Shown here: positions 1 through 64,000 of the stretch, piece by piece
How the letters are laid out: every line of letters begins with the position of its first letter
Numbering within the stretch: the first letter of the stretch is position 1
NCBI GenBank assembly: GCA_016845345.1
Contig: JAERSV010000039.1
Coordinates: forward strand, 1,113 to 65,112
Direction of reading: 5' to 3'
Origin: Methanobacteriota archaeon
Lineage (GTDB): Archaea > Thermoplasmatota > Poseidoniia > Poseidoniales > Thalassarchaeaceae
DNA: 64,000 bases
Position numbers and translations under genes: made by a program
Notes under the pieces: generated by a model
The model's database searches: none
Seen by the model: the letters and a program-made list of their open reading frames with translations, nothing else
Told to the model about the DNA's origin: nothing

Positions 1-1
1 A

Positions 2-559
2 AACTCAAACCACACCGGTTATCTTTGGACGATTGATACCACCGACCCTACACAACCGTTCCTCGTCAGCAAGTGGAAATTGCCCGGAGAAGGTACACTA
101 GCGAACGGCTCAAAACACCCACAGCACTACATTCCTGGCGGATATATCTTCAGTCCACATAATGGTGATACTGGGACAGGTGGCGAGGTTTACTGGGCAC
201 ACTACCATGCTGGTGCATGGGTAACCGACCATGGCCACATTTGGGAAGATATTGTTTGGGAGAATGGCGTTCCCGAGCCAGAAAGAGGTTTCAAAGCAAT
301 ATCAAAACTTGGTGAAACAAAAACCAATGGATATTACTTGAGCGCTGGTCCAACTTGGATTGATGACCCTGCTTCAACCCTTGAATATGACATGGCTGAT
401 TGTTGGGCCTCCTGTATGATTCCATTCAATTGGGGATTACAATATGACCCGCGTGGATTTATCATGATTTCAGAAATGGTGTCTGGGGTTTACGTAGTAC
501 AGATGGAATCAGATAGAGATGCAAGATATCATTATCCTCCACTATATCCTCTTGAGTGA
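2..559 (+). CDS. C-terminal part of a secreted beta-propeller-like protein (5' end outside window)
   Basis: The frame of listed ORF 80..559 stays open back to the window edge; its M is an internal TTG. Segments such as WTIDTTDPTQPFLVSKW resemble LVIVD-type propeller blades. His-rich HYHAGAW and DHGH motifs are present. The TGA stop overlaps GTG 556 of the next ORF. Confidence 0.5.
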   Translation, partial: NSNHTGYLWTIDTTDPTQPFLVSKWKLPGEGTLANGSKHPQHYIPGGYIFSPHNGDTGTGGEVYWAHYHAGAWVTDHGHIWEDIVWENGVPEPERGFKAISKLGETKTNGYYLSAGPTWIDDPASTLEYDMADCWASCMIPFNWGLQYDPRGFIMISEMVSGVYVVQMESDRDARYHYPPLYPLE

Positions 560-564
560 TTTCG

Positions 565-1245
565 ATGACAAGACGGTTTAGTTCGCTATTTTTAGTCGCA
601 ATTCTTGCCTGTTCTGGAATTATTTCAGGTTGTCTTGGAGGCGAACCCTCAATACCTGATGAATTCAATGGGGATGATATCTATCCCGCAGTTGCTGTTG
701 AACCATTTGATTTGGTAGCGCAGGATGGGACAAATTACAGTAGTGAAAATTTAGATGGCAAAGTTGTAATCGTTGTATTTATGTTTACTAGATGTCCTGA
801 TGTTTGCCCTGTGGTTTCAGCGAATACAAAGTGGCTATATGGCCAATTGTCTGAGGATGAGCAATCAAATGTTGAGGTCATTTCAATCACCGTTGACCCA
901 TGGACTGACAATATCACAGAGTTAGCAACTTACAAAGAAAGTATGACACTTGATTGGCAGCATTTAACCGGCGAAGTTGATGTTTTGGAGCCTATTTGGG
1001 GCAATTTTGATGTTGGGCTGAAAACCGTTTCTAGCGATGAATATGGTTACCAAAATAACACCGATAACACAAGTGGAAGCGACGAAACAAGTGGGCGCCA
1101 CCACCCTGACCTTGAATACTTAGTAGACCACTCCACAGGTACAATTCTTGTTGATAAAAATGGCTATCAAAGAGTGTGGTGGGGTGATGTTGATTGGATT
1201 CCAGACCTAGTGCTTGCAGATGTTCGTGAATTACTTTCAGCATAA
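565..1245 (+). CDS. SCO1/SenC-family thioredoxin-fold copper chaperone, probable lipoprotein
   Basis: Has the FTRCPDVCP (CxxxC) motif in a VVIVVFMFTRCPDVCP context typical of SCO1/SenC. N-terminal LVAILACSG is lipobox-like. ATG 565 is preferred over GTG 556. Confidence 0.85.
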   Translation: MTRRFSSLFLVAILACSGIISGCLGGEPSIPDEFNGDDIYPAVAVEPFDLVAQDGTNYSSENLDGKVVIVVFMFTRCPDVCPVVSANTKWLYGQLSEDEQSNVEVISITVDPWTDNITELATYKESMTLDWQHLTGEVDVLEPIWGNFDVGLKTVSSDEYGYQNNTDNTSGSDETSGRHHPDLEYLVDHSTGTILVDKNGYQRVWWGDVDWIPDLVLADVRELLSA

Positions 1246-1373
1246 ACAAGAATTGTTTGGTTGATATTGCTTTGGAGATTTTCATAACGCCTGAACAGTG
1301 TAAGGTATACATGATTTAGATTTGGTAAATTCAATACCTCAGATTGATAAGGCGAACTTATAGTTGCAACAAC

Positions 1374-3689
1374 ATGGATGGGAAGTTAGTAGTGGCTAGC
1401 CTCGTATTGGCTGGATTGATGTTTACTTCTGGGTTAGCAGTTTATTTTGCCAGTCAAATGGATGACCAGCCGGATGATAATAATGATTCTACCTCAAATG
1501 AGATAGATGAAACCACACCTGAAAACCGTGCACCAACTCTCTATGTTGCAAAAACATCATTCTTGTACGGTGAACCAATTGTTATTTCTGGCTGGGTTGT
1601 TGATGAGTCATTTAACACGACTATTGTGTCAATCCAAGTATTCTCCGAAGATTCTCTTAGCACTCTGGCAAGAGAAGACGAGGTCACGGCAGATGAAAAA
1701 GGAGTTTGGGCCATCACATTACCCTATGAACAACCGGGGTCTTGGGTAGTGGATGTCGTTGCTACAGATTCTCAAGGATTGAGTAGTTCTTCTGAAATGA
1801 CAACAGTTGAACTTTTACCTCCTATTGAGGAATTGGTACGATTGACAATTCGGTATGTTTCTCCAGTGGAGAACGGTTCAATTGGACTTTTAGTTGGGGA
1901 TTTGGTACACCTTTTCCCAGCAACTTGCTCTGTTGAGTTTTGGCCGGAAGGACAATCTGCGATAGAAGGAATAGTCAACGGTGTAAATGCCACCTACACA
2001 ATTCCTGTAGATGAGGACGAAGTAGCCGACGCAGGAATTTTATGGGCTACTTGCGGCTTGTTTGATGTTGCATCGGCTAACTTCTCATATCAATTACCGA
2101 TTGTTGAGGAACTTCCAGAAGATGAAGTTACAGATTCTGATGGTGATGGCATTGTTGATGCCGATGATGATTGCCCTAATTCTCCAAATGAGCCAGTATG
2201 GCCGGATGGATGTTCAGATTCCCAATTAGACTCAGATGAAGATGGAGTTACAGATGATTTGGATTTGTGTCCTGATACAAACGTTGGATTTTCTGTTGAT
2301 GCGAATGGTTGCGCTGAAAATCAGAAAGATGCTGATGGCGATGGAATCTCTGATGCAGGAGACCAATGTCCTAACACCCCAATTACTGAAGTAGCGGACG
2401 CAAACGGTTGCTCGGATTCTCAGAAAGACCAAGATGGCGATGGGGTTCAAGACTCTCTTGACCAATGTCCAAATACATTACCTAGCACCATAGTCGACTC
2501 AGTTGGTTGTGAGGTTAACAAATACGACAAGACCGATAGTTGGGTTTGTACTAATGGAAATGGCCCTTGGGTGAAAGATTACAACCAAGAAGAAGGATAC
2601 AATGCTAACAACAACGGGGTTAGTTCAGCAGGAGGCGGTGGTTCAGGTCCATGGTTCCAATGTGAGGTCAGTTTTTCAGAGCAGAACAACAAGATGGTAA
2701 TGGAATCAAACGGAATTCCAAATCATGATTTCTTGAGCACTAGGGGATGTTGTGCCGATGAGATGGATTACACGGCTTATATCACTATGAATCCCGTGAA
2801 TGATACCACTGGAGGCCACTCTTCAACTAACTGTCCGGCTGCTGCTGGAAGGTGGGAATGCGCTCCTGACCGCGGTGCAGTTGCAATTGGAGTAAATGGT
2901 GTTCCTATCTATGGGCCTGAAGACGGCCCGGGTAGTGACGCAGTCGCCCTTCACTTTGATTATTTCAACGAAGATCGCCAAGCGATTGAACTTGGATGGT
3001 GTGCAGGCCATTCAGCTGGACCAAATGGCTACCACTACCATTACGATGCAAACTGCATCTATTGGGAGCCAGGAATTGGTGAGGATATGAGTGATTATTC
3101 TCTCTCAAAAATTCCTAACGACCAGCATAGCCCAATAGTGGGTTGGGCATTTGATGGATATCCAATCTACGGAATGTATGGCTATGGCGCTGACGGACAG
3201 ACAATTCGGACAATTAGTTCATCATATGTGATTGAGAGAACCCAAGATGGAGGTGACCAAGGTTACAATGGAATTGATGATTGGAACTATGTTGATGGTG
3301 TTGGAGATCTTGACGAATGCAATGGTCGCTTTGGCCCAACACCTGAATTCCCTGAAGGGATTTACCACTACGTTAGTACGCCTGTTTCCGGTTCTCAAAC
3401 AACTGTCACTGATACGAATGGAAACACGGTTGGAATGATTGGTTTCCCTTATTTCTTAATCTGCTATCACGGTATGGCAGATGTTAGCGGCCAATCTCTT
3501 GGTGGGGGTCAAGGCCCAGGTCCTGGTGGAAGGTCATACGAATTCAATACTGAAGTTCTTGGTTACGATGTAGTGGATATCGAGCAACCATTGATTGACG
3601 AGACAGTTCCAATGTGGATTGATTTGACCGTTACCATGACTCTAATTGCATTAGTATTCGCAGGCTGGGGTTCAATCAGACGAAAATGA
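1374..3689 (+). CDS. Surface protein with thrombospondin type-3-like Ca-binding repeats and a YHYH domain, C-terminal TM anchor
   Basis: Four DxDxDGxxDxxDxCPNT repeats (DSDGDGIVDADDDCPNSP, DSDEDGVTDDLDLCPDT, DADGDGISDAGDQCPNTP, DQDGDGVQDSLDQCPNT). Also NGIPNHDF and GYHYHYD motifs (YHYH family) and a hydrophobic C-terminus LTVTMTLIALVFAGWGSIRRK. ATG 1374 (MDGKLVVASLVLAGLMF signal anchor) is preferred over TTG 1344. Confidence 0.75.
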   Translation: MDGKLVVASLVLAGLMFTSGLAVYFASQMDDQPDDNNDSTSNEIDETTPENRAPTLYVAKTSFLYGEPIVISGWVVDESFNTTIVSIQVFSEDSLSTLAREDEVTADEKGVWAITLPYEQPGSWVVDVVATDSQGLSSSSEMTTVELLPPIEELVRLTIRYVSPVENGSIGLLVGDLVHLFPATCSVEFWPEGQSAIEGIVNGVNATYTIPVDEDEVADAGILWATCGLFDVASANFSYQLPIVEELPEDEVTDSDGDGIVDADDDCPNSPNEPVWPDGCSDSQLDSDEDGVTDDLDLCPDTNVGFSVDANGCAENQKDADGDGISDAGDQCPNTPITEVADANGCSDSQKDQDGDGVQDSLDQCPNTLPSTIVDSVGCEVNKYDKTDSWVCTNGNGPWVKDYNQEEGYNANNNGVSSAGGGGSGPWFQCEVSFSEQNNKMVMESNGIPNHDFLSTRGCCADEMDYTAYITMNPVNDTTGGHSSTNCPAAAGRWECAPDRGAVAIGVNGVPIYGPEDGPGSDAVALHFDYFNEDRQAIELGWCAGHSAGPNGYHYHYDANCIYWEPGIGEDMSDYSLSKIPNDQHSPIVGWAFDGYPIYGMYGYGADGQTIRTISSSYVIERTQDGGDQGYNGIDDWNYVDGVGDLDECNGRFGPTPEFPEGIYHYVSTPVSGSQTTVTDTNGNTVGMIGFPYFLICYHGMADVSGQSLGGGQGPGPGGRSYEFNTEVLGYDVVDIEQPLIDETVPMWIDLTVTMTLIALVFAGWGSIRRK

Positions 3690-3703
3690 AAACATCATCT
3701 GTT

Positions 3704-5203
3704 TCAAAGAACAGGTTGTTGACTCAACCATTCTAAATCAGAGATGTATAATTGGCGGATATCATCCAATCCAAGTACAAGCATAGCCAATCTTTCAAGC
3801 CCCATTCCCCATGCACAAACAGGCCATTTAACTCCGAGAGGTTCAGTTACTTCGGGGCGGAAAATTCCAGCCCCTCCTAACTCTAACCATTGGCCACGCC
3901 ATTTGACTTCAACCTCCATGCTCGGCTCGGTATAGGGGAAGTAAGCAGGGCGAACGCGCACTTCTGGATAACCCATTTTTGTGTAGAACTCTTTGAGTGT
4001 GGTGACTAGCATAGGTAGGCTCGCACCTGGCTCCATGATGATCCCCTCAATCTGGTGAAACTCTGGTAAGTGAGTACGGTCAATACTCTCTTTTCGAAAC
4101 ACTCTGCCGATGCTAAAGACGCGGCAAGGCTTGTCAGGATTCTCCTCTAAATGACGTACTGTGTTGACGGTTGTGTGTGTACGCAACATACCTTTTTGTG
4201 AGATTTCAGATGAAAATTCACCACCCCAACCCGTGCTTCCGGTCTCTCCTCCACTTTCGTGCACATCGGCCCATTGCTGGGTTCTCTCACTGGGAAGTGG
4301 TACCGATTTAGGTTTGTCAAGATAGAAAGTGTCCTGCATTTCTCTTGCCGGATGGTCTTGTGGGATGAATAAAGCATCCATATTCCAGCCCGCAGTTGTG
4401 ACATAATTGCCATCAATTTCAGTGAATCCCATTTCTAGGAAGATGGCACGTATCCTCTCGATTAGTGCTTGCATTGGGTGTGATTTTCCAACTTGAGGAG
4501 TTGGCGCTTCGCGGGTGACATCGTATGGCTTGAAGTCGGCTGAACGCCACTCTTCACCTTGCAGAAGTTCAGGAGTAATGTCTGCTACCAAAAGTCGCTC
4601 CTCAAGTGCTGAATCTTTGACTGCTCTACCCTCAGTAGTCAATTTCCAAGTTCTTGTCACCTCTTCTGAGGAGGTGATGATTCCTTTGCGGGCGGTGAAG
4701 TAATCTATTTGTGAGGAATCTAAATCGTTTTCTTGTACTCCATTTCCATTAGATTCAGAAAGTTGAGAGATAAATTTAGCCCGCATTTCTAAGGTTGCTG
4801 TGATAGCACCAGTTGATGATGGGACAACAAATTGCCCACGCTCTAATTGGATTCCGAGGTCTTTGAGAAGGCCGATTCCAGCACCTGATTCTCGCTTTTC
4901 AACAACATCAGATGCTTGTAATTCTTTCATACCGACTTGGCCTTCTTGTTGCGATAGCCAATCCCAAATTCTTTGTTCAAGAAGGCCGTTTTCAGCCGCG
5001 GCTTGACCTTCTGAGGCAAGCCGCCAAATTTTCTTGCGACTTTCGGTTTGATTGACCAACCCTAACTCCGCAAGGGAGCCGCCAGCACCCGCAACGTGGG
5101 CCTGGTCATCCCAGCCACACGATTCGAGAAGTGGAGCCAAATCCCAGACTCGCTCAGGCTCCAAGAGCATCGCTTTGAGCATACGGCGCTCGTTGTTACT
5201 CAA
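3704..5203 (-). CDS. pheS: Phenylalanine--tRNA ligase alpha subunit (archaeal/eukaryal type)
   Basis: ~500 aa with the class II core: FIPQDHPAREMQDTFY, MLRTHTT, RVFSIGRVFR, EFHQIEG, GAGIFRPEV, AWGMGLERL. Confidence 0.92.
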   Translation of the reverse strand: MSNNERRMLKAMLLEPERVWDLAPLLESCGWDDQAHVAGAGGSLAELGLVNQTESRKKIWRLASEGQAAAENGLLEQRIWDWLSQQEGQVGMKELQASDVVEKRESGAGIGLLKDLGIQLERGQFVVPSSTGAITATLEMRAKFISQLSESNGNGVQENDLDSSQIDYFTARKGIITSSEEVTRTWKLTTEGRAVKDSALEERLLVADITPELLQGEEWRSADFKPYDVTREAPTPQVGKSHPMQALIERIRAIFLEMGFTEIDGNYVTTAGWNMDALFIPQDHPAREMQDTFYLDKPKSVPLPSERTQQWADVHESGGETGSTGWGGEFSSEISQKGMLRTHTTVNTVRHLEENPDKPCRVFSIGRVFRKESIDRTHLPEFHQIEGIIMEPGASLPMLVTTLKEFYTKMGYPEVRVRPAYFPYTEPSMEVEVKWRGQWLELGGAGIFRPEVTEPLGVKWPVCAWGMGLERLAMLVLGLDDIRQLYISDLEWLSQQPVL

Positions 5204-5277
5204 CTCCAGTCGGCTCCCTCCAATGTGTTGGGAAAGCCGGAGTGCCTTGAATCAATTGGAGATGAGATGGTAATTAT

Positions 5278-5682
5278 TCATTCTTCTTCATCCTCAGGTT
5301 TGTCCCACAACATGGTATCACAACCAGGGCAAATGAAAGTTTGAGGTCTTTTTCCATCAACCCAAGTTAATTCTCCACATTTACCACACAAAACACTGGT
5401 TCGCACAGGTTCGTCCAAGGTCGTATCAATGCGATACATGATGCTCCCCTCTGCCCCATCTGGGAGTTCACCTGATTCAGGTGCCCAATCGCGAATATCC
5501 TTCTCGCTCATTGGTTTGGGTTCTTCAACGCGGGCGAATGCTAGTACGAACAGAGCCGCGCCCGCTAACCCAATCGGTGCACCAATTGCGATGTATGCTG
5601 GGCTAGCGAATATCACTCCAGATGCAAGTATCATGCAAAGCCAAGCCGCGATGAACATGTTAGCCCGAGTGTTGCCGGCCAT
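5278..5682 (-). CDS. Small membrane protein with C-terminal zinc ribbon
   Basis: Two hydrophobic helices at the N-terminus, then CGKCG...CPGCD (two CxxC pairs). Acidic tail PEDEEE. Confidence 0.55.
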   Translation of the reverse strand: MAGNTRANMFIAAWLCMILASGVIFASPAYIAIGAPIGLAGAALFVLAFARVEEPKPMSEKDIRDWAPESGELPDGAEGSIMYRIDTTLDEPVRTSVLCGKCGELTWVDGKRPQTFICPGCDTMLWDKPEDEEE

Positions 5683-5691
5683 ATCGCCACC

Positions 5692-7050
5692 TCATTTGGT
5701 AAGGCTGTGCCACGCATCAATGAGGATTTCTACTGCTCGCACCATTTGACTGCTACTAATCGAACAAATACCAATTCTGACTCCACCACTTAGTGGGACT
5801 ACATACAATTGAGATTCAGATGCTTTTTCCGCCATCGCAACAGGGTCATCACAAGGAATGAAGGCAAAATATCCGTCATCGGATGGCATCAAAGGTAAAT
5901 CGGATTTTGCCATTTCGACATTGAAAATGGTTCGCCGGTCAGCAAGCATTTGTTTCAATCTGGATTTTTCTTCCCCCCACGCGTGAGCCTCTGTCTCATT
6001 GGTATGAATTGAGAGAAGTGCGGACTGTGGTAGTCGGGGAGCGAGAGACCAAGTCCCTCTTCCAGTTACTGCACAAACCTCACTAAGTCTGTTGACATAA
6101 TCCTCGGAAGGATGTAAGAATACAATTGCCCCACATCTAAGACCATAAATCGTGTGAGATTTAGATGCAGAAAATCCCCAGCAAATAAGCAAATTTTCCG
6201 GCCATTCTGCCCATGAGAACTTTTTGTGTATTGTTTCAGACCATCCGTATGGTTCGTCCGCATAAACTGCATAAGCCGTGTCAAGGAATAGTGTGACTCC
6301 AATTTCAGGGTGATTTCTAGCACATTTTAGGAACGCGTCTAAGACCAAATCCCTACCCTCAGAATCTAGTGAAACCCCCGTGGGATTGTGGGCTGGGTCA
6401 TTAAGCCAAGAGAGCACTCTTTCCTGAGAAGTTGCGATGTTCTCAAGCATTGATTCAAGAGCAGGTAAGTTTACCTTTTTATGTCCATCATCGTGGTTGA
6501 GAATTGGCCATTCAGCGATGGTTAATCCACATTCTGCTGCTAAAGTATCGTATGGGGACCAGCGTCGAGAACGAAATAAAATCGTATCACCCACAGCGAG
6601 CATTGTTCTTGCAGAGAGATACAATGCGCCAGTTCCACCGGGAGTTGCAACTGAGTCGCTGTGTAGGCCGATATCTTGTAGGCTAGCAAGCCTTGGACCA
6701 ATTGCTAATTCAGCCGCTAATTTCTTGAAATCAGGTAAGCCAGCAAGCGGTGCATAGGATGAAAAATCAACATCAGATTGTTTGCGTAGTGAATCCATGA
6801 CAACGCTGTTGACAGCGAGTGCTCCATCATCTTCAAGCAGGCTACCAACGGTTCCGTTAATCGCTGGTTCACCAAGTGCCTTGGCTTGCAGATATCTGCC
6901 ATACCAAGCAAAAATCGTGTCGGAACCGGTCTTTTTCCTGCTCTCCGCAGGCAGAAAGGTATCCTCAAGGCGACCTAAATCCACAGCAATCACTACTGCG
7001 ACAGAATCCCGCCGCCAAACCATCCTACAGGTCTCTAAATAAGAATCCAT
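5692..7050 (-). CDS. Class I (AspC/TyrB-like) PLP-dependent aminotransferase
   Basis: GFSASKSHTIYGLRCG matches the SxSKxxGLYxxRxG PLP-lysine motif. NDPAHNPTG and LDTAY motifs are present and the length is about 450 aa. Confidence 0.8.
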   Translation of the reverse strand: MDSYLETCRMVWRRDSVAVVIAVDLGRLEDTFLPAESRKKTGSDTIFAWYGRYLQAKALGEPAINGTVGSLLEDDGALAVNSVVMDSLRKQSDVDFSSYAPLAGLPDFKKLAAELAIGPRLASLQDIGLHSDSVATPGGTGALYLSARTMLAVGDTILFRSRRWSPYDTLAAECGLTIAEWPILNHDDGHKKVNLPALESMLENIATSQERVLSWLNDPAHNPTGVSLDSEGRDLVLDAFLKCARNHPEIGVTLFLDTAYAVYADEPYGWSETIHKKFSWAEWPENLLICWGFSASKSHTIYGLRCGAIVFLHPSEDYVNRLSEVCAVTGRGTWSLAPRLPQSALLSIHTNETEAHAWGEEKSRLKQMLADRRTIFNVEMAKSDLPLMPSDDGYFAFIPCDDPVAMAEKASESQLYVVPLSGGVRIGICSISSSQMVRAVEILIDAWHSLTK

Positions 7051-7141
7051 CCATCCACTTTCAAAGGATTAGGATAGGATCGGCCTATGGGCAAAGTTCA
7101 CTATAGGTTCCATACATCACCCGAAGAGGGGAGGGTTTCCG

Positions 7142-10100
7142 GTGAAGCGTTGTGCAATCTTTTTGACATTCATAATGTTCACCATTTCTTTAGTAGCATG
7201 CACTCCTAATTTTTCTTCAAACATCACACAGGATGGGGAACTTGAGAAAGGAGATATCAATGGGTTTGCATCTTTGAACTCAACAGAAGTGGTCACAATC
7301 AATAGTCATCCCAATTCAGTTACAAATTCTTTCAAAGTCGAAGTTCCAGAAGGGGAAGCAGTCAGAAATCTCAGTCTCGAACTTTCACCTACGGCTCTAC
7401 CTCGAAGTGAAGGAATATCCTTTACTGCACCCAATGATTTCAATCAATCTGGGGCTACATCTCAAGGAGTAGACTACAATTCATCTGGGTTACAAGTTTC
7501 AGCTATTGATGAATACTGGAGTTTTGAAGGTTCTAACAATCTTCCAACTGGGTGGACCACCTCAAACACAAATTATGGGCGAATAAACACCATGTCGTGT
7601 GGCACCAACGGTAGTAGTTCACGCTCGCTAACCGTAAGGCATGGTTCAGTAAGTGTTACTTCTAATCAAATCGACCTCTCTTCTCTCTCCAATGGTCAGA
7701 TTTCCTTTTGGATGCGCGAAGGTCAATCGGGGTGTGGCGAAGACCCGGACAGTAGCGAACACATGTTTGTTGAATATATCAAATCAAGTGGTAGTTGGGG
7801 GCAAATAACCTACTTCAACGCTGGCTTAGGATATCCATATTATACGCCAAGAAATGTTGCATTTAATTTGCCAAATGATGCATTTCATTCGAATTTCAAG
7901 TTTAGATTCAGGCTTTCGCATGGCTCTGGTACTTGCTGTGACTGGTGGTTTGTTGATGATGTGAGGTTGACTAAACCGGGTGGAGAAGGAAACTGGACAA
8001 CTCCCGCCTTCGGTCCAAGTGCTAATAATGCAAATTTCCGTTCACTTCCCGGCCCATATGGGGTGATGAGTATTGACACAGATGCTCCCTCAAATGCTGT
8101 GACTTGGTCGGTTCTTGATGCTTCAAATAATACACCGCTGGATGGTTTTTATGAGCGCCAAGGGAATTGGGCGGATTTGGGTGGAATTGACTGGCAAAAG
8201 CATCCAGCGATACGTCTCAAGGTGACTTTGGAAGCGATGGGTACCGGTTCTGTTACCAAAGTGAATGGGGTTCACATTCAAGGGCTATTTGTCAACAGTT
8301 TTGATGACAGCCCTACAGATTGGAGTCTGATAGCATGTAGTTGGGATGGTGATAGCATAGTTGGAGATGGTGAGGCGTACTCGCCGACGTTCATTTCGCG
8401 GCGCCCAATTAGCAGGATTTCTACTGCGCTAACAGTTTCAGGTGGTGGGCACTTGGAAGCAACTATTGATGGCGGTCCGTGGGTGACAATACCTACTACC
8501 GGCTTGACTAATCTAGATGGTTGGGTGCATTCAATCCAATTCAGATGGTTAGGTCAGGGGCAATATTTTGATTTGCAGAGATTTGAGGTGGAATTGCATG
8601 GTTCTGGTCTACCAGAATCACCTCTGATTGATTTGGGTAATGATGGAAATGAGGAATGGGGACTCACAAACAACTCAATTGGTACATGGGGTTGGCAAGA
8701 TGTTCTCGCGAATGGGAATCGCTCAATCGATTTGAAATTCCCAAATCAGCATAATGTGGAGTTTTGGATTCCGAAGGATTCAGCCGGAGATTTAATCTTC
8801 GAAATTAGTCCTGAATTATCAACTGGAGTTACAGATTTACAATTGCAATTATTGATTGGAGGCAATGTGATATCATCATGGACGTTTGGTTCTGCAGATG
8901 AATCGCGTACTTTACGAGTTGGAGAGGCTGAAAAGGCAAATTTGGTTGCTGAGTTAACGATTTCACAACCAGTTTACAGTCAAAGTGGAGTAGAATACGT
9001 TGCTGTAGAAATGATGTTGGATGCATCAGCCGGTGGAGTCAGATTCGGTGGAATTGCAATCCCACATTCTCCCTCAGCGATGTTACACTTTGAGCCGGAA
9101 TCAGATTTCATTCTCGGCCTAAACAATCTCGCTGGAAGCATGTCTGCGACTGATGGATGGGTTTCCCTCCCATTGTCAATGAGTTGGACATACCTTGGTT
9201 CAATGGAGGTCACTTTGAGGGAGTTGAATACAGGTTTAGCCACAGAAATTTCCCTTGAATCAGCAGACAACTTGTCGGCGACATTATCACCGTCTTGGCA
9301 GATGTTTGAATTTGAGCACAATATAACAGTAGAAAGTGGTGAATTAGCAGCATTAAGGTATGATTTGGTTGGTGATAATAATGCAATCACATACACCGTT
9401 TGGCTTGGAGCATCACCGCTCCCAGCAGATACTATCGAAGGTGATGCAGATGCAATAATACTGCCAGCAGTTTTTGATACCGGCTCCTACACAACTCCAG
9501 CTGGCGCAAGTGGGCCTGGAATTTGCTGTGAGTTACATCCAACTCTCCGCTTTTCGCTGAATGCCTCATGGGATGATGAAGACCTCGTAACCCTAACTTT
9601 ACGCGGGATAATGAATGATGGTTTGATCAGTTTACCCTGGGTTCACATGTTTGGAGTTGGCCCATCTCAAGGTGTAGAGAATGACATGGAAATCATCGAT
9701 TGGCGGGTTTTGAATGACCGCGGAATCACAATTGCTGATGAGACATCATATCTGAAGGCTGATTCAGATATTTCAGTTGAAGTCGAGTTTGGATTTGAGG
9801 GATTAGAATCAATGTTCGCACCACGTAGTGACGACATTGAAGTCAGATTACTTGAGAATGGAATTGTCAAGGCACAAACAAATCAATTGGTTCAAGGAGT
9901 TGCCACTTTCAACACTAGGACTCCTGTGGCAACTGGTGATGTTGAGTATGCCGTTGAATTCGACCCACTTGTAGGCGGCGATGATGTGACTACAATCATT
10001 CTAAATCGAAGTTTTGAAATTGATTCAATATCACCTATAGTAATCTATCAAAGCGTGAAAGCCCATGACCATCTTGAGCCATCACTTTCTCAAACTCTGA

Positions 10101-12364
10101 CCTTTGAATTGTATGATATGCCAGTTTTACCTACAGATGTAACCTTGATGTTATGGCGGGAATGGCAAGATGATAGCGATGGGGATGGAGAAATTGATGC
10201 TGATGAATTCCAACCACAAAATATGGTTATTCCATCAAATCTTTCAATAAATAGAGGAAATTATTCTTTCACTTTTGATGATACATTTGGCCTAGAAGGG
10301 GATTTAATTGCAGGTTATTTGACCGGCTCTGACCCAGCAGGAAATGGTATCATTGGTGGTGGTAGTTCACTTACTAATACTCATTTATTTGTCTATCAAC
10401 TGATGAGTGATGAGGCGCCCAGTATTACTCGTAACGGAGCTGGTTGGGTGGATGGTCCAAGAGATTGGCTTCACCCTTCACCAACATATGGACTAATTAT
10501 TCCATTTGAGGAAGGTAACGGTTTTTCAGATATAGACCATATCAACATCAATTTGGCAGGAAACTCAATTTCAGACCAATTACAAATCCGTTGGAATGCA
10601 AGTGGTGGCGAATGTGTAACACCAAGCCCACACCTAGAGATAGTCAATTGTCATGTACGTGCAAGTGAAGGGGAGATTACTGCATTCACTAGTGATTTGT
10701 ATATTCAGGTAGACTTCAAACTCGCGTGGGATTTACCAGACGAGGGTGACTTGAGAAGGGAACCAGACATCGAGGTAGTTGACCGTGCCGGACAAGGTGA
10801 TTGGTTGGCACTACCTGAATTGTGGTGGCGATTTTCAACTAATTTACAAGTTGAGCCAGATAGCATAATGGTTGAATTATCTGAAGGCAAAAGGTCAGCA
10901 AGTGGTGCGTGGGTAGCGCCAAATAGCAACATCACGATTTCAGGCAGAGTTTCATTTTCGCCGACAGGCGATTTACCCACGGATGAAATGAAAGTCAAAG
11001 TCATGCTTGATGACAAGGGTCCAACAGTTCGCACTGAAAATGGTTGGTGGAGTTCGACTGTAAAGGCCCCAAGTCAGGCCGATTCTGCAATTCCTCTGAC
11101 TTTTGAACTGACAGAATTACCCGCTCAAGCACGGGATGTCACGGATACAGGATTGACGATTCTGTACATCACTGTAGATAACAATCCTCCAATTCCTGTA
11201 AATGTAGTCGGGCCAAGAATTGGAAGTGAAATTCAAGTTTCTGCGCTTTCATCATTAGTAGTAGAACTTCAGGTTAAAGAATATGAACAACTCGACATTG
11301 ATACAGTTCGACTAAACTGGTTAGTCACACATGGCTCAAATCCGTACGGGGATGAAATCGCCAGCGGCCAAAATACAGTGGTTCTACCAGCCCACAACCC
11401 TGCCGGAGAAGCAATTCCGGTAAGAGCAACACTTGAGTTACAATCTGTGATTCCTGCAGTCATGCTGTCTGACGAACTCACGCTTCATGCTTGGATAACA
11501 GGTAAAGACATGGTTGGCAATGAGATGGTATCAGATATCCAATTCAATTCCGAAGGGAGCCCGTTCGCGGCTTGGAGAATACAGCAACTGCAAGCCGATT
11601 TACTTGTGGAAGATGCTGACTTGAGTTACTCAAGAAGTGGAGAAATTGAGTTAGGCGAAACCGTCATGGTGACAGTTGTGGTCCATAATTTAGGTGAGGT
11701 TTATGGGGTCGGGGAACTAACTCTAAAGGAGGTTGATTCGGAGGGTGTTAGCAGAGTTATTACTCCAGTATATGTCACAGTAGGTGTGGACCCAAGTGGC
11801 TCTAGCCAAGCACAAATTGACTGGATTCCTGAGAGTGAAGGGCATTACTTCATCGTTGTCATTATGGATGGTGAAGAGGTTGCAACCGGGGATGTTGTAA
11901 CAGTGACTCAACCGGCAGATACTGGTTTACTCGCTGATTTGAACGCAAAAGGATTTTCCATTGAATGGATTGGAATTCTTGGCGGATTGTTGATTTTATT
12001 AGCCGCAGTAGTTGTAATCGGAATGCGGGCTAGTGGCGCACCTAAGCGAGATTGGTTTGATGAGGATGACGATGCAACAGCCGTAGTTGAGGCTGAAATT
12101 GAACAAAATCAGCAGTGGACTCCTGAACAGATCGCAAATTGGCAACAATCACAAGCACAAGGGATGCAAACTCAGCAAGAGTGGACTCCAGAGCAGATTG
12201 CACAATGGCAACAATCCCAAGCACAAGGCATGCAAACTCAGCAAGAGTGGACACCTGAGCAAATTGCTTGGTGGCAACAGCAACAGATGCAACAATATGG
12301 TCAAACCCAACAGGGTTGGGATGGATATCAACAGGCACAACAAGATTCCACTTATCAGAAATAA
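7142..12364 (+). CDS. Giant (1740 aa) surface protein, lipobox N-terminus, single C-terminal TM, Gln/Trp-rich cytoplasmic repeat tail
   Basis: GTG start preceded by gaggggaggg. The signal FTISLVAC is lipobox-like. A jelly-roll/MAM-like segment ends CCDWWFVDDVRL. Also DDSDGDGEIDADE, the TM helix IEWIGILGGLLILLAAVVVIGM, and 3 x (Q)EWTPEQIAxWQQ repeats. Confidence 0.8.
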   Translation: MKRCAIFLTFIMFTISLVACTPNFSSNITQDGELEKGDINGFASLNSTEVVTINSHPNSVTNSFKVEVPEGEAVRNLSLELSPTALPRSEGISFTAPNDFNQSGATSQGVDYNSSGLQVSAIDEYWSFEGSNNLPTGWTTSNTNYGRINTMSCGTNGSSSRSLTVRHGSVSVTSNQIDLSSLSNGQISFWMREGQSGCGEDPDSSEHMFVEYIKSSGSWGQITYFNAGLGYPYYTPRNVAFNLPNDAFHSNFKFRFRLSHGSGTCCDWWFVDDVRLTKPGGEGNWTTPAFGPSANNANFRSLPGPYGVMSIDTDAPSNAVTWSVLDASNNTPLDGFYERQGNWADLGGIDWQKHPAIRLKVTLEAMGTGSVTKVNGVHIQGLFVNSFDDSPTDWSLIACSWDGDSIVGDGEAYSPTFISRRPISRISTALTVSGGGHLEATIDGGPWVTIPTTGLTNLDGWVHSIQFRWLGQGQYFDLQRFEVELHGSGLPESPLIDLGNDGNEEWGLTNNSIGTWGWQDVLANGNRSIDLKFPNQHNVEFWIPKDSAGDLIFEISPELSTGVTDLQLQLLIGGNVISSWTFGSADESRTLRVGEAEKANLVAELTISQPVYSQSGVEYVAVEMMLDASAGGVRFGGIAIPHSPSAMLHFEPESDFILGLNNLAGSMSATDGWVSLPLSMSWTYLGSMEVTLRELNTGLATEISLESADNLSATLSPSWQMFEFEHNITVESGELAALRYDLVGDNNAITYTVWLGASPLPADTIEGDADAIILPAVFDTGSYTTPAGASGPGICCELHPTLRFSLNASWDDEDLVTLTLRGIMNDGLISLPWVHMFGVGPSQGVENDMEIIDWRVLNDRGITIADETSYLKADSDISVEVEFGFEGLESMFAPRSDDIEVRLLENGIVKAQTNQLVQGVATFNTRTPVATGDVEYAVEFDPLVGGDDVTTIILNRSFEIDSISPIVIYQSVKAHDHLEPSLSQTLTFELYDMPVLPTDVTLMLWREWQDDSDGDGEIDADEFQPQNMVIPSNLSINRGNYSFTFDDTFGLEGDLIAGYLTGSDPAGNGIIGGGSSLTNTHLFVYQLMSDEAPSITRNGAGWVDGPRDWLHPSPTYGLIIPFEEGNGFSDIDHININLAGNSISDQLQIRWNASGGECVTPSPHLEIVNCHVRASEGEITAFTSDLYIQVDFKLAWDLPDEGDLRREPDIEVVDRAGQGDWLALPELWWRFSTNLQVEPDSIMVELSEGKRSASGAWVAPNSNITISGRVSFSPTGDLPTDEMKVKVMLDDKGPTVRTENGWWSSTVKAPSQADSAIPLTFELTELPAQARDVTDTGLTILYITVDNNPPIPVNVVGPRIGSEIQVSALSSLVVELQVKEYEQLDIDTVRLNWLVTHGSNPYGDEIASGQNTVVLPAHNPAGEAIPVRATLELQSVIPAVMLSDELTLHAWITGKDMVGNEMVSDIQFNSEGSPFAAWRIQQLQADLLVEDADLSYSRSGEIELGETVMVTVVVHNLGEVYGVGELTLKEVDSEGVSRVITPVYVTVGVDPSGSSQAQIDWIPESEGHYFIVVIMDGEEVATGDVVTVTQPADTGLLADLNAKGFSIEWIGILGGLLILLAAVVVIGMRASGAPKRDWFDEDDDATAVVEAEIEQNQQWTPEQIANWQQSQAQGMQTQQEWTPEQIAQWQQSQAQGMQTQQEWTPEQIAWWQQQQMQQYGQTQQGWDGYQQAQQDSTYQK
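12113..12310 (+). repeat. 66-bp tandem repeat x3 inside the giant surface-protein gene
   Basis: The TGG of (Q/E)WTPEQIA recurs at 12116, 12182 and 12248 (period 66 bp). It encodes QQEWTPEQIAQWQQSQAQGMQT-type units. Confidence 0.9.
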
Positions 12365-12528
12365 TTTCTCATTTTTCTGCATTAGAAGAAGAAAAATAAT
12401 TCACACTAAAGGTAAAAAAAGTGTGATTTGCGAATCGCCCTAACAATGTTCAGTCAAACTTGCAAGTCATCGGGCGAACAGAATTAATTGTGTTTTTACA
12501 ATCGGTCCGCACCGACATTAAAACAAGG

Positions 12529-12537
12529 AAAAAAAAA
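12529..12537 (-). terminator. Oligo-T (T9) tract downstream of tRNA-Thr
   Basis: A9 on the plus strand equals T9 on the tRNA strand, about 22 nt past the tRNA 3' end. It is flanked by the aaacaag/cttgttt inverted repeat. Archaeal terminators are typically T-runs. Confidence 0.4.
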
Positions 12538-12558
12538 CAATAAAATCTTGTTTTAAAG

Positions 12559-12631
12559 AGCCAACGGAGAGATTTGAACTCCCGACCACCTGATTACAAA
12601 TCAGGAGCACTACCAGCTATGCAACGTTGGC
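12559..12631 (-). tRNA. tRNA-Thr (anticodon UGU)
   Basis: Hand-folded cloverleaf: acceptor GCCAACG/CGTTGGC, D arm GCAT..GTGC, anticodon arm CCTGA-TTTGTAA-TCAGG, T arm GGGAG-TTCAAAT-CTCTC, discriminator T. No encoded CCA. Confidence 0.9.
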
Positions 12632-12724
12632 GCTAAGCAACCCGACACGCCCATTGGTTTTGAATATCACAGTCGGAGTACCGCCCTAACGGTCAAGAAT
12701 GGACGGCCTACACGAGATATTGAA

Positions 12725-13597
12725 ATGAGCGCCCAAGTTCTAGATGGGAAGGCGTGTGGCGCCGAAGTTGAAGCCGAAGTGAAAGCCAAAGTTTCAGTAT
12801 TGAATGAACGTGGAATCACCCCTCACCTAGCCGTAGTAATCGTTGGTGATGACCCAGCGAGTCATGTATATGTGGGGGCAAAAGAGCGCGCTTGCGAGCG
12901 AGTAGGTGTCAAGAGTACCCGCATTGATTTACCCGCTGATAGCGATTTTTCAAAGGTGGTAGATGTTGTTGAAAAACTCAATTCTGACCCCTCAGTGCAT
13001 GGGATTTTGGTGCAATCTCCTCTTCCAAAAGGGATGGATGAGTTAGCGATAACCGATATGATAGATCCTGCCAAAGATGTTGACGGGTTCCATCCCGTGA
13101 ACCTCGGTAGACTCGTACAAGGTCGCGCTGATGGGCTTGTGCCGTGCACACCAGCGGGTGTAATCCGCCTCCTTGAGTGGGGTGGAGTGGATATATCGGG
13201 AAAAAATGCGGTAGTGATAGGGCGCTCACGCATTGTAGGCGCCCCAGTATCACTTTTGTTAGGTCGCAAAGGAGTTGATGCAACAGTAACTATTTCACAT
13301 TCTCGTACCAGTGATATTGCCGATGTCTGCCGCGCAGCAGACATCGTGATTGCAGCGGTTGGTCGCGCTGAGATGGTACAAGCAGATTGGGTCAAGCAAG
13401 GAGCGGCTGTGGTTGATGTTGGAGTAAATCGAGTTGATGACGAAAGCCGCGAGCGAGGCTATCGTTTGGCTGGTGATGTTCATCCTGATGTTGCAGATGT
13501 AGCAGGCCACCTCTCACCAGTACCTGGTGGAGTTGGGCCGATGACGATAGCGATGCTGATGCTCAATACTGTTACAGCCGCTGAATCAAATTCTTGA
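12725..13597 (+). CDS. folD: Bifunctional methylenetetrahydrofolate dehydrogenase/cyclohydrolase
   Basis: LDGKA..., LAVVIVGDDPASHVYV, GILVQSPLP, DVDGFHP.N.G.L, VVIGRSRIVG.P and PVPGGVGPMT are all classic FolD motifs. Confidence 0.92.
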   Translation: MSAQVLDGKACGAEVEAEVKAKVSVLNERGITPHLAVVIVGDDPASHVYVGAKERACERVGVKSTRIDLPADSDFSKVVDVVEKLNSDPSVHGILVQSPLPKGMDELAITDMIDPAKDVDGFHPVNLGRLVQGRADGLVPCTPAGVIRLLEWGGVDISGKNAVVIGRSRIVGAPVSLLLGRKGVDATVTISHSRTSDIADVCRAADIVIAAVGRAEMVQADWVKQGAAVVDVGVNRVDDESRERGYRLAGDVHPDVADVAGHLSPVPGGVGPMTIAMLMLNTVTAAESNS

Positions 13598-13650
13598 GGC
13601 TTAATTCTGATTAGATAAGCACAAATAATCTTCCACATTGTCGTTAAACA

Positions 13651-14997
13651 ATGTCAGTGCGGATAATACCACCTCTGCTCTTCATCCTGCTACTGGCTCC
13701 TATGGCTGCATCGCAAAGCATTGGTGAGGCATTACAAGAATGCCCTGGTACTATGACTGGTAGTACAGAGCCAAGTCAAATCCATTTACAATTAACCGAT
13801 AACCCCTCGGAAGTAGTGGTAATGTGGGCAACCGAACGCAGAGGAAATGCTGTGGTTGAATGGAATGGGCAAAGTGCTGATGGTGATTCATATTGCTATA
13901 ATCATGACATGGCTTTTCACATGGCAACGATGAGTGACTTAACTCCCGGGGAAGAGGTGACTTACCGAGTTGGTGATGGGGGTGACTGGTCACAGGAATA
14001 CAAATTCACTCCAATTGATATAGATGCGAATCGGTTTGAATGGATTGCAATCGCAGATTACGGTGATTCTTCAGAGGCTGTTGATGTAAGTGGAGCGATT
14101 ATTGCTGATACTACTGCACAACTGGTAACAATTTCTGGAGATATATCATATGCTGATGGCGAACAATCAGCTTGGGATGATTGGTTCGTTGACCAAGAGG
14201 CAAGTATGACCCGTATTCCTTGGGTTACTGCAGTTGGGAATCATGAAAATGAGCCGGGTTATGGATTCACCCCGTATGCTCATCGATTTGATGCGGATGA
14301 GATGAAGGAAACGGAACCATTTTGGTATAGCAGAGACTTTGCTGGCGTACACATGGTATTCATGTCAACCGAGCATGATTATGATTTAGGAAGTGCTCAA
14401 TATGCTGCTTTGGAGGCTGATTTGTCAGCGGCTAATGCGAACCGAGAAGAGCGCCCATTCATTGTGGTAATCGCTCACAAACCAATGTATTCAAGCAATA
14501 GTTACCACGGTTCGGAAATGGCTTTGCGTGAAGCGGTTGAAGAGTTATATCAAACTCATAGTGTAGATTTGGTAATTGCTGGGCATGATCATTTCTATGA
14601 GAGAACTTGGCCGGTTTTCCAAGAAGAACCCCAAAGTTTCGGGGGTGAGGATGGTACACTCTTCGGTCAGGGATTTGGTCCGATTCATATTGTGGCTGGT
14701 AATGCTGGACGAACCCCGTATACGGAGGTGGATGAACCCCAACCTGCTTGGTCTGCTTATCGTGAAGTAGATACTTTTGGTTACATGAAAATAATCTATG
14801 ATGAAGAAACCCGTAGCCTGTCCTTCACATTTCATCGTACAGATGAAACAATAGGTGACCAATTCACAATACAGGAAGGTGTTCTGAATGAAAAAGAGGA
14901 TGATACATTCCAATTAATCCCAGGGTTTGGTACACTTTTGCCTTTAATTTCCTTAATCGGTGCTGCCTTTTTACGCCGTGATGTAGTCCTAGATTAA
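13651..14997 (+). CDS. Secreted purple-acid-phosphatase-like metallophosphoesterase with PGF-CTERM anchor signal
   Basis: Signal peptide present. Metallophosphoesterase motifs GDxSYADG, GNHE and AGHDHFYER. C-terminus is IPGFGTLLPLISLIGAAFLRRD (PGF motif + TM + basic). Confidence 0.8.
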   Translation: MSVRIIPPLLFILLLAPMAASQSIGEALQECPGTMTGSTEPSQIHLQLTDNPSEVVVMWATERRGNAVVEWNGQSADGDSYCYNHDMAFHMATMSDLTPGEEVTYRVGDGGDWSQEYKFTPIDIDANRFEWIAIADYGDSSEAVDVSGAIIADTTAQLVTISGDISYADGEQSAWDDWFVDQEASMTRIPWVTAVGNHENEPGYGFTPYAHRFDADEMKETEPFWYSRDFAGVHMVFMSTEHDYDLGSAQYAALEADLSAANANREERPFIVVIAHKPMYSSNSYHGSEMALREAVEELYQTHSVDLVIAGHDHFYERTWPVFQEEPQSFGGEDGTLFGQGFGPIHIVAGNAGRTPYTEVDEPQPAWSAYREVDTFGYMKIIYDEETRSLSFTFHRTDETIGDQFTIQEGVLNEKEDDTFQLIPGFGTLLPLISLIGAAFLRRDVVLD

Positions 14998-15018
14998 TTC
15001 CAAAAATTGGTGACGCAT

Positions 15019-15486
15019 TCATTCTGGCTCATCTGTGTATTCAGTAACTCGAATCCCAAGATTACCGCGCCGCGCTTTGCGTTGCATGATTTTGTCCATT
15101 TTTTTGTGAAAAACTGCCTCTAAATCGACTTCCATCGCCAGCGCATTTCCAAGCGTCAAAATGAATACATCTGCTAATTCTTCGGCGGCTTCTTCAGCCG
15201 GCTTACGCTTAGTAATCGCCGCCGACAACTCCCCCAACTCCTCAATCATCAGAGCCAATCGGTAACCCATGTCGTGCCCGTTATTGTCAGGGTGAGCGAA
15301 ATCGTGTTTTGCGTGGAACTTTGCAACTCTACACATCATCGTCTCAAAAGACCCGTCAGCCGTTCCAGTCTCCCCCAAACCATCCTGATTCGGGTGTGCC
15401 ATCCACTCATTTACATCATGTGCTCGCTCACTCATACCCAACCCTTCTGTGGGCGGGTGAAAATCATTCGTGCGCGCGACGCTCAT
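15019..15486 (-). CDS. MazG-like nucleotide pyrophosphohydrolase
   Basis: MIEELGELSAAITK ... EELADVFILTLGNA is the EExxE/ExxD four-helix MazG signature. ATG 15486 was chosen because the longer ORF start (15558) overlaps the upstream gene by 34 nt. Confidence 0.65.
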   Translation of the reverse strand: MSVARTNDFHPPTEGLGMSERAHDVNEWMAHPNQDGLGETGTADGSFETMMCRVAKFHAKHDFAHPDNNGHDMGYRLALMIEELGELSAAITKRKPAEEAAEELADVFILTLGNALAMEVDLEAVFHKKMDKIMQRKARRGNLGIRVTEYTDEPE

Positions 15487-15524
15487 TTTTCTGGATGAAA
15501 TCTGGCCAAATTCATTTGTAGAAT

Positions 15525-16310
15525 TTAGTTTTTGAGAAGTGAAGTAAGGCATTGCCAAATTATACCGCGCATATCGGCTGCTTTAGCCTCAACAGAGTCG
15601 TGATCTATTGCAGCGTTTGCATCACCCGGTGTCTTTCCAGCAGCCCAATTACTTGAGGCAATTAGACCAACATGAGGAATACCAGTTTCAGCAATCAATC
15701 TAGCCTCTGGTGATATTGTCATACTTGCTGCAGTTGCACCCAAACGAGCGAAAGCCTCTATTTCGGCAGGAGTCTCAAACTGTGGGCCATTAACATGTGA
15801 AACCACATGGTCAAGAGTAAGTTCCTCATCACTTTGAGCACTAAGAACTGGTCGTAAAAGGTCACGAAGGTCACTTGGATAGTGGTGTGTCATGTCAGCG
15901 TGGTGTGCATCTTCTTCTGAGAAAGTCACTGGCATACTAACGAAATCCAAAGTGTGTTCAGCCATTCCAACAATTCCTGGAGGGAAATGTGGGTCAATCG
16001 CTCCGACCGACTGGATTGAAACAATCACATCTGGATTACAGGCTTGTGCTGCCTTCACATTAGCATGATAATTAATCAAATGAGGTGGAGTAGTTTTGCC
16101 ATCCCCATGATGACGGTGAACTATGAAAATCTTAACTTCACTCGATTCAGATGAAGTATTGAGAGTCATTATCTCAAGAGGGACATCACCATAATCCGTT
16201 TGTGCAACCAATGAATCGGTTGCTGATATTGAAAATCCTGAGTTTCCTAAGTCAGCATCAGCAACAAGTTGCTTCATGCCAGTACCGCCGATGACGGCGA
16301 TACGTTTCAT
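15525..16310 (-). CDS. Methylthioadenosine/purine nucleoside phosphorylase family protein
   Basis: IAVIGGTG, HRHHGDG..PPHLINYHANVKA and GPQFETPAEI..GA..ASMT..PEA.LA match the MTAP/PNP-I pattern. Confidence 0.75.
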   Translation of the reverse strand: MKRIAVIGGTGMKQLVADADLGNSGFSISATDSLVAQTDYGDVPLEIMTLNTSSESSEVKIFIVHRHHGDGKTTPPHLINYHANVKAAQACNPDVIVSIQSVGAIDPHFPPGIVGMAEHTLDFVSMPVTFSEEDAHHADMTHHYPSDLRDLLRPVLSAQSDEELTLDHVVSHVNGPQFETPAEIEAFARLGATAASMTISPEARLIAETGIPHVGLIASSNWAAGKTPGDANAAIDHDSVEAKAADMRGIIWQCLTSLLKN

Positions 16311-16321
16311 TCTCCATCACC

Positions 16322-17263
16322 TCACTCGCTGAGTCTTGCAATCAATTCTGCTTTCTTACCGCCAACAGGCTTTCCTGCTGCCTTAAGCAGTTCTTTGAGT
16401 TCTGCAACCTTTAGAGATGAAAGGTCTTGTTCTTCTTCAGCACTGTCATCAGAATCATCGCTTGATTCATCAGCCTCTGCTTCATCCTCTGAATCATCAG
16501 CATCATCTGCTGATTCTTCTTCATCTTCTGAACTGTTTTCATCTTCTTCGCCAGCCATTGCTTTCTCAAGAGCAGCTGCCTTCTTGGCGGCTTGTTCTGC
16601 ATTTGCTCGCTTTTCTTCTTCGTGAATCTCATCTAGAGTTGGTCCATCTTCTGCAACTACTCCTGATTGAATCAATTGGACTTTACGAATCATTACTGTT
16701 CTGGTTGGTTGAATCGCCTTGATTGCATCTACAAGTGTCGTCTCAAGAGCACCACTGAGTATAGATGCTTGGACTTCTAACCAAGTAGAACGGGCAGTAA
16801 ATTGAAGCAAAGTATCTCGCATCAATTTTCGCATCTGACTTTTCTGACTAGACTTGATGCGATTGGCTGCAACTACAACTGGCTTTACTCGCAGGTAATA
16901 TCCATCAGAAGTCACACAATCTACTACATCATCCACCTTGCCGCGGTGTCTGCGGATTTGACGGCGGATGTAATCGCTCTGCAGCGCATGTCCAATATAC
17001 TCGGTTAAAGCATCTTCACCACGAGTGTCTACAACACGGAATCGGAGCTTGACGTGCATCTTTGAGAAGTCGCCATCAACTTCATTTTGGGTAGTTTCGT
17101 AGATCCTTCCCATCAAATGTTCAGGTGTTTCCCCAAGTGTTTCTCCAATGACCTTGAATTGCCAGGGTTGTCGAGGTGCTCGGATGGTGAACCACCGCTT
17201 TGACTTCCACTTATCCCTCTGTTTTCTCGCTGCTGCGCGTGCTTTTGCTCCTTTTGCGGCCAT
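16322..17263 (-). CDS. rps3ae: Ribosomal protein S3Ae (eS1) with ~110-aa C-terminal acidic + SAP-like extension
   Basis: The core KRWFTIRAP...VIGET...SDGYYLRVK...MIRKVQLIQ aligns to S3Ae. Residues ~201-313 are extra (see finding). Confidence 0.9.
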   Translation of the reverse strand: MAAKGAKARAAARKQRDKWKSKRWFTIRAPRQPWQFKVIGETLGETPEHLMGRIYETTQNEVDGDFSKMHVKLRFRVVDTRGEDALTEYIGHALQSDYIRRQIRRHRGKVDDVVDCVTSDGYYLRVKPVVVAANRIKSSQKSQMRKLMRDTLLQFTARSTWLEVQASILSGALETTLVDAIKAIQPTRTVMIRKVQLIQSGVVAEDGPTLDEIHEEEKRANAEQAAKKAAALEKAMAGEEDENSSEDEEESADDADDSEDEAEADESSDDSDDSAEEEQDLSSLKVAELKELLKAAGKPVGGKKAELIARLSE

Positions 17264-17444
17264 TATTGAACACCTGTGGTCTTACGGGGGCTACCCCATT
17301 AGCGTCCCGCCGACCTGCCAGCAGTATTTGAACGGGCCGGCTCACCCGTAGGGTGTGAAAATTTGAATCCATCCGGTAGATGGACTATTTCCTGATTTAA
17401 AATGCTGATTCATGTTTATATACCTTGATAATTCACGTATTGGT

Positions 17445-17630
17445 ATGTCTCACTGCCACGTTTGTGACCAGACTGAAGAAGACGCAGGCGTAAACGCTCG
17501 ATTCTTGTATTGCTTGTGTAACATGCCTTGCTGCCCTGCTCATGGATTTCGATGTAAACATGATTTTGAGTGGGTGTGTCTTGAGTGCCAAGATAGTTGT
17601 ACAGGTACAAACTCAAGATGTAAGGATTAA
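17445..17630 (+). CDS. Hypothetical small Cys/His-rich (zinc-finger-like) protein
   Basis: MSHCHVCDQ...YCLCNMPCCPAHGFRCKHDFEWVCLECQDSC carries 12 Cys and 4 His in 61 aa. No convincing SD, so the coding status is uncertain. Confidence 0.25.
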   Translation: MSHCHVCDQTEEDAGVNARFLYCLCNMPCCPAHGFRCKHDFEWVCLECQDSCTGTNSRCKD

Positions 17631-17725
17631 TTTATAATCAGCTTTGATGACTTCTTATTTGGTTCAATCATTAATTCGGAATTAAGCCGGCATTGTCATT
17701 TATCATATCGCGCCGGCAAAACACA

Positions 17726-18217
17726 ATGGCACTTCCAATCCACCGAATTGAATGGACAGTCCACGCATCTGGTGTCAGCGATATTGATGTAATCGCGGAC
17801 TCCTTATCTTGGTTAATTGGTGATGAAGAATTCGTTGATGTTGAAAAGACTCAGTCATATCACAACACACCGATGTACATTGTTCATGCTGAGGCAAAAA
17901 AGAAGTCAGATGCTCGCCGATCTTTACCGCGTTTAGGCAAATCGTTACTCGATGAACTTGCAAAAAATATTGAAGGTAGAATTGATGAGGGAAACTGGTT
18001 ACACTTGAGACTAAAGTTGGACGAACTTGTACGTGGTAATCCTTCTCTGACTAACCCCCATGACCCATGTGAGAGTGTTAAAGGAAGGGTGAAACTTGAG
18101 GTTTATCCCGGCGATAATGTAGAAGAAGTGGCGCGCCGATTGTTGAATGAAGCGGCTAAAATCGCAACTAGAAAAGGCCTACCAGAAATCCCAAACTCTG
18201 ATGTCACAAATGATTAA
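17726..18217 (+). CDS. Hypothetical protein, possibly DUF54/predicted RNA-binding (exosome-associated) family
   Basis: The N-terminus IHRIEWTVHASGVSDIDVIADSLSWL resembles the beta-alpha-beta start of the archaeal PF01877-type family. This is a weak assignment. Confidence 0.4.
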   Translation: MALPIHRIEWTVHASGVSDIDVIADSLSWLIGDEEFVDVEKTQSYHNTPMYIVHAEAKKKSDARRSLPRLGKSLLDELAKNIEGRIDEGNWLHLRLKLDELVRGNPSLTNPHDPCESVKGRVKLEVYPGDNVEEVARRLLNEAAKIATRKGLPEIPNSDVTND

Positions 18218-18261
18218 CTTCATAGAAGAGTGGCCTACACCGATGGTTGAGAGGAATTACG

Positions 18262-18534
18262 ATGACTCACGTAGTAACCACAGCATGCGTTGACGCGAAG
18301 TACCAAGAATGTGTGGCAGTTTGCCCTGTTGAAGCATTTAGGGAAGCCGAAACTTACCTTGTAATTGATGCTGATGAATGCATTGATTGCGGTGCTTGTA
18401 TTCCAGAATGTCCTGTTGAAGCAATTTTTGCCGACACCGATGTTCCTGCTGAAGAAGAGGCATGGATTGAGCGCAATGAAACAGAAGCGCTTGATTTGCC
18501 AATCGCCGAAGGCGATTCACCAGTGCTTGCTTGA
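18262..18534 (+). CDS. 7Fe-type ferredoxin (3Fe-4S + 4Fe-4S)
   Basis: [18 protein letters not shown] and [16 protein letters not shown] match the FdxA-like layout. ATG 18262 follows gagg. Confidence 0.85.
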
Positions 18535-18574
18535 TGTGAACACTGACATTCCTCTTTGATGGGGTAAGGAAGAA

Positions 18575-18970
18575 ATGGAAAAGTGCCCACTCTCTGAACA
18601 AGAGCAGAAATGGCTTGATGGCGGCATTAACGAATTCAATACAGGCCGCTATTGGCATGCCCACGAGGACTGGGAGGAGATGTGGAAGTCGCTCAAGGCG
18701 AGAGATGCTGACCAAAGATACATCTTAGGTATCCAAGGACTCATTCAACCTACTGCTCTAATGTTCCAATACGAGCGGCAAAAACCCCGAGGAATTGTCA
18801 ACATGTGGGGTAAACTGACCGACAAACTAGGAACACCCGAATCACCCTTGTTCGAGAATTTATGGTGTGTAGTAATTCCAAAAGTGCTCCAAGATGTTCT
18901 CCCCTTCCTCACTGATGCAACCTCAGATGAACCTAACTGGGGGCTCAATCCAAATACGGTGCTAATCTGA
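18575..18970 (+). CDS. DUF309 domain protein
   Basis: FNTGRYWHAHEDWEEMW is the defining DUF309 motif. Confidence 0.7.
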   Translation: MEKCPLSEQEQKWLDGGINEFNTGRYWHAHEDWEEMWKSLKARDADQRYILGIQGLIQPTALMFQYERQKPRGIVNMWGKLTDKLGTPESPLFENLWCVVIPKVLQDVLPFLTDATSDEPNWGLNPNTVLI

Positions 18971-19085
18971 TAAGTGTGAATCACAATAGTTGACGCACAA
19001 GTATCCCCTATCTTGCCACCATGGCCGCCCAAAACTAATTGCTTCATTGGATTTTGCATTCTAGCAAAGCAGGAGGTAAATAAGA

Positions 19086-19757
19086 GTGGGAATTGCCAAG
19101 TTTCGCGAAGAATATGAGCATGATGAGCCTTTTTGGAATCCTCAGGTCAAGACCGCAAGCGGGCTAACAATCACATTTCTACTGGCCGCGGCAATATTCT
19201 CACTTTCCAGTGGTAACGATTGGTTCTTTGTCAACGCGATAATGATGGGTATCGTGTTTGTCATTCTTGGATACGTTCATCAAAATGTGAGATTAACCAA
19301 TGCCACAATTTGGGCATTATCAGGTTGGTGTGTTTTGCACATGGTAGGTGGTCTAATTCCGGTTCCTGCAACCTGGCCGATTGAAGGTGACACCCGAGTT
19401 CTCTATAGTTGGTGGTTGATTCCTGACTTTTTGAAATATGACAACATTGTACATGCTTACGGTTTTGGTGTCACAACCTGGGTTTGTTGGCAAGGGCTTG
19501 CAATGGGATTCAAGAAAGTGGGCGCCACCCTGCAACCTACTTTTGGAATGTTGCTATTATGTTGGGCTGCTGGGATGGGATTGGGTTCTCTCAACGAAAT
19601 TATTGAATTTCCACCAACAATGATACTTGCTGATATCAATCTTGGTGGTTATGTAAACACAAGCTTTGACTTAATTTCCAACATGGTTGGTTCCCTTGTA
19701 GCAGTGATTACCATTTGGTATTGTAGTAGGTTGACTGAAGAGGATGAAGAAGAATGA
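19086..19757 (+). CDS. Integral membrane protein (5-6 TM), function unknown
   Basis: Multiple hydrophobic helices. aggagg lies 9 nt upstream of the GTG start. The acidic tail is EEDEEE. Confidence 0.6.
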   Translation: MGIAKFREEYEHDEPFWNPQVKTASGLTITFLLAAAIFSLSSGNDWFFVNAIMMGIVFVILGYVHQNVRLTNATIWALSGWCVLHMVGGLIPVPATWPIEGDTRVLYSWWLIPDFLKYDNIVHAYGFGVTTWVCWQGLAMGFKKVGATLQPTFGMLLLCWAAGMGLGSLNEIIEFPPTMILADINLGGYVNTSFDLISNMVGSLVAVITIWYCSRLTEEDEEE

Positions 19758-20008
19758 ATATTGAACCACAAGCGTCGATAAAGAACATTAACCATCCTAA
19801 GCCATCAAGTATCATGGCCTCAGATGATGATACATCAATGGTGGTAATTCGTGGAGCCGGAGGAAAGGAGGTTAGCCGGGCCGAGAAAGATGAAAGTCCG
19901 GACAAGAAGGAGAAGTCACCGAGGGAGAAGGCCGGCCTCGCGTTGTGGTGGATATATGCATTTTTCTCGTTGATTATTTTGATTGCCATGATCGCCTTAG
20001 GACCATAA
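19754..20008 (+). CDS. Small tail-anchored membrane protein
   Basis: ATGA start/stop overlap with the upstream gene. A charged N-terminal half is followed by one TM helix, LALWWIYAFFSLIILIAMIALG. Confidence 0.5.
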   Translation: MNIEPQASIKNINHPKPSSIMASDDDTSMVVIRGAGGKEVSRAEKDESPDKKEKSPREKAGLALWWIYAFFSLIILIAMIALGP

Positions 20009-20155
20009 CCAACAAAATTCCAGACGCACAAGGATTTGAACAGAAATAATGGGAATTTTGGTAGGGTCATCTAACAAAGGAAAGGTGATCTTAGTACAAG
20101 AACAAAAGTGATCCATAGGGCAATCCCACAAAGATTTCACAGAAAATCAATCAAT

Positions 20156-21376
20156 TTACGAGCCCCAATAGGCCTCACGGATGTCTTGATTCGCTTGCAT
20201 GCAAGCGACAACATCTGCAGGCCGTGAAGGCATGGATTCTATCCCTGAAAGATGATTGTAAATGGGTTCAACATTTGACATGTTGACCACGCCCCATCCA
20301 ACCTGTGTGCATGGAGCAACGGGGGAAATTGGCATGGTGCCAGATGTGGGGTCCCAAGTTGAATAACCAGGGTACCAAGCCGACAAGTTCAACGCATCTC
20401 TCAGTTGGCTATTTGTGATTGAAAGATTGGTACCATTGACCAAAAGGCCGCCGCGCTCCTCAGACCCCCCTGAACTCATGTCACCTGATAGTTCACGAAG
20501 TTGAGTCAAAATCAGACTGAGAATGCCAGCAGTTCGAGGTGTTGCAAACGAGGTTCCTGATGTTTCATGATAACCATCGATGTCATCATGATTGGGCAAT
20601 ACTTGTGTCCAATCCGCGGCGATATCAGGATAGGAACCACTCATCGTTTCCTTTTGGTCATCCCCTTCTTCGGCATAGCCAGATATACCGATTGACCATG
20701 GCGGACCTGCTGTGGAATCTTGAACAGCTGGAGATGGTGTATTGTCAGCAGCACCGGTGTGAATCTTGTTATTCTCAACCACGGCTACGCGCGTTGCATC
20801 TTCAATTCCTGGAACTGGGACGCTACCAATCGGCCCAAAAGAAGTTGTGATGATATCGACCAGTGGCTGATTTGCCGCGGCAAGTACCGCTTCATCACTG
20901 AATCCTTCAACGAAGAAAATAATCGCATCTGGATTCGCATCAAGAACGGCACCTGTGACCGCAGTACCGTGGCCATCTGCAGGATCATCAAGAATAGGGA
21001 TATTGGTATTATCATCCGGAGTTGTCCCGATGATTCGCGTCCCGGGGAAATAGACAATATCTGTCGATGTTATGACATCCCAGCATGTTGGTGCATCGGC
21101 TTCGTATCGCTCTTGCCAAGTACCGGTCATAGTCAGGTTACACCACATTGTCACACCAAGTCCATCGACCAACCATTGGGGTAGAGTTTCATTGAGGATG
21201 AAACGTTCGTGATACACATTGATTCCAGTATCTATTGGAGCGACGACACTGTAAGCACCGAAGCTGACTTCTTCCTCGATTTCTTCAGGTGCAACATCCT
21301 CTTTGCCAAAGCAACCGGAAAGAACTGAGCAAAGCATTAGTGCTGAAAGATAGAGGGTGAGATTCACCTTTCGCAT
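20156..21376 (-). CDS. Subtilisin-like (S8) serine protease, lipoprotein
   Basis: Catalytic triad contexts are APIDTGI (Asp), GHGTAVTG (His) and SGTSFATP (Ser). Signal with LSGCFG lipobox. Confidence 0.85.
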   Translation of the reverse strand: MRKVNLTLYLSALMLCSVLSGCFGKEDVAPEEIEEEVSFGAYSVVAPIDTGINVYHERFILNETLPQWLVDGLGVTMWCNLTMTGTWQERYEADAPTCWDVITSTDIVYFPGTRIIGTTPDDNTNIPILDDPADGHGTAVTGAVLDANPDAIIFFVEGFSDEAVLAAANQPLVDIITTSFGPIGSVPVPGIEDATRVAVVENNKIHTGAADNTPSPAVQDSTAGPPWSIGISGYAEEGDDQKETMSGSYPDIAADWTQVLPNHDDIDGYHETSGTSFATPRTAGILSLILTQLRELSGDMSSGGSEERGGLLVNGTNLSITNSQLRDALNLSAWYPGYSTWDPTSGTMPISPVAPCTQVGWGVVNMSNVEPIYNHLSGIESMPSRPADVVACMQANQDIREAYWGS

Positions 21377-21383
21377 GCTTGTC

Positions 21384-21403
21384 CCCGGCCCTATGGGGCC
21401 GGG
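21384..21403 (-). promoter_or_regulatory. 8-bp GC hairpin/palindrome in the 5' leader of the S8 protease gene
   Basis: cccggccc-tatg-gggccggg, located 7 nt upstream of the ATG at 21376. Confidence 0.4.
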
Positions 21404-21462
21404 TTCTGGGCTTCAACCCGACGGTTGGCTTGGAATCGAAATCAAAATGTGGCGAATAGGCC

Positions 21463-21584
21463 TTCCAGTAAACAAATAAGACGTCAGTTTGGAAATCCAA
21501 ACCACACTACCAAAATCCCTTGGCGTGAGTTCCAGTAAACAAATAAGACGTCAGTTTGGAAAACCAAACCACACTACCAAAATC
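21463..21584. repeat. Two direct copies of a 55-bp element (period 67 bp) in the protease/tpiA divergent intergenic region
   Basis: Copies at 21463-21517 and 21530-21584 differ at one position. Each contains gacgtc and the hairpin gtttgg-aaa(t/a)-ccaaac. Confidence 0.9.
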
Positions 21585-21676
21585 GCCTCGGCAACCACAA
21601 AACCACTCATCGCGAAGGTCAGAGACTCTACACCTCTCCAATAGGTTCAACTGAATGAAGCGCTTGGCGGTGCTTG

Positions 21677-22345
21677 ATGAAGCCACTAATAGTTGTCAAC
21701 TTCAAGACCTACAGCAGTGCTCATGGCGCTAATGCTGAAATGCTGGCGAAATTCATGGCAGAAGCAGATGCAGCCTGTGATTCAGCGGATTTTGTCGCTG
21801 TAGTTTCAGCATTCGACTTGGCTTCAGTAAAGGCAGCAGCACCCAACCTGCAAGTTTGGGCTCAACATCTCGACCCTGTCGGATTTGGTTCTCATACCGG
21901 CTGGCTCCATCCTGAAACTGCAATCGAAAGAGGTGCGACAGGCACCATCATCAATCATGCAGAGCATAAAGTATCTATTGATCATGTCAAAAACCTGCTA
22001 GCACAACTTCCTGATGGATTCCCAGTATGCGCTTGTGCCGCAGATTTGGATGAAGCAAGAGCACTAGCAGCCCTTGGCCCAACAATGATTGCAGTCGAGC
22101 CTCCCGAATTGATTGGCGGCGACATCTCAGTCACATCTGCAGACCCTGAAATTGTCTCAGGCACGTCTAATCTCGTGAAATCTGTGAACTCCGAAGTCCG
22201 TGTTCTGTGCGGTGCTGGAGTAAAAAACGGAGATGATGTAGCAATGGCGATTCAACTTGGGACCGAAGGAGTTCTTTTGGCAAGTGGAGTCACAAAAGCA
22301 AACGACCCACAAGGGATTCTTGCAGACCTCGTTTCAAAACTCTGA
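21677..22345 (+). CDS. tpiA: Triosephosphate isomerase (archaeal short type)
   Basis: PLIVVNFKTY, INHAEH and EPPELIG motifs, about 222 aa. ATG 21677 is preferred over TTG 21674. Confidence 0.88.
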   Translation: MKPLIVVNFKTYSSAHGANAEMLAKFMAEADAACDSADFVAVVSAFDLASVKAAAPNLQVWAQHLDPVGFGSHTGWLHPETAIERGATGTIINHAEHKVSIDHVKNLLAQLPDGFPVCACAADLDEARALAALGPTMIAVEPPELIGGDISVTSADPEIVSGTSNLVKSVNSEVRVLCGAGVKNGDDVAMAIQLGTEGVLLASGVTKANDPQGILADLVSKL

Positions 22346-22363
22346 ATTGCTCTTTTTGGTAAA

Positions 22364-23371
22364 TCACGATTCGGGAAAAGTTCCACCAATTTGGGAATAT
22401 CCATCTGGGATTTCAGCCCTGTAGTCTACTACTACACCCTCTAATTTGACACCGGCACCAATTTTTGCGCCTTCACCAATCAAACATTCAACAACTGAGG
22501 CACCTTCACCGATGAAAACATCACTCATCAATGCAGACCTTACTACATCTGAGCCGGGAGAAATCGTTGAACCATGTCCTATTGCACTACTCAATGGCCC
22601 AGCCCCATCAAACACCCCATCACCCATCCAAGAAGTGTCGCCAAAACCACCGCGCCCACCACTTGTCCAGCGCTGACCACTTAGACAAACTTGCACACCC
22701 TCTAACCAAGAAGGCGGAGTACCAGCATCAACGAAGTGACCTTCAAAACCAAATCCGTTCAACACACCTTCGGACGCAATTTCGGTGTAAACATCTCTCT
22801 CCATACTGTGCGCGCCATCCGGCATTCGCTCAAAAATCGCTGGCTCAAGGATGTAGCAACCAGCGTTTATCATGTTACTGACAGCATCTTCTAATGCTGG
22901 CTTTTCTTGAAACTGGTAGATTTTTCCATCCTCGCGAATATCACAGACTCCAAACCTAGTTGGGTCCTCAACCTCCCAGAGCGAAATGGTGGCTAATCCT
23001 CCCTGAGAATGGTGAAATTTGAGCATTTCTTCAACTGGTACACTTGAGAGTAGGTCACCATTCATCACGCAAAATGTCTCATCACGAAGATGATTTCTGC
23101 AATTAGCGATTGCACCGCCCGTACCAAGTGGTTCAGTCTCTTCAACAATTGTGACTTTGTATGGTAATTCAACAGTAGAAAAATGCTGTCTCATCTCTTC
23201 AATTTTGTATCCCGCTGCCAATATGACTTCATCAACCAAGGTTTCAGGTAACGCCTCAACCACTCTTTCGAGCAGAGTTTTGTCAAGCATTGGTAGCAAT
23301 GGTTTAGCAACATGGTTAGTCCATGGGCGAAGTCTAGTACCAAATCCACCGGCCAAAACGATGACTTGCAT
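22364..23371 (-). CDS. Sugar-1-phosphate nucleotidyltransferase with C-terminal left-handed beta-helix
   Basis: MQVIVLAGGFGTRLRPWT..KPLLP is the NTP-transferase signature. The C-terminal part has hexapeptide-like repeats. Confidence 0.8.
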   Translation of the reverse strand: MQVIVLAGGFGTRLRPWTNHVAKPLLPMLDKTLLERVVEALPETLVDEVILAAGYKIEEMRQHFSTVELPYKVTIVEETEPLGTGGAIANCRNHLRDETFCVMNGDLLSSVPVEEMLKFHHSQGGLATISLWEVEDPTRFGVCDIREDGKIYQFQEKPALEDAVSNMINAGCYILEPAIFERMPDGAHSMERDVYTEIASEGVLNGFGFEGHFVDAGTPPSWLEGVQVCLSGQRWTSGGRGGFGDTSWMGDGVFDGAGPLSSAIGHGSTISPGSDVVRSALMSDVFIGEGASVVECLIGEGAKIGAGVKLEGVVVDYRAEIPDGYSQIGGTFPES

Positions 23372-23508
23372 GATGCTCCCTGTCTTTCCCGGTTAAACAC
23401 CCTCACTTCAAGGGATTCCCCTCGGGTTAGCGCGTTGGCACAACTTAGACACGCGGGCAAGTATTCAAAGACGGGCTTTAGGTCGACCAACTCGTAGGGG
23501 GAGTTTGG

Positions 23509-24717
23509 GTGAACATCCACGAATATCAAGGAAAGAGTCTGTTTCGAGGTGCTGGGCTTCCGGTAGTTGCCGGAGTTCATTGTACAAGTGTAGAGCAAGC
23601 ACTCTCTGCTTACGATGATTTAGCGAGCAAAATTGTTGCTGTAAAGAGTCAAATTCATGCAGGCGGACGTGGAAAAGGAATTCTGTACGACCCGGAAAGT
23701 GGTGCTGAAGTTATGCAGGGTGGAGTCAAGATTGCTTTCAATCGAGATGATGTTGAAACCTATGCAACAAATCTACTTGGCAACAAGTTGGTGACAAAAC
23801 AAACCGGTGAAGTCGGAAAAATTGTCAACAATCTCTACATCGAGTCTGGATGCGCTATCGCCCATGAATATTATCTTGCAATTTTGGTTGACAGAGAGGA
23901 AAAAATGCCTCTAATTATGGCTTCGACTGAAGGCGGAATGGATATTGAAGAAGTCGCGGAATCAACTCCTGAGGCTATTCATAAGATCTACGTTGACATC
24001 AATGTCGGAGTAACTGACGAGCAAGCAAATGGTCTGGCAAGTTCACTCGGATTAGATGGTTCTGCCAGCGATTCGTTTGTCACAATGATTCAAGGGTTAT
24101 TCTCATTTTTCGCGGAGAAAGATTGTGCAATGGTCGAAATCAACCCACTCGTGCGGACTGATGATGACGAGATGGTATTACTTGATGCAAAAGTCAGTTT
24201 TGATGAAAACGCACTATTCCGCCACCCTGATATCGTCGAATTACGTGACTTGTCGGAAGAAGAGGCTACTGAAATTCGTGCTAAAGAGGCTGGGTTATCA
24301 TATGTCAAACTCGATGGAAACATCGGTTGTTTAGTCAATGGGGCAGGATTAGCAATGGCAACTATGGATGTCATCAAATTGTATGGTGGTGAGCCTGCGA
24401 ATTTCCTTGATGTTGGTGGCGGCGCTGACGAGCAACAAGTTGAAACCGCATTCAGTATCATTATGGAAGACCCTAATGTGAAAGGGATTCTAGTCAATAT
24501 CTTCGGCGGAATCATGCGCTGTGACATCATCGCAAGAGGAGTCATTGCCGCGACTGAGGCACTTGGTCTAGAAGACCCACTAGTCGTGAGATTAGTAGGG
24601 ACAAATTTCGAGGAAGGACGAGCAATTTTAGCAGCCAGCGGTCTCAACATTCACACTGCTGAAACGCTGGCCGAAGGCGCTGAAAAAATTGTTTCACTCA
24701 TTGGAGGTGGTCAGTAA
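23509..24717 (+). CDS. sucC: Succinyl-CoA synthetase beta subunit
   Basis: [14 protein letters not shown]-grasp motifs, [18 protein letters not shown] and [13 protein letters not shown] start. Confidence 0.92.
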
Positions 24718-25640
24718 TGGCAATCTGGATTGAAGAAGATGCAAAAATCTTGGTTCAGGGAATCACCGGCAAACAAGGTACATTCCACGCCACAAAGTCG
24801 GTAGAATTTGGGGCCAATGTTGTTGGTGGAGTCACTCCAGGAAAAGGTGGTCAAATGGCTGACCTTGGAATTATTCAAGTTCCAGTTTGGGGCACAATGT
24901 CAGAAGCAATTTCTGCAACAGATGCTGACGCCAGCGTCATTTATGTTCCACCAAGATTCGCTGGCGCCGCTATCATTGAAGCGGCTGATGCCTTCAAATC
25001 AGTCAAAGGAAATGGTGTCATTGTCTGCATCACCGAGGGGATTCCAACTCTTGATATGGTTAAGGCAACCGCTCACGTGAGAGGAATTGAGGGGGTTAGG
25101 CTCATCGGGCCAAACTGTCCAGGGATTATCACACCAAGCGAAACAGGTGGGGCGAAAATCGGTATCATGCCCGGCTCAATTCACGCTAAAGGGCGAATAG
25201 GGGTTGTCTCCAAATCAGGCACCCTCACCTACGAAGCCGTGGCTCAAACCATGAGTATTGACGAAGGTCAATCAACCTGTGTTGGGATAGGGGGAGACCC
25301 AGTAAATGGAACTGGTTTCATTGATTGTTTATCTGCTTTTGAGGCCGATGAACAAACTGCCGCAGTTGTGATGATAGGTGAAATCGGTGGGACTGCTGAA
25401 GAAGAGGCAGCGGCTTGGGTCGCTGAAAACATGAGTAAGCCAGTTGTTGGCTTTGTTGCGGGGATGACAGCGCCACCGGGTAAACGCATGGGGCATGCTG
25501 GAGCAATTATTGCCGGTGGCAAGGGGACAGCATCTGAGAAGGTGGCGGCGATGGAATCCGCTGGAATCCGCTGTGCAAATGACCCATCTGAAATCGGTGC
25601 AGTTCTGCTGAAAGCACTGCAAGATGCTGGACTTCGTTAA
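24717..25640 (+). CDS. sucD: Succinyl-CoA synthetase alpha subunit
   Basis: [31 protein letters not shown] and MGHAGAII (phosphohistidine loop). The start overlaps the sucC stop by 1 nt. Confidence 0.92.
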
Positions 25641-25719
25641 TTTACAGCGAAGAGTAACAGGTTAGCCGCTCGTTTCAAGACGAGCACCCGATGTCAGGAT
25701 TCCATAAGACTGAGAGTGA

Positions 25720-26349
25720 ATGACAATGGCAGTTGATGTAACCAGCCTGATTCCGGTTGCATTCGTACTAGCTGGTGGAGCGATTTCACCCGGCCCAAGC
25801 CTTGCAGTCGTACTTCGCAACACGATTGCTGGTGGCCGTTCTAGAGGAATTGCATGTTCTATTGGACATGGACTTGGGCTAGGGATTTACGCATTCTTAG
25901 CAATTAGCGGAATTGCATTTTTGAAATCAGGAGGAGGTTCTTTTTCTACAACCCTAGAATTAGCAGGAGCGGCCTTCTTGGTTTGGGTAGCAATATCCAT
26001 GCTTCGTGATATTAAAGTAGACGAGAAAAACACTGAATTACACGACGAAGGAAAACGTCAAGGGTTTGTTGAGGGATTCCTCATTGCATTCTTAAATCCA
26101 AAAATTTTCGTCTTTTTGACTGCTATTTTCAGTCAATTCATTGCCGCAGGAATGCCACTATCAGATCGATTAATCATCGCTTTTTTAGCATTAGTAATTG
26201 ACACATCATGGTACATCATTGTCGCCATTGCATTATCCGGAACGGCTATGCTTGAAAGCCTGAAAGAGCGAGGGAAACTCATTGATATCGTTGTAGCAAT
26301 TATTTTGCTTGGGTTGGCAATAACCATCTTTGCAAAATATCTAATGTGA
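25720..26349 (+). CDS. LysE/RhtB-family amino-acid exporter
   Basis: About 209 aa with 6 TM. The N-terminal AISPGPS motif and NPK motif are typical of LysE/RhtB. Confidence 0.7.
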   Translation: MTMAVDVTSLIPVAFVLAGGAISPGPSLAVVLRNTIAGGRSRGIACSIGHGLGLGIYAFLAISGIAFLKSGGGSFSTTLELAGAAFLVWVAISMLRDIKVDEKNTELHDEGKRQGFVEGFLIAFLNPKIFVFLTAIFSQFIAAGMPLSDRLIIAFLALVIDTSWYIIVAIALSGTAMLESLKERGKLIDIVVAIILLGLAITIFAKYLM

Positions 26350-26394
26350 ATTAAAAGTCACAATTTGGCCGGCATCCAACTAGAGGATTTAGGA

Positions 26395-27813
26395 TCATCT
26401 GCGTGGTGGGCCACGCTTTTTTGGACCGCCGGGAGGGCCGCCACGCTTTGGCGGACCGCCGGCTTTTGGAGGTCCACCTTTGGAAGGAGGGCCACCGGGA
26501 CCACCGCGGCTTGGAGGGCCACCCGGTCCACCGCGACTTGGAGGACCGCCTCTACTTGGAGGGCCACCGGGGCCACCCGGTCCACCGCGACTTGGAGGAC
26601 CGCCTCTACTTGGAGGGCCACCGGGACCACCCGGTCCACCGCGACTTGGAGGACCGCCTCTACTTGGAGGGCCACCGGGACCACCCGGTCCACCGCGACT
26701 CGGAGGACCGCCTCTACTTGGCGGACCACCGGGGCCACCCGGTCCACCGCGACTCGGAGGACCGCCTCTACTTGGCGGACCACCGGGGCCACCCGGTCCA
26801 CCGCGACTCGGGCCTCTTGGAGGACCTCCTCCGCTAGGAGGCCCGCCTCCGGGGCCATCTTCCTCATCATCCTCGTCATCGTCTTCGAACATTGCCCCGC
26901 AATTTGGGCAAGCAGGGTCGGATTCCATTACTGGATAATGACCACAAGCCTCGCAAGCGAATTTCTCTTCATCGTCTTCAACCTCTTCTTCTTCCGGTGC
27001 TTCGCCCCACACATGGGAAACTTCACCTTCTGTAGATGAGAAGAGAACCACAGAAACTGATAATTCAAGTCCTTTGAGAGCAACCTCTGTTTGAATTGCA
27101 TGTGAAAAAGCATTTGAGAGGTCTGAGGGTGTATCCAATACCCTGCCATCATCAATGTAAGTGACATTGACTCTTACTAAATCATCTTCCAAAGAGATTT
27201 GTGGAGATTCAACAGCCACACCTCGCTTCCGTGCAACTCGGCGAACAGCAACCTCAGCCATTCTTCTTAGAAGGCCAACCGAAGGTCCATCCTTCGGGTC
27301 AGGAGGTGCATCCCCTAATGCATCTTCAAGAAAACGAGCGGCTCCTGAAGCAACAGAATCTTCACGGCGTAGATGGGCCGGTAATTCAGAATTAACTTGA
27401 GAAAGAACATCGGTTGCTGTTTGTTGATTCATAGAAAGCCACTCGCTGCGGGCTTCTGTCTTTTGCTCTTTTTCAGCAACAACCATGCGGTCAACAACTT
27501 GGTTTGTTCCAGACATAGCACCACCAAAAGCATCAGACATATCGGCTGATGCGTTTTCAGATGGAGCGGGATCTGCTGGTTCTGCGCTTTGACCAGACTT
27601 CATTTGAAATGCCAACTGATTGAGCGTGTCAACATCCATCGCTTGAGGTGCAGGTTGACTCACCGCATCATCCTGACCAGCCGACTGAACTGCTTGTGGT
27701 GTCACAACCCCGAAAGAACGCCCCCCTGCACTTGACAAGTCTTGCCTTGCGCCACACTCTGGACAGAAAATTGAGTCATCGGGGATTTCATCTGAACATG
27801 ATTGGCAGTCCAT
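26395..27813 (-). CDS. Zinc-ribbon protein with long Pro/Gly/Arg-rich repeat tail
   Basis: Has an N-terminal ribbon CQSCSDEIPDDSIFCPECG and a second ribbon CEACG...CPNCG. These are followed by an acidic stretch, ~150 aa of GGPGGPGGPPSRGGPPSR repeats, and the basic end KKRGPPRR. Confidence 0.7.
   Translation of the reverse strand: MDCQSCSDEIPDDSIFCPECGARQDLSSAGGRSFGVVTPQAVQSAGQDDAVSQPAPQAMDVDTLNQLAFQMKSGQSAEPADPAPSENASADMSDAFGGAMSGTNQVVDRMVVAEKEQKTEARSEWLSMNQQTATDVLSQVNSELPAHLRREDSVASGAARFLEDALGDAPPDPKDGPSVGLLRRMAEVAVRRVARKRGVAVESPQISLEDDLVRVNVTYIDDGRVLDTPSDLSNAFSHAIQTEVALKGLELSVSVVLFSSTEGEVSHVWGEAPEEEEVEDDEEKFACEACGHYPVMESDPACPNCGAMFEDDDEDDEEDGPGGGPPSGGGPPRGPSRGGPGGPGGPPSRGGPPSRGGPGGPGGPPSRGGPPSRGGPGGPGGPPSRGGPPSRGGPGGPGGPPSRGGPPSRGGPGGPGGPPSRGGPPSRGGPGGPPSRGGPGGPPSKGGPPKAGGPPKRGGPPGGPKKRGPPRR
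26473..26830. repeat. 54-bp tandem repeat, ~6 copies (GC-rich)
   Basis: tccaccgcgact(t/c)gg recurs at 26527, 26581, 26635, 26689, 26743 and 26797 (exact 54-bp period). Several frames on both strands are open across it. Confidence 0.9.
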
Positions 27814-28016
27814 GGCTTAACCCCCTACAACCCTACGGGTTGCCCCCCTCAGTAAAAACCGTTGCCGCGTATGGATTTTATTACAGGCTGTTTATTCGAA
27901 CTGAGATGCTGACTAAAACCAATACATTGAGTCAATAATAGAAGATTCCAATTACCAATCCAAAAAACCACAATAGAAAAGATGAGATATTTGGGGAGAA
28001 GAACACCTTGGTATTC

Positions 28017-29030
28017 TTAGGCGTCCCGATTTGCCTCTAAAAGTCTCATGCACTTTCTTCGTGAGAACATTGCCCACAGTGTCTTATTCTTCAGTCGTTT
28101 TATTTCAGGGCGTGTTACCTTAACTCGGTTATCCGCATCGAGAACATTTTGAGATCCTAGCAATGTCAGAGTTCTCTGACCGATAAGGACAGGCAACATG
28201 CAGGCTGCTCTGAGTCTAAATTGGCGCTTTGGTAATAACCCGATGTATTCAACCGCAGCGTCCAAATGACTCCAAGCCAAATCAAGATATAAGTCAAAAA
28301 GTGGTCGGAACTTTTCCATATTTCCTTTGTCAAGTAAATCACTTGGAACTAGGTCATAATTTGTCATTGAATCAATTGGAATGTAGCACCTACCTAAAGC
28401 CAAATCAGCAGGGATATCTCGTAAAATATTAATCAGTTGTAATGCCTTACCAAAACGCACACCAGTCTCAAACATTAGTTTGTCCGTATCTTCATCGGCG
28501 TTGATACAATGAGCGAAGGACATTTGTGTCCAAAACTCCCCTACACACCCAGCAACTCGGTAAGTATAATCATCTAGTTCATTATCGTTAGATAGAAGTG
28601 TAATTGTCCCCTTTTCAGTATTTCCAAAGCGGTGTAAATCAAGGGTTTGGCCGCTAACAATTGTGTCTAAACATTGTCTAATTCTTTTCTTATCTTGGTC
28701 TGAAAATCGCTCTAAAGAACTAACAACTTCACTAACTTTTTCTAGTAATTTTGCCTCGTCAGGATTAGTCTGAAGTTGTGCTAAATTACTCAGATTTGGG
28801 GGGTCATTTCGATTTCCTTGAGCGTACTCATTGTAGTGACTAATATTGTCAATTAATTGGTTGGTATTTCCGCTAGCAGAATCTGCAATAGTGTCGGCTA
28901 ATCTTGCCAACAGGTAAAGCAAGCCAATTTGACCGCGAATCTTCTTTGGTAAAACCTTCAAAGTTAGATAGAAAGAACGTGAGGTTTGCTCGAGCAGAGA
29001 ATCAATCTCTGGACTGATTAAATTAGCCAT
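28017..29030 (-). CDS. Squalene/phytoene synthase family protein (squalene-synthase/HpnC-like)
   Basis: SRSFYLTLKVLP, YLLARLADTIAD (DxxxD), YRVAGCVGEFW and NILRDIPADLALGRCYIP (second Asp-rich motif). Confidence 0.75.
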   Translation of the reverse strand: MANLISPEIDSLLEQTSRSFYLTLKVLPKKIRGQIGLLYLLARLADTIADSASGNTNQLIDNISHYNEYAQGNRNDPPNLSNLAQLQTNPDEAKLLEKVSEVVSSLERFSDQDKKRIRQCLDTIVSGQTLDLHRFGNTEKGTITLLSNDNELDDYTYRVAGCVGEFWTQMSFAHCINADEDTDKLMFETGVRFGKALQLINILRDIPADLALGRCYIPIDSMTNYDLVPSDLLDKGNMEKFRPLFDLYLDLAWSHLDAAVEYIGLLPKRQFRLRAACMLPVLIGQRTLTLLGSQNVLDADNRVKVTRPEIKRLKNKTLWAMFSRRKCMRLLEANRDA

Positions 29031-29160
29031 GACTCCACCTCCACTTGACCTGTTAGTAACCTGTTCTTACTCCGGTATTAATCTCTTTTCAAACGGAGGT
29101 TCATCTTGAACTACTGCAATCAATGTGTTCGGCCCTAAGGGCCGTTGGGTTCATTAAGAG

Positions 29161-30423
29161 ATGTTAAACACACTCTCAACGAGGCGCATGTCTGAAGCAG
29201 CGAACATCCGTGATTCGCACATCTTTGATGGTGTCTCTGAGAGTGATTTGAACTCTAATCAGCAAGAGCGATTAGAGCAGATTCGTTCAGCCGTTGAAAT
29301 CTCTCGAGAAGCTGTAAAAGCGGTCAGCATAACTGCAATCGATTTGTTGAAAGAAATCCCAGCCTTCATGGCTGGTCTTGATTTTGAGGCGGAATTAGTC
29401 AATCCATTTGCCCACATTGAGGCACCAATTTGGGAAGAGGAAACAGTGCCTCAAGAAATGATGGAAGCGGCGTATGCTTATTGTGAGTTACTAACCCGCA
29501 AAGAAGCCGGAAATTTCTATCACTCTTTCAAGTATTTGCCAGATGAACAACGAAAAGCAATGTGCGCATATTACGCATTTTGCCGCCGAGCAGATGACAT
29601 TGCGGATGGCGACTATGTGGATGTGTTCCCTGGTAGTGAAGGGGCGCAAGACCCGGAAGCAAAGGAGTACCGCGAAAGCCTTGAGCAATTGACTGGTGAC
29701 AAAAGTGTGTTAGACGCACCAACATATCGTGACAAATTAGCCCAACTGTTCTTTTTCCGCAAAAAGTTGTCCACCGCTTACAATTGCCACGCATCTACAG
29801 ATCCAATCTTCATGGCTCTGAAAGACACTGTTTCACGGTTCAATGTTCCAAGAGAACACCTCGATGACTTGATTTCTGGCATGGAAGATGACCTATACAC
29901 AAACCGTTACAGGACATTTGATGACCTGTACAAATACTGTTACAGAGTTGCTTCCACTGTCGGACTCGTCTGTATTGAGGTATACGATTATGACGACCCT
30001 GTGGCGGTAAAGTATGCTGAGTCTTGGGGAATATTCATGCAAATGACAAATATCTTGCGAGACGTTGCTGAAGATGCTGGTCGAAATCGAGTTTACTTGC
30101 CATTGGAAGATTTAGAGCGCCATGGAATCAAGCCAAGTGAATTATCAGGAGACTTGGCCAATGACAAGCGCTGGCACGCTTTCTCTGCTGAATTTATTGA
30201 GAAGATTGAAACTTATCACAAGCGTGCTCTCAAATTGTTGCCTCTTCTTAACCGCAAGGCTCGATATTCGCCAGCGGCGATGATGGCATTTTATGGTTCA
30301 ATATTGAAGAAGATTAAGAAACGCGATGGTAATATCTTCCACGGTCAAATCAAACTTTCAAAAGTTGAGAAAGTGACTCTAGCAGCAGCCATTTATGCCA
30401 AGCAGCGGTTTTTCCGCCTGTAA
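29161..30423 (+). CDS. Phytoene/presqualene synthase family protein (CrtB/HpnD-like)
   Basis: NFYHSFKYLP, YYAFCRRADDIADG, YCYRVASTVGL and NILRDVAEDAGRNRVYLP. The conserved domain begins near residue 100, so ATG 29458/29461 are alternative starts. Confidence 0.75.
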   Translation: MLNTLSTRRMSEAANIRDSHIFDGVSESDLNSNQQERLEQIRSAVEISREAVKAVSITAIDLLKEIPAFMAGLDFEAELVNPFAHIEAPIWEEETVPQEMMEAAYAYCELLTRKEAGNFYHSFKYLPDEQRKAMCAYYAFCRRADDIADGDYVDVFPGSEGAQDPEAKEYRESLEQLTGDKSVLDAPTYRDKLAQLFFFRKKLSTAYNCHASTDPIFMALKDTVSRFNVPREHLDDLISGMEDDLYTNRYRTFDDLYKYCYRVASTVGLVCIEVYDYDDPVAVKYAESWGIFMQMTNILRDVAEDAGRNRVYLPLEDLERHGIKPSELSGDLANDKRWHAFSAEFIEKIETYHKRALKLLPLLNRKARYSPAAMMAFYGSILKKIKKRDGNIFHGQIKLSKVEKVTLAAAIYAKQRFFRL

Positions 30424-30504
30424 TTGAAAACGCCCATCTTAAAGGATGGGAGCAGTAAGCATGAAACAATGAATCCAAGCCGAAAAGAATAGAGGGGTGA
30501 GTAA

Positions 30505-32277
30505 ATGAGAGTAGCAGTTCTTCTTGATGACAGATGTCAGCCAAAAAAATGCGACGACCAATGCCACGCTTTTTGCCCACCAGTACGTAACGGCCAAGAA
30601 TGCATTGTGTTCCATGAAAAAACAAAAAAGCCGATAATTTCAGAACAACTCTGTATCGGCTGTGGAATCTGCGTAAACAAGTGTCCATTTGACGCATTAG
30701 TAATTCAAAATCTTCCAGAAGAATTGGAATCTGACATGATTCATAGATATGGCAGAAATGGGTTCCGTCTTTTCCGCCTACCAGCACCGCGTGAGGAACA
30801 AGTGGTGGGAATACTCGGTCAAAATGGGATGGGCAAATCAACCGCGATCAACATTCTCTCGGGGGGCCTCACACCTAACTTGGGTGACTGGCATATTGAC
30901 GCGGCTGAGTGGGACGAGATTCTAGGGAGCCTACCAAAGGGAGAGTTACGAGATTACCTTGAACTAGTGGCTGGCACAGGGGTAAGGGTGGCTCTCAAGC
31001 CTCAATATGTTGACCATATCCCGAAGGCATTCAAGGGTCAAGTCGGTGAATTGTTGGCAACTGTTGACGAGCGGGATGCAATGAAAGAAGTCACTACGGA
31101 CTTAGGAATTGACCATTTGCTTGAGAGAAATTTACCACAACTTTCTGGCGGCGAATTGCAGAGAGTTGCTATCGCCGCCACATTGTTGAAAGATGCAGAT
31201 GTCTATTTCTTTGATGAGCCATCATCTTATCTTGACATATTTGAGAGAATGAGAATTGTCAAAATATTGCAAAATCTTTCCGAAGGAAAACGAGTCATCG
31301 TGATTGAGCACGACTTGGCTATTCTCGATGTTCTGTGCGACCTTGTTCACATCGTTTACGGGACTAGGGCGGCATTTGGAATTTTCACTCCCCCACGTTC
31401 AACTCGCAAAGCAATCAATGCCTATCTTGACGGCTTTTTAGTTGAGGAGAATGTACGGATTCGCGATAAACCTATCTCTTTTGTGAGAGGTACTGTGCGT
31501 GAAGAGGCGGTGGGATTACCTATTCTAGAATGGGGAGACTTAGAGAAAAAACTTGGAAATTTCCAACTCACAACAGGAAAAGGTACACTTCATGAAACAG
31601 AAGTGGTTGGGGTTGTTGGTCCTAATGCGACTGGCAAAACCACGCTAGCCAAGATATTTGCTGGGGAATTGGAGATGGACGCTGGATGGTGCACGATGGA
31701 GGCGAAGGTTTCCTATAAGCCGCAGCACATTACTGCAGAATTCCCCGGTTCAGTACGCGAATGGCTAGATGCTGAAATTGGCAGTTCTTGGCATGTGGGT
31801 GAATTTCAAACTAGAGTTGTTAGGCCATTAGAGGTTGACAAATTGTTGGAACTTGATGCGTCTCGCCTATCTGGAGGCGAATTACAAGCAGTCTCAATTG
31901 TAATCTGTCTTGGTAGGGATGCTGACATTTATTTGTTGGATGAACCAAGTGCTCATTTGGATGCTAACGCAAGAATGGAGGCGGCGAAGGCTATCAGGAG
32001 AACCATGGAGTCCAATGAAAAATCGGCAATGGTGATTGACCATGACATATATTTCATAGATATCGTTAGTGATTCTTTACTTGTGTTTGAGGGTGAGGGA
32101 GGAACCGCAGGAGAAGCGATTGGGCCACTAACATTGAGAAAGGGAATGAATCGATTTTTGAAAGGAGTTGGAGTTACTTTCCGTAGAGATCATGATTCAA
32201 AGCGACCACGTATCAATAAAGAAGCCAGCCAAAAAGACCGTGAACAGAAAGCGAACGATGATTACTACTACAGTTGA
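30505..32277 (+). CDS. ABCE1 / RNase L inhibitor homolog (ribosome recycling ATPase)
   Basis: An N-terminal Fe-S domain (CQPKKCDDQCHAFCP; CIGCGICVNKCP) is followed by two ABC cassettes (GQNGMGKST, GPNATGKTT, 2 x LSGGELQ). SD aggggtgag. Confidence 0.92.
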   Translation: MRVAVLLDDRCQPKKCDDQCHAFCPPVRNGQECIVFHEKTKKPIISEQLCIGCGICVNKCPFDALVIQNLPEELESDMIHRYGRNGFRLFRLPAPREEQVVGILGQNGMGKSTAINILSGGLTPNLGDWHIDAAEWDEILGSLPKGELRDYLELVAGTGVRVALKPQYVDHIPKAFKGQVGELLATVDERDAMKEVTTDLGIDHLLERNLPQLSGGELQRVAIAATLLKDADVYFFDEPSSYLDIFERMRIVKILQNLSEGKRVIVIEHDLAILDVLCDLVHIVYGTRAAFGIFTPPRSTRKAINAYLDGFLVEENVRIRDKPISFVRGTVREEAVGLPILEWGDLEKKLGNFQLTTGKGTLHETEVVGVVGPNATGKTTLAKIFAGELEMDAGWCTMEAKVSYKPQHITAEFPGSVREWLDAEIGSSWHVGEFQTRVVRPLEVDKLLELDASRLSGGELQAVSIVICLGRDADIYLLDEPSAHLDANARMEAAKAIRRTMESNEKSAMVIDHDIYFIDIVSDSLLVFEGEGGTAGEAIGPLTLRKGMNRFLKGVGVTFRRDHDSKRPRINKEASQKDREQKANDDYYYS

Positions 32278-32285
32278 GTGATTTA

Positions 32286-34181
32286 ATGCCAGTTGTACTT
32301 CCACCAAGCGCAGGATATCTTGGCAAGAGCAGGCGCCGGATTTCAGCCAGTGGCTTAGTCACTTGGGAGCGCTGTCCACGCCAATGGCACTATCGCAGAA
32401 GAATTGGACTCAATGATGCTACAAATCCTGAAATGATTATTGGATTAGTTGTTGAAGATGCACTTTGCGGGCTTTTCATGCAACGTTTTCCTGAAAACGA
32501 AACGGCAATGCCGGGGCTAGTAGAATGGGTGAATTTTAGCCGCCAAGAAAACGGGTTAGGGAAAATTAGCCCTAATGATGAGGTCATTATCAAAGATTTA
32601 GAATCAATTTCACAATGGATGGAATTGGTTATTCCTTCATTAGTTCAGGAAGTTCAGAGACTCTTACAAGCGCGTTGGGATGCCACTCAATGGAAATCCG
32701 CTGGCCGTGATATTGCAGAAGTTAAAGATGAACGAATTGAGAATCTAATTCGTGGTGGAATCAAATTACAATTAGAAGAAGTTGAAAACTGCTTCAACGC
32801 TGGTGGCGGGCCACATCTCAAATCTTACAGAAATGCAGGTGACCCGTTCACAGTTCCGGCACCTTGTTGGGATGAAGTACCGGTTTCTCCGGGTGAAGAT
32901 GCAAATCGTAGTGCGACTGATGGATTTGAAAAATCAGGTGATGTCACTATCTGGGAAGCCTGGGAAATCGCTAGACCATGGGTCAAAGACCCAAGAATTG
33001 CCGTGCCTCAAAGGCTCTTTCACCCTGATGGTTGGGCCGCTGGTGAGATGGATTTGGTACACAGATGGGACGGAAATGTCAGAATCTGTGATATTAAGGC
33101 AAGCGCTGGTACAAGCGGATATTCTGCTGGATTAGCCAATCAACTTCGGTTTTACCAGTGGCTATGGGGAATTACCCGAACCCACTCAGGCCGGCCTAGT
33201 AAAGGCGAAAGTGGTGGTGAACTTTCCGGTCTCGAAGGGTGGTACTTGAATGGTCCGCACAGAAAAATAGTTGAATTGCTAGATGAGAAAACCCTTGATT
33301 CAGAATCTGCTCGTTGGAAAAATATTCACGAACAAATGACTCTTTCGGGACTACACCCCACTCACCTCGCGCCTGCTGACCCTGCACCTTGGCTAACTCA
33401 CTCACCGGGAGGAAAAGCACTTCCTGTTGAAGATGAGGAGGAGGCTAAATCGTTGACTTGTAAACGATGTACTGCGGCCGCATTTTGTGATGCTGCCCCA
33501 GAGAAAATACAAGCAAAAGCACTTGCAGCCTTAACTCCACCTGAACTTGGTAATCCTGAGAATTTGGTTGCGTCTTTGGTACCAAAAGCACCTTGCACGA
33601 TGATTTCTGAGATACCTCAACGGCTCAATGTTAAGGGTGAGGTAAAGGGACAATGGGGTCCACTATCGAACCACTTTGGCGAAGAAGTACGAGGGGCAAC
33701 AATTGTTGTGGGGAGCACGAACGTAACGATCGAAGAGATGGGTGCGGAGTCATTTGGTGAAATTCCTTCAGGCACTGAATTAGCATTACTTGATGTAGCT
33801 CCCGGAGTATGGCGGCGGATGACAAGATTATATCTTGACGAACATAGTTCAATGAAGCCAGTCGACGAAGTAGATGATGTTGAATTTACCAGACTTGGAT
33901 TAATTCCAACCAAGGCGAACCTCTCTGGGCAGGTTGTTAGCAGAGGTGGCCACAGTGGTGTCAACGCTAGAGGGAAGCCTTGGTCAATGTCAACTTGCCA
34001 CATATGGGACGGTGAATCAGTTATCGAAGTCGTTGCCTTTGGCTCAGCAATTACGAGAACTTTTCAAAAATTACAAGTTGGTGATATTGTACGGATTCTA
34101 GCCGCTGAATTAGGATGGAGAGATGGAGTGCCGCAAGTAAGAATTGACCAGCGTAATACCCGACTTGAAGTCAAAGAGTAA
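32286..34181 (+). CDS. Cas4/AddB-like iron-staple PD-(D/E)xK nuclease fused to C-terminal OB-fold-like region (paralog A)
   Basis: Motifs: SASGLVTWERCPRQW, VVEDAL, GEMDLV, ICDIKAS, QLRFYQWLW and CKRCTAAAFC (CX2CX5C, nt 33459-33488). The beta-rich C-terminal ~180 aa includes ...MSTCHIWDGESVIEVVAFG...LQVGDIVRI... ATG lies 8 nt after the ABCE1 stop. Confidence 0.7.
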   Translation: MPVVLPPSAGYLGKSRRRISASGLVTWERCPRQWHYRRRIGLNDATNPEMIIGLVVEDALCGLFMQRFPENETAMPGLVEWVNFSRQENGLGKISPNDEVIIKDLESISQWMELVIPSLVQEVQRLLQARWDATQWKSAGRDIAEVKDERIENLIRGGIKLQLEEVENCFNAGGGPHLKSYRNAGDPFTVPAPCWDEVPVSPGEDANRSATDGFEKSGDVTIWEAWEIARPWVKDPRIAVPQRLFHPDGWAAGEMDLVHRWDGNVRICDIKASAGTSGYSAGLANQLRFYQWLWGITRTHSGRPSKGESGGELSGLEGWYLNGPHRKIVELLDEKTLDSESARWKNIHEQMTLSGLHPTHLAPADPAPWLTHSPGGKALPVEDEEEAKSLTCKRCTAAAFCDAAPEKIQAKALAALTPPELGNPENLVASLVPKAPCTMISEIPQRLNVKGEVKGQWGPLSNHFGEEVRGATIVVGSTNVTIEEMGAESFGEIPSGTELALLDVAPGVWRRMTRLYLDEHSSMKPVDEVDDVEFTRLGLIPTKANLSGQVVSRGGHSGVNARGKPWSMSTCHIWDGESVIEVVAFGSAITRTFQKLQVGDIVRILAAELGWRDGVPQVRIDQRNTRLEVKE

Positions 34182-34222
34182 AAAATAGGGAACTCTTGAA
34201 GAACCTTGGCCACTAAGAGGGA

Positions 34223-36121
34223 ATGATGCCGGTCTTAGACCCACCAAGCGAAGACCCTGTTGGTCCTTACTCGCGGCTTTCTCACACTCAAGCCGATATG
34301 CATCGCCGATGTCCAAAAATGTGGTATAATCGCTATATTCTTGGTTTGTTAGGTGGCTCCCCGCCAATTTTTGCAATGGGCCACGCTGTTGAGGGAGCAT
34401 TGAACAGAGTGATGCGAGATTCACCAGTATTAGTTTCCCACGATTCACGATCAGAAACTTTTGATTCGCCTCTTGAAGAGGTTGATATTTCAGGCACGGG
34501 AAATGTCGTAGTCAGACCATCGACCCAAACTAATGCAAATTGGCCCGGACTAAGTCTTTCTACCCTTGATAAATCAGAATGGCCACGAGAGCGTCTACAG
34601 ATTACAACATGGGCCAAGGCTAGAGCCAGAATTCACTTTGAAAGAGAATGGGCACAAGCGAAGAAAGAATGGTTAGAAGATCCAAACCGAGTCGGAGATT
34701 GGGATATTTTTGAGGAAAAACGAAAGGAAGAAGCCTGTCAAATGGTATTTGCTGGAATTGAGTTCCATCTTGATGAAGTGGAAGATTGCATGAAAGCAAA
34801 TGGGGGTCCTACATTCAAGGACTGGCGGGTGGGAAAAAATCGCCCCAAATGGCCAGCGCCTGATGGCTTTCCTTACGCCCATTCAATTCCGCATCCATGC
34901 GCTGAATCCTCGGGTGAAATTACTTTTGTTGAAGCATGGGAAGTAGCAAGACCTTGGTTTTGTGACCCTGATGCAGGCCTTTTCGCTCTTACAGCAATTC
35001 ATCCAGAAGGTTGGCTACAGGGAGAATATGATTTAGTCTATAGATGGACAGGCAGCCCTAGAATTCATGATGTTAAAGCGAGTGTTGGCACCTCAGATTA
35101 TTCCTTTGGATACCCTGAACAATTAGCAACTTATGCCTACCTTTGGTGGAGTACGCACAACAGAAAGGAATTGGTTAGTGAATTAGAAATATGGTATCTT
35201 GGAGTCCCAGTTAGAAAAAAAATCAATCTACCTGATGAAAAATCATTACTCAGACTTGAAAATAGACTCAAATCACTTCACAAGAAACTCAAGATGTCCG
35301 AACAAAATCCAGAAAATGAATACCCTGGAAATCCAGCACCGGTTAGGATTTTTGCAGAAGGTGGAGTCCTTACAGATGCGCCACCACTTACTGGGATGGC
35401 TAGATGTGATTCATGTGAGTATCAACTTGTTTGCACTGATTCACCTCATAAAGAAGAATTGTTGAAAGGCGGGTCAACTAAATTTTCTTCAACATCAGAG
35501 GCACAGATAAATTGCACACCTATTGGTGACATTGACCCATTTGTGACAGTTAGAGGAACCGTTAGGGAACCAAATATGGTAAAACAATGGCCAAAGTTTG
35601 AGAAAGAATATCTTGAGTTCTTCCTTGATTTAGGGCCAAGCGAATGGTTGGCTGTTGTAATTAGACAGGATAACCCAAATATTCCATTTGGTTTTGAACA
35701 TGGAGCAACAGTTCGCATCAGAAATGGAATTATTGCATCTGGCTGGAAAAAAAGTTTGGGTGCTCACAAGCGACTTGATGTGTCAGCCAGTGGAACCATC
35801 GAATTAGCCCCCACATCGTCTGAAGATGATGTGGCTTTTGCGAAATTAATTCCAGAGGAGTACAACGTCCACGCGCGTCTGTATAACTTTAATCACCAAG
35901 AAGGGAAATGGGCTGCTAAACTGATAGATGATACTGGTTCGGCATCATTTCAAGTCTGGGGTGGAGATGAAAAATCACGTGCAGTTCTTGAGGGATATAA
36001 CCCTGAAAGGGGTGACGAAGTGGTACTTGTTGGGGCACAGGCAAAGGACCAGTATGGGCAAATTGTGCTTCAAGCGAGGGTTACCAAAACATTTGCAACT
36101 CGTCTACGTCCAAAACCATAG
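34223..36121 (+). CDS. Cas4/AddB-like iron-staple PD-(D/E)xK nuclease fused to C-terminal OB-fold-like region (paralog B)
   Basis: Colinear with paralog A: MMPVLDPPS, HRRCPKMW, AVEGAL, GEYDLV, IHDVKAS, QLATYAYLWW and CDSCEYQLVC (nt 35404-35433). The C-terminal part includes ...AAKLIDDTGSASFQVWGG...RGDEVVLVGAQ... Confidence 0.7.
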   Translation: MMPVLDPPSEDPVGPYSRLSHTQADMHRRCPKMWYNRYILGLLGGSPPIFAMGHAVEGALNRVMRDSPVLVSHDSRSETFDSPLEEVDISGTGNVVVRPSTQTNANWPGLSLSTLDKSEWPRERLQITTWAKARARIHFEREWAQAKKEWLEDPNRVGDWDIFEEKRKEEACQMVFAGIEFHLDEVEDCMKANGGPTFKDWRVGKNRPKWPAPDGFPYAHSIPHPCAESSGEITFVEAWEVARPWFCDPDAGLFALTAIHPEGWLQGEYDLVYRWTGSPRIHDVKASVGTSDYSFGYPEQLATYAYLWWSTHNRKELVSELEIWYLGVPVRKKINLPDEKSLLRLENRLKSLHKKLKMSEQNPENEYPGNPAPVRIFAEGGVLTDAPPLTGMARCDSCEYQLVCTDSPHKEELLKGGSTKFSSTSEAQINCTPIGDIDPFVTVRGTVREPNMVKQWPKFEKEYLEFFLDLGPSEWLAVVIRQDNPNIPFGFEHGATVRIRNGIIASGWKKSLGAHKRLDVSASGTIELAPTSSEDDVAFAKLIPEEYNVHARLYNFNHQEGKWAAKLIDDTGSASFQVWGGDEKSRAVLEGYNPERGDEVVLVGAQAKDQYGQIVLQARVTKTFATRLRPKP

Positions 36122-36130
36122 CATTCGCTC

Positions 36131-36651
36131 GGTTCAAATCTCCTCTCGGCTTGATGACTGATGCTTATTAGCGCCGAGAGAGAGATTTGAAATGTTGGCA
36201 CTAGACCAATTTCATCATCTTTCATCTTCGGGAAGTGCCAACATGCGAAGGATTGCTTGCAATCCTGAAGCATCCCGCGTAGCGGGAGTTCAATTTCAGC
36301 AATTTTGACCTCTCGGTGACAACGCTTCTCATCGATTGACAACAGAGTTGGCGCCGAGAGGGAGATTTCTGTTTGTTCCAGAACTTCCTTCGCTTCGCTC
36401 AGTGCAGTTCTGAACCATCGCGAGTTTTCTGTTGCATCATTGATTATTGAAAACTCGCTGGGTTCAAATCTCCTCTCGGCTTGATGACTGATGATTATTA
36501 GCGCTGAGAGAGAGACTTCTGTTTGTTCCAGAACTTCCTTCGCTTCGCTCAGTACAGTTCTGAACCATCGCGAGTTTTCTGTTGCATCATTGATTATTGA
36601 AAACTCGCTGGGTTCAAATCTCCTCTCGGCTTGATGACAGATGTTTGATGA
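36131..36651. repeat. Array of direct and inverted copies of the tRNA-Ser 3' end, including a 150-bp tandem duplication
   Basis: Inverted copies ggttcaaatctcctctcggc lie at 36131, 36461 and 36611, with a degenerate one ending at 36318. Direct copies cgc(c/t)gagag(g/a)gaga(t/c)tt lie at 36172, 36352 and 36502, and the tRNA itself at 36652. Units 36352-36501 and 36502-36651 show about 10 mismatches by hand alignment. Confidence 0.9.
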
Positions 36652-36734
36652 CGCCGAGAGGGAGATTCGAACTCCCGCGTCACGAGGACAGTGGATTTCG
36701 AATCCACCGCGATACCGGGCTATGCGATCTCGGC
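36652..36734 (-). tRNA. tRNA-Ser (anticodon CGA), class II with long variable arm
   Basis: Acceptor GCCGAGA/TCTCGGC, discriminator G, anticodon arm GTGGA-TTCGAAA-TCCAC, variable arm TGTCCTCGTGACG(C), T arm GGGAG-TTCGAAT-CTCCC. The D stem pairs poorly in my hand fold. Confidence 0.8.
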
Positions 36735-36810
36735 TTAGTAATCCGGCCGAACAATCTGATTGAGATAAGTGTGGTGATGAGTTCAAGTGGGAGTGGCGAT
36801 TCGCCAAACC

Positions 36811-37011
36811 ATGCGCGTGTCAATAACTCACGATGGCAACACCCAGTCGGTTGAGTGTGATGAAGGAATTACTATCCGAGAATTGTTAGTCAAACTAGAT
36901 ATTCATCCGAGTACAGTATTAGCAGTGCATGACGGCACAATTGTACCACATGATAGTCAACTCAATAGTGATGTATCCCTTGAACTCATCACAGTTTCTT
37001 CGGGTGGCTAA
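36811..37011 (+). CDS. ThiS/MoaD-type ubiquitin-like small protein (SAMP-like) ending in Gly-Gly
   Basis: 66 aa, MRVSITHDG...ELITVSSGG followed by stop. The beta-grasp length and diglycine C-terminus fit. ATG 36811 is preferred over the upstream GTG 36787. Confidence 0.7.
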   Translation: MRVSITHDGNTQSVECDEGITIRELLVKLDIHPSTVLAVHDGTIVPHDSQLNSDVSLELITVSSGG

Positions 37012-37036
37012 TCCCAGAAATATCTACAAAATTCAG

Positions 37037-37804
37037 TTAGGCGTAGAATCCTGCATCTTGTTCTGAAACATCAAAGTCAATCGGCATTTCAGCGATTTCA
37101 TCAAGGTCAAAAAATGCCTTCAATTTTTCAGCGGTTTCTTTCGTGTTGTTGAGTTCAAGACCGAGATTTAATTTGAATGATTCATTTAGAAAAGTGACCA
37201 TTCGGTCTGCTGCTACAGAATCAGCACTTGTGCCAACGGTTTCAGCGATAATACATGCTGATGATTGGTTGAATGTGGGAGCCAATGATGACACCATCCC
37301 CGTCATCCCAATAATTCCAGCCGCAGGATGCTCTTTGGAAACTTCAACACCAATATCAGTGATATCTTTGACATCATCTGCACTAGCGCAGACCACGTGT
37401 ACTGCTTCATCTCCAGGCTCTGCGGAGAGCCCTGCTAAAATCAATAATCGGCCGATTTTTGCATCCTTACAACATTCTAACAATGATGAAGCAACCTCAT
37501 ATTGCCCAGCCGGTGTCAACGGCTGAAAATTACTTGAAAGTGTCAAAATTTTACTGCCATTAGGTAACTCAACAGAATGGATATCAAGAGATGGTGGTGT
37601 TAATATCCCATTCTCACTAAGAGTTGCATGCGGTGGCAAGTCAGGATGAAGTAAACGTGCTACTAAATCGCTATCATGTGTATTCACTAGGCTGTCAGTA
37701 ACTAATTTACCAACATTACCAACACCGGGAACAGCGTGTAACATCAAATCATTTTTTGGAAGCTTTTTTGCTCCACCGTACCACACAATTCGAGTCCGAC
37801 TCAC
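37037..37804 (-). CDS. PAC2-family (proteasome assembly chaperone 2-like) protein
   Basis: LMLHAVPGVGNVGKLV matches the GxPGxGxVG PAC2 signature. GTG 37804 overlaps the nop10 TGA (GTGA) and follows gggggaagaggag. The longer ORF would run through nop10. Confidence 0.7.
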   Translation of the reverse strand: MSRTRIVWYGGAKKLPKNDLMLHAVPGVGNVGKLVTDSLVNTHDSDLVARLLHPDLPPHATLSENGILTPPSLDIHSVELPNGSKILTLSSNFQPLTPAGQYEVASSLLECCKDAKIGRLLILAGLSAEPGDEAVHVVCASADDVKDITDIGVEVSKEHPAAGIIGMTGMVSSLAPTFNQSSACIIAETVGTSADSVAADRMVTFLNESFKLNLGLELNNTKETAEKLKAFFDLDEIAEMPIDFDVSEQDAGFYA

Positions 37805-38010
37805 TCCTCTTCCCCCTTGGGGCTTGGTAGGTTTTCCACCCATTTTGGGTCGGTTACTTTTTGATATTCTCGTCGGCGTTTTGCCTGAGGGTCTTGGGGT
37901 GAAAACTTGAGCGGCCCTGCTGCTTGGGCAACTCCCCCACACTTCTTGCAGGTAGTGCTTAGGCCATAACTGCCACAATCTCGGCATTTCTGAATTCTTG
38001 AGCGAGCCAT
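37801..38010 (-). CDS. nop10: H/ACA RNP protein Nop10
   Basis: IQKCRDCGSYGLSTTCKKCGG...PLKFSPQDP matches the Nop10 zinc ribbon plus the PxKFSPxD motif. SD aaggtg. Confidence 0.85.
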   Translation of the reverse strand: MARSRIQKCRDCGSYGLSTTCKKCGGVAQAAGPLKFSPQDPQAKRRREYQKVTDPKWVENLPSPKGEEE

Positions 38011-38074
38011 CTCAGCACCTTACATCCAATTGTAATGGACCCGGTTCAAAGCGATTGCCCAACGAACCTCTGTT

Positions 38075-38866
38075 TCAAACTCTCTCGGCCACTGCTGTGC
38101 CGCCTGCACTTGTTACCACGGGAATTGCTGATGATTCTGCTGCTCGCCATGCATTTTCTGCTGATTTGTAGTCAGGTGCCCTAATTTCGATTCGATATCT
38201 TGGGGCACCATCATAGTGACAAGTCACAATTGTTTCTTCTTTGGCATCAGTTCCTGCTTCTTCGGCCGCAGAAAGTGCTTCTCTGATGATTTCAATCCCA
38301 TCCTCGGAGACAACTTGGATTTCAAAGAAACCACGGATGTTGACAAAAGGTGGTATAATATTCTCAACTGCCAGTTCGATGAAAACCTTGCACCAGTCGC
38401 CTTTGAATCCTAAATCTTTGAGGGCGGCTCCATCGATTGCACATTCCTCAAACGCTGTGTATAGGTCTCCAAACGATTCCACCAATTCCTTTGACATGTC
38501 AGAAGTTTCTGATTCAGACCACTTTACCCGGTCTCCAACAATTCCTAAAAGTTGGGTTGCTCGATTCTCGTTCTTCCACTTCTGCATCGCCTCTCGGCGG
38601 CGTTCTTCACTGACAGATTTGAGTGATAATTCAACAGTTTTCCGGTCTTTCTTGACCTTCATTACTTTGGCAGCCAGTCTCTGTCCTTTGCGGACAAAAC
38701 CACGAATGTTTTTTACCCATCCAGCAGCGATTTCACCTACGAAGATGAATCCCTCTTTATCACCATAATTGTCAAGTGAGGCGTATGCGCCATTCTTTTT
38801 GACTTCAGTAATTACACAAACGACGATTTCGCCTTCTTCGGGCCAATCATCATTTTCTGCTGACAT
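38075..38866 (-). CDS. Translation initiation factor aIF2 alpha subunit
   Basis: The S1 domain is PEEGEIVVCVITEVKKNGAYASLDNYGDKEGFIFVGEIAAGWVKNIR, followed by central and C-terminal domains. ATG 38866 is preferred over GTG 38890. Confidence 0.9.
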   Translation of the reverse strand: MSAENDDWPEEGEIVVCVITEVKKNGAYASLDNYGDKEGFIFVGEIAAGWVKNIRGFVRKGQRLAAKVMKVKKDRKTVELSLKSVSEERRREAMQKWKNENRATQLLGIVGDRVKWSESETSDMSKELVESFGDLYTAFEECAIDGAALKDLGFKGDWCKVFIELAVENIIPPFVNIRGFFEIQVVSEDGIEIIREALSAAEEAGTDAKEETIVTCHYDGAPRYRIEIRAPDYKSAENAWRAAESSAIPVVTSAGGTAVAERV

Positions 38867-38886
38867 TTGATTTTCACACCCAGAGC

Positions 38887-39075
38887 TCACTCAAGAATTT
38901 CAACCACTGCAGCGCTGACAAGTTTTGCCTTGCCGCCTGCTGGCTGAGTTAGAGTAGCCCCACAGATGTTACATGAAATCTTCGTGCAAGCACGCTCAAA
39001 GATAACTTGTTCATTTCCGCAATCACGGCAAGATACACGTACGAATTTTCCTGTCACTGTATTCACCTCAATCAT
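38887..39075 (-). CDS. rps27e: Ribosomal protein S27e
   Basis: FVRVSCRDCGNEQVIFERACTKISCNICGATLTQPAGGKA, with the C4 zinc ribbon intact. Confidence 0.9.
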   Translation of the reverse strand: MIEVNTVTGKFVRVSCRDCGNEQVIFERACTKISCNICGATLTQPAGGKAKLVSAAVVEILE

Positions 39076-39352
39076 CAGTTAGGTTGAACTTCTTTGCTCT
39101 GTGGCACCTTGGAGTGTGCGCTTTACCGGTTTCTGTGCATCGGTATAGAATGTTAACTCGGCGAGTTGGCTTCTCACGGCCTTCTGGCTTTGGACGTGGG
39201 AAACCACGGTAACCAGCAGTAACCCTGCGGAATCTGCGTTGACCCCACTTAAATTCACTTGCACGGCGCTTTTTCACACGCTCAATTGTGTGCACGGTGT
39301 GGCGTCCAGCAGCAGGGCTGTATCGCTTTACTTTTCGTGGACGGTTGACCAT
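39068..39352 (-). CDS. rpl44e: Ribosomal protein L44e (eL42), zinc-site-depleted variant
   Basis: MVNRPRKVKRYSPAAGRHTVHT...KPTRRVNILYRCTETGKAHT...KKF aligns to L44e. Only one of the four canonical Cys positions is retained. SD aggtga. Confidence 0.85.
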   Translation of the reverse strand: MVNRPRKVKRYSPAAGRHTVHTIERVKKRRASEFKWGQRRFRRVTAGYRGFPRPKPEGREKPTRRVNILYRCTETGKAHTPRCHRAKKFNLTDD

Positions 39353-39503
39353 GGAATGTATCACCTACGCCCTTAGGGCGACTCGCCCACTGACGACCCC
39401 TATTTGAGAGTGTCGTGTTAGGCTACCCAATTTGAAAAGGCAAAAATGGGGAACATGAAGTCAATCTTCAAGGTGATGGCCCTTCTCGCGGGGGCTGGTT
39501 GAG

Positions 39504-40283
39504 ATGCTGGCAACGACACTCCTTTGGCAGTATTGGCTACCGGTTTTACTACTGCCACTTGGTATAGGACTAGTGGTTGCTAAGGAATCAGAGCGAAGAC
39601 TTACGGGCAAGGTCCTCCTAATTCTACTGACGATAATGATTATCGCCCAACCAAGTTCTTTGGATTCAACAATTGAAGGCTGGTCTTTACACCTGCTGAT
39701 TTCACTAATTGGTCCGATTATTGCAATGTTGTTTGGCATTTGGTTTACTCTGTTTTCAGGACCAATTCCCGTAGCACCACTGCCTCGCAGTGTGCGACCT
39801 TTTGGATTTGCATTGATGATATTATCAGCAGCATGGTTCGCATGGATGGTGTTTGAAGCCAGACCAGCAATTGACGGGGTTGCAAATCCTTGGTGGCAAC
39901 ACTTTGTCACTAGTTTCCTAACCTCACTAGTTGTAGTTGCAGGATTTGCTGCTGCCTTTGCCCTAATCATGGGAGATTCAAGGCTAAAAGAAGCAGTTGT
40001 GATGGCTCTGATTTCTATTTCCTCTTTCATTCTGTTAATCTATCTTTTAGCAGAAGGGACAAATTCCGATGACCCGGTATTTTGGAGAAGTGCTTCTTGG
40101 GGGGCACTTGGCGATCTTGGGGGAATGTTGTTTGGGAGTGGTCTTGCACTCATGTTTTTCATCACATTTGTTTGGTTCGGCGAAAAAAGATTGGGTGTAC
40201 CAGAATCTGTTGCGCCACTAAGTGAAGATGAAACGAGTACGATCCGTGAAATTATTTCAACCAATGTGGAGGTTGATGAATGA
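39504..40283 (+). CDS. Polytopic membrane protein, function unknown
   Basis: Seven or more hydrophobic helices. The antisense ORF 39461..40030 is compositionally implausible. Confidence 0.6.
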   Translation: MLATTLLWQYWLPVLLLPLGIGLVVAKESERRLTGKVLLILLTIMIIAQPSSLDSTIEGWSLHLLISLIGPIIAMLFGIWFTLFSGPIPVAPLPRSVRPFGFALMILSAAWFAWMVFEARPAIDGVANPWWQHFVTSFLTSLVVVAGFAAAFALIMGDSRLKEAVVMALISISSFILLIYLLAEGTNSDDPVFWRSASWGALGDLGGMLFGSGLALMFFITFVWFGEKRLGVPESVAPLSEDETSTIREIISTNVEVDE

Positions 40284-40783
40284 CGCAAGATGGAGATGTT
40301 GTTCGCGATTGGCGTACTCTCACACTAGTTGTGTTGACTCTAACGGTGTTAATTTTCATTGCTAATATTCACTTAGAAGTGCGCGGAGAGGTTGGGGATG
40401 TAGATATTCTTTCAAGATTCACACACTCTGTAATAATTAGTTTCATTTTTGTAAATAGCGCGTTGTTTTTGATTACTCTAGCATTATCCCATAAACATGC
40501 AAAATTGGTTGAACAGGCGCTTGGAACTTTTCTTGCGGCAGTTGTTGGTGCCTTGTTGTATGGATTGCTTGTTGACTCAGGAATGACTGTTGCTGGTGTT
40601 GCAACCGATGTGTGGTCGCAATTTTCTATTGGTGCCATTCGTATGATGACCGCGGATTTTGCAATTCTTCTCTCATTAGGCACTAGTTTCGGTATTCTTC
40701 TGACTCTTGTGACAGGAAGAGAATCACCTTCTGACCCACTACTTGAGTTAGAAACGACCTCTTTTGAGAACGAAGAGGAATGA
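40280..40783 (+). CDS. Polytopic membrane protein, function unknown
   Basis: ATGA overlap with the upstream gene, 4-5 TM helices, acidic tail ENEEE. Confidence 0.6.
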   Translation: MTQDGDVVRDWRTLTLVVLTLTVLIFIANIHLEVRGEVGDVDILSRFTHSVIISFIFVNSALFLITLALSHKHAKLVEQALGTFLAAVVGALLYGLLVDSGMTVAGVATDVWSQFSIGAIRMMTADFAILLSLGTSFGILLTLVTGRESPSDPLLELETTSFENEEE

Positions 40784-40842
40784 GCAAGCCTCATAATGGG
40801 TGGGTTGGTCGGGCGGCCTGCAAATAGCAGGTGGTGAGTGAC

Positions 40843-41022
40843 ATGAGTAAGGGTACACCAAGTATGGGTAAGCGCCAGAAGAGCACTCACATTCTATGTC
40901 GTCGTTGTGGAAATCACTCATATCACAAGCAAAAGAGTGTCTGCGCTTCGTGCGGATATGGTGCAACTGCTAAGCGCCGAGGATTCGCTTGGGCTAAGAA
41001 AAACCGCCGACCAAAGAACTGA
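40843..41022 (+). CDS. rpl37e: Ribosomal protein L37e
   Basis: [39 protein letters not shown], with the C4 zinc ribbon intact. SD ggtga; a hairpin lies at 40817-40831 upstream. Confidence 0.9.
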
Positions 41023-41040
41023 GTATCTTGTCTTGTCAAA

Positions 41041-41250
41041 GGTTGACAATTTTGAGTTGAGCACACTCTTTCTTTCAACATTGAGTCAAGCGTAACCTTG
41101 GTTACAATTTTGAGTTTAGAATCCTCTAACTTTCAAGACTGAGTCGAGCACAGACTTGGTAACAAAATTTGAGTTTAGAATTCACTAACTTTCAACACTG
41201 AGTTGAGCGTGGCCTTAGTCATAAAATTTGAGTTGAGCATAGGCTTGGTT
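41041..41250. repeat. ~59-bp degenerate tandem repeat (~3.5 copies) carrying seven phased TGAGTYNAG boxes
   Basis: Boxes start at 41053, 41082, 41111, 41140, 41170, 41199 and 41229 (29-30 bp spacing). They lie between rpl37e and purF. Confidence 0.85.
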
Positions 41251-41304
41251 TTTGGGGACATTACCAAATACCTACGGCGATGGGGCACCAAACAGGGAAC
41301 CGAG

Positions 41305-42858
41305 ATGTGTGGCATCATCGGCATCGCCGGCCAGCCCGGCTCGCACGTCAATAAGATGCTATACGACGGGCTTCTTGTTCTACAACATCGTGGTCAAGAC
41401 GCAGCCGGAATTGTAACCTGTGACGATGACCATCTTCACCTCAGGAAATCTAACGGATTGGTCCGGGATGTATTCCACGAGCGCCATATGGAGCGCCTAC
41501 AAGGCTCGATGGGAATTGGACACGTCAGATATCCCACTGCTGGCACCTGTTCTTCGGCTGAAGCCCAGCCATTGTACGTTAATTCACCATACGGGATTAC
41601 AATCGCGCACAACGGCAATTTGGTTAATGCAAAGCAACAGGCGAGGCAACTCTATCTTGATGACTTGCGACATGTCAACACTACTTCAGATTCAGAGGTT
41701 CTGCTCAATGTTATGGCACATGAGTTACAAAAACTGGGTAAAAGACAGTTAAAAATTGAAGATGAACTATACTTGGATGTGCATCAAGTTTTCAAAGCCG
41801 TACGTGAGGTTCACTATCGGTTAAGTGGGGGTTATTCGGTTGTTGGGATGATCAACGGTTATGGCTTATTCGCCTTCCGCGACCCTTTCGGTATTCGTCC
41901 TTTAGTGTACGGGAAAAGTGTGAACGAAAATGGTGTCACAGAATGGGCAGTAGCATCGGAAAGTGTTGCTTTGGACACACTTGGTTTTGAGGATATTCAA
42001 GATGTTGCTCCCGGCGAATGTATTTTCATTTCAGTTGATGGCAAAATGTACCTTGAACAATGCCATTCATCTCCAAAACTACAAAATTGTATTTTTGAAT
42101 ATGTTTACTTCTCTCGCCCTGATTCTGTCATTGATGGAATGTCAGTTCATCAAGCGAGATTGAACATGGGCGAGCGCTTGGCTGACAAAATTATGCGATT
42201 GAAACCTGAGCATGGAATTGATGTGGTGATGCCAATACCTGATTCTGGCCGTTATGCAGCAATTCAGACTGCTGCTCGGCTTGGAGTTGAGTTCCGTGAA
42301 GGGTTTGTGAAAAACCGTTATGTTGGTCGTACCTTCATAATGCCAGGCCAAGCCCAACGCAAGGATTCCGTGCGCAAAAAATTGAATCCGCTTCCAGATG
42401 AATTTTCTGGCAAGACAGTATTGCTTGTGGATGATTCTATTGTACGCGGCAACACCTCGACAAAAATTGTTGAAATGGCTCGGCAAGTAGGTGCTAAGAA
42501 AGTGTATTTCGCTTCTTCTGCCCCGCCGCTTTTGCATCCTAATGTGTATGGTATTGATATGCCAGCAAGAAGCGAATATATTGCACATGGGCAGTCAATA
42601 AAAGAAATTGAAGAGGAAATTGGTGCAGACTTCTTGGTCTATCAAGACTTAGATGACCTAATCGCTGCTTGCACAATCTCAGAAGAAAAAGCGCATGAAT
42701 TTGACACCTCTTGTTTCACTGGTGAATATTGCACAGGAGACATCACCGAAGAGTATCTCAAGATGCTAGAATTACAACGAAACGACGCGGCAAAGAGCGG
42801 AAATGGTGATGGTGAACCTGAAGAAATTGACTCAATGGACATCCACAATGAAGATTAA
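41305..42858 (+). CDS. purF: Amidophosphoribosyltransferase
   Basis: MCGIIGI (N-terminal nucleophile Cys), LQHRGQD, the PRTase motif VLLVDDSIVRGNT, and C-terminal Cys residues. The upstream ORF extension (from 41203) lies inside the repeat. Confidence 0.92.
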   Translation: MCGIIGIAGQPGSHVNKMLYDGLLVLQHRGQDAAGIVTCDDDHLHLRKSNGLVRDVFHERHMERLQGSMGIGHVRYPTAGTCSSAEAQPLYVNSPYGITIAHNGNLVNAKQQARQLYLDDLRHVNTTSDSEVLLNVMAHELQKLGKRQLKIEDELYLDVHQVFKAVREVHYRLSGGYSVVGMINGYGLFAFRDPFGIRPLVYGKSVNENGVTEWAVASESVALDTLGFEDIQDVAPGECIFISVDGKMYLEQCHSSPKLQNCIFEYVYFSRPDSVIDGMSVHQARLNMGERLADKIMRLKPEHGIDVVMPIPDSGRYAAIQTAARLGVEFREGFVKNRYVGRTFIMPGQAQRKDSVRKKLNPLPDEFSGKTVLLVDDSIVRGNTSTKIVEMARQVGAKKVYFASSAPPLLHPNVYGIDMPARSEYIAHGQSIKEIEEEIGADFLVYQDLDDLIAACTISEEKAHEFDTSCFTGEYCTGDITEEYLKMLELQRNDAAKSGNGDGEPEEIDSMDIHNED

Positions 42859-42891
42859 TGTGGAAAAGTTAGAGCCGATTTACGGGGTGAC

Positions 42892-43770
42892 ATGATGCGC
42901 TGGATTATGAGAATGGGCGAAATCATTCTGAAATCTCGCCAAGTTCGAAGATTTATGCGAAAATCATTGCAAAAACACCTCGTTATGCAGGCACAAGTTC
43001 GTGGTGCAAAGGTCAAGGTTACTCCATGGCAAGGAATGCTATTCCTTGATTTGGTTGAAGGAAATGTGGGGGCTGCTGAAGACGCGATGCGTCATACCTT
43101 TGGATTAACTTCAGCCGACCCATTAACATCAGTTGCTGTTGACCCTGAAATAGTTGCAGACGCTGTTATACATCTTGCACCACAAGAAGAAGGCGCAACC
43201 TTTGCTGTGCAGTGCAAGCGACATGGCGAAAAACAAGATTGGACAAGTCAGACATTCGCTGGCGCAGTCGGGGCTGCAATCTTGGCTCGCGCACCACATC
43301 TGAAAGTGAATCTCTCTGACCCGGAGTGGCCAGTTAGAATTTCTTTGATGCCTGAAGAAGTAGGAATCCTTGGAACAAGGATAGTTTGCCAAGGGGGCTT
43401 GCCCACTGGAGTACAGGGGTCTGTAATCACGGAATTAAACAACGAACGAGATTACTTGGCCGCATGGTTAGTAATGAGGCGTGGATGCCGATTAATTGTC
43501 TCTCCAGATTCTAAATCAGAACTTTTTGATTTAGTGAAATTATGGGATCCATCTCATATTAATGATGAAATGAAATCTTATTTGGCGACTGCTCCAGGGC
43601 CAGGGCACATTGGAAATGTCTGGGCAGTAGTTGGTGATAATCTTGGAGAAGAAACATACGAGAGTGATGGAAATGTACCAATGGCAACACTTGAACCACT
43701 AGTTGGTTGGAGTGAGGAAACTATGGATGAACTTCGGCAAAGGGCTGGATTTGATTCGGCGATAGCATGA
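42892..43770 (+). CDS. ThiI-like THUMP-domain protein lacking the PP-loop
   Basis: MGEIILKSRQVRRFM.. matches the ThiI N-terminus and a THUMP-like middle follows. The PP-loop position reads VITELNNERDYLAAWLVMRRG instead of LLSGGxDSxVAAxLxxKRG. Confidence 0.55.
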   Translation: MMRWIMRMGEIILKSRQVRRFMRKSLQKHLVMQAQVRGAKVKVTPWQGMLFLDLVEGNVGAAEDAMRHTFGLTSADPLTSVAVDPEIVADAVIHLAPQEEGATFAVQCKRHGEKQDWTSQTFAGAVGAAILARAPHLKVNLSDPEWPVRISLMPEEVGILGTRIVCQGGLPTGVQGSVITELNNERDYLAAWLVMRRGCRLIVSPDSKSELFDLVKLWDPSHINDEMKSYLATAPGPGHIGNVWAVVGDNLGEETYESDGNVPMATLEPLVGWSEETMDELRQRAGFDSAIA

Positions 43771-43803
43771 AAGCAAAGCGAGTTCCTCTCAACTTTGATA
43801 GCA

Positions 43804-45387
43804 ATGCCACTCACCATTGACCCCGCAAACATCCTAAAGCCCAAATCCCGGGTTACAGATGTGTCTTTTTCCGCTGATGGCAAATATATTGCATGGGGGG
43901 AAGAAGGAGGGGAACTGAGCATTTGTGACTTAGATGGTGGTAACCAATCCGATTCAAAAACCATCGAAGGGGGCATTTCAAAATTAGAATTCGCTCCAGA
44001 TGGGACTGTTATAGTTGGTAGTCATTCTGGGGAATTGCACGGCCATGAAAGACTAGGCGGCCACCGATGGAGCCACCACCTAGGGGGAGGTTGTGACCAC
44101 CTCGCGGTTTCTCCGTCGGGAGATTTAGTAGCCGTTATTGATGGGGCTCGCTTACTGCATTTACTCTCATCTAGTGGTCGCCTTCTAACTCATTATGAGT
44201 CTGGCGAACTGACTTTACTAGCAGTCTCACCGAAGGGTGATACTGCTGCAATTGCTGATGATGTTGGAAATGTAACTGTCCTAGACAGGAATGGAAACGT
44301 CAGCTTCAAGCGCGATTCACGTGGTGAGCAAGGGGAGCGAGTCACTGCGATATGCTACTTGGCAGATGGCCACCTTTGTATTGCGAGAGAGGCCTTAGAT
44401 GTGACAATGGGAGATGAAGAAGAAATTGTCCTTGAATGGTGGAATCCCATGGGTCAGGAGGTGGAGCGAGTAACTATTAGACAGCGATGTGAAGTTTTGA
44501 GCCCTACGGATTCAGGAGTGGTTTGTGGAATGTTTGATGGAGAAGTAATCGAGTTTGACTCAGATCGTTCCCCCATTACAAGGTTCAAGTCACCGTACAG
44601 CATTAATGACTTGATTTCGATTGGTGAGGACCTCTTAATCGCAACCTGGTTCCAAGTGCACTTAATTGACGGGGAAGGCGTAGAAAAATGGCAAGTCGAA
44701 CATACTGGGCTCACTGAGATGGTTATGGTAAGTGATAATGGAAAACTAATTGTCATTGCTGGTGATAATCAGAATGATTACACTAGAGATAATCAGATAT
44801 TAATTCTAAATTCCGAGGCTGAACCTTATTTGATGCAATCTGGGTCTGATATTGATTCTGATTTACAAGAATACTCAACTGCTTCTCCTAGTGAACGAGT
44901 TGCAAACACAGTTGAAGCATTATATGGGGAAGATGAGGATTATTCGGAATTACTTACTGAGTCAGAATTGGCTCAACTCTCAAGGGGAAATTCAACTTCT
45001 GTTGGTTCAGACGATTTGATGGGATTATTAGAGGCTGAAATCACCTTAACAGATGAAACACAAAAAGAGGATTTTGATTTTGATTCGGCTCTTTCAGCCG
45101 CGCCTGATAGAATGAACGTGCCGCCTGTGGCAGATGCTGGTGAAGATTTGATTGTTCAAGCCGATCAATCCGGCGCGGCAGTAGTCACCCTTGACGGATC
45201 TCGTTCATTCGATGAAGATGGTGTAATTGTATCTCACACTTGGAGAGACGTAACAAATCGCGTTATTGGTGAGGCCCCAATTATCAAGGTAAAATTACCC
45301 AAAGGAAATCATACTTTTACTCTGACAGTCACTGATAATGATCGAGCGAGTACCTCAGATACTGTAACTGTGCAAATTAGAGATTGA
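43804..45387 (+). CDS. Beta-propeller (WD40/PQQ-like) repeat protein with C-terminal PKD domain
   Basis: Repeated motifs ...FSADGKYIAWG, FAPDGTVIVGS, AVSPSGDLVAV, AVSPKGDTAAI... are followed by PPVADAGEDLIV...LDGSRSFDEDG...GNHTFTLTVTDNDRAS (PKD-like). Confidence 0.65.
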   Translation: MPLTIDPANILKPKSRVTDVSFSADGKYIAWGEEGGELSICDLDGGNQSDSKTIEGGISKLEFAPDGTVIVGSHSGELHGHERLGGHRWSHHLGGGCDHLAVSPSGDLVAVIDGARLLHLLSSSGRLLTHYESGELTLLAVSPKGDTAAIADDVGNVTVLDRNGNVSFKRDSRGEQGERVTAICYLADGHLCIAREALDVTMGDEEEIVLEWWNPMGQEVERVTIRQRCEVLSPTDSGVVCGMFDGEVIEFDSDRSPITRFKSPYSINDLISIGEDLLIATWFQVHLIDGEGVEKWQVEHTGLTEMVMVSDNGKLIVIAGDNQNDYTRDNQILILNSEAEPYLMQSGSDIDSDLQEYSTASPSERVANTVEALYGEDEDYSELLTESELAQLSRGNSTSVGSDDLMGLLEAEITLTDETQKEDFDFDSALSAAPDRMNVPPVADAGEDLIVQADQSGAAVVTLDGSRSFDEDGVIVSHTWRDVTNRVIGEAPIIKVKLPKGNHTFTLTVTDNDRASTSDTVTVQIRD

Positions 45388-46255
45388 AAGACATCGGCTG
45401 ACGAGCAACTTCCCAACCCATAGCCCTTACTCTAGCAGTCTCAGCCGATGATTCATCATGCAATGGATTTGTGTGATTCAGATGAATAAACACAACGCGC
45501 GGGTCACTTGGACCCTTTATCCCGAGTAATTCGAGGGTATCTTCTACAGGCGGATGACCAATTTTCTTTGCGTGTCCGCCCAACTCTTCTCCTGACCAAA
45601 AAGTCCCATCTAAAAGCACGATATCAACAAATAGTGAATGTAACCAAGAAAGTGGATTATCAGTAGAATGAGATTCCAATGTTACGCTCCAAGAGTCATG
45701 GTCCGGTAAAAATAACAGGCGTTTCGACGCTCCCTCAATGAGGAATGCATGGGTATCAGTATGTTCATCACGATGTGGGACTTTCACCGGCGTAATGCTC
45801 AAATCAGTGGTTAATTCAACTTTTTCACCCGAATAAAAAGGAGTTGGGATGAGGTGATTATTTTCAAAAAGCGGGGCAAGAGGTGGGCTAGATTGCACCA
45901 CTCCAATCATAGATTCTGATGCGTGAAGAGGTATATCTTCAGTACCCCATGCTTCGCAACCGAACAAACCTAAACCGTCGATGTGACCAAGATGCCCATG
46001 TGTAAGCCATATGGAATCTAACTTGTCAAGAGGTCCCCCATCTACTGTGGACCATAGAATCAGTTGGTCTGCTAAAGTCCTGCTAGCTTCAATTAGGTGG
46101 CGGCTTCCATCTTCTGCGGTTAATCCAAGAGCAACTGGATTACGATGTCTTGTTGGACCACCAAATTCAGTCATGCAACAGGGTTTGGCACAACCAGCTT
46201 GTGGCACCCCACCGTCTTGAGCGGTGCCAAGCAAAACCACCTTGACCTCCGCCAT
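45377..46255 (-). CDS. MBL-fold metallo-hydrolase, PqqB-like
   Basis: VVLLGTAQDGGVPQAGCAKPCC resembles the PqqB N-terminus. WLTHGHLGHIDGL is the HxHxDH-type motif. There is an 11-bp convergent overlap with the propeller gene. Confidence 0.6.
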   Translation of the reverse strand: MAEVKVVLLGTAQDGGVPQAGCAKPCCMTEFGGPTRHRNPVALGLTAEDGSRHLIEASRTLADQLILWSTVDGGPLDKLDSIWLTHGHLGHIDGLGLFGCEAWGTEDIPLHASESMIGVVQSSPPLAPLFENNHLIPTPFYSGEKVELTTDLSITPVKVPHRDEHTDTHAFLIEGASKRLLFLPDHDSWSVTLESHSTDNPLSWLHSLFVDIVLLDGTFWSGEELGGHAKKIGHPPVEDTLELLGIKGPSDPRVVFIHLNHTNPLHDESSAETARVRAMGWEVARQPMSFNL

Positions 46256-46396
46256 TATCTACCGGTTATCCCCTCAGCCCATGAGCAAATCGGTTATTCA
46301 CTGAAAATCGGTGAGGAGTGTCAACCGATAGCATACCTACAACTCTTCACGAAAAAGGGATAAGAGAAAGGCCGGGGGCGATGCCATTTGGAGATA

Positions 46397-47065
46397 ATGA
46401 TGGGGGACTTAGAAACGGTGGTCGTAGAACCAGAGATGGAACACACATCTACTGTTGTGTGGTTACATGGTTTAGGGGCATCGGGGCATGATTTTGAGCC
46501 AGTAGTCCCGATGCTTGAATGCCCAAATACACGATTCGTTTTTCCCCATGCACCAATCATGGGTGTTACCATAAATATGGGCATGGAAATGCCTGCTTGG
46601 TATGACATAAAAACGCTTGACTGGGAAGCACCTGACCGAGAAGATGAAACCTCTATCAGAAGTAGTGCAGAGTTGATTGTTGAGTTACTTGAACAAGAAC
46701 ATGAAAGGGGAATAGAATACGAAAATATAGTCCTTGCTGGGTTTTCACAGGGAGGCGCCCTTGCACTTCATGTTGGTGCGCGCTTTCAAAAGAAATTGGC
46801 TGGAATGATGATACTTTCAGCATATCAAGTCTTAGCGGAGACCTATGATGAGGAAGCGAGTGATGCAAACCGGGAAACGCCGATTCTTTTTGGTCATGGA
46901 GTCTATGATGACATGGTTCCAGTTATGATGGGGCGTGCGGCACTTGAAAGCATGGTTGATGCAGGTAATCCCTGCGAGTGGAACGGCTATAGAATGGGTC
47001 ACGAAGTAATCATGGATGAATTAATCAGGATTAAAGAATGGCTAAATGATCTGCTAAATGATTAA
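46397..47065 (+). CDS. Phospholipase/carboxylesterase-family alpha/beta hydrolase
   Basis: VVWLHGLGASGHDF, GFSQGGALAL (nucleophile elbow), FGHGVYDDMVP and GHEV. ATG 46397 follows ggag. Confidence 0.75.
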   Translation: MMGDLETVVVEPEMEHTSTVVWLHGLGASGHDFEPVVPMLECPNTRFVFPHAPIMGVTINMGMEMPAWYDIKTLDWEAPDREDETSIRSSAELIVELLEQEHERGIEYENIVLAGFSQGGALALHVGARFQKKLAGMMILSAYQVLAETYDEEASDANRETPILFGHGVYDDMVPVMMGRAALESMVDAGNPCEWNGYRMGHEVIMDELIRIKEWLNDLLND

Positions 47066-47137
47066 GCAATTTTCATTGATTCTCTAACACCACCATTAAG
47101 AAAATTGCATAAGGTGAATGCAGTAGGGTTGGCAATG

Positions 47138-47608
47138 GAGTTGCGCGGCACAGTTAGCAGTGGGCTGGGCAGGGCCCACATCTTCATGGCACAATCTCAT
47201 TATCAGGACCAATTTAAACGGGTTCTCGGAGTCACGGCTTGGCCTGGGACTCTAAATATCAAAGTTGAAGGAGAATCTTTTGTCCACTACTTAGCCTTGA
47301 GAAATGCAGCGGGGATGGAAACAGCAGGGATTGAGGAAAGTATTAGACAAGCCGCCAACAATATCGACACGTCTGAAATTGAAATTCACCGAATTCAAGG
47401 ATTTGAACGAGAAGGGCGCTCGTTTGGCGGGGCTACAGCCATTATTGCATCACTAAACACAGTTGGCGGCGCTAAAGAAGCAGTCAATTGTGCAATTTTA
47501 ATTCCAGACCTTACGCGCCACACAGATGTTGTAGAAGTGATTGCGTCGGCATTCCTGAGAGAAGCATTTGACCTTCTTGATGGGGATGAACTTCTATTGT
47601 CATATTAA
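47138..47608 (+). CDS. ribK: Archaeal CTP-dependent riboflavin kinase
   Basis: GTVSSGLGRAHIFMAQSHYQDQFKRVLGVTAWPGTLNIKV matches the archaeal RibK signature (G.V.SG.G......Y...F...LG..P.PGTLN). The start is uncertain (47105 or 47138). Confidence 0.7.
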   Translation, partial: ELRGTVSSGLGRAHIFMAQSHYQDQFKRVLGVTAWPGTLNIKVEGESFVHYLALRNAAGMETAGIEESIRQAANNIDTSEIEIHRIQGFEREGRSFGGATAIIASLNTVGGAKEAVNCAILIPDLTRHTDVVEVIASAFLREAFDLLDGDELLLSY

Positions 47609-48480
47609 AGACAAGAAAGCCAACTATTCAGTAGTAACTGCTTTTGTTCATGGTCTGCTGATTGCTGCCAGATTTCAAATTGCCTTCCGTTGATTCTCAC
47701 AGGTGGAGCAGAAAGACTATCGAAAAATTCACCAAATTTGTCGGTGAAAGAAATGTCCTCATACTCTATCGCCCAAAGAGTTAGCCATTTTGATGGCCCT
47801 AACCCGAAAAATGGAGGTTGTTCACCCTTTTCTAGTGCTTCACGTATTACTTCAATGGAGCTAGTACCCACGGCCACCTCACTCATCGCCCACGCCATTC
47901 TTCTGACTTGGTTCCAAAGAAATGACTGTGCACCTATTTCAAATCCAACAAGTCTACCATCAATACGCCATGGTTTGCAATAATCAACTGTTCTTGTTGT
48001 CGCTCTTCCTTCTTCTGGTCGACAATAACCAGTGAAATCGTGAGTTCCTTCAAACAGTTTCATCACTTCTAAAATTACATTTTCATCATGAGGTTTGTTG
48101 AATTGGCGCATGGTTTCCAAGCGAAATCGGTAAATTCGACGGGATGCCATTCTTGGGTTCCAATCTGGACTAGTTTCTTCAGCAGCCCAGATGACTACAT
48201 CATCGAGATGGTCATTTAGAGCGCGGCGAAATCTGACGTCTCCCATTTTCTGCCAAATCGATTTTTTGATTACACAAACCGCGACATTCATTCGAGCAGT
48301 TACTCCTGCATCTGTCCTACTTGAGAGGCGTAATAATGGTTTTTCTCCTGCAAATTTCGCTTTATGAAAGGCTATTTGCAAGTCTTTTTGGACTGTTCTT
48401 ACCCTGGGTTGAATTTGACTGCCATGAAAGGCATCTCCAATGTAAGAGAATGCAAATGCGACGCCGACCATTTCGGCCAT
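47605..48480 (-). CDS. truA: tRNA pseudouridine synthase A
   Basis: VAFAFSYIGDAFHGSQIQP and SSRTDAGVTA (catalytic Asp in the RTDAGV motif). Start candidates are 48489 (GTG), 48480 and 48471. Confidence 0.8.
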   Translation of the reverse strand: MAEMVGVAFAFSYIGDAFHGSQIQPRVRTVQKDLQIAFHKAKFAGEKPLLRLSSRTDAGVTARMNVAVCVIKKSIWQKMGDVRFRRALNDHLDDVVIWAAEETSPDWNPRMASRRIYRFRLETMRQFNKPHDENVILEVMKLFEGTHDFTGYCRPEEGRATTRTVDYCKPWRIDGRLVGFEIGAQSFLWNQVRRMAWAMSEVAVGTSSIEVIREALEKGEQPPFFGLGPSKWLTLWAIEYEDISFTDKFGEFFDSLSAPPVRINGRQFEIWQQSADHEQKQLLLNSWLSCL

Positions 48481-48485
48481 GTGCC

Positions 48486-49001
48486 TCACTCTTGGGTCAA
48501 CAATTCAGCGGCGTCCTCAGCAGTATATCCTAAACCGCCAACGGACCAGACGAGTGCTTGTTTCAACCACGGTATTACCATTGGATTTGATTTGTCAGGG
48601 TCAATCACCTCAATGGTGTCAACAATATTTCTTGCAGCATTGTAAAGAATATCATCAATAGGAATATCTGCTAATTCAAGACGGCGGCTATAACGTTGAA
48701 ATTCTTTCACAGCAATTGGTACTCGCCTACACTCTAGGGCGAAGCCTGCAAAGTCAGCAATGTACTCATCCTTCTCTTCATCTAGTTCCATGGCTTTCTT
48801 GTAATTCATCATGATTTTTCCGCCAGGGATGATATCATCTTGGGCTTCCATGTTAAGCATATTAGCAAATTCTGCATAGGTGTGATGTAATTCTGCAACA
48901 CCTGGATTTGACTTGATTTTTTCATCAAGTTCAGCAACAGCGCCCTCTAAATTACCCTCTCTGAACATCTCAATTGCTGATTCCATCAATTCACCACTCA
49001 T
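48486..49001 (-). CDS. Hypothetical cytoplasmic protein (helical, TPR-like N-terminus)
   Basis: Long ORF with normal composition and no recognisable motif. Confidence 0.45.
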   Translation of the reverse strand: MSGELMESAIEMFREGNLEGAVAELDEKIKSNPGVAELHHTYAEFANMLNMEAQDDIIPGGKIMMNYKKAMELDEEKDEYIADFAGFALECRRVPIAVKEFQRYSRRLELADIPIDDILYNAARNIVDTIEVIDPDKSNPMVIPWLKQALVWSVGGLGYTAEDAAELLTQE

Positions 49002-49074
49002 ACTAAGCCCCTCGCGACAGCCTGTGCTGACAGCAACTCATCTATGAATCAAACGCTTGGGCGGAGTTGAGAAA

Positions 49075-50235
49075 TCAATTCAAATCCATGTCAACATCGA
49101 GGTCGTCTAACGAGTCCTCAGATGATGTTGCTTCTACAGTCTCATCCACTCCTACTGGGTCTGGAATGTCAATCCCCGGAACAACGCCTTGTGCCTTTGA
49201 CATCAATTCAACCATCTGTTTTTGGACTTCTAATTGTTCTTCTGCTTTAGTGACAGCAGAATTGGAATCCATCATTTTCAACATCAAATCATAGGTTTCC
49301 TGCCATTTTGTAATTCCATAGAATGAAATGTCTGGGGTAAATCGCTCCGTCTTTACAGTTCGCTGGAAGGTGATAAAGAAGACAATTCTGCTAATAAATT
49401 TCATGAATCCACCAGTTGCAGAATCTGCCTCCGCGGGAGGTGTTACTCCCACTGCACCACCAACAGTTTCTGTTGATATGTGAGCCTGATCACCAATATT
49501 ACAGTATACAGTTGCATATCCAAACAAGGCGCCGATAGGTGTTCTCCTCTTCATGACTGCACGAATGTTCTCATGTAGGAAAGTTAGGCCGTCGCGCTCG
49601 TAAATGAATGCTTGATGGTGAATTATCCGGTCTGATGTGACGGCATAGATGAAACTCCTCTGATACCAAAATGTAACAGCCCAAATTACTACAGCCCAGA
49701 AAATGCCGAAGAATGTGAAACTCCATTCAATTGGCATTTCAAAGGTAGAATCTGAAAATAGCCTAATGATTTCATCGATGTGCAACAAGAATGGTGTAAA
49801 CGACGAAAGTAAGAGAACTGAAGTCATCCACTTGCCACTGGCTGGATGGTTAATTAAACGGTTAAGCCAAGTGAAGAAGAGCATGACGAAGGCGAATCCA
49901 GTACCGCCAAGCCACCCACTAGCCTTGACTAAGAAGAAGAATAGTTCTTCATACCACGCTGCATCTTCAGGTGCTTCAGCCCAACCGAAAAACAGGTGTA
50001 TCCCTAATACACCAAGCCCTACAAGATAAGCCGGCATAAAGGCGAACAAGGATGGTCGTCGAATCATGAGTAGTTCTTCATCGTCGTACAAACGAAGTTT
50101 GGAACTAAATTTCTCACCTAAATTGCTAATATTTTCTGCCTCTGACATATCAAAACCACACTGCTCATGACTTGCAAATGTCCGCCCGTATATCATTCTA
50201 TGCAAAAAAGGGATACTCAGTGAAGTATACCCCAA
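49075..50235 (-). CDS. Membrane protein with bacterial-PH (YdbS/YdbT-like) domain
   Basis: Several TM helices. The segment YAVTSDRIIHHQAFIYERDGLTFLHENIRAV...IGALFGYATV resembles bPH_2. Confidence 0.5.
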   Translation of the reverse strand: MGYTSLSIPFLHRMIYGRTFASHEQCGFDMSEAENISNLGEKFSSKLRLYDDEELLMIRRPSLFAFMPAYLVGLGVLGIHLFFGWAEAPEDAAWYEELFFFLVKASGWLGGTGFAFVMLFFTWLNRLINHPASGKWMTSVLLLSSFTPFLLHIDEIIRLFSDSTFEMPIEWSFTFFGIFWAVVIWAVTFWYQRSFIYAVTSDRIIHHQAFIYERDGLTFLHENIRAVMKRRTPIGALFGYATVYCNIGDQAHISTETVGGAVGVTPPAEADSATGGFMKFISRIVFFITFQRTVKTERFTPDISFYGITKWQETYDLMLKMMDSNSAVTKAEEQLEVQKQMVELMSKAQGVVPGIDIPDPVGVDETVEATSSEDSLDDLDVDMDLN

Positions 50236-51443
50236 CTATGCTCTGCATTACCATGTACCCAACCCCAATCACCAATTGTCCTAACTCCTTTTTCGTCAAG
50301 CACGGTGATTTGCTCAACCTTTAGAGGATACTCATTGTAGGTGAAATGACTTGTCAAATGGGCACGAGTTGGCTGATTAAACGACCAATGCGCCCTGCCG
50401 ACTGCACGAACAATCAACCCAACTTGAGTCCTACCATTCCACATTCTCACGTGGAATTTTGGCAGAGGGTTTCCATTTGAATCATACTCAGCATCTTTTC
50501 CTTTAGGCTGAATTAATTTAACTTCACATCGTTCAAACTTTTCAGTTCTCTGACGACCAGCATCTTTGAACATTCCAGCACCTGCCAAAGGAAGTCGAGT
50601 GAAATCCCGCAATTTCCACGGGTCAGAATCTTTAGCAGTCACTGAAAGCGATATGTGTGGTAACCACCAATCTAAATATGAGCCATCTTCAAAATGTAGC
50701 ATCCCCCAAAACCACGGAATTGATGGGGCTTGCACTGTTACCTTTTGGAAATACGCAGTCCCTTCTATTTCTTCACCATCAATTGTACCACTGCATTTGG
50801 TACCATGTATTCTCAAAATATCATAACCCATATTTCCAGCATATACATTATGCTTGTATTCAAGTGCAGAAATCTCACGATTCCAAGGAGTCATTTTCAA
50901 ATCAAATTTTGTAGGAGAACCATCCGATATGGCGCTCTCATCAGAAGTTAATTTTAGCCAAAATTTGCTTCTATCCGCCGCTAATCCCATTGATAAATCA
51001 TCTCCGAGGATTGGAATTACCGCTCCACCACCATCTGACTTTTCAGCACCCCACAATGGGTGGTCTGCACTAATTGAGGCCATTCTCGCCTCTCTAAGCA
51101 CAAGTGGTTCAAACACCTTTTCTCCATCAAACCACCAAGAGGCTACCATGCCCGGAAAAACGATTCCACCTTCATTATCAGTATGGGTTCTGCCGCCACC
51201 CCACCAATCAAATCCACTGACATCAATGCGCTCGCAATCACGTGTTGACCAAAGCACCATCAATTGTTTACTACGCCCGGGCCTATCTGGGTCTGGTATA
51301 ATCACTAACCACCACCACCACCACCAAGACAGGCGCCGCAATGGTGGTAGGGTATCTAAATGCCAAAATGAAGAAAAATCCCCTTCGAATTTTTCTAATG
51401 GCTCCCATGTCCTTGGAGAGCCCTTCGAGTTAGTGTTTAACAT
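50217..51443 (-). CDS. Hypothetical protein with hexa-tryptophan run (weak CrtC/AttH-like resemblance)
   Basis: 408-aa ORF containing RRLSWWWWWWLVII, with a beta-rich Trp-rich composition. The antisense 243-aa ORF is Ser/Pro low complexity. Confidence 0.5.
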   Translation of the reverse strand: MLNTNSKGSPRTWEPLEKFEGDFSSFWHLDTLPPLRRLSWWWWWWLVIIPDPDRPGRSKQLMVLWSTRDCERIDVSGFDWWGGGRTHTDNEGGIVFPGMVASWWFDGEKVFEPLVLREARMASISADHPLWGAEKSDGGGAVIPILGDDLSMGLAADRSKFWLKLTSDESAISDGSPTKFDLKMTPWNREISALEYKHNVYAGNMGYDILRIHGTKCSGTIDGEEIEGTAYFQKVTVQAPSIPWFWGMLHFEDGSYLDWWLPHISLSVTAKDSDPWKLRDFTRLPLAGAGMFKDAGRQRTEKFERCEVKLIQPKGKDAEYDSNGNPLPKFHVRMWNGRTQVGLIVRAVGRAHWSFNQPTRAHLTSHFTYNEYPLKVEQITVLDEKGVRTIGDWGWVHGNAEHSWGILH

Positions 51444-51452
51444 TTTGAAACC

Positions 51453-53006
51453 TCAATTGAGTTCCTTTCGCTTTAGGCTAGACTGGCCAATAAAGAGAGC
51501 GAAAACTGTGAATACTACCAATACGAAAATTGAGATTAATAGTGAGGCAAACGAATTTCCAGCAATTACACTTGGTGGGCTGTAGAATCCTACTAATGCC
51601 GCCTCACTTCCCCAGTCATTATTCATTCCAGCAATTTCAATCAGGTAACTTTGGTCAGGATAGGCTAATACAGATGTGCAATTGATTATTTCAATCCCCC
51701 AGTGTGAAACCGATAACCACGTGAGTGGGAAATTTGGTGCACCTAATGAAATCATAGCCATAGCGAATTCCCAGACACCAAATGCTATGGCAATCCACAA
51801 TCCAAATCTTGGGCTAATTACTCCTAATGTACAGAATATTGTACCATATGCAAGCATCATCAGCCAAGACGCTAACAGAATCCCTAGCCATGCTGACATG
51901 TCATGGAATCTGAATATTGAATCAGAGGGTGCAAGGAAACCAGTAACTATCGCTGTCACGAGGATTAACACGGTTGCGTAAGGCCAAACGAGAGCAATGT
52001 AGCCGAGAAGTCGGTAAGCAAGTATTTCTGCTCGGGCAATTGGTTTACCCATAATGTAGTGAAGAGTTCCTCTCTCCATCTCATCGCGGACCAATCCCGT
52101 TGCAAGGAAGAGCGGGACGAAGATTCCTATCAAGAAAGCGAATCCAATTTTTCCAAACCCAAGAACGAACGCCCTGTGTAGCGATTCTTTGAGAAATTCC
52201 TCATCATCTGGGTCTTCATCAACATAAGGGTCTGCATTTATTCTATAGATTGTATTTGTAGTCGAATTCATTGTATATCGAACATTACAGTTAATTCCGT
52301 CACGGTTCGTATCTTGATTGCGAGGTAGTTCAAATGATTCATTATCTACCCAGCCCACACCTGTGCAATCCCCATCATCATCAAATCCTTGATTTGAGTT
52401 TGAGTAATCACCATCCCAATCAATGCCATCTTCGTCTATCCATTTTTCAGGCGGGTCCGGTGTAACTAATTCAGGGTCCGGATGACTATTTTCATCCCAC
52501 GGGTTTGTGCCGTAGATTTTTTCTTGTCCCGTTGGGTAACCATCTCCATCATAATCATGAGAATCGCCATCATTGTCTACAGATTCAAAACCGGATGACA
52601 TTGCTTCACCATAAAACATCAATATCATCGCAACGAATACCATCCCAATTCCTAGTACCACCCAAGTTGAATTCTTGGTTCTGTATTGGCGCAATGTGAA
52701 TTCTGTAACAGCCGTGGCTTTCCGGTCTAGTCTACTCCACACGGTATTTGTAAGTGGGCGGAATGCTTGTGCTGCTTGGGTTTGAACTCTTTGGAACTGG
52801 GTTACCGCGGCCCCAGCGGCAGCAGCCGGCGCGCTCTGGGCGCTTGGTTGAGGCGGTTGTGCAGTAGCAAGTGCTTGGGCTTGGACCGCGTCTTCTACCT
52901 GCCTCTCAAAATTTTCAGATGTTGAATCCACTTGAGTTGGCGCCTTTGAGATTTGACCGGGCACAACCGTCGGTTCTTTGATGAAATCAGTGGGGTCATC
53001 CTCCAT
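51453..53006 (-). CDS. ABC-2-type permease with large Asp-rich (Ca-binding-like) extracytoplasmic domain
   Basis: One N-terminal TM, then DNDGDSHDYDGDGYP, DEDGIDWDGD, DDDGDC and DTNRDGINC motifs, then 5-6 C-terminal TM helices. Confidence 0.6.
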   Translation of the reverse strand: MEDDPTDFIKEPTVVPGQISKAPTQVDSTSENFERQVEDAVQAQALATAQPPQPSAQSAPAAAAGAAVTQFQRVQTQAAQAFRPLTNTVWSRLDRKATAVTEFTLRQYRTKNSTWVVLGIGMVFVAMILMFYGEAMSSGFESVDNDGDSHDYDGDGYPTGQEKIYGTNPWDENSHPDPELVTPDPPEKWIDEDGIDWDGDYSNSNQGFDDDGDCTGVGWVDNESFELPRNQDTNRDGINCNVRYTMNSTTNTIYRINADPYVDEDPDDEEFLKESLHRAFVLGFGKIGFAFLIGIFVPLFLATGLVRDEMERGTLHYIMGKPIARAEILAYRLLGYIALVWPYATVLILVTAIVTGFLAPSDSIFRFHDMSAWLGILLASWLMMLAYGTIFCTLGVISPRFGLWIAIAFGVWEFAMAMISLGAPNFPLTWLSVSHWGIEIINCTSVLAYPDQSYLIEIAGMNNDWGSEAALVGFYSPPSVIAGNSFASLLISIFVLVVFTVFALFIGQSSLKRKELN

Positions 53007-53008
53007 AA

Positions 53009-53998
53009 TCAGGACCTCCCTTCAACTAAATATCCTAACAAGGACTCTAAGTTGTCATCTGGATTCTCAATCGCGGTAACTCTGATTCCACTCTCATGAC
53101 AAATTCTTGGAAGTGCTTGGTGGACAGAAGAGAGATTATTGGTTTCAACAACTAATTCATCACTATTTGGGAAACGCACGCCATACACATCTTCGTGGGG
53201 AAGAAACGCGGTACCCAAACCTCGCGGGTTATCGGTGCGCAGAAGAATTCGGTGGGGGTGTTTGTCCAGTAGTTCACGGATCGCATGTAGGTTTCCAATT
53301 GCCAAAAGTCGTCCATTGTGGAGAATTATAATCTGTTCAGTAATTCTCTCAATTTCTGAAAGTATATGACTACTTACAAGCACAGTTTTCCCAGATGCAC
53401 CAAGTTCCCTTACAACATTCATAATCGTTGTACGGGCCAAAGGATCACATCCTGCTAAGGGCTCATCAAGAATGATCAAGTCGGGTTCATTTACCAATGC
53501 ATGTGCGATTTTTACTCTCTGTCTCATTCCCTTGGAATACTTGCCGATTTCTTTGTTGGCAACATCGCCTAATCCGACGAAATCAAGAACATGTAATGCC
53601 TTTTCTTTTGCTTCATCCCTAGTGTATCCGTAAAGGCGAGCTAACGTTGCTACGAAGTCCAAACCAGTCATCCAATCGTAGAGATGTTCTGATTCGGAAA
53701 CATAGCCTATTCTTGAGTAAGGAGCTGGATTTTTGAATGGATTTGTACCAAAAAGGTGGACATTTCCAGAACTTGGTTGTAATCGTCCTACAATCAACTT
53801 GAACAAAGTCGATTTCCCAGCCCCATTTTGACCGAGTATCCCAGTTACACCACCCTTGATGGCAATGCTAACGTCATTCAAACCCATCACTGAACCATAG
53901 GTCTTTGTTACATGGTCAAGCATAATGTGGGGTGCTTCATCAACTGGAGCCCACTCCTTTGTCTCGCTAGTTCCAACTTGGGATAGGTCTGGAATCAC
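53009..53998 (-). CDS. ABC transporter ATP-binding protein
   Basis: Walker A GQNGAGKST, signature YSKGMRQR, Walker B LIILDEP. Confidence 0.88.
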   Translation of the reverse strand: MIPDLSQVGTSETKEWAPVDEAPHIMLDHVTKTYGSVMGLNDVSIAIKGGVTGILGQNGAGKSTLFKLIVGRLQPSSGNVHLFGTNPFKNPAPYSRIGYVSESEHLYDWMTGLDFVATLARLYGYTRDEAKEKALHVLDFVGLGDVANKEIGKYSKGMRQRVKIAHALVNEPDLIILDEPLAGCDPLARTTIMNVVRELGASGKTVLVSSHILSEIERITEQIIILHNGRLLAIGNLHAIRELLDKHPHRILLRTDNPRGLGTAFLPHEDVYGVRFPNSDELVVETNNLSSVHQALPRICHESGIRVTAIENPDDNLESLLGYLVEGRS

Positions 53999-55200
53999 TC
54001 GCGTGTCACCTCCAAGGAAGAAACTCTAGCCGAAAGAATGTAGAGAGAAATAGCATTCATTGTAATCAGCATCACTAGACTCCAAGATGCTGGATGCTCG
54101 TAAGTATGATTCAGTCCGAGCATCCATTGTCCTACATGAGCCAAATTGTCATATGGCGAAATTAGGTAAATTGCACTACTATCAAACAAAGCCCATATCA
54201 AGAATGCTACCATTTTTGTTCCCAAAATCAAGCCAATGAAAGCAACCGCAGGGAAGAATTTACCAGAACTAACTGAGGAAAGTGCAAGACCAATACTGGT
54301 GTATGTGAACACTAGTAGACCGCCCGCAAGGAAAGCACCGAGGAACAATAACCCAGTGTCCATGACATATGACCACCCTTCACCACCCACGAGGATTGCC
54401 CCAAGATAGTAAGCAGAGAGAGTGAACAACACCACAACTGAGAGAATTATTGCAACTGAGAGAAACTTCATCGCCGCGTAATCTCGCCTATTGACAGGAC
54501 GTGAAAAGTACAGTGCAGAGGTCCCATTCCGTCTATCCTCACTTATCATTCCGCCAATAATTAATGCAGTTACTATCGGATAAGTACAGGCATTTCTAAA
54601 CCAAAACGATAGTACATGCCCATACAAATTTCCACGAGATATTCCTGCTAAGCGTTCGATTGCTTCAACCCCTGTTGCAGCCCCAACTGTCAGTAAGAGT
54701 AAATCACCAATTGAAGCGATTAAAACCCCGAAAATAACCAACTTTGTCATCATTGGCCACGGCTTATGCCCCTTTGAAAAAAGGCCGTAAATGTGGTATC
54801 GCAAAATCGACCAATTTCTAACCCAACGGCTATTCAGATTACCACGCCATGGGCGGTACACTTGGTGAAAGATTGTTCCAGTTTGAACTTCAGATGAAAC
54901 TTGCGCTACTTGTGCGGTTGCTACTTCGTCACCATCACCAGTTCCAAAGGCGGCTTCCATCCTGCCTCTTCCAGTAACGACACCTCCTTTTTCACCCATG
55001 AATTCAGCATCAGCAGGCTGGATCTCTGTTTGAGGAGTTGAAGGCTCAACTTGCATCAAAGATTCAATTGCATCATCCTCAAAATTTGGTTCTGGATTTG
55101 AATCCGTGATTGCCGCAGATTCCTCAGTGATTTGTTGGGAAGGTGACGGATAATCTTCGCCAAATAAATCATCCACATCGGGGATTTCATCTTCCATCAA
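53995..55200 (-). CDS. ABC-2-type transporter permease
   Basis: An acidic N-terminal ~120 aa is followed by 6 TM helices. Start/stop overlaps with both flanking ATPase genes. Confidence 0.6.
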   Translation of the reverse strand: MMEDEIPDVDDLFGEDYPSPSQQITEESAAITDSNPEPNFEDDAIESLMQVEPSTPQTEIQPADAEFMGEKGGVVTGRGRMEAAFGTGDGDEVATAQVAQVSSEVQTGTIFHQVYRPWRGNLNSRWVRNWSILRYHIYGLFSKGHKPWPMMTKLVIFGVLIASIGDLLLLTVGAATGVEAIERLAGISRGNLYGHVLSFWFRNACTYPIVTALIIGGMISEDRRNGTSALYFSRPVNRRDYAAMKFLSVAIILSVVVLFTLSAYYLGAILVGGEGWSYVMDTGLLFLGAFLAGGLLVFTYTSIGLALSSVSSGKFFPAVAFIGLILGTKMVAFLIWALFDSSAIYLISPYDNLAHVGQWMLGLNHTYEHPASWSLVMLITMNAISLYILSARVSSLEVTRE

Positions 55201-56201
55201 AAATTACCCCCCGGTTGTGATGGAGCAGGTGCAACGGAGGTAGTTGGGGGCTGAGATTGTAACAAATCAGCCGAAGATTTCACTCCATATCCAAGGCGGT
55301 CCATGATGACAAGGAACAGATCTTCTAGAGAGGGTTCGTAATCCTCCATCCTACGAATCTGAACCTGTGCCTTCGCGGCTAATTCTAGAACTAAGTCGTA
55401 AGTGGTTTCATCCTGGCGAACAACTCGCATGACTCTCCCGGTTCTTCGAGGAGTTAATCCAGCATCGTTCAGTGCCGCTTCCATTCGTGAAGCACCACCC
55501 CAAACCCAAATCTCAATTTCGCGGTCAATTGCCTTCAAATCCTCAATTTTACCCTGAGCAATCAATTTTCCTTTGTGAATCATCACAATTCGGTCACATA
55601 TTTTTTCCACATCATCCATCAGATGACTGCACATTAGAATTGACCTGTTGCCTTGCTTAACAACCTGAAACAAAGTATCAAGCATGAAACCACGAGCCTT
55701 GGTATCTAAGCCATTAGTTGGCTCGTCACAAATCAAAAGTTCAGGGTCATGAATAATTGCACACGCTAACTTCGTAGCCTGCATCATACCTGTTGAGAAA
55801 CTGGAAATTTCGCGATAACGCTGGTCCCTCAACCCAACATATTCGAGAACTTCGTGTGCCCTTTGCATAGCGACGTTTGTGTTCATCCCGGTTAATTCAC
55901 CACAATACTTCACCTGATGTATCGCATTCATCTCAGGGGTCAAACAGTCGTATTCTGGCATGTAACCAATCCTTTGCCGTATGCTATCTCCTTCTGTTCG
56001 GATATTGTAACCGAGGACTTCACCATCCCCTGATGTAAGTTGAATTAAACCAAGTAAAGTTTTGATCATGGTGCTTTTACCTGCACCATTTGGACCTAAT
56101 AATGCAGTTGCACCACTATTGATTTTGAGACTCATTTCGTCAATTGCGACGTGGGGTCCATACATCTTGGTGAGTTTCTCTGTTGCAATAATTGTCTGCA
56201 A
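55197..56201 (-). CDS. ABC transporter ATP-binding protein
   Basis: Walker A GPNGAGKST, signature FSTGMMQ, Walker B LLICDEPTNGLD. Confidence 0.88.
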   Translation of the reverse strand: MQTIIATEKLTKMYGPHVAIDEMSLKINSGATALLGPNGAGKSTMIKTLLGLIQLTSGDGEVLGYNIRTEGDSIRQRIGYMPEYDCLTPEMNAIHQVKYCGELTGMNTNVAMQRAHEVLEYVGLRDQRYREISSFSTGMMQATKLACAIIHDPELLICDEPTNGLDTKARGFMLDTLFQVVKQGNRSILMCSHLMDDVEKICDRIVMIHKGKLIAQGKIEDLKAIDREIEIWVWGGASRMEAALNDAGLTPRRTGRVMRVVRQDETTYDLVLELAAKAQVQIRRMEDYEPSLEDLFLVIMDRLGYGVKSSADLLQSQPPTTSVAPAPSQPGGNF

Positions 56202-56293
56202 ACCAAGTCCCCCTCACTCCGTGAGGGGAAGATAGCCCTTGAATCAATCCCCTGCCGGTATCCGACGATTGAAGCGATTTAGAGATTTTTTTA

Positions 56294-56421
56294 GCACGAG
56301 TTGAAAATTCAATCGAGTTTGATTCCACCACGGGTTTTCACAGGAGAAAGGAAGGGATTTAGGCATGTTTGGCATGAGTTGAAAACTCAATCTAATTTAA
56401 TTCCACCACGGGTTTTCACAG
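56294..56421. repeat. Direct duplication (2 x 50 bp, period 78 bp) of the tgtA 3' end
   Basis: 56294-56343 versus 56372-56421 shows 5 mismatches. Copy 2 covers the last 10 codons plus the stop of tgtA and 15 bp downstream. Confidence 0.85.
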
Positions 56422-58507
56422 CAATTCCTTTACCAAATGCTAGCAATTCTCTTTCTCCGCATTGAGATATGCCATGAGCAACTAATTCACCTGATTGATT
56501 GACAATCAAGCATGGCATTCCAGTTCGTAGTAAACCTTGGTGACCAAGGATGAATCCGTGCATTACATTGCGGCCATCGCGAACAAAAGGTTCAGCGTCT
56601 GAATCAATTACGACTTCTGGAAGACCTACCGTTTCAGAATTAGCAACCATCATCTCATGAATCCACTTTGCACCATCCGTGGTCAAACTCAATCCACCGT
56701 CAGTTAGCCTCTGACTAAAGATATGGACTCCGTCGAGTAACACATTGTTCACTCTTCTAGTTCGACTCATTACAAAGGTCAGATTTGGTGCTATAGAATG
56801 CGTCACATCGTAGCCTAAACCAGAAAACATATTAATCTTGTCACAGATTGCATATCGCTGGTGATGACTTCTGACACCTGAGCGCTTGCCTTCGCCCGAA
56901 GGCATTTTTTCGCCAAGTAAAATAGTAAGGCGCTCGAACAAATCCTCTTCTTCATCTGCAGAGTTATGCAGAACAATTCTTTCAAAATCGCAATCTAATA
57001 ATTCTTCTACAAGAGGCAAAAAATACTCTTCCAATTCATCTTTGCCATCAAATTCTGGCAAAGAAGCATCCCAGAGAATTGCAGGTCCTAACATATGAGC
57101 GAACGGATTTATGTCTTCAAGTTGAAAAGGAATCAATCCTATTGGAGTGTAAATTAAAGGGATAATTTGAGGCCAATTACGGACCATTTTAGAAATTATA
57201 GCACCATCTGATTCACGCCAAGGCCCAGAACTACCGTGAATAATAACTACAAATCGGTCTTCAACATCGATTAAATTTCCAAAATGGTCACAAGGTGGAG
57301 GAGCCCAATCAAGCCAGTGTGAGGCATGTACGACGCGTGGGTGCAAGTCAATATCTGTGGACCATTGAATCCCTCCAGCACGGCAAGGTGGGGTGTTTAA
57401 CACTAAGTCCGCAGGCATGTTTTCGTATAACCAAAGAGTTGCTTCTCTAAGTTCGGGGTTAGCATGGCTTCTTTGTTCAACTAAATCCCATAATGTGTCA
57501 GTACGAATTGCTTCCCGGCAACGCGCAAGTTCTGCTGATGTGACCTGTAAATTATGCCGTGCTAACAATTCAATTTTCTTTTCTTTTGGTAGATTTCTTG
57601 CCTCAGCAGGAGTTATCGAGAAAAGAGCCGGTGACATATGTGGCCATTCTTGAATTTCACCAAGTTTGATGGTTCCTGTAGGAGTTAGGAGGCGGTCATC
57701 TTTGGCAAATAATGCATAAGCCGCTGAATCAAATAAGTCAATTCCAAGTGCAATACAAATTGGAAACAAAATCGGATGCCCACAGCCAAATAAATGCACT
57801 GGTCTTTCAGGTGTAAGTTGAGACTTACTAGCGACTATTAATTCAATTAATTCACGATAACGCTGGTTTTCCATCAATGGTACAACCCCACCAATCGGAT
57901 GGACCGCGAAGTCCATCTCTGACATCATGAACGCAGATTTCTCCCGTAAATCAGAGTAAGTTCCACCTTGAATCGGGCCGTTTAACAAAGTTTCACCCGC
58001 GGCTGTCAACGCCGCAGGCCCTCTCTCAGCAGTCACGGCGACTGCATCTTCAAGTTCCTCCCTAGTCATGTCAGGGCGACCAAACACATCCATCATCGTG
58101 GCAATGTCAACACCAATCTCTCGTTGAAACTCGACCACTTCCACTTCACCGATTTCAACATCTCCATACACATATTGCTGGAAAACTCCCGAATCGGTCA
58201 TTATCACCCCTGGGTAATTGAGTAGTTTATGCACTCCCATTTTTAGGGCCTTTTCTTTGAGTTCTCCCCCCTTCCAAATGATGTATGAATTAGTAATCAG
58301 TGCTTCAAATCCGATGTCCCACATTTCACTTGGGGATATAGCCTGAATATTCGGATTTACTACCGGTAAAAGAGTCGGAGTAGCCAGTTTGTGGGTATTG
58401 GTATGAAATAAACCAAGGCGAGCCCAGCCATCACTTGACTTGACTTCGAATTTACCGTGATCACCTTCTTTGCACGGAGAGACTTTGCGAACGCTATCTG
58501 TGCTCAT
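56387..58507 (-). CDS. tgtA: Archaeosine tRNA-guanine transglycosylase with C-terminal PUA domain
   Basis: TGT-family core (ARLGLFHT..LATPTLLPVVNP, DSGVFQ, LFGCGHP) with C-terminal extension domains ending in a PUA-like segment (GMPCLIVNQSGELVAHGIS). Confidence 0.85.
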   Translation of the reverse strand: MSTDSVRKVSPCKEGDHGKFEVKSSDGWARLGLFHTNTHKLATPTLLPVVNPNIQAISPSEMWDIGFEALITNSYIIWKGGELKEKALKMGVHKLLNYPGVIMTDSGVFQQYVYGDVEIGEVEVVEFQREIGVDIATMMDVFGRPDMTREELEDAVAVTAERGPAALTAAGETLLNGPIQGGTYSDLREKSAFMMSEMDFAVHPIGGVVPLMENQRYRELIELIVASKSQLTPERPVHLFGCGHPILFPICIALGIDLFDSAAYALFAKDDRLLTPTGTIKLGEIQEWPHMSPALFSITPAEARNLPKEKKIELLARHNLQVTSAELARCREAIRTDTLWDLVEQRSHANPELREATLWLYENMPADLVLNTPPCRAGGIQWSTDIDLHPRVVHASHWLDWAPPPCDHFGNLIDVEDRFVVIIHGSSGPWRESDGAIISKMVRNWPQIIPLIYTPIGLIPFQLEDINPFAHMLGPAILWDASLPEFDGKDELEEYFLPLVEELLDCDFERIVLHNSADEEEDLFERLTILLGEKMPSGEGKRSGVRSHHQRYAICDKINMFSGLGYDVTHSIAPNLTFVMSRTRRVNNVLLDGVHIFSQRLTDGGLSLTTDGAKWIHEMMVANSETVGLPEVVIDSDAEPFVRDGRNVMHGFILGHQGLLRTGMPCLIVNQSGELVAHGISQCGERELLAFGKGIAVKTRGGIKLD

Positions 58508-58581
58508 GGCCTCACCTACAGAAACACGGGGTAGCCACTGCCTTTTGTTGCCACCGGCTCAGTTGAATAAAGGAAAAGTCA

Positions 58582-58968
58582 TCATGATTCGCCACTAGGT
58601 GGATCATTTCTACCATCTTCCATATGACCGGACTTGTAGCCTTTCCACTCAGGATTCACCTGGTCGTAACAGTCGCCATCAGCGCGGTCAATGCGTCCGT
58701 CATTGTCGTTATCAATGCCATCACCGCAATTTCCTCCGCCGCCAAATAAGCCGCCACCGTCACCGTTTGCACTATTTCCTGAGAGCATGAACCAAGAGCC
58801 AACAGCGGCGACGACTAGGAGCATTCCGATAACTGTCCATGCTGCAGTTCCAAAGCCTTCTTGCTTATGCACGACTTCAACCGTAACTTTACGATTGATA
58901 CCATCAGCAGAGGTATCTGCTGAGGCTTCAGCGATCGCAGATTGTGCCGCTTCATCCTCTCCCATCAA
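58582..58968 (-). CDS. Small single-pass membrane protein with Gly-rich and Asp-rich (Ca-binding-like) ectodomain
   Basis: TM helix AAWTVIGMLLVVAAVGSWFML, then GDGGGLFGGGGNCGDGIDNDNDGRIDRADGDC. Confidence 0.5.
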   Translation of the reverse strand: MMGEDEAAQSAIAEASADTSADGINRKVTVEVVHKQEGFGTAAWTVIGMLLVVAAVGSWFMLSGNSANGDGGGLFGGGGNCGDGIDNDNDGRIDRADGDCYDQVNPEWKGYKSGHMEDGRNDPPSGES

Positions 58969-59016
58969 GCAGGCAACGACAGCGCTTCAATATCAATCCC
59001 CCGTTGAACAGGGAAT

Positions 59017-59310
59017 TCAATACAGAAGGAGGTTAATCTCTGATTCTTCAAGAGTTGAGAGCAATTCATCATCAAATTCTCTCTGCTTAGGTGTGGCTAT
59101 TATTTTGATTAATCGCCCTGACGCATTCTCATTTACAAGTGAAATTAGATGTTGACTCATTGACATTTGATGAGCAGTAATTACTACCGCGGCATTATGT
59201 TCATTTTTTGAAATATTGATTATCCAATCATCAAAAGGTTGCAGTGGGGTCCACTGCAATTCATAATCATCAGGAAGACCAAAATTCGATTCCGCTAATG
59301 CTGATTCCAA
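59017..59310 (-). CDS. Hypothetical protein
   Basis: 97-aa ORF with a TTG start, in the same frame directly after the nfu-like stop. No motif recognised. Confidence 0.3.
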   Translation of the reverse strand: MESALAESNFGLPDDYELQWTPLQPFDDWIINISKNEHNAAVVITAHQMSMSQHLISLVNENASGRLIKIIATPKQREFDDELLSTLEESEINLLLY

Positions 59311-59352
59311 ATCAGCATGCCAAGAACTAGCTTCTGACGGAATTTCATCACC

Positions 59353-59826
59353 TCAAACGAATTTAACATTAGCATGCAATTGTAGGAATTCCGATGTCAA
59401 ATCATCAAAATGGTCCAGCATTGCTGAACTGAATGTAACTACAGAGACCTCTTTATCCATCAGTAAATCGTTTTGAATCCCCTGCAAGGTGCCCGGTGCG
59501 GCTCCACAAGCCACACAAGCACCGTCTAAATTCAACTGTAATTCCAAAGATTGTGAACCATTTTGTGCAGTAATCACCTTACTGTTGTCAACCACGACTG
59601 CGCCGCCATGGCCAACCAAAGCGGCTCTGACCTCACCAAGCCTAACCATAATGGCACGAACCAAATCGGGGCCGCCTCCTGAAGATACTAACTCAACTAG
59701 AGATAGGGATGCGAATCGCGCCTCCTCATCTGGATTAACGACTTCTGACAAACGTGCTTCAGCCTCAGCCGCCATGCTCGCAGCGACTTCTGCGGCATAA
59801 GAATCCGTTAGTTCGTCCTCACCCAT
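59353..59826 (-). CDS. Nfu/NifU C-terminal-domain Fe-S scaffold protein
   Basis: LDGACVACGAAPGTLQGIQNDL matches the GxCxxC...T...GI Nfu motif. Confidence 0.7.
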   Translation of the reverse strand: MGEDELTDSYAAEVAASMAAEAEARLSEVVNPDEEARFASLSLVELVSSGGGPDLVRAIMVRLGEVRAALVGHGGAVVVDNSKVITAQNGSQSLELQLNLDGACVACGAAPGTLQGIQNDLLMDKEVSVVTFSSAMLDHFDDLTSEFLQLHANVKFV

Positions 59827-59972
59827 TATTCAGTCGTAACAGCCCAACCTCTATGACTCATTGCCTGCGGTTGAATTTACTCTGTAAACATATGATGGGC
59901 TATCGTTATTGATGAATCTAGACTAACTGTCGCATGAAAGATGGGAACACGCCTTCATAAAGGCCAACCAAA

Positions 59973-59987
59973 CCACAATCATTGTGG
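59973..59987. promoter_or_regulatory. Perfect 7-1-7 palindrome ccacaat-c-attgtgg overlapping the sufC ribosome-binding site
   Basis: Read directly. The right arm runs into GGAGG and it lies 10 nt upstream of ATG 59998. Confidence 0.4.
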
Positions 59988-59997
59988 AGGTATTGAG

Positions 59998-60756
59998 ATG
60001 AGTGGCGAAGGTGTGGTGGAGATTCGTAATCTACACGTATCTATTGGTGATGAGGCTATTCTCAACGGCATTGATTTAACTATGAAAAAGGGCGAAATTC
60101 ACGCCCTAATGGGCAGAAATGGTAGTGGCAAATCAACTCTTGCAAAGGTCTTGATGGGACACCCAGAATATGAGGTGACCGAGGGCTCAGTAACTATTGA
60201 CGGTGAGGACATTCTTTCCCTAGAACCATGGGAGAGGGCACGACTCGGTGTGTTCTTGTCATTCCAATATCCACAATCTGTTCCAGGCCTTCAAGTTGGA
60301 AATTTTTTGCGCAAGTCAGTTGCCGCTATTCGAGGTGATAATACGCCAAAGGCGCGGGAATTCCGAAAGGAACTGAAAACCTGCATGGACCTATTAGATG
60401 TGGATAAGAAATTTCTGGGCCGCTATGTAAACGATGGATTTAGCGGCGGAGAGAAGAAGCGACTTGAGATTCTACAATTGATGCTTCTAAAACCACAGTT
60501 AGCAGTCCTTGATGAAACTGATTCAGGACTTGACATTGACGCATTGCGTACAGTTGCAACCGGGATTAATTCCTCAGTTGGAAACGCTGCTTGTCTCATT
60601 ATAACTCACTATCAAAGAATACTCGATCATGTCAATCCAGATTATGTTCATGTCATCGTTGATGGAAAAATAGTCGCTTCGGGTGGTCCGGAATTGGCAC
60701 TGAAATTAGAAGACAAAGGCTATGAGTGGCTTGGGGAAGAGAGGGTGGCAGCATGA
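59998..60756 (+). CDS. sufC: Fe-S cluster assembly ATPase SufC
   Basis: [19 protein letters not shown] and [14 protein letters not shown] 59998 with GGAGG is preferred over 59941. Confidence 0.92.
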
Positions 60757-62162
60757 GTGATTCAGAAGCCCGAGATGTCGTCGGGGAATATGAGGCGGGA
60801 TGGCATGACCCTGAAACCTCCACTGTTAGATTTGATGCTGGGCTTTCCGAACAAGTAGTCCGCGATATTTCAGAATTGAAAAATGAGCCAGAGTGGATGA
60901 CTGATATCCGTGTCAAGGCATTCCATCATTTCATGAAACAACCAATGCCAAGTTGGGGAAATCTTGAGATTTTAAACAACATTGATTTTGAGGCAATAAC
61001 TTACTTTCTACGGTCTGGAAATAAAACAGAAAATGATTGGGACGATGTCCCAGAAGACATCAAGCGGACATTTGACCGACTTGGAATTCCAGATGCCGAG
61101 CAGAAGTGGCTTGGAGGAGTAACCGCGCAGTATGAAAGCGAGGCAGTCTATCATTCAATCAGAGAAGACTTGGAGGCACAGGGTGTAATCTTCCTCGACA
61201 TGGATTCTGGCTTGAAAGAACACGAAGACCTTGTCAAAGAATATTTTTGCAAAGTCGTTCCATATCAAGATAACAAATTCTCAGCACTGAACACAGCGGT
61301 CTGGTCAGGCGGGTCTTTCATCTATGTCCCAAAAGGTGTCAAAGTTGAGATGCCAGTTCAGGCATATTTCCGTATCAATGCGAAAAACATGGGACAATTT
61401 GAGCGAACTCTGATTATTGCTGATGAAGGGTCTTCGATCCATTATGTTGAGGGATGTACAGCACCAACTTACTCAACAGAGAGTCTGCACAGTGCAGTAG
61501 TGGAATTGATTGCTCACAAAGATGCGCACATCAGATACTCAACCGTTCAAAATTGGTCAAACAATGTCTACAATTTAGTCACAAAGCGTGCAATCGCCCA
61601 CAAAAATGCTACAGTCGAATGGGTTGACGGCAACATCGGCTCAAAACTTACGATGAAGTATCCCGCTGTCATTCTCAAGGGAGAGGGCTCACACGCAGAA
61701 GTAATTTCAGTTGCTTATGCAGGTCAAGGACAACACCAAGACGCTGGCGCAAAAGTTCACCACTTGGCAAGGAACACGACGAGCAAGATTCTCTCCAAGA
61801 GTATCTCCAAAGATGGGGGTAGGGGTAGTTATCGAGGGATGGTTACTGTGGCAAAGAAAGCAGAAAATTGCAAAGTTAATGTTGTCTGTGATGCCTTAAT
61901 TCTTGACGAAGATAGTCAGTCAGATACTTATCCCACGATGGAAATTTCCAACCCAACCTGCCGCAGTGAACATGAGGCTAGTGTCAGTAAAGTCAGCGAT
62001 GAACAGTTGTTTTACTTGATGAGCCGCGGGCACACAGAAGACGAATCTATGGCTCTGATTGTCAACGGATTCTTTGAACCATTTACCCGCGAATTGCCAA
62101 TGGAATATGCAGTTGAACTCAACAAACTGATGGCACTGGAAATGGAAGGTAGCATCGGGTGA
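60753..62162 (+). CDS. sufB: Fe-S cluster assembly protein SufB
   Basis: SufB-typical segments [31 protein letters not shown] and [10 protein letters not shown]-like [15 protein letters not shown] overlap with sufC. Confidence 0.9.
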
Positions 62163-62202
62163 TCGATTTTAAATTCGATTTAGACAGAGTGATGGTGATT
62201 TG

Positions 62203-63303
62203 ATGTCAAGTCAAGCAGAATACCTTGCTATTCCTGCCCCTGATAGAGCCGACCATTTGTGGCGCTACACACCTTGGCACAGGATTCATCCTACAGGAAA
62301 GCCAGAAGAAATCCCAAGTGGAGTCTCGCCAGCGGTTGTATCTCTCACAATGTTGGATGGAAGTGAACTGCCAGCGGGAGTTTCTATTTCTGCAATAGAA
62401 GGTCACCTAACTAGAAAAAATGAATCTGATGTGGGTGGCGCTTTCATCCGCGCACTCTCCGAAGAGAGCGCAGTAAAAATCACAATTGATGATGGAGTAA
62501 TCATTGATCAACCTCTCTTACTTACAGTTGAGAGCACAGGAACTGTAAGCGGTATCCAAATTGATGTCTCAGTAGGGGCAAATTCGCAGACTGAACTGCT
62601 TACTTTGATTGAGAGCGGTGCTGATTGGTTCGGACTCATGAGATGTGGTAAGATTGATAATTCTGCAATTTTCAACGACGTTGTAATTAATCGATTAGGG
62701 GCTAGCAAACTTCTCAGAATTGAGCAATTTACACTGCTGCGAGATGCTCAAGTAAAATTCGGAACCGTTGGTTCTGGTGGTGTGCAAACCAAGGGTGATT
62801 TGAGGTATATTCTAGAAGGCCGAGGCGCTAATCTTCAGGTAAATGGGTCAATCCTTTCAGCAGGAAGCCAGCATAACGACCACCATGTCGAAATCATGCA
62901 CGAAGAACCAGAAACTTTCAGCCGTCTGAAATGGCACTCAACCTGTGGTGGAAAAAGCCGGACGATCGGAACAGGGATGCTCAGAATCGCTCAAGGTGCA
63001 AAAGGTTCAGATTCCGCTCAAGTCTTCAATAATTTACTACTTTCAAAAGATGCTGAGGCTGACTCAATTCCTGAACTAGAAGTTTTGGAAAATGAAGTAG
63101 TAGGATGTGGTCATGGAACTGCTAGTGGCCCAGTTGATGAAGAACAAATGTTCTACTTGAAAACCCGCGGTTTCTCCGATAATGGAGCACGTGGACTCCT
63201 AATCACAGCATTTCTGAACTCTACTCTCAATGAAATGGGGTCAAAACAAATCCATACTTGGCTTGACCAACTTATTTCTGGTGGACTTTCATCTACATCT
63301 TGA
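62203..63303 (+). CDS. sufD: Fe-S cluster assembly protein SufD
   Basis: SufB/D beta-helix family; C-terminal FYLKTRGFSDNGARGLLITAF. Follows sufB. Confidence 0.8.
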   Translation: MSSQAEYLAIPAPDRADHLWRYTPWHRIHPTGKPEEIPSGVSPAVVSLTMLDGSELPAGVSISAIEGHLTRKNESDVGGAFIRALSEESAVKITIDDGVIIDQPLLLTVESTGTVSGIQIDVSVGANSQTELLTLIESGADWFGLMRCGKIDNSAIFNDVVINRLGASKLLRIEQFTLLRDAQVKFGTVGSGGVQTKGDLRYILEGRGANLQVNGSILSAGSQHNDHHVEIMHEEPETFSRLKWHSTCGGKSRTIGTGMLRIAQGAKGSDSAQVFNNLLLSKDAEADSIPELEVLENEVVGCGHGTASGPVDEEQMFYLKTRGFSDNGARGLLITAFLNSTLNEMGSKQIHTWLDQLISGGLSSTS

Positions 63304-63383
63304 AAACACACCATAGGTGTGAATAATAGAAAACATGGATTGATAATGTGGTGGCTGATGGCGGAATCCAAGGAGGAAGGAAT

Positions 63384-64000
63384 ATGGCACTGAATCTACC
63401 TTTAATCCGCGCTGACTTCCCAATTCTTTCGCGAATTCTTCCCTCTGGTCGGCCGTTAGTTTACTTGGATAATGCAGCCACCACTCAAAAGCCAAAAGTC
63501 GTCATTCAGGCAATGACTGATTACTATGAAAAAAACAACAGTAACGTCCACCGAGCGGTTCACACGCTCGCTGGGGAGGCAACTGCTGCCTACGAGAAAG
63601 CCCGACAAGATATTGCTGACTGGTTCTATGTTGAAAGAGAACAAGTTGTTTTCACAAGTGGAACGACTGAAGCGATAAATTTGGTAGTCCATGCTTGGGG
63701 GCGAGCGAATCTCAAGAAGGGTGATGTTGTACTAGTTACAGAAATGGAACACCATGCTGACATCGTCCCATGGCAACTAATTGCTAAAGAGCGAGGAATT
63801 GAAATTCGCTTTGTTTCTGTTGACCCTGAAACATTCCAACTCAACATGGATGAATTTGAAGCTTCAATCGATGAGGCCAGTTTTGTCGGCTGTGTTCATA
63901 CCAGCAATGTACTTGGAACTCGAAATCCCGTGGAAGAAATCATCGAGTTAGCACACACCCGAGGTAACCACGGCAAAGGAGCAAGAGTTCTCATTGACGC
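63384..64000 (+). CDS. sufS: Cysteine desulfurase SufS/CsdA family (3' end outside window)
   Basis: Not in the ORF track because no stop falls within the window. aggaggaagg lies upstream. The translation MALNLPLIRADFPIL...LVYLDNAATTQKP...NSNVHRAVHTLA...TSGTTEAINLV is typical of SufS. Confidence 0.85.
   Translation, partial: MALNLPLIRADFPILSRILPSGRPLVYLDNAATTQKPKVVIQAMTDYYEKNNSNVHRAVHTLAGEATAAYEKARQDIADWFYVEREQVVFTSGTTEAINLVVHAWGRANLKKGDVVLVTEMEHHADIVPWQLIAKERGIEIRFVSVDPETFQLNMDEFEASIDEASFVGCVHTSNVLGTRNPVEEIIELAHTRGNHGKGARVLID

What the first reader, a model, noticed from the sequence alone, without database searches (positions are those of the whole stretch)
32286..36121. Tandem paralog pair: Cas4/AddB-type iron-staple nuclease fused to OB-fold-like modules, directly downstream of ABCE1
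Two adjacent, colinear ~630-aa proteins share the same architecture.
- N-terminus: MPV(V)L(D)PPS, followed by a Cys in ERCPRQW / RRCPKMW.
- PD-(D/E)xK motifs in canonical order: VVEDAL/AVEGAL, GEMDLV/GEYDLV, ICDIKAS/IHDVKAS, and QLRFYQWLW/QLATYAYLWW (QxxxY).
- A C-terminal CX2CX5C (CKRCTAAAFC / CDSCEYQLVC). One N-terminal Cys plus CX2CX5C is the 4Fe-4S iron-staple arrangement of Cas4, AddB, Exo5 and Dna2 nucleases.
- Two departures from Cas4: a ~230-aa insert between motif I and motif II, and a ~180-aa beta-rich C-terminal region whose pattern (e.g. ...TCHIWDGESVIEVVAFG...LQVGDIVRI...; ...LIDDTGSASFQVWGG...RGDEVVLVGA...) looks like one or two RPA/tRNA-anticodon-type OB folds.
- No helicase, Cas1/Cas2 or CRISPR array is nearby.

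Gene A starts 8 nt after the ABCE1 stop and B starts ~45 nt after A, so the three genes look like one operon. The pair ends 10 nt before the tRNA-Ser-derived repeat array.

Hypotheses:
- A heterodimeric helicase-less Dna2/Exo5-like ss-nucleic-acid end-processing nuclease.
- A role linked to ABCE1-dependent ribosome rescue or RNA surveillance.
- Surviving cargo of an element once integrated at tRNA-Ser.

Whether this family is already described cannot be judged without a database search.
Basis: partly seen in the sequence, partly recalled or inferred. Interest (0 to 1): 0.78.

Follow-up and report, generated by a model that had tools for sequence, protein, structure and literature searches.

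The report
Paired Fe-S nucleases with RPA-like folds
Two neighbouring genes in this marine archaeon (Marine Group II, Poseidoniales) each fuse a Cas4/AddB-type iron-sulfur DNA-cutting domain to a pair of RPA-like single-stranded-DNA-binding folds; the pair is kept across the order, nobody has characterised it, and it probably trims single-stranded DNA ends.

Summary
Two colinear paralogs, A (32286-34181) and B (34223-36121), are 28% identical (E 3e-48).

- **Nuclease half:** both pass Pfam PF12705 (PD-(D/E)xK) above the curated cut-off. The E, D, D-x-K and Q-x3-Y motifs are invariant in about 240 homologs.
- **Structure:** AlphaFold models are confident (pLDDT 92 and 94, pTM 0.90). The N-terminal half matches phage RecB/Cas4-family exonucleases with a ~180-aa helical insert looped out. 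The C-terminal half is a tandem OB fold like RPA70 DBD-A/B, POT1 and HIN.
- **Fe-S ligands:** the four Cys are strict in B. In A they are canonical, permuted, reduced to three, or all lost together.
- **Distribution:** the family is essentially confined to Poseidoniales, both families of the order. A rare single-copy, one-OB sister occurs in uncultured bacteria.
- **Synteny:** ABCE1→A→B→tRNA-Ser is conserved, with median gaps of about 12 and 41 nt. Both links break in some lineages. Composition and codon usage are native, so the pair is not mobile-element cargo.
- **Specialisation:** A keeps its OB folds far better than B (51-57% against 31% identity).

Best reading: a helicase-less, probably heteromeric, Exo5/Dna2-nuclease-like enzyme that processes ssDNA ends. 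This is inferred, not shown. No earlier description was found. I rate it a new variant of a known kind, of moderate interest.

The parts
30505..32277 (+). ABCE1 (RLI) ribosome-recycling ATPase. It is the upstream gene of the likely operon and is not part of the nuclease family itself.
   Evidence: Pfam: two ABC_tran domains, Fer4_RLI, Fer4. It lies upstream of A in most of the 85 loci compared. The gap to A is 5-53 nt in 42 of 45 measured loci.
32286..34181 (+). Paralog A (631 aa): Fe-S PD-(D/E)xK nuclease with a helical insert and tandem OB folds. It is the derived copy, with highly conserved OB folds and variable Fe-S ligands across the clade.
   Evidence: AF2 model: pLDDT 91.9, pTM 0.90. 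Foldseek: tandem-OB hits.
32373..32459 (+). A: N-terminal iron-staple Cys (C30, 'ERCPRQW') and the motif I helix with invariant E57.
   Evidence: C30 is present in 103 of 121 A homologs and E57 in 100%. This segment aligns to Cas4 4r5q (E 0.0014) and to DNA2 5eaw residues 123-181 (E 0.022).
32478..33020 (+). A: ~180-aa mainly helical insert between motif I and motif II (long helices 105-133 and 148-171). It holds an invariant Cys169 ('VENC..GGGP') and the EAWEIARPW motif.
   Evidence: Secondary structure of the model. C169 is present in 121 of 121 homologs. The insert is looped out in alignments to 250-290-aa phage RecB/Cas4 exonucleases. It is shorter in the bacterial outgroup.
33021..33275 (+). 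A: catalytic core, with G253-E-x-D256, D269-x-K271 and the Q286-x3-Y290 helix.
   Evidence: Invariant columns. Pfam PF12705 best stretch covers residues 253-401.
33459..33488 (+). A: CX2CX5C triad (C392, C395, C401).
   Evidence: Read from the sequence. In the A clade the arrangement is canonical in about 55 homologs, permuted (CX5-6CX2C) in about 49, reduced to CxxC in a few, and lost together with C30 in 15.
33621..34178 (+). A: tandem OB folds (OB1 residues ~446-530, OB2 ~531-631), RPA70 DBD-A/B-like.
   Evidence: Foldseek PDB hits to 4gop_C, 1jmc and 1fgu (RPA70), HIN-200, Teb1 and POT1, E 1e-8 to 1e-6. Profile hits: P. abyssi RPA 8aa9 at E 4e-7, Ta0387 at 0.008, Sso SSB at 0.009. Mean pairwise identity is 0.51 and 0.57, against 0.31 in B.
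34223..36121 (+). Paralog B (632 aa): same architecture. It is the ancestral-like copy, with strictly conserved Fe-S ligands and fast-evolving OB folds.
   Evidence: AF2 model: pLDDT 94.2, pTM 0.90. Foldseek PDB and BFVD. The bacterial outgroup is closer to B in 10 of 10 cases.
35000..35227 (+). B: catalytic core, with G267-E-Y-D270, D283-x-K285 and Q300-x3-Y304.
   Evidence: 100% conserved. PF12705 best stretch covers residues 265-404.
35405..35434 (+). B: CX2CX5C triad (C395, C398, C404), which pairs with C30 (nt 34310-34312).
   Evidence: Present in 121 of 121 B homologs; C30 in 118 of 121.
35537..36118 (+). B: tandem OB folds (OB1 ~439-530, OB2 ~531-632).
   Evidence: Foldseek PDB: HIN-200, POT1, RPA70 and Teb1, E 1e-9 to 1e-6. 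BFVD: LEF-3 and phage SSB.
36652..36734 (-). tRNA-Ser(CGA), a conserved downstream neighbour of B. It is context, not part of the enzyme.
   Evidence: ARAGORN. Present right after B in 15 of 15 loci, in either orientation.

Best explanation
A and B are two specialised paralogs of a previously uncharacterised nuclease family.

Shown here:
- Each protein is one compact polypeptide. A Cas4/AddB/Dna2/Exo5-type PD-(D/E)xK nuclease domain carries an added ~180-aa helical insert and is fused to a tandem RPA70-like OB module.
- The nuclease domain carries the one-plus-three Cys pattern that binds an 'iron-staple' 4Fe-4S cluster in those relatives.
- All catalytic motifs are intact in both proteins.
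- The pair arose by duplication before Poseidoniales diversified and has been kept in both families of the order.

Inferred:
- The OB module captures single-stranded DNA and feeds a free end into the nuclease active site. The insert and the Fe-S element probably close over that site, as in Dna2, Exo5 and Cas4, which thread ssDNA.
- The enzyme therefore degrades or clips ssDNA ends or flaps without a motor of its own.
- A and B most likely work as a hetero-oligomer with divided labour: A as the main ssDNA-binding subunit and B as the main Fe-S nuclease.
- The role would be in replication-fork, flap or break-end processing. That would make it a helicase-less analogue of AddAB, or of the Dna2 nuclease acting with RPA.
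- Co-transcription with ABCE1 is taken as a housekeeping operon arrangement, not a shared pathway.
For: Nuclease family:
- PF12705 is above the gathering score in both proteins.
- Motifs E, D, D-x-K and Q-x3-Y are invariant in 242 sequences and in the bacterial outgroup.
- The N-terminal Cys segment aligns to Cas4 4r5q (E 0.0014) and to DNA2 (E 0.022).
- Model B matches phage RecB-family, COG2887 and Cas4-family exonucleases, with TM up to 0.68 normalised to the target, across about 400 query columns.

Fe-S unit:
- The four Cys are 97-100% conserved in B.
- In A they are canonical, permuted, reduced to three, or all four lost together in one subclade. The joint loss shows the four Cys behave as one unit.

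ssDNA module:
- The models are confident (pLDDT 92 and 94, pTM 0.90).
- In both PDB searches nearly all of the top 50 hits are tandem-OB DNA binders: RPA70 DBD-A/B, POT1, Teb1 and HIN-200.
- The family profile hits archaeal RPA at E 4e-7.
- Many invariant aromatic residues lie in A's OB folds (W457, W509, Y516, W566, W574, F585, W611).

Specialised pair:
- A and B are each monophyletic.
- They are adjacent in nearly all loci, with a median gap of 41 nt.
- OB identity is 0.51 and 0.57 in A against 0.31 in B, with A higher in 97% of 1431 genome pairs. The insert, core and Fe-S segments are slightly better kept in B.

Core housekeeping gene:
- 461 confirmed stretches occur in species-representative genomes, and all listed ones are Poseidoniales apart from three probably mis-binned contigs.
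- GC and codon usage are native.
- Only marginal defence-family (PADLOC) matches, DruK at E 8e-5 and Cas4 at 0.02.

Precedent: archaeal replication genes are often embedded among translation genes next to the L44E-S27E-aIF2alpha-Nop10 cluster (PMC2643942).
Against: - No biochemical data exist, and the substrate (DNA or RNA, end polarity) is inferred only from relatives.
- The heterodimer is not tested.
- The pair can be split. In the Cys-less-A lineage, A is followed by a DEDD exonuclease and B lies elsewhere. One single-cell genome has A without B at the usual place (L073). The bacterial relatives are single-copy. So each protein can presumably act alone.
- The closest conserved neighbour is a translation factor, not a replication or repair gene. 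No helicase, RadA, Mre11 or PCNA gene is linked.
- The top 50 Foldseek PDB hits contain no nuclease. Structural support for the nuclease half comes only from predicted viral structures.
Confidence: 0.55

Rival explanations
1. RNA-surveillance nuclease coupled to ABCE1. A/B would cleave or trim mRNA or rRNA on stalled or split ribosomes, and the OB folds would bind single-stranded RNA. The operon with the ribosome-recycling ATPase would then reflect a shared pathway.
For: - ABCE1->A order is seen in about 66 of 85 loci across two families whose A orthologs are only 37-45% identical.
- The gaps are 5-17 nt in 35 of 45 measured loci.
- Even the lineage that split A from B keeps ABCE1->A.
- The neighbours on the other side are translation genes (PAC2/COG2047, aIF2alpha, S27e, L44e).
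- OB folds in general can bind RNA.
Against: - From established knowledge of the family, every characterised iron-staple PD-(D/E)xK enzyme (Cas4, AddB, Dna2, Exo5) is a DNase.
- The best OB matches are ssDNA or dsDNA binders, not S1, cold-shock or anticodon-binding domains.
- The bacterial sister family exists although bacteria have no ABCE1.
- One Poseidoniales lineage has A-B next to PurF/ThiI with no ABCE1 upstream.
- Archaeal translation-gene clusters are known to host DNA-replication genes.
Confidence: 0.15
2. Two independent, partly redundant stand-alone nucleases. The genes would remain adjacent only by descent from a tandem duplication, with no complex and each protein acting as a monomer or homo-oligomer.
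For: - Both paralogs keep every catalytic residue.
- The bacterial relatives are single-copy.
- A and B are separated in the P0059/P0156 lineage, and B is missing at the usual site in L073.
- Each AF2 monomer model is compact and confident on its own.
Against: - Both copies have been retained since before the order diversified, and they are adjacent in nearly all loci.
- The divergence is strongly complementary: OB folds are constrained in A, and the Fe-S ligands and nuclease are constrained in B. That is the pattern expected of subunits with divided labour rather than of redundant copies.
Confidence: 0.2
3. A defence or mobile-element nuclease: a solo Cas4-like protein acting against viruses, or leftover cargo of an element integrated at tRNA-Ser.
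For: - Many solo Cas4-like PF12705 proteins are linked to defence or are phage-encoded (PMC5704561).
- The best structural matches for the nuclease half are phage exonucleases.
- The window has tRNA-Ser fragment repeats right after B.
Against: - The pair is a core gene pair with conserved flanks across the order.
- tRNA-Ser(CGA) is an ancestral neighbour, and close relatives lack the repeats.
- Codon-usage distance ranks 3rd and 8th most typical of 40 window genes, and GC is 0.47 and 0.44 against a median of 0.45.
- PADLOC gives only weak generic hits.
- There are no cas genes, CRISPR array, integrase or defence partners in the annotated flanks.
Confidence: 0.05

Closest known systems
Cas4-like / RecB-family exonucleases of Pfam PF12705 (COG2887; includes the AddB nuclease domain and phage 'Cas4 family exonucleases')
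   Same: - Profile match above the curated threshold.
- Same motif order: E, D, D-x-K, Q-x3-Y.
- One N-terminal Cys plus a C-terminal CX2CX5C.
- Fold match to phage members, with TM up to 0.68 on the target.
   Different: - A ~180-aa helical insert lies between motif I and motif II, with its own invariant Cys.
- A C-terminal tandem OB module is present.
- The proteins are about 630 aa rather than about 200-290 aa.
- They form a paralog pair.
- There is no CRISPR, helicase or phage context.
- No such fusion is listed in the Cas4 phylogenomics survey.
Dna2 nuclease-helicase (eukaryotes and some archaea)
   Same: - An iron-staple PD-(D/E)xK nuclease is combined with OB-type ssDNA binding in one polypeptide.
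- The N-terminal Cys segment aligns weakly to DNA2 residues 123-181 (E 0.022).
- The predicted job is the same: an ssDNA end or flap nuclease that works with an RPA-like module.
   Different: - There is no SF1 helicase domain.
- The OB folds are C-terminal and tandem, of RPA70 type, instead of a single N-terminal OB.
- No Pfam Dna2 family hit.
Exo5 (yeast and human 5' ssDNA exonuclease with a 4Fe-4S cluster)
   Same: It is a helicase-less iron-staple nuclease that acts on ssDNA ends, so it is the nearest analogue for the proposed mechanism.
   Different: - No Pfam Exo5 (PF09810) hit at E<=1.
- Exo5 has no OB module and does not come as a paralog pair.
AddAB / AdnAB two-nuclease end-resection complexes
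   Same: Two paralogous or related subunits are encoded side by side, each with a RecB-type nuclease and one with an Fe-S staple. The idea of one nuclease per DNA strand, or of divided labour, carries over.
   Different: AddAB and AdnAB are driven by SF1 helicase motors. A and B have none, and no helicase is linked.
RPA70 DBD-A/B, archaeal RPA, and other tandem-OB proteins (POT1, Teb1, HIN-200)
   Same: Tandem OB architecture. These are the top Foldseek hits, at E 1e-9 to 1e-6. The profile hits P. abyssi RPA at E 4e-7.
   Different: The module is fused to a nuclease. Sequence identity is only 10-15%. The window's A scores below the Pfam OB cut-off (23 against 27 bits).

Membership tests
PD-(D/E)xK nuclease superfamily, Cas4/AddB-like branch (Pfam PF12705 PDDEXK_1) | Profile match above the curated gathering score | tested here: met
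   A scores 37.6 bits and B 40.9 bits against a cut-off of 22. PF12705 is precomputed for nearly all homologs.
PD-(D/E)xK nuclease superfamily, Cas4/AddB-like branch (Pfam PF12705 PDDEXK_1) | Catalytic motifs in canonical order (E ... D ... D/E-x-K ... Q-x3-Y) | tested here: met
   E57, D256, D269, K271, Q286 and Y290 in A, and E57, D270, D283, K285, Q300 and Y304 in B, are 99-100% conserved. They are also present in the bacterial outgroup.
PD-(D/E)xK nuclease superfamily, Cas4/AddB-like branch (Pfam PF12705 PDDEXK_1) | Restriction-endonuclease-like alpha/beta fold | tested here: met
   Model B matches phage RecB-family, COG2887 and Cas4-family exonucleases in BFVD (E 5e-6 to 5e-3, TM on target 0.5-0.68). 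Caveat: the targets are predicted structures, and no nuclease appears in the PDB top 50.
Iron-staple (4Fe-4S) nucleases: Cas4, AddB, Dna2, Exo5 | One N-terminal Cys plus a C-terminal CX2CX5C | tested here: met
   Met in the window's A and B, and in 121 of 121 B homologs. Across the A clade the pattern is variable: canonical, permuted, three-Cys, or absent.
Iron-staple (4Fe-4S) nucleases: Cas4, AddB, Dna2, Exo5 | The four Cys converge in space and bind a 4Fe-4S cluster | not testable with these tools
Indirect support: all four Cys were lost together in one A subclade. A direct answer needs UV-vis or EPR on purified protein.
CRISPR-associated Cas4 proper | Match to the Cas4 family profile (PF01930) and a position next to cas1/cas2 or a CRISPR array | tested here: not met
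   No PF01930 hit at E<=1. The PADLOC Cas4 hit has E 0.022 only. There are no cas genes in the flanks. Some sources nevertheless label homologs 'Cas4 (RecB family)'.
Dna2 | SF1B helicase domain C-terminal to the nuclease | tested here: not met
   No helicase or AAA family hit in A or B. The C-terminus is a tandem OB fold.
AddAB / AdnAB | SF1 helicase motor in at least one subunit, and a stable heterodimer | tested here: not met
   There is no helicase domain and no linked helicase gene. The heterodimer could not be tested.
Exo5 | Match to Pfam Exo5 (PF09810) | tested here: not met
   It is not among the hits at E<=1.
RPA/SSB-type OB fold (tandem, DBD-A/B-like) | Two consecutive five-stranded OB barrels resembling ssDNA-binding domains | tested here: met
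   The secondary structure shows two beta-rich modules. RPA70 DBD-A/B, POT1, Teb1 and HIN-200 dominate the Foldseek top hits. The profile hits P. abyssi RPA at E 4e-7. PF01336 scores below the cut-off in the window's A (23 against 27 bits) but is recorded for several B homologs.
RPA/SSB-type OB fold (tandem, DBD-A/B-like) | Actual binding of single-stranded DNA | not testable with these tools
   This needs EMSA or fluorescence anisotropy with ssDNA against ssRNA.

The most novel reading that the evidence does not exclude
The A/B pair is functionally coupled to ABCE1. It would be a nucleic-acid-cleaving module that acts with ribosome splitting, for example by cutting the mRNA or rRNA of stalled ribosomes. 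That would make it the first iron-staple PD-(D/E)xK nuclease working in translation quality control, and an archaeal counterpart of the eukaryotic no-go-decay endonucleases. The tight and widely conserved ABCE1->A junction does not exclude this.
Probability: 0.12. Interest if true: 0.85.

Novelty: new variant of a known kind. Interest (0 to 1): 0.55.

Why it matters
Poseidoniales (Marine Group II) are among the most abundant archaea in the surface ocean, have no cultured representative, and their genome-maintenance machinery is largely inferred.

This pair is a conserved, order-wide, apparently housekeeping nuclease system with a domain combination not described before: an iron-staple nuclease fused to an RPA70-like tandem OB fold, without a motor. 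If it is the enzyme that trims ssDNA ends or flaps in these organisms, three things follow:
- It would fill a gap in how a major mesophilic archaeal lineage processes replication and repair intermediates.
- It would give a compact natural example of a nuclease with a built-in RPA-like module.
- It would offer a natural series of Fe-S variants (canonical, permuted, lost) for asking what the iron staple is for.

The persistent operon with ABCE1 is a testable oddity. Practically, database labels such as 'Cas4' for these proteins are misleading.

Tried and rejected
- **Single-sequence search of PDB sequences:** gave only marginal RPA hits for A and nothing for B. Profiles were needed.
- **Foldseek against the PDB with whole models:** the tandem OB dominated all 50 listed hits, so the nuclease half was not evaluated there. 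The viral library solved this.
- **Measuring Cys and catalytic-residue convergence:** model coordinates are not exposed to scripts, so I could not do it.
- **NCBIfam, PADLOC, PHROGs:** only weak generic hits (HAN nuclease or RPA OB segment, DruK, Cas4, 'exonuclease'). The defence-system reading was rejected.
- **Looking for replication genes (PCNA, PriS, GINS) beyond the L44e cluster:** the two ORFs at 39504-40783 have no Pfam family, and the first looks like a membrane protein, so this gave no support.
- **Literature searches:** I searched for an OB-fused Cas4-like nuclease, for Poseidoniales DNA-repair inventories and for ABCE1-nuclease links, and found nothing relevant. One query failed on syntax.
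- **MutS-MutL proximity:** seen in Poseidoniaceae loci and considered as a functional link. I rejected it because it is absent from this window and from Thalassarchaeaceae loci, where squalene/phytoene synthases lie upstream.
- **'A-B is unbreakable while ABCE1-A is loose':** rejected after L088/L004 showed the opposite break in another lineage.

Full report
**1. What is there**

The window holds three co-directional genes on the + strand:
- ABCE1 at 30505-32277;
- ORF A at 32286-34181 (631 aa from the ATG);
- ORF B at 34223-36121 (632 aa).

The intergenic gaps are 8 nt and 41 nt. A and B align over their full length at 28% identity, E 3e-48.

Pfam places both in PF12705, the PD-(D/E)xK nuclease family that includes AddB-like and Cas4-like proteins. 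The scores of 37.6 and 40.9 bits are above the curated cut-off of 22. The upstream gene is a canonical ABCE1 with Fer4_RLI, Fer4 and two ABC_tran domains.

**2. Family and conservation**

Word-indexed searches of 5.8 billion proteins returned 253 relatives for A and 399 for B. The named ones come from Marine Group II / Poseidoniales MAGs (Thalassarchaeaceae, Poseidoniaceae, Poseidonia). They are labelled hypothetical, 'PD-(D/E)XK nuclease family', 'OB-fold nucleic acid binding domain-containing' or, misleadingly, 'Cas4'.

The 240 listed homologs split cleanly into 120 A-type and 120 B-type.

In both clades these residues are 99-100% conserved:
- the motif I Glu (E57);
- G-E-x-D;
- D-x-K;
- Q-x3-Y.

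The Fe-S ligand pattern is strict in B: C30 in 118 of 121, and C395, C398 and C404 in 121 of 121. In A it takes several states:
- canonical C...CX2CX5C in about 55 sequences;
- a permuted CX5-6CX2C in about 49;
- only CxxC in a few;
- loss of all four Cys together in 15 sequences from one Poseidoniaceae subclade.

The joint loss is good indirect evidence that the four Cys form one functional unit.

One further Cys in the insert (A C169, B C189) is invariant even in the Cys-less proteins. It is replaced in the bacterial relatives. Its role is unexplained.

**3. Structure**

AlphaFold2 with an 83-sequence alignment gave confident, compact models: A with pLDDT 91.9 and pTM 0.90, and B with pLDDT 94.2 and pTM 0.90.

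The layout of A along the sequence is:
- N-terminal helices carrying C30 and E57;
- a mostly helical insert with two long helices (residues 105-133 and 148-171);
- the beta-strand catalytic core (about 250-330);
- a helix and the Cys triad (about 334-401);
- a helical linker;
- two beta-rich modules (about 446-530 and 531-631).

Foldseek against the PDB returned, for both models, almost only tandem-OB nucleic-acid binders in the 50 listed hits. These were RPA70 DBD-A/B (4gop_C, 1jmc, 1fgu), POT1, Teb1-AB and HIN-200 domains, at E 1e-9 to 1e-6 over about 200-230 columns.

The family profile hits Pyrococcus abyssi RPA at E 4e-7, Thermoplasma Ta0387 at 0.008 and Sulfolobus SSB at 0.009.

Against predicted viral structures, model B matches RecB-family, COG2887 and Cas4-family phage exonucleases of 250-290 aa. 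TM normalised to the target is 0.5-0.68, over about 400 query columns. The whole nuclease half is therefore covered and the insert is looped out.

A nuclease-only profile hits the N-terminal Cys segment of Cas4 4r5q (E 0.0014) and of DNA2 5eaw (E 0.022).

I could not inspect coordinates. The spatial convergence of the Cys and catalytic residues therefore remains untested.

**4. Distribution and origin**

An exhaustive HMM search of 1.84 billion cluster representatives found 78 proteins at E<=1e-30. Only about 30 of them are full-length clusters, so the family is narrow.

In one-genome-per-species contigs, 461 stretches were confirmed. All of the 79 loci kept are Poseidoniales apart from three contigs in bacterial MAGs that carry archaeal ABCE1 and are probably mis-binned.

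The nearest outgroup is a rare family of 430-480-aa proteins. They have the same nuclease, a shorter insert, CX2CX5C and room for a single OB fold. They are single-copy and sit in bacterial contexts (sigma-70, F-type ATPase, cytochrome bc). Their MAGs are labelled Planctomycetes or Deltaproteobacteria.

In an NJ tree rooted on them, A and B are each monophyletic. All ten outgroup proteins are closer to B, at 83-110 against 50-70 mean bits.

The duplication therefore predates the split between Thalassarchaeaceae and Poseidoniaceae. B is the more ancestral-like copy and A the derived one.

**5. Neighbourhood**

Across 85 loci the order is ABCE1 -> A -> B in about 66. It is usually followed by the convergent PAC2(COG2047)-[Nop10]-aIF2alpha-S27e-L44e cluster.

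In 54 loci with complete genes:
- the ABCE1 stop to A start distance is 5-53 nt in 42 of 45, with a median of about 12;
- the A stop to B start distance is -4 to 118 nt in 52 of 54, with a median of 41.

This supports co-transcription. tRNA-Ser(CGA) follows B in 15 of 15 loci examined, in either orientation.

Both links can break:
- In the L033-type lineage, A-B lies next to PurF/ThiI. Those genes sit beyond the L44e cluster in our window, so a local inversion has moved them, and ABCE1 is not upstream.
- In the lineage with the Cys-less A, ABCE1 -> A is kept but the next gene is an RNase_T/DnaQ-type DEDD exonuclease. B sits alone in front of tRNA-Ser and PAC2 elsewhere.
- One single-cell genome lacks B at the usual site (L073).

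The window flanks are ordinary housekeeping genes:
- triosephosphate isomerase, a sugar-nucleotidyl transferase and succinyl-CoA ligase;
- two squalene/phytoene synthases;
- PurF and ThiI.

There is no helicase, cas, integrase or repair gene among them.

A and B have GC of 0.47 and 0.44 against a window median of 0.45. Their codon-usage distances rank 3rd and 8th most typical of 40 genes. The 'cargo of an element integrated at tRNA-Ser' idea is therefore rejected.

The ~500 nt of tRNA-fragment repeats between B and the tRNA are a local peculiarity of this genome. Close relatives have the tRNA 25 nt after B.

**6. Specialisation of the two copies**

In matched genomes (1431 genome pairs), mean pairwise identity by region is as follows.

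| Region | A | B |
|---|---|---|
| OB1 | 0.51 | 0.31 |
| OB2 | 0.57 | 0.31 |
| Insert | 0.37 | 0.42 |
| Catalytic core | 0.62 | 0.65 |
| Helix + Fe-S segment | 0.31 | 0.38 |

A is higher than B in 97% of genome pairs for both OB folds. The insert, core and Fe-S segment are slightly better conserved in B. The Fe-S ligands are also variable in A and strict in B.

This complementary pattern is what one expects of two subunits with divided labour. A would contribute the constrained nucleic-acid-binding or interaction surface. B would contribute the constrained Fe-S nuclease. Redundant duplicates would not be expected to diverge this way. This is an inference; no interaction test was possible.

**7. 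Mechanism proposed**

Established knowledge of the family:
- Cas4, AddB, Dna2 and Exo5 are DNases that engage single-stranded DNA with a free end. Dna2, Exo5 and Cas4 thread it through or under a closed active site held by the Fe-S staple.
- RPA70 DBD-A/B is the high-affinity ssDNA-binding core of RPA.

Putting this together with the compact models, I propose the following:
- The tandem OB module captures ssDNA and delivers an end to the nuclease.
- The insert helps to close the channel or mediates subunit contact.
- The A/B assembly trims ssDNA ends or flaps during replication or repair without its own motor.

What is shown: the domain identities, motif integrity, conservation, synteny and asymmetry. 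What is inferred: substrate, polarity, threading, heteromer and cellular pathway.

The ABCE1 operon is most simply a housekeeping co-expression arrangement. Archaeal replication genes are known to sit among translation genes next to the same L44E-S27E-aIF2alpha-Nop10 cluster (PMC2643942). An RNA-surveillance role with ABCE1 remains the most interesting alternative, at about 0.12-0.15.

**8. Comparison with known families, and novelty**

The proteins are members of the PF12705 / iron-staple PD-(D/E)xK superfamily; those membership tests were met. They are not CRISPR Cas4, Dna2, AddAB or Exo5: the family profiles or helicase domains that define those were tested and not met.

The survey of Cas4-family nucleases describes PF12705 fusions to UvrD and links to YprA helicases, but no OB fusion and no Marine Group II clade (PMC5704561). 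Full-text searches found no description of such an enzyme.

I therefore rate it a new variant of a known kind. It combines a new, lineage-restricted domain architecture with a paralog-pair organisation, inside a well-known nuclease superfamily. I score interest at 0.55. A specialist would find it a solid new family in an ecologically dominant uncultured archaeal order, with a curious ABCE1 linkage. It is not a categorical surprise, and its function is still inferred.

Noticed in passing
window 36125-36734: About 500 nt of repeats lie between B's stop and tRNA-Ser(CGA): two 150-nt units at 36348-36647, and three 64-nt units at 36125, 36455 and 36605. They carry tRNA 3'-end-like pieces in both orientations. 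Close relatives (L007, L009, L011) have the tRNA about 25 nt after B with no repeats. The tRNA's orientation flips between lineages. This looks like scars of repeated integration, excision or inversion at the tRNA.
   Followed up: partly
L088/L089 6001-8675; L004 8001-9848: In the Poseidoniaceae lineage whose A has lost all four Fe-S Cys (606 aa), A is still right after ABCE1. It is followed 15 nt later by an RNase_T/DnaQ-type DEDD exonuclease (279 aa, PF00929 E 4e-19) and several unknown ORFs. B lies elsewhere, alone in front of tRNA-Ser/PAC2.
   Followed up: partly
window 32790-32792 (A Cys169) and 34787-34789 (B Cys189): A fifth Cys in the helical insert ('VE(N/D)C..(G/N)GGP') is invariant in all 242 archaeal sequences, including the A proteins that lost the Fe-S Cys. 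It is Trp or Ala in the bacterial outgroup. Its role is unknown.
   Followed up: no
window 32286-32294 and 34226-34234: The N-terminus Met-Pro-Val is nearly invariant in A and B, and Met-Pro is kept in the bacterial relatives. Such a conserved N-terminal Pro is unusual for this nuclease family and may be functional.
   Followed up: no
L086 6632-9392; L087 6224-9290: In both loci with DNA in hand, the bacterial one-OB relative lies beside a divergently transcribed 333-aa protein with no Pfam family. A small ferredoxin-like gene and an M28 peptidase also lie nearby.
   Followed up: partly
L032, L075, L076: Contigs filed in Yoonia, Rhodobiaceae and Salipiger MAGs carry the Poseidoniales-type A-B pair. 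L075 and L076 also carry the archaeal ABCE1 and the PAC2/aIF2alpha cluster. This is probably mis-binning of archaeal contigs into bacterial MAGs.
   Followed up: no
L001-L003 1-3992; L005/L006 1-2386: Poseidoniaceae loci have bacterial-type MutS-MutL 2-4 kb upstream of ABCE1 on the opposite strand, separated from it by a 406-413-aa unknown and ribosomal protein L10e. These genes are not present in this window.
   Followed up: no
window 37988-38074: No Nop10 gene fits between PAC2 (37037-37987) and aIF2alpha (38075-38890). In L001-L004 Nop10 sits there, as in the near-universal archaeal L44E-S27E-aIF2alpha-Nop10 cluster.
   Followed up: no
window 7175-12364: A 1729-aa ORF has no Pfam family above threshold, only weak Reelin-subrepeat and CARDB hits. 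It is probably a large surface protein.
   Followed up: no
L005 6162-8001: On a 1.2-Mb long-read contig, A is split into 501-aa and 91-aa ORFs. A short-read contig of the same organism (L006) has an intact 612-aa gene. This is probably an assembly frameshift rather than a pseudogene.
   Followed up: no

Follow-up and report, generated by a model that had tools for sequence, protein, structure and literature searches.

The stretch of DNA analysed here, 64 kb in full and hereafter called the window, is archaeal housekeeping DNA, in which the genes for squalene synthase, ABCE1, two paralogous PD-(D/E)XK/OB-fold proteins of about 630 amino acids, tRNA-Ser, SAMP2, PAC2 and aIF2-alpha follow one another. 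Homologues of the second of the two nucleases carry the labels marine group II/III or Poseidoniales. The Poseidoniales are among the most abundant archaea of the surface ocean, are uncultured, and have mobile elements that are barely known. The order of genes around the nuclease pair is kept in all relatives fetched, which indicates that the pair is part of the core genome and not the cargo of a mobile element. A Pfam scan of 40 open reading frames of the window detected no recombinase or transposase.

An array of three units and a truncated fourth runs from the stop codon of the adjoining nuclease gene (36119-36121), which the outermost remnant abuts, to the 3′ end of tRNA-Ser(CGA) (Table 1). 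It is built from two kinds of copy of that 3′ end. The Y copies lie in tRNA orientation and start at T-loop position 57, whereas the X copies contain the same segment inverted (T-loop, T-stem 3′ strand and acceptor 3′ strand) with one C missing. The X 20-mer, GGTTCAAATCTCCTCTCGGC, is present exactly as X0, X2 and X3 and nowhere else in the 64 kb with up to three mismatches allowed, 0.01 matches being expected by chance. X and Y can pair over about 15 bp with one bulge, and the units that they bound are 129-131 bp long and non-coding. The modules in which X and Y are joined through 21 nt form a 64-nt family with three members, two of them 94% and 86% identical to the reference member. These elements had all been read from the letters alone in an earlier note on this DNA, and the tRNA gene, the three exact X copies and the degenerate fourth, the four Y starts, the three X-21 nt-Y junctions and the CCA complement beside Y2 were each recovered at the same positions. 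No repeats comparable to the array were found at tRNA-Thr(TGT) (12558). The array is a real, non-random feature. An assembly error may lie within it, and in the related scaffold L034 a run of N coincides exactly with such a unit; arrays of this kind break or collapse short-read assemblies and have therefore probably been under-counted.

Table 1. Features of the tRNA-Ser(CGA) array, ordered outwards from the tRNA gene (positions in the window; hairpins as predicted by folding)
Feature	Position	Strand	Remarks
tRNA-Ser(CGA)	36652..36734	-	ARAGORN; Rfam 48.6 bits
Y4, last ~17-20 nt of tRNA-Ser(CGA)	36652-36671	-	TTCGAAT-CTCCC-TCTCGGCG, CCA not encoded
Spacer sp4, 21 nt, between tRNA discriminator base and inverted copy X3	36631..36651	-	
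Unit 3	36502..36630	-	X3 36611-36630; Y3 from 36502
Unit 3, hairpin B	36570-36579 / 36599-36608	-	
Unit 3, junction CTGAACCATC	36560-36569	-	
Unit 3, hairpin A	36527-36535 / 36556-36564	-	
Spacer sp3, 21 nt	36481..36501	-	20/21 identity to sp1; 6 differences from sp4
Unit 2	36352..36480	-	X2 36461-36480; Y2 from 36352
Unit 2, hairpin B	36420-36429 / 36449-36458	-	
Unit 2, hairpin A	36377-36385 / 36406-36414	-	
Irregular spacer, 33 nt	36319..36351	-	CCA complement (tgg, 36349-36351) adjoining Y2
Unit 1, older, diverged	36172..36318	-	Y1 36172-36191
X1, interrupted inverted tRNA copy in unit 1	36282-36293 to 36309-36318	-	
Unit 1, hairpin B	36274-36278 / 36282-36286	-	
Unit 1, conserved junction CTGAAGCATC	36265-36274	-	
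Unit 1, hairpin A	36250-36256 / 36259-36265	-	
Unit 1, extra hairpin	36192-36202 / 36234-36244	-	
Spacer sp1, 21 nt	36151..36171	-	
X0 (36131-36150) and 6-9 nt matching the start of hairpin B	36122..36150	-	truncated outermost remnant

Comparison with related genomes reveals an insertion polymorphism. All relatives with 89-95% identity in the nuclease (eleven contigs, among them L001 and L021-L029) are without the array, and their empty allele consists of the stop codon, 24 nt and the 3′ end of tRNA-Ser(CGA) with an encoded CCA (ttgg followed directly by cgcc). The gap from the stop codon to SAMP2 is accordingly 160-184 bp in the eleven empty contigs as against 666 bp in the window. The array is likewise missing from relatives at 70-72% identity, in which the tRNA gene lies on the opposite strand. 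Judged against these alleles, the array is an insertion and not a conserved feature of the locus; that the units might be missing from orthologous tRNA-Ser loci had been envisaged in the earlier note, and in close relatives this is the case.

The working end of the tRNA gene appears to have been changed by the insertion. The relatives read TTCAAAT and encode the CCA, whereas the tRNA of the window reads TTCGAAT and does not, so that Y4 was probably supplied by the insert. Y2, in the middle of the array, keeps the CCAA of the empty allele, and the CCA behind unit 2 is thus attributable to duplication of a genomically encoded CCA. The irregular spacer beside Y2 may, on the same comparison, represent the displaced original tRNA end and its trailer. 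The best match to the ancestral 24-nt trailer falls at 36325-36338, which is the expected place, but it is not significant (466 of 2000 shuffles reach it) and is not relied on here; the CCAA is the main clue.

The internal history of the array is more involved than its appearance suggests. The two 150-bp repeats at 36352-36501 and 36502-36651, for which about ten mismatches had been counted by hand, differ at exactly 10 of 150 positions. Y accounts for three of these differences and the spacer for six, whereas X has none and the 91-nt interior one (Fisher p = 2e-5); put differently, nine of the ten lie in Y plus spacer, and interior and X, 111 nt together, contain a single one, in agreement with the hand count. 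Furthermore, the Y3-sp3-X2 module is 94% identical to Y1-sp1-X0 and only about 86% to the tRNA-proximal module. Taken together, the clustering of the differences and the identities between modules argue against one recent tandem duplication and fit repeated recombination at the Y/X modules. The order of the copies does not conform to simple stacking at the tRNA-proximal end either, since the CCA-bearing Y2 is in mid-array and Y1, which is identical to the tRNA 3′ end of the relative L001, is outermost.

Homologous units are found directly behind a different gene, tRNA-Ser(GGA), in L008 and in L033/L035, so that the unit is known from three lineages and two tRNA-Ser genes. L008 is a metagenome-assembled genome in which the neighbouring protein has Thalassarchaeaceae homologues. 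Along its tRNA strand, tRNA-Ser(GGA) with its CCA is followed by 18 nt (21 nt counted from the discriminator) and by the inverted copy as it reads on this strand (X′), which is identical over 20 nt to that of the window, the missing C included. There follow an 8-9 bp hairpin with a 19-nt loop, GACGG, a 13-bp hairpin running from TTCAGA to TCTGGA, a linker, and a distal copy of the tRNA end reading ATCTCCCTCTCGCCG-CCAAAC. Beyond this copy the sequence can be aligned to the trailer native to the empty L055/L056 allele, which identifies the distal copy as the original 3′ end of the gene, displaced outwards while the tRNA was regenerated. L033/L035 have a third sequence variant of the unit together with an older, truncated remnant. 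In L036 the neighbouring protein is identical to that of L033, yet there is exactly one 150-bp unit fewer, a sign that the unit was gained or lost recently, and what is left is a decayed remnant truncated like the X0 remnant of the window. L053/L054 retain a decayed piece, and L037, L045-L052 and L055/L056 have empty tRNA-Ser(GGA) alleles. Among the earlier note's suggestions, serial integration at a tRNA att site comes closest, in view of the empty sites and of the displaced end in L008. The copies are not, however, scars left by large, integrase-bounded elements, as it is the unit of roughly 150 bp itself that is conserved.

In the BH13 genome the exact X 20-mer has one site only, and among 185,579 species representatives, scanned at one genome per species, X turned up in just two, one of which is L008. 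A scan of metagenomes yielded 12 matches. Four are tRNA-Ser(GGA) loci of MGII, where larger inserts have X as a direct repeat at their bounds; the remaining eight are without tRNA-Ser or repeat context and appear unrelated. Inserts of 1.5-2.3 kb are found at tRNA-Ser(GGA) in MGII contigs, and the direct repeats that bound them start in the T-loop. On this sequence comparison the tRNA-Ser 3′ end is an insertion hot spot that larger MGII inserts share as a target. A 702-aa open reading frame inside the L009 insert matches nothing in Pfam or PHROG, and no integrase or transposase was detected in the flanks of L008 or L033 or in the larger L009/L010 inserts. The Natronosalvus locus L007 was set aside, having just a direct repeat 110 nt behind tRNA-Ser(CGA) and no unit. 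Searches of phage and plasmid records with the unit (blastn) gave no match, and scans of viral contigs with X, the tRNA-Ser end and a relaxed X′ returned nothing, or unrelated high-GC phage regions and phage tRNA genes; a free or autonomous relative was thus found in none of the three collections.

The small size of the unit, its lack of coding capacity and the imperfect inverted repeats of 15-20 bp at its bounds recall a classical MITE, in which terminal inverted repeats (Y and X) would merely happen to derive from tRNA-Ser, and a transposase would cut at their tips and duplicate a short target. Such an origin, also put forward in the earlier note, is very improbable. No target-site duplication lies beside the inverted repeats, and X and Y are flanked by different sequences; the duplication involves the tRNA end, which is itself one of the supposed repeats, along with CCA and trailer. 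Nor is there dispersal, with one locus in the 64 kb and the one exact X site in the BH13 genome, and it is chiefly these two absences that speak against a MITE. Every intact junction is placed at a fixed distance from a tRNA-Ser end (see below), and no insertion sequence with these ends was found. The miniature and non-autonomous character of the unit is what survives of that proposal.

All versions of the unit follow one plan, namely the tRNA end, 21 nt, the inverted tRNA end minus one C, two hairpins, and a direct copy of the tRNA end from the T-loop onwards. The distance from the discriminator, or the end of Y, to X′ is exactly 21 nt in 7/7 intact junctions across lineages, although the sequence of the spacer is not conserved. 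In every copy X reads CTCC where Y and the tRNA read CTCyC, which leaves one extrahelical base, and the junction CTGAAsCrTC (plus strand) is found even in the diverged unit 1. Folding predicts for each unit a closing helix with one bulge, a 10-bp hairpin and a 9-bp hairpin, as the earlier note had drawn them, with z-scores of -5.1 and -7.3 for the 150-bp repeat units and -3.4 for the older unit 1 (-4.8 to -7.3 across lineages). Each of the three lineages folds alone into the same three-way junction, and the fold is predicted for both strands, whether RNA or DNA parameters are used.

The architecture is conserved together with covarying stems. A covariance model (R1) built solely from units 2 and 3 of the window, which it scores at 167.2 and 164.8 bits respectively, finds the L008 unit (43 bits, E = 1e-7) and the L033 unit (37 bits, E = 2e-6) and nothing beyond these units in the window or in 30 other loci; with default filters it does not detect unit 1. 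RNAalifold on a MAFFT alignment reported only three covarying pairs, with hairpin B misaligned, and for this reason an alignment fitted to the model was used. In this alignment, which leans towards structure by virtue of that fitting, compares three independent lineages and would score palindromic DNA like RNA, 96% of cells are paired and 12 pairs are changed on both sides as against at most two in slid controls, hairpin B having 9 of its 10 pairs changed in this way. Compensatory changes of the kind that the earlier note had asked about have therefore kept the fold.

Is it then an RNA that is being maintained? The units could be functional tRNA-like RNAs, each comprising an acceptor/T-stem minihelix and two hairpins, that share a transcript with tRNA-Ser and are freed from it by RNase P and tRNase Z. 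Usefulness of the RNA, for the host or for the element, would then explain why the DNA repeats exist, a reading compatible with mobility. We regard this as unlikely. It would account for a stable fold kept by compensatory changes in three lineages and for the placement of the unit, always on the tRNA strand and directly downstream of the tRNA. The 5′ end of the unit corresponds to the Ser acceptor 5′ strand and its 3′ end to the discriminator G, with CCA in 4/6 copies, but acceptor-like ends and CCA are the automatic outcome of duplicating a tRNA end. The other strand, and DNA, are predicted to fold equally, and neither strand is favoured by the mismatches in the closing helix. The sole hint in favour of the tRNA strand is a U-G pair in hairpin A, kept in 4/4 sequences, which would be an A-C mismatch on the other. 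The unit fits no tRNA, tmRNA or Rfam model, only the genuine tRNA being found; Rfam returns no family at the gathering threshold, and an E-value scan of 36050-36800 gives chance-level matches only. Close relatives, moreover, all lack the unit at both loci, and it decays readily, so that it is not a conserved host function. Folding also bears on the proposal that the trailer pairs with and masks the tRNA 3′ end: the pairing is indeed predicted, as a built-in property of the element, and a regulatory role is not evidenced.

A second alternative dispenses with dedicated mobility. Fold-back or template-switch errors at the palindromic T-arm, followed by unequal crossing-over, would generate the units locally. 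Their spread would depend solely on ordinary homologous recombination or gene conversion, between strains and between paralogous tRNA-Ser genes. Every helix of the unit holds T-loop-proximal sequence in alternating orientation, as where X′ ends in TTTGAACC and hairpin A starts with GGTTCAGA, or where the GCGGGAG copies of unit 1 face each other across 3 nt, and for this reason the first unit may have had a local fold-back origin. The 3′ end of about 25 nt common to all tRNA-Ser genes would offer homology for ectopic exchange, and the failure to find a recombinase fits as well. As an account of the whole, however, it is unlikely. Two tRNA-Ser genes from different families, separated by empty sites, have in common the interior, with the junction CTGAAsCrTC and both hairpins in corresponding positions, as well as the missing C and the 21-nt spacing. 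A purely local origin cannot account for such a shared interior, which points to the transfer of a defined unit under constraint and not to independent accidents, and 17-25 bp of homology is short for frequent recombination by the host.

We therefore favour, with a probability of roughly 0.6, the interpretation that the units are copies of a miniature insertion element, non-autonomous, equipped with an att sequence and specific for tRNA-Ser, that has accreted serially. Along the tRNA strand, such an element would comprise a tRNA-Ser 3′ end of its own (from T-loop to discriminator, with or without CCA), the 21-nt spacer, X′, hairpin B, the junction, hairpin A and a linker. The recombination reaction that we infer would take place between element and chromosomal tRNA gene inside the shared segment from the T-loop to the 3′ end, as a result of which the tRNA would be rebuilt from the element's copy and the former tRNA end pushed outward as a direct repeat. 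Reinsertion at the regenerated end, in combination with recombination among modules, would then produce an array by accretion, while older copies decay.

Any specific enzymology for the element is held with far less confidence. The enzyme would most likely be a site-specific (tyrosine-type) integrase provided in trans by another Poseidoniales element, host homologous recombination on 17-25 bp of identity being our second choice. Recognition by this machinery would rely on the inverted repeat, at its fixed 21-nt distance, and on the two hairpins. A double-stranded circle of 150 bp is a poor substrate for recombination, which counts against the reading as an element, as do the absence of any integrase, transposase or autonomous relative from the scans described above, the order of the copies in the array, and the number of independent lineages, only three.

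Folded single-strand recombination sites are known from the integron attC site and the attP(+) hairpin of CTX phage, where imperfect inverted repeats rebuild a target-like duplex. The unit resembles them in having imperfect inverted repeats with a conserved unpaired base and in forming tandem arrays beside a fixed primary site. It differs in that its target is a tRNA gene and in lacking an integron integrase, an Xer/dif context and an R-box consensus; the T-loop sequence GTTCAAA does not fit the integron GTTRRRY. By analogy, the inverted and direct copies of the tRNA end might come together within a single strand, of DNA or of RNA co-transcribed with tRNA-Ser, as a duplex mimic of the chromosomal target that is read by a host or hijacked enzyme; a recombinase, RNase P, tRNase Z or the CCA-adding enzyme could act as the reader. 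We consider this improbable, and the analogy leaves any single-strand chemistry for the unit pure conjecture. If true, the unit would stand for a new class of mini mobile element, guided by structure and mimicking a tRNA, in one of the ocean's most abundant groups of archaea.

On balance, the unit is best described as a variant of the tRNA-targeted integrative elements. Archaeal integrases prefer the 3′ end of a tRNA gene or its T stem-loop and restore the gene (PMC8371274), tRNA-targeted islands regenerate the tRNA and displace the old end (PMC4383910, PMC8371274), and in Poseidoniales integrase-carrying elements insert next to tRNA genes (10.1101/2025.08.03.668216). In bacteria, att-bearing elements without an integrase (CIMEs) accrete in tandem (PMC5704250). 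In common with islands and CIMEs, the unit inserts inside the 3′ part of a tRNA gene, carries a copy of it, and leaves the displaced fragment as a direct repeat at the far end; the split and restored tRNA with its displaced fragment is seen in L008 against the empty L055, and empty sites exist at both tRNA-Ser loci. As with CIMEs, direct tRNA-end repeats bound each gene-less unit, no recombinase is encoded, and newer copies stack at the regenerated end while older ones decay, to give tandem arrays in the window and one unit plus a remnant in L033. Unlike either, the unit is only about 150 bp long and entirely non-coding, and an integrase gene, which an island would carry, is not on it, nor is there a recombinase match to Pfam among the reading frames of the window. 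In contrast to described att sites, it has an inverted att copy at a fixed 21 nt and two covarying hairpins. To our knowledge there is no cognate integrase for it. No larger ICE, IME or virus related to the unit was found in the viral, phage and plasmid collections, and the fact that three lineages share one 150-bp architecture speaks against a random deletion remnant or decay product.

Other repeat families share some of these features. Like MITEs and other small palindromic repeats (Correia, ERIC, RUP and REPIN; review PMC10969869), to which it is comparable in size, the unit codes for nothing, is bounded by imperfect inverted repeats, folds into strong hairpins and relies on functions provided in trans. 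It is unlike them in having neither a short target duplication outside the repeats nor genome-wide dispersal, but instead a strict target at the tRNA-Ser 3′ end and inverted repeats that are copies of this target. Several other candidates were rejected. A casposon, for which a Cas1-type integrase, terminal inverted repeats and a 14-15 bp target duplication at a tRNA 3′ end are characteristic, does not agree with the absence of coding capacity and of any Cas1 match, or with outer ends of the insert (spacer and linker) that are not inverted repeats; C/D-box, BHB-intron, retron, bridge-RNA, Tn7-like and IS200/IS605 assignments were dropped, as the motifs or genes that define them are absent. In the repeats downstream of E. 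coli tyrT, each unit holds the last nucleotides of tRNA-Tyr. Like the units described here, these are tandem units behind a tRNA gene, each with a direct copy of the tRNA 3′ end, but they are not known to have an inverted copy, a three-way-junction fold, movement between tRNA genes or presence/absence polymorphism.

What is new is the unit itself. Gene-less and 150 bp long, it combines two covarying hairpins with an att that is repeated in inverted form at a constant distance, and it extends the idea of an att-only, integrase-less element to a structured unit of this size. It would provide a compact marker of recombination at tRNA-Ser genes, the presence or absence of which within populations would be useful for strain tracking, and a lead to a putative recombinase that recognises the T-arm and acceptor end of tRNA-Ser. 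Each insertion also alters the tRNA gene, which loses its encoded CCA and acquires, 21 nt downstream, a 19-bp competitor for the tRNA 3′ end; the maturation of tRNA-Ser could be affected in this way.

The strand of tRNA-Ser(CGA) is flipped between the clade of the window (at least 89% identity) and the relatives at 70-72% identity, while the same pair of genes flanks the tRNA in both orientations. This strand difference is an inversion of the single gene, and may have arisen as a side effect when inverted copies of the tRNA end recombined with each other.

Repeats of a tRNA-Ser 3' end are also found at other archaeal loci. At a haloarchaeal tRNA-Ser(CGA), a direct copy of the 3' end together with a few trailer bases lies 110 nt downstream and carries the same one-C deletion as X, the inverted copy in the window, and this locus has neither an inverted copy nor hairpins. 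Larger inserts, of 1.5-2.3 kb, sit behind tRNA-Ser(GGA) in MGII contigs and are bordered by directly repeated copies of the tRNA end whose starts lie in the T-loop, with two such repeats nested in L010. Their cargo is either a 702-aa open reading frame, which gave zero Pfam or PHROG matches, or small membrane and helix-turn-helix-like reading frames, and none of these inserts contains an integrase.

Features of the window and of the compared loci (L-numbers)
Feature	Location	Strand	Remark
Tandem ~630-aa paralogues	window 32274-34181; 34223-36121		directly after ABCE1
245-aa open reading frame	window 36070-36807	minus	spans entire array and tRNA
tRNA-Ser(CGA)	window 36652-36734; L002 6957-7040; L003 6796-6879		compared for orientation
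PAC2 reading frame	window 37037-37987		316 aa from first possible start codon
tRNA-Ser(CGA) and downstream 3'-end copy	L007 7181-7404		Natronosalvus hydrolyticus
Inserts behind tRNA-Ser(GGA)	L009 1028-3451; L010 998-2604; L011; L013		MGII contigs

Each of the paralogues after ABCE1 combines a PD-(D/E)XK nuclease domain with a C-terminal OB fold, and the position of the pair is kept across Poseidoniales contigs. The reading frame across the array is almost certainly spurious, and there is a risk of its mis-annotation as a gene. The true start of PAC2 is probably internal, because all relatives have 255-256 aa at this protein whereas the window listing gives 316; in relatives PAC2 is followed by Nop10, S27e and L44e. 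Elsewhere in the window, a local GC peak (26001-27813; 0.55 versus ~0.45) overlaps a 472-aa protein with only zinc-ribbon matches.

A scaffold gap, a run of N at ~1817-1915 of L034, falls exactly where its sister contig L033 has a 150-bp unit, and the short Logan contigs L023-L025 terminate within the tRNA-Ser 3' end. Repeats of the tRNA-Ser end evidently break assemblies, and arrays of the unit may therefore be under-represented in public data.
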